Shown here: piece after piece, positions 1 through 33,565 of the stretch
How positions within the stretch are numbered: the first letter of the stretch is position 1
Layout: each line of letters begins with the position of its first letter
Source: Archangium sp.
GTDB lineage: Bacteria; Myxococcota; Myxococcia; Myxococcales; Myxococcaceae
Direction: 5' to 3'
Assembly (NCBI GenBank): GCA_031367385.1
Contig: JANLPS010000496.1
Span: 1 to 33,565 of the forward strand
DNA: 33,565 bases
Made by a program: the position numbers and the translations under genes
The notes under the pieces: model-generated
What the model was told of the DNA's origin: nothing
Seen by the model: only the letters and a program-made list of their open reading frames with translations
Databases searched by the model: none

Positions 1-1
1 C

Positions 2-904
2 AAGATCGTCTACCGCGCCGGTGGAGCGGCCCCGAAGCCCGTCGCGAACAAGAGCGAACAGAAGACCGACGAAAAGGGCGAGCTGAGCCTCGCGACGACG
101 CTCCAGAAGATCATCCCGGTGCGAATCGACCGCGTTGAGGTGCGCGACAGCGAGCTCAGCTACATCGACGGTCACGGCGCGGGGGCCCCGAATATGTGGG
201 TCAACGACATTGAGCTGGTGATCGAGAACATCGTCACCCGCAAGAACCTCGACAACGACGTGCCGATGGCCATCACGATGAGGGCGGTTGCCGCCAAGAC
301 CGCGATCGTCAAGCTGATCGCCACTGCCGACCTCCTCGTTGATCCTCCGGCGTTCACGGGCCAGGCGCAGCTGAGCGGGCTCGAGCTCGAATCACTCTAC
401 GAGTGGACGCAGGCCAAAGCGGGCATCTCGGCCTCGGGCACCGCCGATGTGTTCGCGAACTTCAACTCGGCGAACAACAAGCTGAGCGGCGACGTGAAGG
501 TCATTCTGCGCAATGCCAAGGTGAAGCCGGCGAGCGCAAACCTCGGCGAAGCCCTGAAGGCGAAGCTGGCGAACGCGGCGATCACCATTCTCTCTGACCG
601 GGTTGAAGGCCGCGACGCGATCGCGACCACGTTGCCGATCAAGGGCACGCTCGATGCGCCCGACCCTCAGATCTGGCCGACCATTCTCGGCGTGGTGCGC
701 AACGCCTTCGTGCAGGGGCTCGATTGGGGCTTCAGTGATCTGCCGACGCCGACGTCAGAGAAAAAAGAAGGTGTGTTGGGGCAAGCAGCCAACGCGCTCG
801 ACAAGAACCAAGAGGCGCCAAAGGCGCAGCCGAACCCCAAGGGCGCAGCGCCACCGACCAAACCGCCCAGCCCTGAAGACAAGAAAGCCGCGGAGAAAAA
901 ATGA
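2..904 (+). CDS. DUF748/AsmA-like protein, 5' truncated by window edge
   Basis: Frame open from position 2 (KIVYRAGG...) through the listed 119..904 ORF; C-terminal 'LPIKGTLDAP...WPTILGVVRNAFVQGL' pattern typical of DUF748 proteins; Pro/Lys-rich tail. Confidence 0.7.
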   Translation, partial: KIVYRAGGAAPKPVANKSEQKTDEKGELSLATTLQKIIPVRIDRVEVRDSELSYIDGHGAGAPNMWVNDIELVIENIVTRKNLDNDVPMAITMRAVAAKTAIVKLIATADLLVDPPAFTGQAQLSGLELESLYEWTQAKAGISASGTADVFANFNSANNKLSGDVKVILRNAKVKPASANLGEALKAKLANAAITILSDRVEGRDAIATTLPIKGTLDAPDPQIWPTILGVVRNAFVQGLDWGFSDLPTPTSEKKEGVLGQAANALDKNQEAPKAQPNPKGAAPPTKPPSPEDKKAAEKK

Positions 905-1377
905 GAGCGCTTGCACTGTTCGCAGCATGTCTCGGGCTGGCGACGGCCTCCTGTATTCATACGCGGGAGACCAAGAGCCAAGAAGAGGCCAAGGCAGACG
1001 GCAAGACCGAGGCGAAGAACGACGACGCCAAGAAAGACCCGGAGGCGAAGAAAGACGCCAAAGGGGCCGATGGGCCGGCGAAGCCGAAGGCGGCGCCTGT
1101 TCGCTCTGAGACGATCGAGACCTCGAGAACCACCAAGCAGATGTTCAAGCCCGAGGGGCTCAAGAAACTGCAGGTCGCGCTCGCGGCGAAGTCGACCGGG
1201 GTCGACGAGAACGGCCAACTCGACGCCAAGACCCAGGAGTCATTGCGCGCGTACCAGAAAGACAAAGGGCTCCCAGCGACAGGGCTGCCCGACTACGAGA
1301 CCCTGCGAAAATTGGGTCTCAAGCCTGACGACGTCTTTCAGAAAGACACGCCTGGTGAACGAAACGGCGTGCAGTAG
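901..1377 (+). CDS. lipoprotein with C-terminal peptidoglycan-binding (PG_binding_1) domain
   Basis: Signal peptide with lipobox-like ATAS-C; charged linker; 'LQVAL...G.LDAKTQESLRAYQKDKGLPATGLPD..TL..L' PG-binding motif; ATGA overlap with upstream stop. Confidence 0.85.
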   Translation: MRALALFAACLGLATASCIHTRETKSQEEAKADGKTEAKNDDAKKDPEAKKDAKGADGPAKPKAAPVRSETIETSRTTKQMFKPEGLKKLQVALAAKSTGVDENGQLDAKTQESLRAYQKDKGLPATGLPDYETLRKLGLKPDDVFQKDTPGERNGVQ

Positions 1378-1386
1378 GCTTCACGC

Positions 1387-2304
1387 GTGCCTGAGTACCC
1401 CGACCTCGAGGTGTACCTCGACTCTCTGAAACCGCGCATCGTGGGCAAGCCGCTGCAGCGAGTTCGGCTCGGCAGCCCCTTCGTGCTGCGCACCGTCGAG
1501 CCTCCGTTGGTGACCTTCAACGGGCGCACGGTCGAAGGCCTGCGGCGGCTGGGCAAACGGCTCATTTTCGAGCTCACCGGTGAATACTTCATCGTCATTC
1601 ACTTGATGATCGCCGGGCGCCTGCAGTGGAAAGACGCGGTCGGCGCGAAGTTGCCGGGGAAAGCGGGGTTGGCGGCCTTCGATTTCGAGAATGGCACGCT
1701 GATCTTCACCGAGGTGAGCACCAAGAAGCGCGCGTCGATTCACCTCGCCCAGGGCGAGCCCGCGCTCAAGACGTACGACCGCGGAGGCCTCGAGGTGATG
1801 ACCGCGCACCTCGACCAGTTCGCCGAACGGCTGCGCGTCGAGAACCACACGCTGAAGCGATCGCTGACCGACCCACGGCTCTTCGCCGCCATCGGCAATG
1901 CCTACTCTGACGAAATCTTGCACCGCGCCAAGCTCTCGCCGGTCAAGCAAACCAAGACCATGACCGGTGAAGAAATCGGCAGGCTCTTCGAGGCCACGCG
2001 AGACACCCTTCTGGTGTGGACCAAGCGGCTTCGAGACGAAGTGGGCGACGGGTGGCCCGAAAAAGTGACCGCGTTTCGGCCCGAGATGGCGGTGCACGGC
2101 AAGTACAAACAGCCCTGCCCGGTGTGCGGCGCGCTCGTGCAGCACATCGTTCATGCTGAAAACGAGACGAACTACTGCCCTCGGTGCCAGACCGGAGGCA
2201 AGCTTCTGGCCGACCGGTCGCTCTCGCGGCTGCTGAAAGAAGACTGGCCCAAGACCCTCGACGAGCTTGAGGAATATGTGGCCTCGCGTGGGGCCCCACG
2301 GTAA
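1387..2304 (+). CDS. Fpg/Nei family DNA glycosylase/AP lyase
   Basis: N-terminal MPE.P catalytic motif, 'R.GK.L', 'HLMIAG', H2TH 'IGNAYSDEIL', C4 zinc finger CPVC...YCPRCQ. Confidence 0.93.
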   Translation: MPEYPDLEVYLDSLKPRIVGKPLQRVRLGSPFVLRTVEPPLVTFNGRTVEGLRRLGKRLIFELTGEYFIVIHLMIAGRLQWKDAVGAKLPGKAGLAAFDFENGTLIFTEVSTKKRASIHLAQGEPALKTYDRGGLEVMTAHLDQFAERLRVENHTLKRSLTDPRLFAAIGNAYSDEILHRAKLSPVKQTKTMTGEEIGRLFEATRDTLLVWTKRLRDEVGDGWPEKVTAFRPEMAVHGKYKQPCPVCGALVQHIVHAENETNYCPRCQTGGKLLADRSLSRLLKEDWPKTLDELEEYVASRGAPR

Positions 2305-2318
2305 AAACCGAAGCCTCA

Positions 2319-3926
2319 ATGCGCACGATTCTTCGTCGGGGAACGGTGGTGGCGGTTCTCGCGGGTCTGTTGGCGACGACGGCATTCGCGCAGGGCACGA
2401 CGCTGTGGTTGGTGCGCCCCTTGTACCCGGGCCAAGAAGCCCTGGTCGAGCGCACCGAGAAGGCCCTCGACAAGTTGATGCCGGGAGAAGCGCGCAAAGA
2501 GGCCGTGATCGGGGTCAAAGAGCTCGCTGCGACGCTGAAGGGCCGCAAGGCCGATGACCTGCCGTGCTTCACCGCCGACAGCCGCTGCGCTGACCCGATT
2601 GACCCCTTCGTTGCAGGGCTGGGCTTCGACCGGGTGGTGTTGGTGCAGGGCGGCCAAGACGAGGTGGGCGTGAAGTTCAGGGTCGCGGCGTACGAGCCCA
2701 AGACCGGCAAGACGACCTCCGCCACCTCGACCAACGCGGTGCTCGAGAAGGCCCTGCTCGGAGCCGTCGCCAAGGTCGTACCCGTTGCCTCGACGCTCGA
2801 GGTGAAGAGCACGCCGCCCGGCGCGATGGTGTTCGTCGATGACGTCAAGGTCGGCGTCACGCCACTGACGACGCAGGTGCTGCCCGGCGAGCGCATCGTT
2901 CGCGTCGACTTGAAGCTGCACCAGCCGCTCGAAGAGGCGATCATCATCCCCATTCGGGGTACGGCGACACTCGACAAGACGCTCGAGAAAGTGGCCGCGC
3001 GCATCGTGATCACGGCTTCTCCCACGGGCACCAACATCGCCATCGACGGCGCAGTGCTCGGCAAAGACAAGGTCGACCGGGGCATCACACCCGGCACGCA
3101 CACCATTCGGCTCACCGCAGAAAATCACCGCGACTACGAGCAGCAGATCACCGTCAAGGCCGAGGAGCAGTTCTCGCTCGACAAGACCCTCGAGCCAGTG
3201 GCCGGGTTGGCGCACGGCGTGGCCAAAGACGGCACGCTGATCTTCGATCGCCCCGTTGCTCCGCCGCCTGCGACGGGGGTCGAAGCGATCTACGAGCGAA
3301 AGGCGTATTTTCAGGCCTCGTACGAGTACAGCTCGATTCTGGGCAACACCCTCGTCGGCCGTCGCTGGGGCAACAGCGGCACCGGGCGCACCACTGCGTT
3401 CAGCACGCCGTCACGGTTGTTGATGGGCGTCGGCGCGGAGTACGGCATCTTCGGGCGCTACTTCGGCGTGACCGTTATCGGCTTGAGTTATTTGACCAAC
3501 GTCGAGCGAATGGCGCTGGGCGTCGGGTACACCGCCGACCAGGGGCGCGAGGTCAGCTCCGGGGTGATTGGTCCTGCAACCCTCGACCCGGTGCGCGTGC
3601 ACCTCGTCACGATTCGCGCGATTCAACCGCAATTTCGATTCGCGTTCTGGAAGGTGATGCTCTCGATTCAGCTGGGCCTGGAGTTTCGCACCGGGCAAAT
3701 CTTGGGCACCAGCGACACGTTCTACAAAGACGGCTTCATGCTGCTCGACCTGCTCGCCTCGGCACGCTTGAACGCGCGCGTCTTCGTCTACGACGGGCTT
3801 TACTTCTTCGGCTCGGGCAATTTCACGTACCTCATCGCTGGGCAAACCGCGACCGACGAGAGCGGCGCAAACTACGCCGGCAAGCACCAGTGGGGCTTCA
3901 ATGTGGGGGTCGGCTATGCATTCTAA
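2319..3926 (+). CDS. secreted PEGA-domain protein with probable C-terminal outer-membrane beta-barrel
   Basis: Signal peptide ending AFA; two PEGA repeats ('STPPGAMVFVDDVKVGVTP', 'SPTGTNIAIDG...PGTHTIRL'); alternating beta strands ending 'FNVGVGYAF' (beta-signal-like terminal Phe). Confidence 0.8.
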   Translation: MRTILRRGTVVAVLAGLLATTAFAQGTTLWLVRPLYPGQEALVERTEKALDKLMPGEARKEAVIGVKELAATLKGRKADDLPCFTADSRCADPIDPFVAGLGFDRVVLVQGGQDEVGVKFRVAAYEPKTGKTTSATSTNAVLEKALLGAVAKVVPVASTLEVKSTPPGAMVFVDDVKVGVTPLTTQVLPGERIVRVDLKLHQPLEEAIIIPIRGTATLDKTLEKVAARIVITASPTGTNIAIDGAVLGKDKVDRGITPGTHTIRLTAENHRDYEQQITVKAEEQFSLDKTLEPVAGLAHGVAKDGTLIFDRPVAPPPATGVEAIYERKAYFQASYEYSSILGNTLVGRRWGNSGTGRTTAFSTPSRLLMGVGAEYGIFGRYFGVTVIGLSYLTNVERMALGVGYTADQGREVSSGVIGPATLDPVRVHLVTIRAIQPQFRFAFWKVMLSIQLGLEFRTGQILGTSDTFYKDGFMLLDLLASARLNARVFVYDGLYFFGSGNFTYLIAGQTATDESGANYAGKHQWGFNVGVGYAF

Positions 3927-4881
3927 GTGCGTGATGCTGGCGGTGCTCTGCTCCGCGACGGTGATGGCTGAGCCGCTGGTGGGCCCGAACGTCGGCAATG
4001 CCGACACCTTGGTCTCCGAGGGCAGCAAGCTCTTCAACCAGAAGAAGTACGCCAAAGCGTCTGACAACTTCTTGAAGGCCACCCGGGCCAACCCGTCGAC
4101 GCTCGCCACCTATGTGCAGCTCGCGCGAGCCGCGACGTTGGCGAAGCAGCTCACCCGGGCTTGCTATGCGTACCGCGTGTATTTGAAGAACACGCCCGAC
4201 ACCCCTGAGCGAAAGAAGGCCGCCGCCGAGAGCGATCAATGCGAGCGGCAGCTCAAGACCACCAAGGGGCAGGCGCCTGATCTGACCCAGAAATACGTCG
4301 AAGAGCGCGCAGAATTTTTTGCCTCGCTCGAGAAGGGCGAGCTGCTCAAAGCCGGAGGCGCCGCGGAGTCGCTGCGGACCTTGGTGAATGACGGGTACCT
4401 CGGCCCCGACCTCGCCGACATGGCGTCGAAGCTGGGCACCGCGGTGTTGGCTGACGCCGACGCGATTCAACGCCGGGCCTTGGCGCTCGAGAAGCAGTCT
4501 CCCGAGGTGCTGCGGTCTGCGCGCCCAATGTACGTGGTCGCCGCTGATGTGGGTGTTACGCCCGCCGACTCGAAGGCCCGCATGGCTTTTCTCGACGGGT
4601 TGGCCGAGCTTGGCGAAAAAGACTACCGCAAGGCCGAGCAGCTCTTTGCTGAGGCGCACAAGGCCGACCCCAGCAACCGCGAGTACTCGTTCTACGAGGG
4701 GCTGACCCTGTATCAGGCTGGCGAGCACGCCAAGGCGCTCAAGCTGCTCGACGCCGAGCTCAAAGACGACCCGCGCACTGGTGTGTTGCGCGTGGCCCAG
4801 GCTCTCGGCAATTCTCCCGATACGGGCGCGGCAGAGCTCGAGAAGCTGCTGTTCTCAACGCGCTACCCGCCAGAGAAGTAA
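3916..4881 (+). CDS. exported TPR-repeat protein
   Basis: ATG at 3916 overlapping the upstream gene; signal-like N-terminus; TPR-type helices ('GSKLFNQKKYAKA', 'GLAELGEKDYRKAEQLFAEAHKADP'). Confidence 0.78.
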   Translation: MHSKCVMLAVLCSATVMAEPLVGPNVGNADTLVSEGSKLFNQKKYAKASDNFLKATRANPSTLATYVQLARAATLAKQLTRACYAYRVYLKNTPDTPERKKAAAESDQCERQLKTTKGQAPDLTQKYVEERAEFFASLEKGELLKAGGAAESLRTLVNDGYLGPDLADMASKLGTAVLADADAIQRRALALEKQSPEVLRSARPMYVVAADVGVTPADSKARMAFLDGLAELGEKDYRKAEQLFAEAHKADPSNREYSFYEGLTLYQAGEHAKALKLLDAELKDDPRTGVLRVAQALGNSPDTGAAELEKLLFSTRYPPEK

Positions 4882-4902
4882 GCGCTCGAACCGGAGAGTT
4901 TC

Positions 4903-6642
4903 TTGGCCGTTTTCATCTGTCAGGTATGCGGAGCGGAACACTCCGTCGAGAGCGGCAAGTGCCCCGAGTGCGGGGCCACGCAGACCATTCGGCTGCGGGC
5001 GGTGACCGATCGAATGATCGACAAGGTCATCAAGGACAAATACAAAATCATTCGCAAGCTGGGGCAGGGCGGCATGGGCGCCGTCTACCTGGCTGAGCAA
5101 GTCGGCATCGGGCACCGGGTCGCGCTCAAGTTCTTGAAGTCTGAGTTCTCGTCAGACGCCGAAATTGCCCGCCGCTTCTTGAACGAGGCCAAGTCGTACG
5201 CGCGCGTGGCGCACCCCAACGCGGTCACGCTGCACGACTTCGGGCAAGACGAAGACGGCAACCTCTTCATCGCGATGGAGTACTGCGAAGGGGTCGACCT
5301 CAAGAAGGTGATCTCGGAGCAAAAGCAGCTGCCCATCGCCGAGGCGATTGAGGTCGTGTTGCAGGTCGCTGACGTGCTCGCGAACGCCCATGAAAAAGGG
5401 GTCATTCACCGCGACCTGAAGCCTGAAAACATCATGATTCGCCGAGGCATGCGCGGCATTCACGCCAAGGTGCTCGACTTCGGCATCGCCCGCTTGATGG
5501 ACGCAGGCACCCGCCTCACGGTCGCGGGGGCCATCGCCGGTACGCCTCGGTACATGTCTCCTGAACAGGTCGAGGGCCGCGAGGCCGACCTTCGAGCCGA
5601 TATTTATTCGCTGGGCATCGTGCTCTACGAGACGCTGACCGGGGTGCAGCCCTTTGACGGCAACACCATCGCCGAGATTTTGCGGCGCCAGGTGGCCGAG
5701 CCGATGCCGAGACTGGCCGAGGCCAACCCCGACTTAGACTTCGCCGCGCTCGACGCCGTGATTCAAAAAGCCACCGCGAAGAAACGCGAAGAGCGGTGGC
5801 CCGACATGCTGACCTTCGCCGACGCGCTCTCACAGGCGTTGCCGACGCAGGCGCACCTGGCGATACCGCCGCTGCAACGCACCGGCATGTCGCGGGTCAA
5901 CGCGACGCCCAGCCCGGGCTCGGCGACCAACTCGTCGGGTATGGCCTTGCCAGGCAACCCCATCACCGAGCTCGAGCTCAATGGGCAGACGATGCTCAAG
6001 GGGTCGACTCCGGGAGTGACCGGGGGCTCGCCGTCGACGTTGCAATTTGGCATGGGCACGCAGCTCGATGGCCGGCCGGTTCAGCTCGATGCGTCGATTG
6101 CGCCGGTGGCACCCAAGTCGAGCACGCCGATGATCGCGTTGGTCGCGGTGGCGGTCACGGTGATTGGCGCGGGGGTGTGGTTCTTCGCGCGGTCGCCGCC
6201 GGCCAATCTGGTCGAGCCCACGCCCGTGCTGATCGAAAAGAAAGACCCAGTCGAGCCGCCGCCGCTGGTCGTCGTGAAGAGCAACGAAGACTCGATGAAG
6301 GTCGCGACCGAGGCCTCTCGGCTCATTCAAGAGACCGCCGCTCGCACCGCGCTTGCCGCGGGGCGCACCTCATTCGAGATCGCTCGGCTCGATGAGGCCG
6401 AAACGAACTTGCGCAGCGTGCCGCAAGACACGCCGGCGTTCGAAGAGGCGCAGCAGATTCTGGGCAAGATCGGCCAGATTCGGGAGTTTCTCGGCAAGGC
6501 GAATGCCTATCGCCAGCAGGGCGCCTGCCCAAGCGCGCTGCCGTGGTACCAGAAGGTGTTGAATATCAACCCAAAGATCAGCGACGCGATCAATGGCGCC
6601 AGCCAGTGCCACGAGGGCACCGTCGGTACGAAGATGGAATGA
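4903..6642 (+). CDS. membrane-anchored Hanks-type Ser/Thr protein kinase with N-terminal zinc ribbon
   Basis: CxxC-CxxC N-terminus; GQGGMG, VALK, HRDLKPEN, DFG, GTPRYMSPEQ motifs; TM 'MIALVAVAVTVIGAGVWFF'; TPR-like extracytoplasmic C-terminus; TTG start after GGAG. Confidence 0.93.
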   Translation: MAVFICQVCGAEHSVESGKCPECGATQTIRLRAVTDRMIDKVIKDKYKIIRKLGQGGMGAVYLAEQVGIGHRVALKFLKSEFSSDAEIARRFLNEAKSYARVAHPNAVTLHDFGQDEDGNLFIAMEYCEGVDLKKVISEQKQLPIAEAIEVVLQVADVLANAHEKGVIHRDLKPENIMIRRGMRGIHAKVLDFGIARLMDAGTRLTVAGAIAGTPRYMSPEQVEGREADLRADIYSLGIVLYETLTGVQPFDGNTIAEILRRQVAEPMPRLAEANPDLDFAALDAVIQKATAKKREERWPDMLTFADALSQALPTQAHLAIPPLQRTGMSRVNATPSPGSATNSSGMALPGNPITELELNGQTMLKGSTPGVTGGSPSTLQFGMGTQLDGRPVQLDASIAPVAPKSSTPMIALVAVAVTVIGAGVWFFARSPPANLVEPTPVLIEKKDPVEPPPLVVVKSNEDSMKVATEASRLIQETAARTALAAGRTSFEIARLDEAETNLRSVPQDTPAFEEAQQILGKIGQIREFLGKANAYRQQGACPSALPWYQKVLNINPKISDAINGASQCHEGTVGTKME

Positions 6643-7547
6643 AGAAGCCGGCCATCTCGCCTGGTGGCCCTCTGAGCCGATTCATCGTTGGGTCGATGCT
6701 GCGAATCATTCGCGCTTTACCAGAGCGTGTGCGCAGCTTTCTGGCGCTTGCGGTCGCTTGGGTCGCGTGGGCGATCGGCATTCGCCGCGCGGTCGCGTTG
6801 GACAATTTGCGCCACGCTTTCCCCGAGAAGACCGAGGCTGAGCGGCGAGCCATTGCCCGCGGCACCTACCGAAATCTGGCCCTCGCGGCGCTGGAGTCGG
6901 TCACCTCTGATCTCCTCACCGACGCGCAAGTGCGCGAGCGGGTCGAGCTGCCTGACTGGCGTGGCCTCGACGCGTTGCTCGCGGCCAAGCAACCGGTGCT
7001 GGTGGCTTCGGCGCACTTCGGCAGCTGGGAGCTGTTCGCCGAGCTGATGACCCGTCGAGGCTTCGCGTTGAGCGCGGTGGTGCGGCCGCTGACCGGTGCC
7101 TTCAACGAGTGGGTCGTGCGAAACCGTCAGCTCGCGGGGCTCGAGCTGATTCTGCAGCGTGGCGCGTTGGGTGAAATGCTCAAGGCCCTCAAGCGGGGCC
7201 GCCCGGTGGTGCAGCTGGTCGATCAAGTGCTGCCCGCGAAAGACGGCGTGTTCGTCGACTTCTTCGGCCGCCCGGCCTCGACCACCCCGGCCCTCTCAAT
7301 GGCCGCGATTCGCTCGAAGGCGCCGGTGTACCTGGTGTTGGCCGCGCGCGAAGGGGCCAAGCTGCGCATGATCGTCGAGGGGCCGTTCGCGGTACCCAAC
7401 ACCGGAGATCGCCGGGCCGACCTGACTGCTCACATCGCGCTCATCACCGCGAAGATCGAAGCGGTGATTCGCGAATACCCGGCCCAGTGGCTCTGGCTCC
7501 ACCGAAGGTGGAAGGTGCAGCCCCAGGCGCCCGGCCCGACGCCCTAG
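6639..7547 (+). CDS. lipid A biosynthesis (LpxL/HtrB-family) acyltransferase
   Basis: HFGSWE (H-x4-E), 'LVDQ', 'VDFFGRPA', 'QWLWLHRRWK' motifs; ATG at 6639 overlaps kinase stop (ATGA), preferred over 6543. Confidence 0.9.
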   Translation: MKKPAISPGGPLSRFIVGSMLRIIRALPERVRSFLALAVAWVAWAIGIRRAVALDNLRHAFPEKTEAERRAIARGTYRNLALAALESVTSDLLTDAQVRERVELPDWRGLDALLAAKQPVLVASAHFGSWELFAELMTRRGFALSAVVRPLTGAFNEWVVRNRQLAGLELILQRGALGEMLKALKRGRPVVQLVDQVLPAKDGVFVDFFGRPASTTPALSMAAIRSKAPVYLVLAAREGAKLRMIVEGPFAVPNTGDRRADLTAHIALITAKIEAVIREYPAQWLWLHRRWKVQPQAPGPTP

Positions 7548-9121
7548 ATGCTCACCCGCAGCAACACGCCGGCCTGCACCAACGCCGGGTAGCGCAGCGA
7601 GCTCAGGTTGGTTCGCACCGCCGCGCCAGAGCCCACCTGCTGCGCCTCAGAGACGTTGGCGATGTCGTTGATCACCTGCGGCGTCAGTTTGAATCGCAGC
7701 TGCCCACCGGTCTGGCCGTAGAACACCGAGCCGAAGACCTGCACGGTCAAATAGGTGAGCACGCGAAAGCTGAGGTCGAGCCGGGTGAGTGCCGCGGGGT
7801 CATTCAAAATGATGATGTTGCTCAGGTTAATCGTGATCCACGTAAACTGGGGGATGCCGGGGAGCGTGAGCGAGACCCCGATGTTGTGCTGGCCTCCGTA
7901 GAGCGAGACCTGCTGAATCGGGTCTGGGCGTTGCCCGATGAGCGAGGGCATGAACGTCTGCACCTGGTACTCGATGGGCGTGCTGTAGCCGGCCGGGTTG
8001 TAGAAGTACTCGACCCCCAGAATGCCCATGTTCTTGTCGGTGTAGTTGAACTGCCACGACACGCCGCCGGAGACCTGCACGAAGAACCCCGTGGGCCGGT
8101 AGGGCTCGATGTCGCCGACCCGAGACAAGAAGTTGTCGGCGGTCAAGTCTGACGGAGTCTTAAATTTCAAGAAGTCGGCCGCGCTGCGAAAAGCAGCCTC
8201 GGCATAGACGTCGATCGGGCCCAGCGAGGTCGAGATGTCGGCCGCGTAACGCGGGCGCCGCCCCTTTTGCCAGACGCCGCTCACCGTGAGCTCTGCTGGG
8301 CCGAGCACGAACTCGCCACGCAACGCGCCGCCGAGCTGATCGAGCGCCTCACCGGTCGAGGTCAGGTTGATGCCATCGAGTAAAGCGTAGGCGTAGAAAT
8401 TCCACCCGAGTGATTCGATCGGCACGTGGGCTTTGATCATGTTGACGCCGAGCCGAACGTCGAACGGGTTGAGCGCGTCGCGCGGCTGTGAGTTGAGAAA
8501 GTCGGTCGGGTACCAGATGCGCGAGACCCCCCAGCGCACCTTCTGGCGGCCCACGGTCATGTAGACCTTTCTCATGATGTCGAAGCGCAGCCAGAGCTGG
8601 TCGAGAAAGACGCTCGGGTTCGCGCTGGTCGCCGGGGTCAAGCCGACGAGTGAGCTGCCGGTGCTGCTACTCGTGGTGGTCGACGAGGTCGAGGTGCTGG
8701 TGTTACCCAAAGGCCGGGTCGGGTCGAACTGCAGCCGCGCCACCGCGAACGCGCGCACCCGATCATTCGGCCGCCCGTCGATGAACGCGTCGAGAATGAA
8801 CGGAGTCGTGAGCGAGCCCTTCTCGAACGCCTTGCCTTCTTGCCAGAAGAACTGCGCCGAGAGCAGCAGGCTGGCCCCGACCTTGAGCGGGTCGGTCTTG
8901 ATCTCATCGGTCTCGAACTTGTTTTGAATCGGGCCGCTGCTCAGCTGCTCGTTGTCTTGCGCCGAGCCACCGAAGCCTCCGTCAGCGTCAGGCAGCGGCG
9001 CGGTGTTGAGCAACACGGTGCCCGCATCGGCCGCCACCTCGGTCGGAGTGCCGAACATGTCGGCTTCGTCGGGCCGTGACTGTGCCAGCACCAACGCCGC
9101 GACCGCCGCCGCGAAGATCAT
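7544..9121 (-). CDS. putative outer-membrane beta-barrel protein associated with the ABC system
   Basis: Signal peptide; 'LDQLWL...VGRQKVRWG...PTDFLN' pattern and many amphipathic strands; last gene of the ABC operon. Confidence 0.65.
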   Translation of the reverse strand: MIFAAAVAALVLAQSRPDEADMFGTPTEVAADAGTVLLNTAPLPDADGGFGGSAQDNEQLSSGPIQNKFETDEIKTDPLKVGASLLLSAQFFWQEGKAFEKGSLTTPFILDAFIDGRPNDRVRAFAVARLQFDPTRPLGNTSTSTSSTTTSSSTGSSLVGLTPATSANPSVFLDQLWLRFDIMRKVYMTVGRQKVRWGVSRIWYPTDFLNSQPRDALNPFDVRLGVNMIKAHVPIESLGWNFYAYALLDGINLTSTGEALDQLGGALRGEFVLGPAELTVSGVWQKGRRPRYAADISTSLGPIDVYAEAAFRSAADFLKFKTPSDLTADNFLSRVGDIEPYRPTGFFVQVSGGVSWQFNYTDKNMGILGVEYFYNPAGYSTPIEYQVQTFMPSLIGQRPDPIQQVSLYGGQHNIGVSLTLPGIPQFTWITINLSNIIILNDPAALTRLDLSFRVLTYLTVQVFGSVFYGQTGGQLRFKLTPQVINDIANVSEAQQVGSGAAVRTNLSSLRYPALVQAGVLLRVSI

Positions 9122-9900
9122 CGGCTCTTGCTCTCGAGCCAGGCCTTGGTGAACATGTTCGACTCGAGGTTGTTCAGGTCGACCGACTTGAAGAGCACCA
9201 GCGTCGAGTTGGCCTTTTCGATCTCGTCGAAGATTCGAATCTCACCGGGGAACCAGACGTCAGACTTCTTCGACTGCGAAAAGAGCTTCTGCCACTTGGG
9301 GTAGTACGCGGTGCGGGCCAGCTTGCCCGAGGCCGCAAACTCCTGGCGCTTGAGAATGTTGCGGCTGTCTTTGTCGACCCACATTTGAATGACGGGGTAG
9401 GCCACGTCGACGCCCGGCTTCACGTCGAGCTCGAGCTTGTAGGTCTCGAACTTACCGAGCTTTTCGTCGCCCAGAAACTTGGGCTCGAACTCCTCGGCCA
9501 GGCGCGATTCATCGAAATCGCTGCGCCGCGAGTTGGTGCCGCCGATTCGCTCGCGCTCGGTCGCGCGGTCCCACTTGCCGGTGGTGGGGTCGTACGACCA
9601 CAGGTTCTTGTCGAGCCGCAAGTACCCTTTGCCCTCTTCGCTCTTGGGCTTGGTGAACAGCAGCATCAGCTTGTCGTCTTGATCTCGGCGAAAGATCAGC
9701 AGCTCGCGAACGATGTCTGCCTTCTCTTTTTCTTTTTGCTCGATGTAGGCGAGCGCCTTGTAGTCACCGCCGTTGCGCTGCCGGTCGTCGATGGTCTGTA
9801 GCAGCTTGACCATCTCTTCTTTGGTCGGAGCATCGGCCCAGGCCCCCGCCGATGTGAGCACCGAAACCGCGACCACCACTGCCGAAATCATTCGTCGCAT
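9118..9900 (-). CDS. outer membrane lipoprotein-sorting protein (LolA-like)
   Basis: Signal peptide (AWA); 'LLFTKP...GKGYL...NLWSYDP...GGT..RRSDF', terminal 'FTKAWLE' pattern of the LolA-like family. Confidence 0.85.
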   Translation of the reverse strand: MRRMISAVVVAVSVLTSAGAWADAPTKEEMVKLLQTIDDRQRNGGDYKALAYIEQKEKEKADIVRELLIFRRDQDDKLMLLFTKPKSEEGKGYLRLDKNLWSYDPTTGKWDRATERERIGGTNSRRSDFDESRLAEEFEPKFLGDEKLGKFETYKLELDVKPGVDVAYPVIQMWVDKDSRNILKRQEFAASGKLARTAYYPKWQKLFSQSKKSDVWFPGEIRIFDEIEKANSTLVLFKSVDLNNLESNMFTKAWLESKSR

Positions 9901-9903
9901 CGC

Positions 9904-11322
9904 TTACCCCACGTGAGACATGGCAGAGATCGGCTTGAGCCGAGCCGCCAAGAAAGAAGGAATCACCGAGATGGCGGTGATGATGCCGGTGATGAAGATG
10001 ATGCCGAAAGCGACGAAGGTGGCGGTCGGCGTGACGATCAACCGTTCGCTCATGAAGACGAACTGCCAGCTCTTCGGCAGCCCGATGTTCGCGCTGTTGA
10101 GCCCGAAGGTGAGGCCCAGGCCGAGCAGTGTGCCTCCGAGGGTGCCCATCAAGCCGAGCAAGAACCCCTCGGTCACGAACATCGCCAGCACCGAGCTTCG
10201 CTGCATGCCCACCGCGCGCAACGTGCCGATCTCCCGCGTGCGCTCGCGAATCGAGATCCACACCACCATCATGATGCCGACGGCGATGATCACCACCAGA
10301 ATGAAGATCACCGCGGTCGCGAAGAACGAGAGAATCTGAACGATCCACTTCACGAAGCTGGTCTCTTCTTCCCAGGTGGTGATGTCGAGCTTCTGCCCGG
10401 TCCACGACTCGTGGTTGACAGCGTCGAACTTTTGAAAGAACGCACGCGGGTCGGGGTCGAGCAGGTTGTAGCCCTCGGCCGAGAGCACCTTGCGAAGCCG
10501 CTCACGCACCGCAGGCACCTGCTTGATGTCTTTCAAATACACCTGCAGCGCGCCGGTCGTGTCTTCGTTGAGCTGGTACAGGTGCCGCAGCTGCTCGATG
10601 TTGACGTAGGTGTTCCAGCTGCTGAGCATGCCGATGCTTTTGGCGACCGCGACGACCGTCACATCGATGGTGTTGTTGGTGCCGCGGGGGGTTTGGGCAG
10701 CGATGGTGATGCGATCGCCCACCTTGACGCCCAACTTCTCGGCTTGTTCTTCGAAGAGCAGAATCGCGTCGAGCTTCTGCAGGTCGTCGATGTTGCCCTC
10801 TTTGATCACGATCACCCGCTTCATGCCCGCTTCTTGGGTGATGTCGATGCCGCCGACTCCGGCTTGCACCGACGCGGTGTCGCTGACCAGCTTGGCCCAA
10901 CCACGGCCGCGGTGAACGATGTAGTCAATTTCAGGAAACTCGCGGCGAATGATGGCGTCGACCTTCTTGTAGTTCGTGACCACTGGAGCCGATTGGCCCG
11001 AGGTGACTTTGTAGAACCCGCCGACGTTGATGTGACCGCTCATCAGCGTCGTCGCCGAGGTGAGCAAGGTGTCGTTGATGCCCACCGAGACGCCGGTGAC
11101 CAACAGCAACCCCGCGGTGACCAGACCGATCGCGCCACCGAGCAAGCCCGAGCGCAGGCGGTGCTGCAGCAGGCTCCGAAACGCGATCAGCGCGATGCTG
11201 GGGTTTCGAGCCACCTGGTAAATCGAGCCGAAGACCCTGACGGTCGCGACCAAGAAGGTGATGACCAGCGCGAGCAGGAGCACCGCCGCGACCAGGCCCA
11301 TCAAGAGCAGAACGATTTTCAT
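9904..11322 (-). CDS. ABC transporter permease (FtsX/LolC/E, MacB-type)
   Basis: N-terminal TM, periplasmic domain, 'ERTREIGTLRAVG' motif, 3 C-terminal TMs, 'AARLKPISAM'. Confidence 0.92.
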   Translation of the reverse strand: MKIVLLLMGLVAAVLLLALVITFLVATVRVFGSIYQVARNPSIALIAFRSLLQHRLRSGLLGGAIGLVTAGLLLVTGVSVGINDTLLTSATTLMSGHINVGGFYKVTSGQSAPVVTNYKKVDAIIRREFPEIDYIVHRGRGWAKLVSDTASVQAGVGGIDITQEAGMKRVIVIKEGNIDDLQKLDAILLFEEQAEKLGVKVGDRITIAAQTPRGTNNTIDVTVVAVAKSIGMLSSWNTYVNIEQLRHLYQLNEDTTGALQVYLKDIKQVPAVRERLRKVLSAEGYNLLDPDPRAFFQKFDAVNHESWTGQKLDITTWEEETSFVKWIVQILSFFATAVIFILVVIIAVGIMMVVWISIRERTREIGTLRAVGMQRSSVLAMFVTEGFLLGLMGTLGGTLLGLGLTFGLNSANIGLPKSWQFVFMSERLIVTPTATFVAFGIIFITGIITAISVIPSFLAARLKPISAMSHVG

Positions 11323-11326
11323 GAGT

Positions 11327-13456
11327 TCACTCGTCAGCCTGCATCGCCCGAAGCGGCGAGATGCGCGAAGCCATCACAGCGGGGAGCAGCGTCGAAATCA
11401 GGGTCACCGTCTGAACGATCGCGAACGCGATGACCAGGTTCGAGACCGAATAGTGGGGGTGCAGCCGCGGGCCTGAGAAGAAGAAGTACGCCACGTCGTT
11501 CGGAGCCGCGATGCCGAACACCGAGAGCCAGGTCATGAAGAGCACCGAGAGCAGAATGCCGGCGCCTCCGAAGACCAGGCCGAGCATCACCGACTCGAGC
11601 AGCACCATCGCCTGCACGAAGCCGCGCTGGGCCCCGATCGCGCGCATGGTGCCGATCATCTGGGTGCGTTGAATGGTGGCCATCACCATCGCGCCGAAGA
11701 TGATGATGATCGCGATCACCACGATGAAGCCGACGCCGATCAGCAGCAGTACCCCGAAGACGCCAATCATCTTGCCCAAGAAGCCCGAGGCGGCGGCCCA
11801 GCCTATGGCCTTGATGCCCAGGTTCTTTTCGCTCGAGAGCGCGTTGATGCGGTCGATGGTCTCGTTGGTGCGGTCGGGGTCTTTGAGCATCACCGCCGCG
11901 TTGAGCACCACGCCGTCGTCTATCTCGCTCTTGCTGTAGACCCGATTGAGCAGATCTTCTTTGCGCAGCTTCTTCGTCTCGCCGCTGAACTGGGCGTCGG
12001 TGTCGATCGCGCCGGCGACAGCCTCCGTGACAACCGGTGCGTCACCTCCAAAGAGGTCGGCTTCGGCGTTCTCGCGGGTGACCACCTTGGCGCCGGTGTC
12101 TCGCTGAATCTGTTTGAGCTCTGCCAACCGGTCGGCGGTCAGGTACCCGAAGAGATCTCGAAAGCTCATCATGTCGATGAGGTTGGTCGTGCCCGCCAGA
12201 GGCGAGTTCTCGAGGCCGGTGAACCCGAAGGTGCCGTACACCTTGACGTTCACCGCGTGCACGTAGCCCGACTTGCTGAACGCGCGAATGGTCATCGTGT
12301 CGCCGATGCGCACCCGGTACAGCTCGAGCATCGGGGCGATCTCTTTGTAGAAGAAGTCGTACCGCTCGTTGAAATTCGAATCGTCGGTGTCGAAGAACGT
12401 GCCGAGCAGCACCGAGACATCGCTCTCCTGGCTGCCGAGCAACTTCTGCAACTTCTCGGTCACCTTCACGGTCGCCGCTCCGTCGAGCTGCAAGACGATG
12501 TCGCGGGTCTGCGAGCGGTTCTCCTTCACGAAGCGGGTCAGCTCGTCGTCTTTGGCGATGGTGCGGCCCGCGCCGAGGTATTCTTTGATCTTGTCGAAGC
12601 GCCGCGCGTTCTTGAGCTTCATCTGATCTTCGTAGAAGAAGTTCGCCAGCAAAAACCCGCGATGCCCCTTTGGCACCGGAGTACCCTTGATGATCTGCAT
12701 TCGATCAAACGACTCTTGAAACGCGTCGAGGTCGGTGCCGACGTAGCGCAGCGGCAACATCTGCGCGTCGCTCACCTGCGGCGAGACCTTGTTCTCGAGA
12801 AACTCGAGCGATGAGAACGGGTCTTGCTCGAAGCTCGCCCAGAAGTCATCGGTCGACACCCGCTGCAGCGCGTTCACCACCTCGGGGTCGATCGACTTCT
12901 CGTCGATCAGGTCTTTGAGCGCCTTCTCGGCGTCGCCCTGCAGCACCTTGATGATCTGGCGCACGTGCGCCGCTTCGTTGGTGATTCGCGCGTTGATCTC
13001 GTCTTTCGAGAGGGCCGCGAGCGCGGGGTCGGTCGGCTCTCCAGCGCGCGCCTTGTACAGGTTGCGCAGCTTCTCCAACGTCAGGTCGACGATGTTGCCC
13101 GAGGTCACGATCGCCATCGAGGCGCCCATCGGCACCACCCGCTTCACGTTCTCGAGCTTCTCGAGCTCAGCCTTGATCTTCGGAAACTGGTCGACGTTCT
13201 TCAGGTCGGGGTCGGTGCCCATCGAGCCATAGAGCGCGAGCTCGTCTTTCGACGCGGCCGAGTAAATCTGCGCGTCGCCGGCCAACGAGCCGATCACCGA
13301 CTGTGCCATCGACGCGTTGATGCTGTTGAGCAGGCTGCCGAGCACCACGAAGGTGAAGGTGCCTCCGAGAATCAAGGCGCCGATGATCAGGTTGATCGGG
13401 CTCGCGCGCAGGTTTCGCAGCGCGATCATGATCAGCATCTGCAGCCGGTCGATCAC
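11327..13456 (-). CDS. ABC transporter permease (FtsX-like) with enlarged periplasmic domain
   Basis: 'IALRNL' N-terminus, long periplasmic region, 'QRTQMIGTMRAIG', 'ASRISPLRAM'. Confidence 0.9.
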   Translation of the reverse strand: MIDRLQMLIMIALRNLRASPINLIIGALILGGTFTFVVLGSLLNSINASMAQSVIGSLAGDAQIYSAASKDELALYGSMGTDPDLKNVDQFPKIKAELEKLENVKRVVPMGASMAIVTSGNIVDLTLEKLRNLYKARAGEPTDPALAALSKDEINARITNEAAHVRQIIKVLQGDAEKALKDLIDEKSIDPEVVNALQRVSTDDFWASFEQDPFSSLEFLENKVSPQVSDAQMLPLRYVGTDLDAFQESFDRMQIIKGTPVPKGHRGFLLANFFYEDQMKLKNARRFDKIKEYLGAGRTIAKDDELTRFVKENRSQTRDIVLQLDGAATVKVTEKLQKLLGSQESDVSVLLGTFFDTDDSNFNERYDFFYKEIAPMLELYRVRIGDTMTIRAFSKSGYVHAVNVKVYGTFGFTGLENSPLAGTTNLIDMMSFRDLFGYLTADRLAELKQIQRDTGAKVVTRENAEADLFGGDAPVVTEAVAGAIDTDAQFSGETKKLRKEDLLNRVYSKSEIDDGVVLNAAVMLKDPDRTNETIDRINALSSEKNLGIKAIGWAAASGFLGKMIGVFGVLLLIGVGFIVVIAIIIIFGAMVMATIQRTQMIGTMRAIGAQRGFVQAMVLLESVMLGLVFGGAGILLSVLFMTWLSVFGIAAPNDVAYFFFSGPRLHPHYSVSNLVIAFAIVQTVTLISTLLPAVMASRISPLRAMQADE

Positions 13457-14196
13457 GGCCGGGCCTCCAGCATCGGGTCACGGCCCAGCGAGCGCGCCAC
13501 CGCAACTTGCGGTTTCTCGCGGCCCATGATCTTGCCGTCAGCCAGCCGAATGACCGCGTTGGCGTGCTCCATCACCTTGTAGTCGTGGGTCGAGAAGATG
13601 AAGGTGATGCCCTTTTGCTGGTTGAGCGCCTTCATCAGGTCGATGATCTGCTGCCCGGTCGCCGAGTCGAGGTTGGCGGTCGGCTCGTCGGCCAGCACGA
13701 TCATCGGGTCGGTCACTAGCGCCCGTGCAACCGCGACGCGCTGCCGCTGACCACCCGACAGCTCGTTGGGCCGGTGCTTGGCGTGGCTCGCCAGGCCGAC
13801 CTGCTCGAGCAGCGCCATCACCTTGTCTTTACGCTGGGCCGCGTTGAGCCGCCGCTGCAGCAGCAATGGAAATTCGACGTTCTGAAACAGCGTCAGCACC
13901 GAGACCAGGTTGAAGCTCTGAAAGATGAAACCGATGGTGTTGAGCCGCAGCTCGGTCAGGTCTTTCTCTTTGAGCTTCGCCGTGTCGGCGCCCGAGACCT
14001 CGACCGTGCCCCGTGTGGCGGTGTCGACGCAGCCGATCAGGTTGAGCAAGGTGGTCTTGCCGCTGCCCGAGGGCCCGGCGATCGAGATGAACTCGCCTTT
14101 TTCGACTTCGAGCGAAACGCCCCGAAGCGCTTGAACGACCGTTTGGCCCAGCTCGTACTCTTTGACGACGTCGCGAATCGAAACGATGGATGCCAT
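13453..14196 (-). CDS. ABC transporter ATP-binding protein (LolD/MacB family)
   Basis: Walker A GPSGSGKT, 'GFIFQSFNL', LSGGQ, 'LADEPTANLD', STHD; start MASIVSIRD at 14196 preferred over the 14517 extension. Confidence 0.95.
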   Translation of the reverse strand: MASIVSIRDVVKEYELGQTVVQALRGVSLEVEKGEFISIAGPSGSGKTTLLNLIGCVDTATRGTVEVSGADTAKLKEKDLTELRLNTIGFIFQSFNLVSVLTLFQNVEFPLLLQRRLNAAQRKDKVMALLEQVGLASHAKHRPNELSGGQRQRVAVARALVTDPMIVLADEPTANLDSATGQQIIDLMKALNQQKGITFIFSTHDYKVMEHANAVIRLADGKIMGREKPQVAVARSLGRDPMLEARP

Positions 14197-14268
14197 GGCG
14201 GGGCGAGAGGTAGCGCATCGAATCGCCGGTGGCATGAAGAAACGTGAACCGGTACTCTGTGCGCTCCA

Positions 14269-14535
14269 ATGGCTGACTCCACGACCGACGTCGCTCCGCC
14301 GCCTCCGCTGCCAACCCCGACGTACCCAGCCATCGAGACGCTGATCGAATACGTCACCGCCGATGAGCTCGCGGCGCTCTTCGCGCCGGTCACGACCGCC
14401 CTCGCCGAGCTCAAAGGCCCGCGTGTCGAGCAGGGCCGACGCGCTGCCAAGGCGATCGAGCACACACAGGGGCTGTTGTCGCACCTGTTGCAAGTGCGCG
14501 AAAAGCTTGAGGCGCAACGCAAGGGCGGCCGCTGA
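14269..14535 (+). CDS. small helical protein, candidate YscE/CdsE-like needle co-chaperone
   Basis: 88 aa; divergent from the ABC operon; lies directly before the SctF-like and TPR genes; function inferred from position and size only. Confidence 0.6.
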   Translation: MADSTTDVAPPPPLPTPTYPAIETLIEYVTADELAALFAPVTTALAELKGPRVEQGRRAAKAIEHTQGLLSHLLQVREKLEAQRKGGR

Positions 14536-14577
14536 TCAACGGGTTGCGAATCATTCTCTCAGAGCCCGAGAATCAAC

Positions 14578-14606
14578 ACGCAACCATCGCGCGGCTCGTT
14601 CGATAA
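14578..14606 (+). promoter_or_regulatory. putative sigma-28-like promoter ACGCAAC-N16-CGATAA
   Basis: Identical boxes and spacing recur at 31534-31562; CGATAA matches the sigma-28 -10 core GCCGATAA. Confidence 0.7.
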
Positions 14607-14648
14607 CCCATCACACCTTACGCAGCTCAAGCAGTTTGGAGGCTCACA

Positions 14649-15209
14649 ATGGCTGGCCCAGTTCACATCGAAGGCGTTTCACCCGCGCGGCTCTCGCTCA
14701 ATGTCACGGTCGGTAACCAGACCCAGAACAAGTCATTCGGCGAGAAGGTCAACATGGGCCTGCAGCAGGGCGCGGCGGCCATCGCCAGCGGCGCAGGCAT
14801 TCTCGGGTCGGCCGGCATCCCCGGTGGGGCGATTGTCTCGGCGGCGGTCTCGTCGGTCAGCTCGCACCTCGGCGGAGCGGGCGGCACCAGCAGCGCAGGC
14901 TACGCGGCGACCGGCGTCGTCAACTTGGGCAACGGCGGCGGTGGAGCGCTCAACACCACCGCAGGCGCGTCGAGCGTCGGCTCGGTCGTCAACGGCACCA
15001 CGGCCGGGAGCGTCAACTACAACTCCGGCTCGACCACCAATGACGTCGGCTTCGGCAACAGCTCGATCTCGAGCATGAGCGGAGACATGACGAGCATGCT
15101 GCAGCTGCAGTTCAAAATGCAGAAAGAGAACTTGATGTACACGGGCATCTCGAACGTGCTCAAGACCAAGCACGAAACCGTGAAGAACTCGGTCTCGAAC
15201 ATTCGTTAA
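14649..15209 (+). CDS. Gly/Ser-rich T3SS substrate with SctF(needle)-like C-terminal helix
   Basis: GGAGG RBS; Cys-free, Gly/Ser-rich; last 37 aa MLQLQFKMQKENLMYTGISNVLKTKHETVKNSVSNIR align ungapped with the recalled PrgI/MxiH C-terminus. Confidence 0.7.
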   Translation: MAGPVHIEGVSPARLSLNVTVGNQTQNKSFGEKVNMGLQQGAAAIASGAGILGSAGIPGGAIVSAAVSSVSSHLGGAGGTSSAGYAATGVVNLGNGGGGALNTTAGASSVGSVVNGTTAGSVNYNSGSTTNDVGFGNSSISSMSGDMTSMLQLQFKMQKENLMYTGISNVLKTKHETVKNSVSNIR

Positions 15210-15250
15210 TCAGCGGTCGCATCACGCTGAACATTCGACGGTGTACCGCG

Positions 15251-15275
15251 AGGGCGACCCACATGAGGTCGCCCT
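15251..15275 (+). terminator. stem-loop downstream of the SctF-like gene (terminator or mRNA stabiliser)
   Basis: AGGGCGACC / GGTCGCCCT 9-bp perfect stem, 7-nt loop, weak U tract. Confidence 0.6.
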
Positions 15276-15344
15276 TCGTGCTTTGAAGCTTCGTGCTACA
15301 ACGGGTCGCCCGAAGTCGCGTTACCGGAGAGGATCGTTCAAAGC

Positions 15345-15980
15345 ATGTCGGACATCGCGGGGAGCCTGGTACCCCTGAGCAAACAGCAGGCAATGTTGAT
15401 GGTCGAGTCGGCCTATCTGTTGATGGAGCTCGGCAAGTTAGACCAGGCCCGCGAGACCGCGTTGGGCTGCGCTTTGCTGATGCCCAAGAGCGAAGTGCCG
15501 CAGCTCGCGCTCGGCAGTGTCGAGTTCGGTGCTCAGAAATACGACAAGGCGCTTCAGGCGTACCGCGCCGCTCAGCGCTTGGCTCCGAAAGCCGCGCTCC
15601 CTCGAGCGCACTGTGGAGAAGCCCTGCAGGCCATGGGCAAGTTCACCGAGGCGATGAAAGAGCTCGTCGCCGCCACCGAGGCCGAGCCCGGTTCAGGTGG
15701 AGCGGCCTTCGCCATCGCCCTGATGATCATCATCGCGAACAAAGAATATGACGCCAACAAGCTCGAGGCGTCGCTCAAGACCTTGGCCACGGTCGTGAAA
15801 ATCGACCCTGACAACGCCTTGGGCCAGGCGCACTATGGCAAGGTGTTGGTGCTGCTCGAGAAGCATGAAGAAGGCGCAGCGGCCTTGAACCGAGCGGTGG
15901 CGCTCGATACCGATGGCGATGGCGGGCGAATCGCGGCGTTTTTTCTCGAGGCGATCAAGGTCGCCAGCAAAAAGAAGTGA
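15345..15980 (+). CDS. TPR chaperone (YscG/CdsG-like by position)
   Basis: Multiple TPR helices ('AYLLMELGKLDQA', 'ALGSVEFGAQKYDKA', 'GEALQAMGKFTEA'); no signal peptide; follows the SctF-like gene. Confidence 0.8.
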   Translation: MSDIAGSLVPLSKQQAMLMVESAYLLMELGKLDQARETALGCALLMPKSEVPQLALGSVEFGAQKYDKALQAYRAAQRLAPKAALPRAHCGEALQAMGKFTEAMKELVAATEAEPGSGGAAFAIALMIIIANKEYDANKLEASLKTLATVVKIDPDNALGQAHYGKVLVLLEKHEEGAAALNRAVALDTDGDGGRIAAFFLEAIKVASKKK

Positions 15981-16000
15981 CGTAAAGAAAGGCACGCAGC

Positions 16001-16429
16001 ATGTCCGTTCGTGGAGTTCGCGGTGGAAAAGCAGGGGGCGCGGGCGGTGCGCGCGGGGCCTCCGGCGCGGCAGGCGCGGGCAAGGCCTCGAAGGCAGGAG
16101 CGACGGGCGGGGCAGGCTTCGGCGGCAAGGTCGACAAGGCCGAACGGCTGGTTGGCCCCTCAGGCTCTGTCGCCTCGGGCAACGCCACGGCCATTGCGGC
16201 CTCTGACCCGGTCGTAGGCCAAGTGCTTGAATTAGCTAGGCAACTCAAGACGGGGCAGCTCAAGAGCCGTGAAGAGGCGACCAAGAAATTGGTGGCCGAT
16301 ATTCTTCGCGAAAAGGTGCGCAGCCAGTCGAAACACCTCTCAGACAAGGTGTTTCAGCAGCTCCGCGACGACCCCCAACTCAGCCAGACGCTCGACCGAC
16401 TCTGGAAGCGCGCCGAGAACGAGGAGTAA
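16001..16429 (+). CDS. hypothetical protein, Gly/Ala-rich N-terminus and helical C-terminus
   Basis: Co-oriented ORF filling the gap between the TPR and sigma genes; no recognised domain. Confidence 0.75.
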   Translation: MSVRGVRGGKAGGAGGARGASGAAGAGKASKAGATGGAGFGGKVDKAERLVGPSGSVASGNATAIAASDPVVGQVLELARQLKTGQLKSREEATKKLVADILREKVRSQSKHLSDKVFQQLRDDPQLSQTLDRLWKRAENEE

Positions 16430-16438
16430 GGTCCCCAC

Positions 16439-17221
16439 GTGCCGCTCTCGGAAAGCAAAACCCAAATCCTCGAGAAGTACGGCTCGTACGTGCGGTCGCT
16501 CGCGGCCCAGGTGCGCAAGCAGTTCAACTCCCAGTACGAGATGGACGAGCTCGTCGCATGGGGGCAAATCGGCCTGCTCGAGGCAGCCGAGCGCTTCGAC
16601 GCCAAGGTGGGTGCGAATTTTCTCACCTTTGCCCACTACCGCATCAAGGGTGCGATTTATGACGGGCTGCGCAAGATGGGCGTGCTCAAGGGCAACGCCG
16701 CCGCGGCCGAGCGCAGCAACACGTACTTAGGTAACCTGGCAGCGACCAGCTCGCCGGGTGGGCGCCTTGAAGACGACGTGAACAGCATTTCATCTGCCGT
16801 GACCGGCTTGGCGATGGTCTTCGCCACGAGTTTTGAGGGCACTGAAGGCCTTCAGGTCAGCGATGACGCAATACCAGCCGATGAGCGTCTGCAAATGGAG
16901 CAGCTCAAACGGCGGGTCAGGGCGGCCATTGAGCATCTGCCCGAAAAAGAGCGAAAGCTTCTGCAGGGTTACTACTTTCAGAACAAGACCCTCGAGGAGG
17001 CCGGTGCCGAAATCGGTCAATCGAAGAGCTGGGCCAGCCGACTTCACGCCAGGGCCGTTGAGACCCTGAAGAAACTTCTCGAAGAGCAAGACGATAACTT
17101 CGAAGAGTCAAACCCGAGGAGCGACCATGGCCGGACCACTGGCAGGAATCCCAGCGCAGGAGATCGCCAAGCAGAAGCTGCCCGAGGCCGCCCAACAGAA
17201 GGGCGCCCAAAGCAAGTTTGA
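16439..17221 (+). CDS. fliA: FliA/WhiG-family (sigma-28-like) RNA polymerase sigma factor
   Basis: Region 2 'DELVAWGQIGLLEAAERFD...FLTFAHYRIKGAIYDGLR'; region 4 'LPEKERKLL..YYFQNKTLEEAGAEIGQSKSWASRLHARA'; 3' end overlaps sctI by 95 nt. Confidence 0.9.
   Translation: MPLSESKTQILEKYGSYVRSLAAQVRKQFNSQYEMDELVAWGQIGLLEAAERFDAKVGANFLTFAHYRIKGAIYDGLRKMGVLKGNAAAAERSNTYLGNLAATSSPGGRLEDDVNSISSAVTGLAMVFATSFEGTEGLQVSDDAIPADERLQMEQLKRRVRAAIEHLPEKERKLLQGYYFQNKTLEEAGAEIGQSKSWASRLHARAVETLKKLLEEQDDNFEESNPRSDHGRTTGRNPSAGDRQAEAARGRPTEGRPKQV
17069..17097 (+). promoter_or_regulatory. third, degenerate copy of the promoter motif (AAGAAAC-N16-CGATAA) inside fliA, upstream of sctI
   Basis: Same spacing as the other two copies, 5/7 match in the upstream box, 29 nt before the sctI ATG. 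Confidence 0.45.
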
Positions 17222-17657
17222 TCAGAACCTGAAGTCGCACGACACGGCGGCCGCCAAGGCGACGTCGCAGGTTCAGAGTGCTCAGCAGACCCACGCCGCG
17301 CAGCACGTGTCGGCGGTCGAAAAGGTCAAACAAGCCGAGCAATCAAGCAAGGTTCAGAAGGCCGAGCTGTCGAAGCTCGACCCGAACAAGACGGCGATTC
17401 GAGACCCGGTCACCCAGAAGTCTGAGGTGCAAAAGGGCGGCTCGATGATCGGCGAAATGGTCTCCAGCATGGAGAAGAACCAGCAGAGCATCGACAAGCT
17501 GATCAACGGTGGCTTGTCGGGCAAAGAGTTCACCAATCAAGAAATGCTGTCGCTCCAGGCAGGCATGTACAAGTACTCGCAAGAGCTCGATTTGACGTCG
17601 AAGGTCGTCGAGAAGGCGACCAGCGGGCTCAAAGACACGCTCAAAACGCAGGTCTGA
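17127..17657 (+). CDS. sctI: T3SS inner rod protein (SctI/HrpB2-like)
   Basis: AGGAG RBS; C-terminus 'EMLSLQAGMYKYSQELDLTSKVVEKATSGLKDTLKTQ' fits the SctI pattern; immediately upstream of sctJ. Confidence 0.8.
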   Translation: MAGPLAGIPAQEIAKQKLPEAAQQKGAQSKFDQNLKSHDTAAAKATSQVQSAQQTHAAQHVSAVEKVKQAEQSSKVQKAELSKLDPNKTAIRDPVTQKSEVQKGGSMIGEMVSSMEKNQQSIDKLINGGLSGKEFTNQEMLSLQAGMYKYSQELDLTSKVVEKATSGLKDTLKTQV

Positions 17658-17673
17658 GGTATCGTTCGGGTCG

Positions 17674-18489
17674 ATGCGCACTCCGAGAGTTTTGTGGCTT
17701 GTCGCCGCGCTGGTTTTTTCAGCGTGCGCGGTGCCACTGCAGCACGACCTGAATGAAGAAGACGCGAACGAAATCTACGTGCTCTTGCAGCACTGGGGCA
17801 TCGACGCGAACAAGGTCAAAGAGGGCGAAGGCAAAGAAGCGAAGTACGTGATCACCGTGCCCAAGGCCAACATCGCCTCGGCGGCGCAGCTGCTCAAAGA
17901 CAACTCGCTGCCCCGGCCGATGGCTGGGGGCCTGGCGATCTTCAAGCAGACGAAGGGCATGATCCCCACGCAGACCGAGGAGCGCGCGATGTTCATCGAG
18001 GCGCTCGGCGGCGAGGCGTCGAATGCGCTCAACCGAATACCCGGCGTGCTCGAGGCGCGGGTGATCGTGATGATCCCCGAGGTGACTGACTTGACGCAGC
18101 CTGAGAAGAAGCCGAAACCGTCGGCCTCGGTGCTGATCAAGTACATCGCGGGTGAGGGCAAGCCACCGGTCTCGGCGCTCGACGTGAGCGAGTTCGTGGC
18201 GCGCTCGGTGCCTGAGCTTGAGAAAGAGAACGTGAAGGTGCTGATGATCGAGGCCAAGTCGGCCACGCGCAGCGACGACGAGATGGCGCAGCTGATGACC
18301 GAGCACCTCGGCGTTCGGCTCGAGAAGAACAGCGTGCAGATGTTTCGGGCGCTGATCGCGCTGCCGACCTTGTTGTTCTTGGGCGTGACCGGCGCGCTGG
18401 CGTTCTTCATGATTCGAAAGCCAGCGAAAAACGGCAACGGCGGTGGTGGCAACGGCGGTCGTCGCACCAAAACCTCGCCTGACGCCTGA
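17674..18489 (+). CDS. sctJ: T3SS inner-membrane ring lipoprotein
   Basis: Lipobox FSA-C; 'L.E.DANEI..LL...GI.A.K', 'LP', 'GMIPTQTEERA', 'L..IPGVLEARV', 'PSASVLIKY'; C-terminal TM plus basic tail; short non-FliF form. Confidence 0.95.
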   Translation: MRTPRVLWLVAALVFSACAVPLQHDLNEEDANEIYVLLQHWGIDANKVKEGEGKEAKYVITVPKANIASAAQLLKDNSLPRPMAGGLAIFKQTKGMIPTQTEERAMFIEALGGEASNALNRIPGVLEARVIVMIPEVTDLTQPEKKPKPSASVLIKYIAGEGKPPVSALDVSEFVARSVPELEKENVKVLMIEAKSATRSDDEMAQLMTEHLGVRLEKNSVQMFRALIALPTLLFLGVTGALAFFMIRKPAKNGNGGGGNGGRRTKTSPDA

Positions 18490-18512
18490 CGGTTTCGCAC
18501 CGCAAGGGCCGC

Positions 18513-19913
18513 GTGGAACAGTACTTCACCTCACTCTCCAAGCGGCAGACGATGCTGCTGTTGACGTCGTTGGCGTTCGGCGGCTCGAAGGCCGTGGCGT
18601 CGTTCGAACATCTGCCGGCTGAAGAAGAAGAGCTGCTCAAGCACCGGGCTGCGGCGCTGCTGCAGATACCGCGCGACAAACGAGTGCCCCTGCTGGTGCA
18701 GGAGATCAAGCGGCTCACGACCCAGCGCCGGCGACAATTGGCGTCGGCAGACCCACGGAGGTTGGCCGAGGTGCTCAGCAAAGAGCGCCCGGTGATGATT
18801 GAAGTGGTGCTCAGAGCATTACCGGTCGAGCTGGCTGAAGCGGCGCGAGCGGCAATACCCAATCACCCGACCATTCGGCTGCAGCGCGACGTGCGCCCCG
18901 ACGTGCTCTCGATCATTCGGTGGAAGCTCGAAGAAGCGCTGCAGCAGAACGCGCCGCGGGTCGGCACTTTTCGCTTCACTGACCTGCTGACACTGCAGCA
19001 GCGCGAGATTTTGAGCGTGTGCGATCGCATGGGTGCGCGGGTGCTCTCGACGGCGATCGCAGGCTTGCCGAGCGCTGAGGCCGAGCAGTTGTTTTCGCAG
19101 CTGCCGCCTGATCAACGAACCTTGGCGATGAAGGCGGCTGAAGCGGCGAAGTCGAAGCCCCTGAGCGAAGACGACGCGAAGACGGTTTTGGGCATGCACG
19201 GTGCGCTCGAGAACCCCTCCGAAGGTATGCGGAGCGCCGGTGCGCAGCGGTTGATGCGAGCCTGCGTGGCGCAGTCGGGCGACTTCGCGCAGCGCATGGT
19301 CGAGCGCTACACCGGCGACCTGGGCAAGCTGTTGCGGCGCTGGGCGAAAGAAGAGCGAAAGCGCTCAGTCAAAGGCGACGGTGGGCGGCTCGACATCGTC
19401 GAGCAGCTCGAGCGTCTCGCGCAGAAGGGCATCATCGATCGGCCGATGCGGTTGCCGCCTCCATTTCGCGCGCCGCCAGCCGTGCCACCAACGCTGCGGC
19501 CTCCGCCCGCGGGGCTCGCCAACAGGGGCTCTTCACGTCCCGCGAACAGCCGAGGAGACAACCCGGTCGCCGCGGCGCCCGCCTACCCTGGGCCTCGGCG
19601 TGAGAGCCTGAGCGCGTTGCCACGGCGCGATTCAGTGGCCGAGCGAGAAGCGAACCGCTCGGGCGTGCCGGCACCACGCCCCAGCCGAGGCTCACCCATG
19701 CCTCAAGCCGAAGAGGGCTCGGGGAGCCATCAGCGGATCATGCGAGACGGCAAACCCCTGGTGCGCGAGGCCGAGGCCACGCTGCCGCCTCGGCGAAAAT
19801 CGGTCGGAGCGTCTCCGGCGTTTCAAGCGATACCGCGCCGCAAGACCAACGATGCGGCGAAGTCACCCGTTGTGAAGGGCACTGGGCGCGGCTCGAACGA
19901 CGACTCCGAGTAG
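18513..19913 (+). CDS. FliG-like protein in the SctK position, with Pro/Arg-rich disordered tail
   Basis: 'LAEVLSKERPVMIEVVLRALP' resembles the FliG-M EHPQ segment; 'FRFTDLLTL..REI' resembles the FliG-C MFxFEDL segment; between sctJ and sctL. Confidence 0.7.
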   Translation: MEQYFTSLSKRQTMLLLTSLAFGGSKAVASFEHLPAEEEELLKHRAAALLQIPRDKRVPLLVQEIKRLTTQRRRQLASADPRRLAEVLSKERPVMIEVVLRALPVELAEAARAAIPNHPTIRLQRDVRPDVLSIIRWKLEEALQQNAPRVGTFRFTDLLTLQQREILSVCDRMGARVLSTAIAGLPSAEAEQLFSQLPPDQRTLAMKAAEAAKSKPLSEDDAKTVLGMHGALENPSEGMRSAGAQRLMRACVAQSGDFAQRMVERYTGDLGKLLRRWAKEERKRSVKGDGGRLDIVEQLERLAQKGIIDRPMRLPPPFRAPPAVPPTLRPPPAGLANRGSSRPANSRGDNPVAAAPAYPGPRRESLSALPRRDSVAEREANRSGVPAPRPSRGSPMPQAEEGSGSHQRIMRDGKPLVREAEATLPPRRKSVGASPAFQAIPRRKTNDAAKSPVVKGTGRGSNDDSE

Positions 19914-19988
19914 GCGTTCGTTGAGGTGCTGTACGGCTCCGTGCGTCGAGGCTCAGCCGACCGCCAGGAGAGCCTTCGCTCGCGGAGG

Positions 19989-20277
19989 AAATGCGAAGCG
20001 CAGTCGTCACTTCAGAAATCGGCTCTCGCCTTGCCGGTCGCGCAGATCTGGTCCTGGTCAGCTTCCGAGCGTTATCGCTCAGGCGCTTGCCGGTGGTGAT
20101 CCGAACCCTTCGGGCTTTGCGCCAAGAGACCCTCAGCGCGGCTTAGAAAATGCGAAACGCAGTTGTCATTCTGAAATCACCCCGAGCCCTGACCACCCTT
20201 GCCCTCGTCGCCAAGGAGCTGGTCGGGGTCGGCAGGGCGGTCTGCCACCCGAACCCAGCGCACCCCAGCGCTCGGCG
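19989..20277. repeat. degenerate tandem duplication (two units starting 19989 and 20148)
   Basis: AAATGCGAAGCGCAGTCGTCACTTCAGAAATC vs AAATGCGAAACGCAGTTGTCA-TTCTGAAATC, then colinear shared blocks CCTTGCC, CTGGTC..GGTC.GC, CCGAACCC, CAGCGC. Confidence 0.7.
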
Positions 20278-20378
20278 GCCATGGCGCACACCGTCTTCGG
20301 CCCAATCGACGGGGTCTTGCATCGTCGCGGAGGCAGTCTCCGAGCGCATTCCACCGATTGATGTAGACTCCGCTGACA

Positions 20379-21086
20379 ATGGACGACGGGCCTCGAGACG
20401 ACCGTCGACCTGGAGCGCCGAATGCGCCTCGGGTCATCGGCAAAGTCATCAGAAGTGATGGGCAAGACCTCTCGCTGAGTGGCGAAAAATCGCCCCGGCG
20501 GGCCGGCGTGGTGAACGCCGAAGAGTTCGAAGCGCGAAACAAAGCCAAAGAGATCATCGCCGACGCGCAGCGCAAAGCCGACGAGATCATCGCCGCCGCT
20601 GGGCTCGCCCGCGATGAAGTCTTCACCAAGGCCCGCGAAGAAGCGCACGCCGAGGTGCAGGCGCAATCGACTGAAGAGCTCGCGCGCGCCAAGCTGCAAG
20701 CGGGTCAAATTCTCGCGGCCTCCGAGCATGACGTGGTCGAGTTGGCCCTCAAAATAGCCGCCAAGATCATCGGCCGGGAGCTCGAGCACGACCCTGAGCT
20801 CGTGCTCGAAATCGCCGCCAACGTGATTCAAACCACCCGGGCTGCGAAGGCGCTGATCCTCCGCGTGCATCCCGAAGACGGCAAGCTGCTGCGGAGCACG
20901 AGACCGCGACTCCTCGAGCTTGTCGGGCGCTCGGTCGATCTGGCGATCCGTGACGACAGCGATGTTGAGCGCGGCGGGTGCATCGTTCAGACCGAGTTCG
21001 GCGTGATCGACGGGCAGATCAAGACTCAGTTCCAAATGATCAAGAACGTCTTCATGCCCGACGCGGCGAAGAAAGAGGCCAAGTAG
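20379..21086 (+). CDS. sctL: T3SS stator protein (SctL/FliH family)
   Basis: Helical 'A..IIA.A' repeats, 'VELALKIAAKII', 'LRVHPED', 'D.DVERGGCIVQTEFGVIDG'. Confidence 0.93.
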   Translation: MDDGPRDDRRPGAPNAPRVIGKVIRSDGQDLSLSGEKSPRRAGVVNAEEFEARNKAKEIIADAQRKADEIIAAAGLARDEVFTKAREEAHAEVQAQSTEELARAKLQAGQILAASEHDVVELALKIAAKIIGRELEHDPELVLEIAANVIQTTRAAKALILRVHPEDGKLLRSTRPRLLELVGRSVDLAIRDDSDVERGGCIVQTEFGVIDGQIKTQFQMIKNVFMPDAAKKEAK

Positions 21087-22406
21087 GTGGCGATCGATCT
21101 CAGCCGCTACCACGCGCTCCTCAAGAACGCGTCGACGATGGGCGTTCGCGGCCGGGTGGTCGAGCTGACCGGTCTGGTGATCAAAGCCGCAGTCCCCAAC
21201 GTGCGCATGGGCGAGGTCTGCGAAATACGCACCGGTCGAGGCACGGTGCGCTCCGAGGTCGTCGGGTTTCAAGGCGACACCGTGATGCTGATGCCGCTGG
21301 GCGAATTGGGCGGCATCGGGCCCGACTCCGAGGTGATACCGACCGGGCGGCCGCTGACGATCATGGTCGGCAACGGGCTGCTCGGGCGCGTGCTCAACGG
21401 CCTGGGCGAGCCCATCGACGGCAAGGGCCCGCTCAACGGCGAAGGCATGAGCGAGTGGGCGGTCGACCGCGACTGCCCCGACCCATTCAAGCGCATTCGC
21501 ATCACGCGGCCGCTTGCGCTGGGGGTGCGCTGCATCGATGGTTTGCTCACCGTCGGAGAAGGCCAGCGCATCGGGCTCTTCGCCGGCTCTGGGGTCGGCA
21601 AGTCGACCTTGATGGGCCAGATCGCCCGTAACACCGCAGCCGAGATGTCGGTCATCGCGCTGGTCGGCGAGCGTGGTCGCGAAGTGCTCGAGTTCATCGA
21701 AGATGCCTTGGGTGAAGAGGGCATGAAGCGCTCGGTCGTGGTCTGCGCGACGTCCGACCAACCCTCGCTGGTGCGCTTGCGAGCAGGCTACGTGGCCACC
21801 GCCGTCGCCGAGTTCTTTCGCGAGCGCGGCGGCAATGTGCTGTTCATGCTCGACACCGTCACCCGCCTCGCGCGCGCCCAGCGTGAAATCGGCCTGGCCA
21901 TCGGCGAGCCTCCCGCCCGCCAAGGCTACCCGCCCTCGGTCTTCTCGATGCTGCCGCGCATGCTCGAGCGCACCGGCAATTCAGACAAAGGCCGCTGCAC
22001 CGCCATCTACACCTGCCTCGTCGCCGGTGAAGACATGGAGGAGCCCATCGCCGACGAAGTGCGCGGTATTCTCGACGGTCACTTCATTCTGAACCGTGCG
22101 CTGGGTGAGCGAAACCAGTGGCCCGCGATGGACGTGCTGGCCTCGCTCTCTCGCGTGATGAGCCAGATCGCGACGCCGGAGCACAAGAAGGCCGCGGGTA
22201 AGCTGCGCGAGACGCTCTCGAACTACGAGAAGCAGCGCGACCTGATTCTGCTCGGTGCGTACCAGTACGGCACCGACCCTCGCGTCGACTACGCCATCGA
22301 CAAGTACGACCAGATCATCGGCTACCTGAAGCAAGACACCTCCGAAAACACACCCTTCGATCAGGCGGTACAGATGCTGGTCGAGCTCTTCGCTGACGCG
22401 GTCTGA
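21087..22406 (+). CDS. sctN: T3SS ATPase (SctN/FliI)
   Basis: 'GQRIGLFAGSGVGKS', 'ALVGERGREV', 'LDTVTRLARAQREIGL..GEPP..GYPPSVF', 'EPIADEVRGILDGH'. Confidence 0.98.
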   Translation: MAIDLSRYHALLKNASTMGVRGRVVELTGLVIKAAVPNVRMGEVCEIRTGRGTVRSEVVGFQGDTVMLMPLGELGGIGPDSEVIPTGRPLTIMVGNGLLGRVLNGLGEPIDGKGPLNGEGMSEWAVDRDCPDPFKRIRITRPLALGVRCIDGLLTVGEGQRIGLFAGSGVGKSTLMGQIARNTAAEMSVIALVGERGREVLEFIEDALGEEGMKRSVVVCATSDQPSLVRLRAGYVATAVAEFFRERGGNVLFMLDTVTRLARAQREIGLAIGEPPARQGYPPSVFSMLPRMLERTGNSDKGRCTAIYTCLVAGEDMEEPIADEVRGILDGHFILNRALGERNQWPAMDVLASLSRVMSQIATPEHKKAAGKLRETLSNYEKQRDLILLGAYQYGTDPRVDYAIDKYDQIIGYLKQDTSENTPFDQAVQMLVELFADAV

Positions 22407-22529
22407 CCACCGTCAACCAGGCCTGCTTGCGGCGCTTTTGCCCGCTGTCGCACATCGACGCACGTACGCTCACGCTTGGTGACTCTTGGCGACCTGGGCA
22501 GCTGCTTCGGGTAGACTTCGCCGCGTTCT

Positions 22530-23036
22530 ATGCCCCCGTATCGCCTTCAAGCGCTCCTCGACATTCGCATCAAGGCCGAAGACGAGGCCAAAGAGGCGTT
22601 TTCGCACGCGGTTCGGGCCCATGACGCCGAGAAAAAGAAGCACGAAGCGATGACCGCCGACCTGCAAAAACGCAAGGTCGAGCGCAAGGCCAAGGTCGCG
22701 CAGTTCTTGACCGAGATGACCGCCAAGGGCGGCGGCATCAGCGCTTTTCAGCAGATGAACCGCTTCGAGCAACGGCTCAAAGACGAAGAGGCTCAGCTGG
22801 CGATGGAGATCGAGCGCCAGAAAGAAGCCGTCGACGAGGCGCTCAAGCTGGTCGAGCAACGGCGGCAAGAAATGGCCGAGGCGGCGACCGAGAAAAAAGC
22901 GATCGAGAAGCACCGTGAGAATTGGGCGCTCGAGGTTCGAAAAGAGCGCATGCAAAAAGAAGAAATGAACCAGGAGGAGATCGGCAACACGCTCCACCTG
23001 GCCCGCGTGCGCGCCGCCACGAGGAAGCCGTCATGA
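22530..23036 (+). CDS. sctO: T3SS stalk protein (SctO/FliJ-like coiled coil)
   Basis: 'YRLQALLDIR' N-terminus, coiled coil, 'EKKAIEKHRENW...EE..QEE' end; directly after the ATPase. Confidence 0.85.
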   Translation: MPPYRLQALLDIRIKAEDEAKEAFSHAVRAHDAEKKKHEAMTADLQKRKVERKAKVAQFLTEMTAKGGGISAFQQMNRFEQRLKDEEAQLAMEIERQKEAVDEALKLVEQRRQEMAEAATEKKAIEKHRENWALEVRKERMQKEEMNQEEIGNTLHLARVRAATRKPS

Positions 23037-24040
23037 GCCGCGTCGACGACGACCGAGATGCCGCGCGGGCCGAGCAGCGGCTGCAAGAGGCCAAGCGCAC
23101 CGAGCAGGCCAAGCAGGCCCAGCGAAAGACCGCCGACGTCGGGTTCTCGAAGCTGGTCGGCAAGTCGCAAACCGAGCAGCTCAAGCGGGTCACCCAGACC
23201 GTCAAACAAGACAGCACCGCGAAGAGTGCCATCGCGCAGCTGCTCCACGAGGCCGAGTCGGCGCACGTCGAGCAGGCCGACACCGCGCGAATGCTCGAGG
23301 GCCAGCACCAGGCCGAGGCGGGGCTGGTCGCGAAAGACGCGCAGTCGAAGACCACCGGCGAGGCCCACAAGAACGCCGCCCAAACCCAGGGTCAGGCGAC
23401 CAGGGCCAAAGAGACCGTCGTGCGCGATGGCTCGCTCGCCGCGCAGGGCCGCGCGGTCGACATGGGCCAGACCGGCGTGACCGCCGAAGGGCGAAAATCA
23501 GACGCCAAGGTACAGCGCGAGATGCTGGCCGAGCGCGGCGCGTCGTCAGATTCGAACCAAGAAGGTGCCAGCAAGTCGGCCGCCAGCGCGCGCGGCGAGA
23601 AGGGCGGCCTCAAGACCGACGCCGACAAGGGCGGGGGCGGGCAGCAGGGCGGCAACAAAGACGGCAAAGACGGGCCGCCGCCGACGATGCGGTTCAACCC
23701 GGCGCTGATGGCTCCGGTGGCGGTGGCCAAGCCGAAAGAGGCCACCGGCTCTGACCGGCTGCGAAAAATCGCCAACGAGCTCGCCCAGAAGATCGTCGAG
23801 CGGGTTCGCATCGGCACCAACTCAGCGGGCCGGGTCGAGTTTCAAATCGACCTCCGAAGCGACGTGCTCTCGGGCTTGCAGGTCAAGGTCTCGAGCCAGA
23901 ACGGCAAGATCAAAGCGACCTTCACCGGCTCGAACAAAGACGTGCTCAAGCTGATTGAAGAGCAGGGTGAGGCGCTCAAGGCGGCCCTGGCCTCTCGCGG
24001 GTTGACCCTCGAAGACTTCAAGGTCGAGAGGCGCCCGTGA
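23033..24040 (+). CDS. sctP: T3SS ruler / hook-length control protein (SctP/FliK)
   Basis: ATGA overlap at 23033; long low-complexity region then T3S4/FliK_C-like domain 'EFQIDLRSDVLSGLQVKVSSQNGKIKATF...LKAALASRGL'. Confidence 0.85.
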   Translation: MSRVDDDRDAARAEQRLQEAKRTEQAKQAQRKTADVGFSKLVGKSQTEQLKRVTQTVKQDSTAKSAIAQLLHEAESAHVEQADTARMLEGQHQAEAGLVAKDAQSKTTGEAHKNAAQTQGQATRAKETVVRDGSLAAQGRAVDMGQTGVTAEGRKSDAKVQREMLAERGASSDSNQEGASKSAASARGEKGGLKTDADKGGGGQQGGNKDGKDGPPPTMRFNPALMAPVAVAKPKEATGSDRLRKIANELAQKIVERVRIGTNSAGRVEFQIDLRSDVLSGLQVKVSSQNGKIKATFTGSNKDVLKLIEEQGEALKAALASRGLTLEDFKVERRP

Positions 24041-25464
24041 TGGACGAAGGCGACGACTCGAGCAGCGGCGGCAGCGACCGCACGATGATGATCGACGTCA
24101 AGAAGATCAAAGCACCGCCGCGCCGCAACAGCGTGCCGCAGCAGCGCGAAGTCGAGGCTCCGCCCCGGCGCGAGTGGCAACCCTTCGCGTTCTCACGGCT
24201 CGAGAAGATCTCGAAGTCATACGTGCAGCTGCTGCGAGGGCTGGAGTGGATGCTCCCCAACGTGCGCAGCAACGGCGAAGTGGCCGAGTCGGTGCGCGAT
24301 CGCCTGCAGGAGATGATCGACGAGAAGGTCACACTCGCCACCGAATCAGTGCACGTGGTCAACCCGGCCAAGGCCCGCCGCTTCGTCAGCGACCCGACGT
24401 TCTTGGCGGTGTTGGCGCCCTTGCCGAACAAGACCCGCGGCCTGCTCGAGGTCGAGCTCGGCCTGGCGCACATGGTCATCGACATGTTGCTGGGTGGTGC
24501 GGGCGAGGCGGTCGCGTTGCGGCCGCTGACCGACATCGAAGAAGGCGTGCTCACCTACGTGTTGATTGAGACCCTCAAGGTGCTGGCCCCGACCATCGAC
24601 CCGGCGCTGCCCAAGCTGCGGCTCGAGAGTGTCTGCCGAACCTTCGACGAGGCAGTCAGCATTCTGGGTGAAGATGAGCACCTGGCGGTGGTGCAGCTGA
24701 AGGCGATGATCGGCGAGCACTCCGGCTACGTGCGCATTTTCATACCCGAGAGCGTGCTGAGCATGGCGCACCCTTCGACCGATGCCGCGGTGCGACGGGC
24801 CCGCCGCTCGGCTGACGCGCAGGCGCATGCGGGGCGGTTGAGCACGGTGAAGGTGTGGCTGCGCGCTGAGATTGGCCAGGTCGAGATTTCGGCTGCCGAC
24901 CTGCGGCAGGTGCGCGAGGGTGACGTGATTCTGGTCGACGGGCTCAAGACCCGGCCCGACTTGGGAGAGCCCGGCACCGCGGTGTTGAGGTTGGGCGCAG
25001 GCCGTCAAGGCTCGCTGACCGCCGAGGTCACCGTCGAAGACAAGCGCTACAGCGCGAAGATCATCGAGATCGCCGTGGGAGCCCCTGACGTGCCGCGCGA
25101 GCCGCCCGAAGACGCCGCGCCACCCCCAGTGGTCGAAGACGAAGCGCGGGTCGAGCAGGAGCTGTTGGGCGACGCCCCCGATGACTCGACCAACCCGGGC
25201 AAATTACCAAGGAGCAACGACGTGGAGAATCCTGAAGGGGCCGACCTGCTCAACGACATTCCGCTCCAGATCGCGGTGGAGCTGGGGCGGGTCGCGATGA
25301 CGGCCGAAGAGGTGGTCGGGCTGAAGGTCGGTCATGTCATCGACTTGAACCGCTCGGCCGGTGAACCGTTGGATCTGTCGGTCAATGGCAAGGTCGTCGC
25401 GCGCGGCGAGCTGGTCGAGGTCGACGGCAACCTGGGTGTGCGCATCTTGTCGCTCGCGGGGTGA
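24037..25464 (+). CDS. sctQ: T3SS cytoplasmic ring protein SctQ (FliM-like domain plus two SpoA/FliN domains)
   Basis: 'IDMLLGGAG...RPLTDIE' FliM-like motif; 'LNDIPLQIAVELGR...NGKVVARGELVEVDGNLGVRI' SpoA domain. Confidence 0.93.
   Translation: MMDEGDDSSSGGSDRTMMIDVKKIKAPPRRNSVPQQREVEAPPRREWQPFAFSRLEKISKSYVQLLRGLEWMLPNVRSNGEVAESVRDRLQEMIDEKVTLATESVHVVNPAKARRFVSDPTFLAVLAPLPNKTRGLLEVELGLAHMVIDMLLGGAGEAVALRPLTDIEEGVLTYVLIETLKVLAPTIDPALPKLRLESVCRTFDEAVSILGEDEHLAVVQLKAMIGEHSGYVRIFIPESVLSMAHPSTDAAVRRARRSADAQAHAGRLSTVKVWLRAEIGQVEISAADLRQVREGDVILVDGLKTRPDLGEPGTAVLRLGAGRQGSLTAEVTVEDKRYSAKIIEIAVGAPDVPREPPEDAAPPPVVEDEARVEQELLGDAPDDSTNPGKLPRSNDVENPEGADLLNDIPLQIAVELGRVAMTAEEVVGLKVGHVIDLNRSAGEPLDLSVNGKVVARGELVEVDGNLGVRILSLAG
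25209..25224 (+). promoter_or_regulatory. internal RBS and GTG start giving an 80-aa SctQ C-terminal product (25222-25464)
   Basis: AAGGAG at 25209-25214, in-frame GTG at 25222 just before the last SpoA domain. Confidence 0.7.
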
Positions 25465-26090
25465 TGATGACGATGGCTCGGCTGCTGGGGGTGGTGCTCG
25501 CACTGGGTGCGCTGTCGACGCGCGCCAATGACTCCGTGGACCAGGCGCCTCACGCGCGAGATGGCGGCCCGATGCTCGCAGACATGATCGCCAGCATGGA
25601 GGAGAACCAGCGCAACATTGACACGCTGCTCGGCCGAGACGCGGGTGGGAGCGACATTGCCGCCATCGTGGCCCAGCAGCTGCCCCCCGCGGCGCCCTCG
25701 CTCGACTTGCCGGTCAGCGACTTCGACCCGAAGGGCGAAGACCTGAACCTCGGGTGGACGCTGGTTCGCACCGCGCTGGTGCTGGGCATCGTGGTGTCGC
25801 TGATCTACCTGACCCTCAACGTCGGCTTGCGCAAGCTGCTCGGCATCAAACCGGCGACGAGCCACGGGCTGGTGACGGTGCTCGAGCGCGTCACGCTCGA
25901 TCAGAAGCGGGCGCTGTTCGTGGTGCGGGCGGGCAGCGAGGTGCTGCTGCTCGGAGGCTCCGACTCGAACCTGGAGCTCATCACCAAGCTCGACCCCGCG
26001 GAGGTGGAGCGGCTGCAGAGCCAACCTGCGGCGCCGCTGACGATGAGCCCGCTGCTGCAAAAATTGCTCGGAGCGAGGAAAAAATCGTGA
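25461..26090 (+). CDS. fliO: FliO-family export-gate assembly protein
   Basis: Signal-like N-terminus, single TM 'LVRTALVLGIVVSLIYLTL', cytoplasmic 'VTVLERVTLDQKRALFVVRAGSEVLLLGGS'; upstream of sctR; exact start uncertain (25461-25473). Confidence 0.85.
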   Translation: MMMTMARLLGVVLALGALSTRANDSVDQAPHARDGGPMLADMIASMEENQRNIDTLLGRDAGGSDIAAIVAQQLPPAAPSLDLPVSDFDPKGEDLNLGWTLVRTALVLGIVVSLIYLTLNVGLRKLLGIKPATSHGLVTVLERVTLDQKRALFVVRAGSEVLLLGGSDSNLELITKLDPAEVERLQSQPAAPLTMSPLLQKLLGARKKS

Positions 26091-26935
26091 CTCGATTCGA
26101 TCGCGCACGGTGGCGCCTGTTTTCATTGGGCATCTTCTTGATGCCGCTGGTGGCCGCCGCGTTGCCGAAAAAAGAAGCGGCGCCGATGACCGATACGCCG
26201 CTGACCGGCGGCGAGACCTTCGCCAACCGCCCGTTGGTGTTGATGATCGCGCTCACCGCGTTGGGTCTGGCGCCGTTCGTGCTGTTGATGGTGACGAGCT
26301 TCGTGAAGATCTCGGTGGTCTTGTCAATCGTGCGCTCGGCGATGGGCACGCAGCAGATTCCTCCGACGCAGGTGATCACGGGCTTGGCGATCATCTTGAC
26401 GGTCTACATCATGGCGCCGGTGGGTCAGGAGATGTTCAGGGTCGCCGACGGTAACGGCGTCACGATGAGCGGCGATTTCATGCAGGCCAAGACCGTCGAC
26501 ATCTTGATCAAGTCAGCCAAGAAGGCCCGTGGGCCGCTGCGTGACTTCTTGAAAAAGAAGGTCACCGCCAAAGATCGCACCCTGTTTTATTCGCTGGCAC
26601 TCAAGCTGCGAAAGAACAAGACCGATGGGTGCCCGGATGAGCACAAGTTGCTCGGTGAAGAGACCCGCGATGACGCCAACTGCATCGCCGACACTGATTT
26701 TCTGGTGCTGACACCGGCCTTCGTGATCTCCGAGCTCAAAGAGGCTTTTCAGATCGGCTTCTTGCTCTTCGTGCCTTTTCTGGTCATCGACATGGTGGTC
26801 GCGAACATCTTGCTCGCGCTGGGCATGCAGATGCTCTCGCCGACGACCATTTCAATGCCCTTCAAGCTGCTGCTCTTCGTGTTGGTCGACGGCTGGTACC
26901 TGATCGCGAAGGGGTTGGTCATTGGGTACATCTGA
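26087..26935 (+). CDS. sctR: T3SS export apparatus protein SctR (FliP family)
   Basis: 'MVTSFVKI.VVL..R.A.GTQQIPP', 'PAFVISELKEAFQIGF', 'SPTTISMPFKLLLFVLVDGW'; GTG 26087 overlaps fliO stop. Confidence 0.96.
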   Translation: MTRFDRARWRLFSLGIFLMPLVAAALPKKEAAPMTDTPLTGGETFANRPLVLMIALTALGLAPFVLLMVTSFVKISVVLSIVRSAMGTQQIPPTQVITGLAIILTVYIMAPVGQEMFRVADGNGVTMSGDFMQAKTVDILIKSAKKARGPLRDFLKKKVTAKDRTLFYSLALKLRKNKTDGCPDEHKLLGEETRDDANCIADTDFLVLTPAFVISELKEAFQIGFLLFVPFLVIDMVVANILLALGMQMLSPTTISMPFKLLLFVLVDGWYLIAKGLVIGYI

Positions 26936-26947
26936 AAGAGGTCACGT

Positions 26948-27214
26948 ATGCATGAGATGACAGCCATCGTTCAGCAGGCCCTGCTGCTGGTGCTGATTTC
27001 GTCGGGGCCGCCGATCGTGCTCAGCCTGATGGTGGGCTTCGCGGTCTCGGTCTTTCAAGCGACCACGCAGATTCAGGAGCAGACCTTGTCATTCGCTCCG
27101 AAAATCGTGGTGGTCTTCGGCGTCTTGGGGCTCGCCGGCCCGTGGATTGGCACGAACCTGTTGCGCTTCACCTTTCACATCTTCGACCGGTTTCCCCTGA
27201 TCATCGGGCACTGA
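26948..27214 (+). CDS. sctS: T3SS export apparatus protein SctS (FliQ family)
   Basis: 'FQATTQIQEQTLSFAPK' motif, 88 aa. Confidence 0.96.
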   Translation: MHEMTAIVQQALLLVLISSGPPIVLSLMVGFAVSVFQATTQIQEQTLSFAPKIVVVFGVLGLAGPWIGTNLLRFTFHIFDRFPLIIGH

Positions 27215-27224
27215 TCACCCTTCG

Positions 27225-28055
27225 ATGAACTACCAGGCCGTCATCGACCAGATGCGTGAACAGCTCGGCTTGCAAGCCGACTTTACGCAGCTGTTGTTGG
27301 CGTACGCCCTGCTGATGGGGCGAATCTTGCCGGTGATTCTGCTGACGCCGTTCTTGGGCGGTGAAGCGGTGCCCAGCGAAGTCAAGCTGGGGCTCGGCGT
27401 GATGATCGGCATGGTGCTCTACCCGGCGATCATCTCGGTGTCGGCGAACATCCCGATCTCTCCGGTGCTGTTGATTGCCTTGATGCTCAAGGAGCTCTTC
27501 ATCGGTCTGTCGATGGCGTTCGTGGTGAACATCGTGTTCGAAGCGGCGAACGTCGGCGGCAGCTTGATCGATACGATGTCGGGCATCACCCAGGCACAGC
27601 TGATGGTGCCCCAGCTCCAGCAGAACGTTTCGCTCTTCGCCAACTTGAAGATTCAATTGGTGACGGTGATCTTCGTCACGCTCAGCGGGCACCACGTGGT
27701 GATCGGCGCCTTCGGTGAGAGCCTGGAGATGGTGGCGCTCGACCAGTACCCGCGTTTCTCACACGGGTTCTGGCCCTTCTTCGAGCTCATCTTGCGCGTC
27801 TTCGGAGACCTGACCCGCATCGCCCTCGCGCTCGCTTCTCCGGTCTTGCTCGCGACCTTCTTGACCGACCTCGCCCTGGGCATGATCAACCGCGTCGCTC
27901 CTCAGGTGCAGGTGTTTTTCGTGGCGATGCAGATCAAACCCGCGGTCACTGGCATCGTGATGATCTCGGCGCTCCACCTGATTCTGGCGCGGGTGCTGAT
28001 CGAATACGGCGTGATGTTCAAGTGGTTGCACCAGTTGCTCGCGCTGCTTCGGTAA
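27225..28055 (+). CDS. sctT: T3SS export apparatus protein SctT (FliR family)
   Basis: 'KELFIGL', 'G.LIDTMSG', 'LALGMINRVAPQVQVF...IK'; highly hydrophobic. Confidence 0.95.
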   Translation: MNYQAVIDQMREQLGLQADFTQLLLAYALLMGRILPVILLTPFLGGEAVPSEVKLGLGVMIGMVLYPAIISVSANIPISPVLLIALMLKELFIGLSMAFVVNIVFEAANVGGSLIDTMSGITQAQLMVPQLQQNVSLFANLKIQLVTVIFVTLSGHHVVIGAFGESLEMVALDQYPRFSHGFWPFFELILRVFGDLTRIALALASPVLLATFLTDLALGMINRVAPQVQVFFVAMQIKPAVTGIVMISALHLILARVLIEYGVMFKWLHQLLALLR

Positions 28056-28068
28056 AGGAGGGCTTTTC

Positions 28069-29136
28069 GTGTCAGACGACAAAACAGAAGAGCCCTCACA
28101 AAAGAAGATCGACGATGCCCGGCGCGAAGGCAACGTGTGGAAGAGCCGAGACCTCTCGGGCGCGATCTCGTTCGCGGTGGCAATGGGCGTCGTGAAAGGC
28201 ACGTGGTCGAGCTTCGAGACCCACATCAAGACGCTGTTCTACTTCGCGATCGAGCACATCTCGCACCCGGCGAACCTGGCGACCGCGGTGCAGCAGATGA
28301 TCATGCTCGCGACCATCAGCCTGATCACCATCTGCCTGCCGATCGCGCTGGCCTCGGGCATCACCGGCGCGCTGGTCGATTTTCTTCAGGTCGGCGCGCT
28401 GTTCACCGCCAAAGCGGTGATGCCGAAGCTCGACAAGCTCAACTTCATCAACGGCCTGAAGAACCTGGTGGGCAAGAAGCAGATCGTCGAGCTGGTCAAG
28501 TCGATCTTCAAGCTGAGCGTCACCGCCAACGTGGTCTACGGCGTGGTGCGCGACGCGATGGGCATGGTGGTGGCGACCACCCGCGGCGACTCGGCGATGA
28601 CGATGTTGGTGATGGGTGAGCTGGTCTACCGAATCGTCATTCGGGTCACGCTGCTCTTCTTGCTCTTCGCGGTCTTCGACGTCTGGTGGCAGCGCCGCTC
28701 GTACATGAAGGATCAGATGATGTCGAAGAGCGACGTCAAGAAGGAGTACAAAGAGTCGGAAGGCGACCCGCATCACAAGGCCAAGCGCAAAGAGCTGCAC
28801 CACGAGATTCTCGAGGGCGCTCAGATGCAGGCGGTGAAGAAGGCCGACGTGGTGGTGACCAACCCCGATCACGTCGCCGTGGCCCTGCAGTACGACAAAG
28901 CGAATGATGGCGCCCCTCGGGTGATCGCCAAGGGCATGAACCTGCGGGCTGAGGCGCTCAAGGCGCTCGCCAAAGAGGCCGACGTGCCGATGATGCGCAA
29001 CGTGCCGCTGGCCCACGCCCTCCTGCGAATCGAGGTCGGCCAGGAGGTGCCCGAGGAGCTCTATGACGCGGTCGCCGAAGTGCTCAATTTCGTTTACCAA
29101 TTGAAGAACGCGCAGACCTCCGCCGCTCGCGTCTGA
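28069..29136 (+). CDS. sctU: T3SS export switch protein SctU (FlhB family)
   Basis: 'KTEEPSQKK..ARREG.V.KS', 'VKKEYKESEGDP', cleavage motif NPDH at 28861-28872; AAAGGAGG RBS. Confidence 0.97.
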   Translation: MSDDKTEEPSQKKIDDARREGNVWKSRDLSGAISFAVAMGVVKGTWSSFETHIKTLFYFAIEHISHPANLATAVQQMIMLATISLITICLPIALASGITGALVDFLQVGALFTAKAVMPKLDKLNFINGLKNLVGKKQIVELVKSIFKLSVTANVVYGVVRDAMGMVVATTRGDSAMTMLVMGELVYRIVIRVTLLFLLFAVFDVWWQRRSYMKDQMMSKSDVKKEYKESEGDPHHKAKRKELHHEILEGAQMQAVKKADVVVTNPDHVAVALQYDKANDGAPRVIAKGMNLRAEALKALAKEADVPMMRNVPLAHALLRIEVGQEVPEELYDAVAEVLNFVYQLKNAQTSAARV

Positions 29137-29223
29137 TCACTCTCGATTTCTCACCAAACGAGAGTTCAGAAAGATGAGCGCCTGGAGTGGTTGAGCGGCA
29201 AAAATCTTTGCTACGTTTTCCCG

Positions 29224-30270
29224 ATGGCTCTCACGACCAAGCCCGCCGACGCTGCTGCACGACCCGCGACCACCGCCACGCCCACTGCGCCTCCCGCATC
29301 GATTGTCGATGATGCGGCGGCCGCTGCCGCGGTGGTGGTGGCCCCGACGGTGCCCGCCGCTGCCCCCGCGTGGACTGCGCCTGCGACTCCCGCTGCGGCC
29401 GACGCCGTGGCCTCGATGACGGCGAGCCTCTCGGCGGCAGCGAAGCGTGCTTGGGGGCCGGCGTCAGTCGCGGCCTCGGCGGTCAATTTGAACCGCGATG
29501 AATTCGCGAAGGCCTCAGTGCCGATGCAGAAGGCGAGGCTGGGCGAGCTCAAGGTCGAGAAGGCCGCGCTCGGCACCAAGATTCAAGATCGGGCCGCAGC
29601 GCTCGATGCGCGGTGGCAACGAAGCTCTGTGTCGACCAAGACCGAGGCGCTGCGCCAATACCACGAGCGCTCGAAGCTGCTCGACCCGGTCGCGCGCAAA
29701 GAGCTCAGCGGGCTGGTCAAAAAATCAGACGAAGCGCAGGGCAAGATCGACAAGCTGCGCGAGAATTCAGACCTGTTGTGCAAGCCGCAGAGCCAGAGCT
29801 GCACGCCCGAAGAGACCAAGGCCGCCAACGAGCTGGCCGGCAAATTGGCCGATGCGCGTGACGCCCAAGCCGTGGTGGTCGAGCGCGCCACGGTGGCCAT
29901 TGACCAGAAGGGCCTGAAGATCGATCGCTTGGCGGTCACCGAAGACGTGATTGACCCCGGCGGTGAGGCGCGGGGAGGCATCGGTCAGAGCCTGCTCGAG
30001 CTGGTCGAGGAGTACACCGACGTCTCTTCGATGATCGACTGGATCGTCACCAAGTTCGCCGACAACATGAAGGAGCAGCGCGAAGAGTTCGACAAGGGCC
30101 GCGAGCTCGATCGCAAGAGCGACGACGAAGAACGCGCCCGCTACAAAGCCGATGACAAGCGCAGCGCACTGAGGGCCGGCGAGCGCCGCAAAGAGGTCGT
30201 CAAAGAGCTGAGCAAAGCAATGGAGCGCGCCGCCGAAATCAAGCTCGAGCAGTGGGGCACCAGGGCCTGA
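29224..30270 (+). CDS. hypothetical coiled-coil protein with Ala/Pro/Thr-rich N-terminus (candidate T3SS substrate)
   Basis: Long ORF with GC-rich third positions; ATG 29224 preferred over TTG 29191; no Sec signal or known domain recognised. Confidence 0.7.
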   Translation: MALTTKPADAAARPATTATPTAPPASIVDDAAAAAAVVVAPTVPAAAPAWTAPATPAAADAVASMTASLSAAAKRAWGPASVAASAVNLNRDEFAKASVPMQKARLGELKVEKAALGTKIQDRAAALDARWQRSSVSTKTEALRQYHERSKLLDPVARKELSGLVKKSDEAQGKIDKLRENSDLLCKPQSQSCTPEETKAANELAGKLADARDAQAVVVERATVAIDQKGLKIDRLAVTEDVIDPGGEARGGIGQSLLELVEEYTDVSSMIDWIVTKFADNMKEQREEFDKGRELDRKSDDEERARYKADDKRSALRAGERRKEVVKELSKAMERAAEIKLEQWGTRA

Positions 30271-30302
30271 CCCGAAGGCTGTGCTACGGTTGGTAGCGAA
30301 AC

Positions 30303-30575
30303 GTGCCTGAAGACCCAGACATCGCGGTCGCGCTCCAATACGACAAAGACAAAGACAACGCCCCGCGGGTGATCGCCAAGGGCATGCGTCTGAAAGCCGA
30401 GAAAATTCGCGAGATTGCGAAAGAGGCCGGCGTGCCGGTGATGCGCAACGTCACCTTGGCGGGAGCGCTCTACCGGGTCGACATCGGTCAAGAGGTGCCC
30501 GAAGAGCTGTATGACGCGGTCGCTGAAGTGCTCAACTTCGTGTTCGCGCTGCAGCAACAGACTGAAAAAAAGTAG
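30303..30575 (+). CDS. stand-alone SctU/FlhB C-terminal (CC) domain protein, FlhX-like
   Basis: 55/73 aa identical (hand count) to the post-cleavage fragment of the upstream SctU. Confidence 0.92.
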   Translation: MPEDPDIAVALQYDKDKDNAPRVIAKGMRLKAEKIREIAKEAGVPVMRNVTLAGALYRVDIGQEVPEELYDAVAEVLNFVFALQQQTEKK

Positions 30576-30584
30576 ACTTCGCAC

Positions 30585-31064
30585 ATGGCAAAAATTGGAG
30601 ACTCCCCGCCTCGAGCACCCCTGTGGCCCTGGGGCGGGCCGCGCAGCGTTCGCGAGAAGCTCGTCGACCGCACGCAGCTTGGCACCGGCAAGGCTCGCAA
30701 GAAGGGCGACCCCAAGAACCCGTCGCTGGCGTCGGCGGCCTTGCTCGACTCGATCGGCCCCGCGCATTCGGCAGAAGAGCTGCGACTGCCGATGCCTCCC
30801 ACGCCGCTGGGTCACGACGCCGATGTCGAGGGCTATTCTGATCGACCGTACCTATCGACCGTCGCCGAGCGAATGGAGGAGTACCGGCAAGCCGCGATCG
30901 ATCGAGGGCTGAGCGACATTCGGGCCCCCAGTGAGCGGGTCGATCGGCTGAGGTCGTTGCTGCAGCGTGAGGCGTCGATGCTCGAGTTGGTGGGTCACGT
31001 GAGCCGCGAGATGGCCGAGGTCGAGCGCCGCCGCCGCGAAGAACAGGCCGGAGAGGCCTTCTAG
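30585..31064 (+). CDS. hypothetical protein (possible SctX-like early substrate)
   Basis: Disordered Pro-rich N-terminus and helical C-terminus, 2 nt before a TPR chaperone gene; function inferred only. Confidence 0.7.
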   Translation: MAKIGDSPPRAPLWPWGGPRSVREKLVDRTQLGTGKARKKGDPKNPSLASAALLDSIGPAHSAEELRLPMPPTPLGHDADVEGYSDRPYLSTVAERMEEYRQAAIDRGLSDIRAPSERVDRLRSLLQREASMLELVGHVSREMAEVERRRREEQAGEAF

Positions 31065-31066
31065 CG

Positions 31067-31525
31067 ATGGCCGACGCCGACCCGGGCTTGACCGCCCGTC
31101 TCCAGAAATGGGCTGACGGCAAGGCGACCTTGAAAGAGGTGCGCGGCTACAGCGATGAGGAGCTCTTTTCGATCGCCCGCACGGGGTACTTCTTCTACTA
31201 CCAGGGCAAGCTGGCCGAAGCGCGCACTGTGTTTCAGGGCCTTTACGCCATTGACCCGCTCGAGCCGTACTTCGCCAAGGCGCTCGGCGTCGTCGAAATG
31301 GCGTCGGGCAATACCGCGGGTGCGCTGGCCGCGTATGACGTCGCGCTGCGTATTTCGCCTGATGATTCAAGTGCTTATGTGGGTCGGGCCGAGGTGAAAT
31401 TGGCTCAGGGGCAGCGTTCGGCGGCGATCGAAGACCTGCGTCAGGCCGAGAAAGCCGTGAGCGACGCCGACGAAGCCTTAAAATCTAAGATTCTCGCGAT
31501 GTTAGAGAGTCTTTCTAGAAAGTGA
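31067..31525 (+). CDS. SycD/LcrH-family TPR chaperone
   Basis: 'G.ATLKEVRGYSDEELFSI...GY.FY.QGK..EA..VFQGL..IDP...Y...LG' class II chaperone pattern. Confidence 0.88.
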   Translation: MADADPGLTARLQKWADGKATLKEVRGYSDEELFSIARTGYFFYYQGKLAEARTVFQGLYAIDPLEPYFAKALGVVEMASGNTAGALAAYDVALRISPDDSSAYVGRAEVKLAQGQRSAAIEDLRQAEKAVSDADEALKSKILAMLESLSRK

Positions 31526-31533
31526 GAAAACCG

Positions 31534-31562
31534 ACGCAACTGCCGCGACGGGTGCGCGATAA
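31534..31562 (+). promoter_or_regulatory. putative sigma-28-like promoter ACGCAAC-N16-CGATAA
   Basis: Exact box and spacing match to 14578-14606; intergenic; 56 nt before the ATG at 31619. Confidence 0.7.
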
Positions 31563-31618
31563 TCATTTCATACGGTGCCTGGGTGCTTCTTCCGGGCCTC
31601 ACTTTGGAGAACATACTT

Positions 31619-32509
31619 ATGGGGAATGACTATTCACTCAGCGGATTAGGAGTCAAATTCGGTGACGGTGGCGGTGGCTGGGATGGAGTGCAGGACGACG
31701 TGACCGGCGTCGATGATGCGATTGCGCAGCTGCAGGAGACCGCGAACGCCGAGAGCTATGCCTCGTCGGACGCCCATTTTTACCGCAACGTCGACGATTT
31801 CCCGACGTCAAGTGACGCTGGCGGCGCCAGCCTCGGCGACATCTTTTCGAATGTCGGCAACAGCATCGGCGACACGCTTGCCGGTATTGGCGACGGCCTG
31901 GGTGGCATCATCAGCGGCGGCCTCGACGGCGTCAAAAGCGTGCTTGGGTCGCTCGGCATCAACACCAACAACATGGGCAGCGGAGCGATCAACAACCTTG
32001 CGCGCAGCTTGATCGGCAATACTGGGTTGAGCAGCGCGCAGCTGCAGAATCTGCTCAAGTCGACGAACTTTCGAAACGCGTCGCCGTCGCAGCAGGCTGA
32101 TGCGCTTCGTTACTTGCAGCAGCAGCACGCGCTGCTCAGCCGCACGGGCGCGTCGAGCGGCCTGGCGAGCGATGGCATCAACTACAACAGCATCTTCAAC
32201 AGCAGCGGCAGCGCGGCCACTGGCGACGGGTTCGGCGGTGACCCCTCGGTCGGTGCCTTCGGTGGTTCGAATGCGAATGCCTCGAGCGAGCAGGCCCTCA
32301 AAGACTTCATGATTCAGAAGGGCTACCCCCAAGACGAAATGAACGCAGTGTTCTCGTCGAAAGACCCGACGGTTCGCATGACCATTCGCGGCCAGATGAT
32401 CGCCATGAACGAAGCGAACCAGCGCACCTTGTTGACCATGATGCAAGAGACTCGCAAGAACTACGACTCGATGGCCCTCGACGCAGCCCGCAACATCAAA
32501 GTTGGCTAG
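31619..32509 (+). CDS. Gly/Ser-rich, Cys-free candidate T3SS substrate (filament/translocator/harpin-like)
   Basis: GGAGA RBS before ATG 31619; 11-mer amphipathic repeats; C-terminal helix ending ...RNIKVG; flanked by two SycD/LcrH chaperones. Confidence 0.7.
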   Translation: MGNDYSLSGLGVKFGDGGGGWDGVQDDVTGVDDAIAQLQETANAESYASSDAHFYRNVDDFPTSSDAGGASLGDIFSNVGNSIGDTLAGIGDGLGGIISGGLDGVKSVLGSLGINTNNMGSGAINNLARSLIGNTGLSSAQLQNLLKSTNFRNASPSQQADALRYLQQQHALLSRTGASSGLASDGINYNSIFNSSGSAATGDGFGGDPSVGAFGGSNANASSEQALKDFMIQKGYPQDEMNAVFSSKDPTVRMTIRGQMIAMNEANQRTLLTMMQETRKNYDSMALDAARNIKVG

Positions 32510-32549
32510 TGCTTTTGCCCCTGGCGACTATGCTCTGTCGTTGAAATTC

Positions 32550-32583
32550 AGAAGGTGGGTCCTCTTCTTGGGACCCACCTTCT
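32550..32583 (+). terminator. rho-independent terminator-like hairpin
   Basis: AGAAGGTGGGTCC / GGACCCACCTTCT 13-bp perfect stem, 8-nt loop, T-rich 3' side. Confidence 0.75.
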
Positions 32584-32598
32584 TTCATGGAGACATCA

Positions 32599-33270
32599 AT
32601 GTCGTCGAACAAGGCGCAGCAAGAAGAGAGCGAAGAAGAGTTCAAGGCCAGATACAGCCCAGATCGCATTCGCAAATTTCTTGTGGGCGAAATGTCGGGC
32701 CGAGAGTTCAACGAGCTCACCGGCCCTCAGATGCTGAAGCTCGCGGTGATGGGGTTCACTCAGTACGAGCAGGGCCGCTACCCAGAAGCGCAAGCCATCT
32801 TCGAGAGCCTGGTCTTTCTCGACCCCAAAGAGGCCTACTACCAGATCGCCCTTGGCGCGGTGTTCTTGGCGCAAGAAGACCTCGAGCTGGCTGAGAAAGC
32901 CTTGAGCGTTGCGATCGCGCTGAATACCACCGAGGTCGCGGCGTTCGTGAACCGCGGCGAGGTGTATCTGCGAACGGGCCGCATCGTCTTGGCGGCCAAA
33001 GACTTCAAGCGAGCCGTCGAGCTCGACCCTCAAGGCAAAGAACCGCTGACCCAGCGAGCGCGCATGTTGGCCGGAGCGGCCCTGCAGATGCTGAAGAAAG
33101 CCAAGGCCAAGAAGATGGCAGCAGCGGCCGCGAGCCCGGGTGCTGAGGCGAAGCCCGCTCAGGCCAAGCCCGGCGCGAAGCCTGCGGCGAAGCCAGCAGC
33201 GCCAGCAGCAAAGGGCGGGGCGGCCAAGCCCGCGCCCACGGCCCAGGCCTCGGCTGCAAAGAAGAAGTGA
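32599..33270 (+). CDS. SycD/LcrH-family TPR chaperone with Ala/Lys/Pro-rich tail
   Basis: 'GFTQYEQGRYPEAQAIFESLVFLDP..AYY..ALG', 'AFVNRGEVYL..G...A..DF.RA..LDP'; GGAGA RBS favours ATG 32599 over 32587. Confidence 0.88.
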   Translation: MSSNKAQQEESEEEFKARYSPDRIRKFLVGEMSGREFNELTGPQMLKLAVMGFTQYEQGRYPEAQAIFESLVFLDPKEAYYQIALGAVFLAQEDLELAEKALSVAIALNTTEVAAFVNRGEVYLRTGRIVLAAKDFKRAVELDPQGKEPLTQRARMLAGAALQMLKKAKAKKMAAAAASPGAEAKPAQAKPGAKPAAKPAAPAAKGGAAKPAPTAQASAAKKK

Positions 33271-33565
33271 GCTCAGCGTTGAGCCGACGCAAGCCTGCGC
33301 CCGCGCAGATCATCGTGTTTCACAAGAAGGCGAAGAGGGCCTTCAGCACGGTCGTGCCCGAAGCGCCGACGGTGATCATGGAGGAGATCGTCACCGTCAC
33401 CGAAGCCTCGCCGGAGAGCAGGCCAAAGCGCCGCAAGAGCCATTCGTCGGTGCCCAAAGTGCGGGTCACTCCGGTGGTGCCAACCGCCGAGGAGCAGGGC
33501 GATGCGACCAGCGAGCTGATGTCGCTGGGCCACGCGCTGTTCGAGAAGGGGAAGGTGCGCGAGGC
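33267..33565 (+). CDS. TPR protein, 3' truncated by window edge
   Basis: Frame open from GTG 33267 (GTGA overlap; alternative ATG 33378) to the end; 'LMSLGHALFEKGKVRE' looks like the start of a TPR helix. Confidence 0.6.
   Translation, partial: MSSALSRRKPAPAQIIVFHKKAKRAFSTVVPEAPTVIMEEIVTVTEASPESRPKRRKSHSSVPKVRVTPVVPTAEEQGDATSELMSLGHALFEKGKVRE

Follow-up and report, generated by a model that had tools for sequence, protein, structure and literature searches.

An extended SctF-like protein as a candidate needle-family subunit of the myxobacterial type III secretion system

Positions 14649-15209 (+ strand) of the window, by which we mean the whole 33,565-nt stretch of Archangium sp. DNA analysed here, encode a 186-aa protein, P0001, that is probably the SctF of myxobacteria, a needle-family member in which the polymerising helix at the C-terminus would have been retained and an N-terminal module added. 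We put the probability of this reading at roughly 0.6. Homology of the C-terminus itself to SctF is very likely. In the available portions of the published work, the Myxo systems have no SctF, which is read as a loss (PMC3459982), and neither a needle homolog nor a T3SS* filament is described (PMC12075869, PMC10433427, PMC12428579). Judged by its sequence, P0001 is an SctF homolog, which contradicts this published loss; whereas SctF is absent from the T3SS* as published, the present survey shows one SctF homolog that is near-universal and another that is common. Our literature search, which left bioRxiv supplements and Thiery et al. 2022 outside its scope, found no proposed needle homolog; an earlier mention of the Myxococcus xanthus counterpart, MXAN_2434, is possible.

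The case for homology comes from profile comparisons. Against a profile of 15 SctF proteins built without myxobacterial sequences, P0001 scored 91.8% in hhalign over 42 ungapped columns that reach both C-termini (the E-value of 7e-7 is a pairwise one), and 92.1% when the wider P0001 family was used. Against 11 SctI proteins, the same program gave 0.2%, and similarity to the inner rod thus failed this test. The SctF profile placed P0001 first among the 112,219 ORFs of the genome (E 0.11; runner-up 2.3). The Pfam model PF09392 also ranked it first in the genome, by a small margin (E 0.665; next 0.77). With the SctF score anchored at the C-terminus, P0001 reached 33.0 and the runner-up 8.9 among 75,438 ORFs; AscF and a Burkholderia SctF, both included as SctF controls, were negative in this anchored test, probably because its offsets misfit proteins that end one residue short. 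In the reverse direction, a profile of the P0001 C-terminus run on a panel of 48 proteins gave 8.7-11.5 bits for three SctF proteins and at most 2 bits for the other seven; SctI, EspA, HrpA, and 17 flagellar proteins stayed at or below 4.5 bits. By score, the nearest SctF proteins in the panel were EscF, Bradyrhizobium SctF, and Burkholderia SctF. The inner-rod proteins MxiI and PrgJ exceeded P0001 on the SctF profile (18-19 bits vs 14.6), in a different part of that profile.

The standard family models respond weakly. T3SS_needle_F was the commonest Pfam match in three overlapping alignments of the P0001 family (23/79, 16/39, and 10/46 members; best E 0.001), below the cut-off. P0001 itself scored 12.7 bits at full length and 15.4 over its last 50 aa, short of the PF09392 cut-off of 29.4, and an NCBIfam scan that included TIGR02105 returned no match. 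The SctF-like C-terminus that, in the original prediction, standard HMMs could miss is well supported, with agreement between profile comparison, rank within the genome, synteny, and co-occurrence; of the HMM check that it proposed against needle families, similarity to the SctF profile was recovered, but the Pfam and NCBIfam cut-offs were not reached. Chain 7y6c_F, a 43-aa component of a needle-chaperone complex, topped two PDB searches with P0001 (E 0.2 and 0.16), below cut-off, and was absent from the list when the wider alignment was used; phmmer of the single protein against the PDB yielded compositional matches only. In the ESM Atlas, PF09392 is assigned to 11% of the members of a 196-aa Myxococcota cluster (score 0.89), which serves as a lead only. 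A PF09392 search for SctF references in 400 genomes of another class gave two weak matches, neither of which was used.

In the tail, the last 37 codons (15096-15206) read as originally described, and comparing these 37 residues with PrgI from an annotated record gave nine identities, at the same letters as originally stated. This count is rare but not unique in the genome: among the 75,438 six-frame ORFs that are 60 aa or longer, five reach it, P0001 included. The SctF-homologous C-terminal helix covers residues 137-186 (15057-15206, + strand), with a mean column identity of 0.80 over residues 151-186 in the family alignment. A variable-length Gly/Ser linker (residues 73-136; 14865-15056, + strand) separates it from a conserved N-terminal module (residues 11-72; 14679-14864, + strand), which consists of an extended segment, a helix, a PG turn, and a second helix, and forms a moderately hydrophobic Gly/Ala helical hairpin with a mean column identity of 0.66-0.68. 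The region before the tail had been described as Gly/Ser-rich and Cys-free, and residues 1-149 are indeed 37% Gly+Ser with zero Cys; it is not low-complexity throughout, given the conservation of residues 11-72. Family members range from ~134 to 200 aa, with linkers of varying length. A monomer model of low confidence (mean pLDDT 52.6, pTM 0.20) places helices at residues 30-54 and 60-73, both weakly, and at 132-185, its best part (pLDDT ~70-80), modelled as one long helix with no hairpin; over most of the linker pLDDT is below 50. Foldseek with this model returned 0 matches, and every row of an Atlas structure search fell below the bar. By codon bias, the gene was not distinguishable from its neighbours.

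P0001 differs clearly from canonical SctF proteins (PrgI, MxiH, YscF, EscF; PF09392). Its C-terminal 42-54 residues appear homologous to them, in register to the last residue, and its gene likewise lies upstream of sctI-sctJ. However, canonical members are ~70-90 aa long and have a proline turn, whereas P0001 has 186 aa, ~135 extra N-terminal residues with the conserved hairpin and Gly linker, and a sigma-28-like promoter; the proline before the C-terminal helix is absent across its family. Since it fails on size, turn, and cut-off, P0001 is not a plain SctF member. Other axial proteins score lower. The original prediction had allowed for a Hrp-pilin-like subunit, an option that a score of 0.2 bits against one HrpA does not support; in profile comparison HrpA reached at most 3.5 bits, and it would share with P0001 the logic of a type III-exported filament. 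The HrpA_pilin model matched 2/46 family members (best E 0.07) and HrpF 10/46 (best E 0.013). EspA is of similar length, but its profile score was at most 2.6 bits and its hhalign value 0.1% (one EspA tested), and three alignment scans of the P0001 family gave no EspA match in Pfam. As for flagellar axial proteins, 17 flagellar proteins from two organisms scored at most 2.5 bits with the P0001 C-terminal profile, FliC fell outside the top 22 of the 48 panel proteins, and the FlgB model matched 3/39 family members (best E 0.011).

The gene lies at the head of a T3SS locus, in the order 88-aa ORF, P0001, TPR protein, 142-aa ORF, FliA-like gene, SctI-like gene, SctJ through SctU, and LcrH-like TPR genes. 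The 88-aa conserved protein (14269-14535, + strand) occupies the usual sctE slot and adjoins P0001 in 58 loci, the window included. The TPR protein (15345-15980, + strand) is a chaperone candidate whose best match is SycD/LcrH (E 6.9e-11, below cut-off). In Yersinia and Aeromonas, the sctE and sctG slots correspond to these two flanking genes; by hhalign against 4-sequence templates, the 88-aa protein gave 0.3% with SctE and the TPR protein 2% with SctG. Three genes downstream of P0001 lies a FliA/WhiG-like sigma factor (16439-17221, + strand; TIGR02479 E 6.5e-30, below cut-off). Directly before it, a conserved 142-aa gene (16001-16429) with a Gly-rich start, a helical end, and no family match possibly encodes an anti-sigma factor. 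An SctI-like inner rod gene (17127-17657, + strand; NF038054 E 0.028), distinct from P0001, precedes the core recognised by Pfam (17674-29136, + strand): SctJ, FliG-like, SctL, N, O, P, Q, FliO-like, R, S, T, and U. SctV lies on a separate contig, C45.

The set of SctI, J, L, N, Q, R-V, and LcrH-like genes without a secretin is that of the Myxococcota T3SS* long locus, and the order is the same in the complete genome G515. The content and order also match those given for the M. xanthus T3SS* (mxan_2434-2464) and the Myxo NF-T3SS, with several LcrH-like genes and, in the text available, no secretin (PMC3459982). Flagellar features are kept, in the form of a weak FliG_C match (18513-19913) and a clear FliO match (25461-26090); in the portion of PMC3459982 available, FliG is listed as lacking in Myxo systems. 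Further along the window are a 359-aa coiled-coil-like ORF (29191-30270) between sctU and a short sctU-like gene, unmatched in the G515 locus, and the short gene itself, a second SctU/FlhB-like ORF (30303-30575) that is 69% identical to SctU over 85 aa and conserved in relatives. A 296-aa Gly-rich ORF (31619-32509, + strand) between two LcrH-like TPR genes is a candidate secreted substrate. It was also considered as a second needle-like gene and rejected (profile comparison 0.4%, anchored score -21.3); no homolog was found in five genomes.

Gene counting connects P0001 to M. xanthus. According to the available text of two papers, sctN is mxan_2442 (PMC12075869) and sctQ is MXAN_2445 (PMC10196010). 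Counted from P0001, sctN comes after eight genes and sctQ after another three, both in the window and in G515, so that the counterpart of P0001 would be MXAN_2434, with which the described cluster begins. As this count predicts, 17/19 bases of the forward primer used for the 2438-2451 deletion agree with the FliA-like gene in the window. We infer the assignment from gene order, not from M. xanthus sequence.

The family is widespread among Myxococcota. A protein search found 409 relatives of P0001, and a search of representatives 2,791 proteins at E <=0.001. The C-terminal profile matches 337/401 Myxococcota genomes, one of which (G586) is unpublished. SctJ was present in all 38 genomes chosen from the 337 that match (three weakly) and in none of 20 listed among the 64 that do not, an agreement of 58/58 that is descriptive only, because kin genomes are not independent. 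When 80 loci were fetched, 59 had the long-locus order, in three a paralog lay directly before sctI-sctJ, and 18 were without a T3SS gene nearby; placement upstream of sctI-sctJ in a T3SS locus thus held for 62/80. The paralog belongs to the second, short myxobacterial T3SS, where it adjoins sctI-sctJ in the usual sctF slot; prgI, mxiH, and others likewise stand directly before sctI-sctJ. In the present genome, a single T3SS and a single family member were found, and profile searches found no other SctF-like gene.

Similar tails also occur elsewhere. Several long myxobacterial proteins (L191, L192, L193, L200, L202, L220) carry an SctF-like end helix on unrelated N-termini, which suggests that needle tails define a family of subunits or cargo. 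Proteins from Chlorobaculum, Geothrix, Sphingomicrobium, and a WWE3 bin (L072:9692-10297, L078:9500-10108, L080:3513-4064, L047:486-1703) share a 36-50 residue end helix at ~66-72% identity; they have signal-peptide-like starts, judged by eye, and no T3SS gene nearby. In unrelated bacteria there are, in addition, mosaic proteins that contain short, almost exact fragments of the P0001 family, in many cases fused to the C-terminal piece of myxobacterial SctI (loci L059, L068, L073, L075 (Flavobacterium), L077, L066, L071, L057, L065, L064, L079, and L061; proteins P0103-P0106 and P0118-P0121). They have no T3SS gene nearby, and codon usage was host-like in 6/6 checked; possibly, they are decoys that jam the predator's machine.

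The three expression signals that the original prediction ascribed to the gene were all located. The RBS, GGAGG, lies at 14638-14642 (+ strand), 6 nt upstream of the ATG, and GGAG precedes the ATG in 54/58 loci. Upstream, at 14580-14606 (+ strand), is a putative promoter, GCAAC-N16-CGATAA, which we take to resemble the sigma-28 consensus and which is conserved in nearly all long loci, with CGATA in 54/58 and CGAGAA in the remaining four. At N16 spacing, the two elements occur 13 times genome-wide, vs 0-5 times for 24 other spacings. The motif recurs upstream of the sctI-like gene (17071), the 296-aa ORF (31536), and each copy of a 72-aa family described below; none of the short loci examined showed it, and no sigma-70 site was found upstream of P0001. 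Its likely reader is the FliA/WhiG-like sigma factor of the locus. In relaxed form the motif is present at 24 sites of the genome (contigs C13, C50, C92, C95, C115, C156, C183, C286, C538, C555, and others), and many of the ORFs that follow are unannotated proteins with unstructured-looking starts, candidate T3SS* substrates. The 3' hairpin (15250-15277, + strand; z -2.56) is conserved as a structure, with z < -2 in 47/57 homologous loci vs 4/57 control stretches (mononucleotide shuffles); it was not recognised as an intrinsic terminator and may act as a stabiliser or attenuator.

The second SctF-like family has the canonical size (72-74 aa) and the proline turn. It aligns with SctF at full length (70 columns, hhalign 84.5%), matches 7y6c_F at E 1.3e-5 and, weakly and at full length, MxiH, and falls in Atlas clusters with 13-32% PF09392. 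With the P0001 tail it scores 95.9% in profile comparison, and its profile matches P0001 at E 7e-6; at the level of profiles, this family is a bridge from P0001 to canonical SctF. In Archangium gephyra, seven identical 72-aa ORFs, each with the promoter motif, lie at L100:6330-16167 (next to L040), and G515 has two copies (L194:19255-19476 and L195:1670-1891). Sigma-28-like control and tandem gene copies are reminiscent of flagellin. One query found the family in 76/151 genomes that have the P0001 family. In the present genome, an assembly of 562 contigs in which loss at a break is possible, the gene was not found, and the 72-aa profile retrieves P0001 alone. Among 30 further genomes, 25 had a match to this profile, and all 25 loci encode long proteins, 22 of the P0001 family and three others with SctF tails. 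From these genome counts, the extended form is near-universal and the 72-aa form patchy; where present, the latter is a better candidate than P0001 for the major subunit.

In the mechanism that we propose, P0001 would be transcribed by the sigma-28-like factor of the locus, held by the neighbouring TPR protein, exported via SctRSTUV in an SctN-dependent manner, and added on top of the SctI rod, with its C-terminal helix as the stacking element, to form a needle-like conduit, so that a filament would be built from P0001. Since canonical needles have their N-terminus facing outward, the linker and the hydrophobic hairpin would coat the outside. There, they may engage the predator's own outer membrane, replacing the missing secretin, or the prey envelope, and the 72-aa family would, where present, extend or co-build the filament. 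We tentatively extend this to the whole system, a step about which we have more doubt than confidence: the predation T3SS would not be needle-less, but would make a secretin-independent filament from SctF-tailed subunits under a flagellar-type sigma factor, with the universal extended P0001, whose outward hydrophobic hairpin would let the conduit cross or grip membranes without a secretin or a separate translocon, plus an amplified 72-aa subunit in many genera.

It is also conceivable, if rather unlikely, that P0001 is an SctF-derived minor subunit, namely a tip, cap, or pore-forming adaptor that would dock on the conduit by its needle helix and insert its hairpin into a membrane, replacing the missing tip or translocon; the bulk filament would then be supplied by the 72-aa family, by another protein with an SctF tail, or by the Kil pilus. 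The main support for this comes from the low SctE and SctG scores of the flanking genes, from the N-terminal hairpin module, whose hydrophobic Gly/Ala character is conserved in both paralog groups, and from the TPR neighbour, which best matches a translocator chaperone family. The hydropathy of P0001 is borderline (Kyte-Doolittle 19-mer maximum 1.55; 1.6 is reached by 46/79 homologs), and its N-terminal part gave weak, non-significant PDB matches to membrane-inserting helices (E 0.078 and 0.66), while the translocators EspB and EspD scored 1.2 and 5.2 bits against its profile. The 72-aa family, with its canonical size, proline turn, 70-column SctF alignment, and seven copies with their own motifs, would suit the role of bulk subunit, but it was not found in this genome, the 25 loci inspected in further genomes all encode long proteins, and the short locus has no second SctF-like candidate besides the P0001 paralog.

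A structure confined to the periplasm, in which P0001 and SctI form a short stub that feeds the Kil (Tad) secretin or pilus with no surface needle, appears improbable. It would fit the lack of a secretin both in a Pfam scan of the window and, in the text available, in the published myxobacterial locus (PMC3459982, PMC12428579). The accessible parts of two papers also report that T3SS* recruitment is Kil-dependent (PMC12075869) and that Abby and Rocha (2012) considered a secretin-free periplasmic needle-like structure possible (PMC3459982). The FliK/SctP-like ruler gene that Pfam finds in the locus is compatible with either length. However, a promoter motif of its own, together with the strong RBS and the 3' hairpin, would suggest that the gene has an output above that of the downstream genes, and in some genera a second SctF-like gene, present in as many as seven copies, suggests a long structure. 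Very improbable, finally, is convergence, in which P0001 would be a secreted effector or regulator and the likeness of its amphipathic C-terminal helix to SctF a coincidence: direct scores are sub-threshold, short helices match easily, and similar tails occur outside T3SS loci, but the register is fixed to the C-terminus, P0001 ranks first genome-wide in four tests, and its family holds the sctF slot of the short locus and is present in both ancient paralogous loci.

If P0001 is indeed the myxobacterial SctF, the standard account of injectisome evolution, in which SctF was lost in myxobacteria, would be changed by two SctF-homologous families in the locus, and the earliest-branching non-flagellar T3SS would have retained a needle-family subunit without a secretin. 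Were the wider proposal of a secretin-independent filament true, the system would represent a living intermediate that links flagellum and injectisome and is directed at bacterial prey. The delivery of lytic cargo by T3SS* is a question left open in papers of 2023-2025, for which there is now one named gene to test; its presumed counterpart MXAN_2434 is not covered by the 2438-2451 deletion that serves as the T3SS* mutant. Predatory myxobacteria burst their prey with this machine, and P0001 offers a concrete gene for how the prey may be reached.
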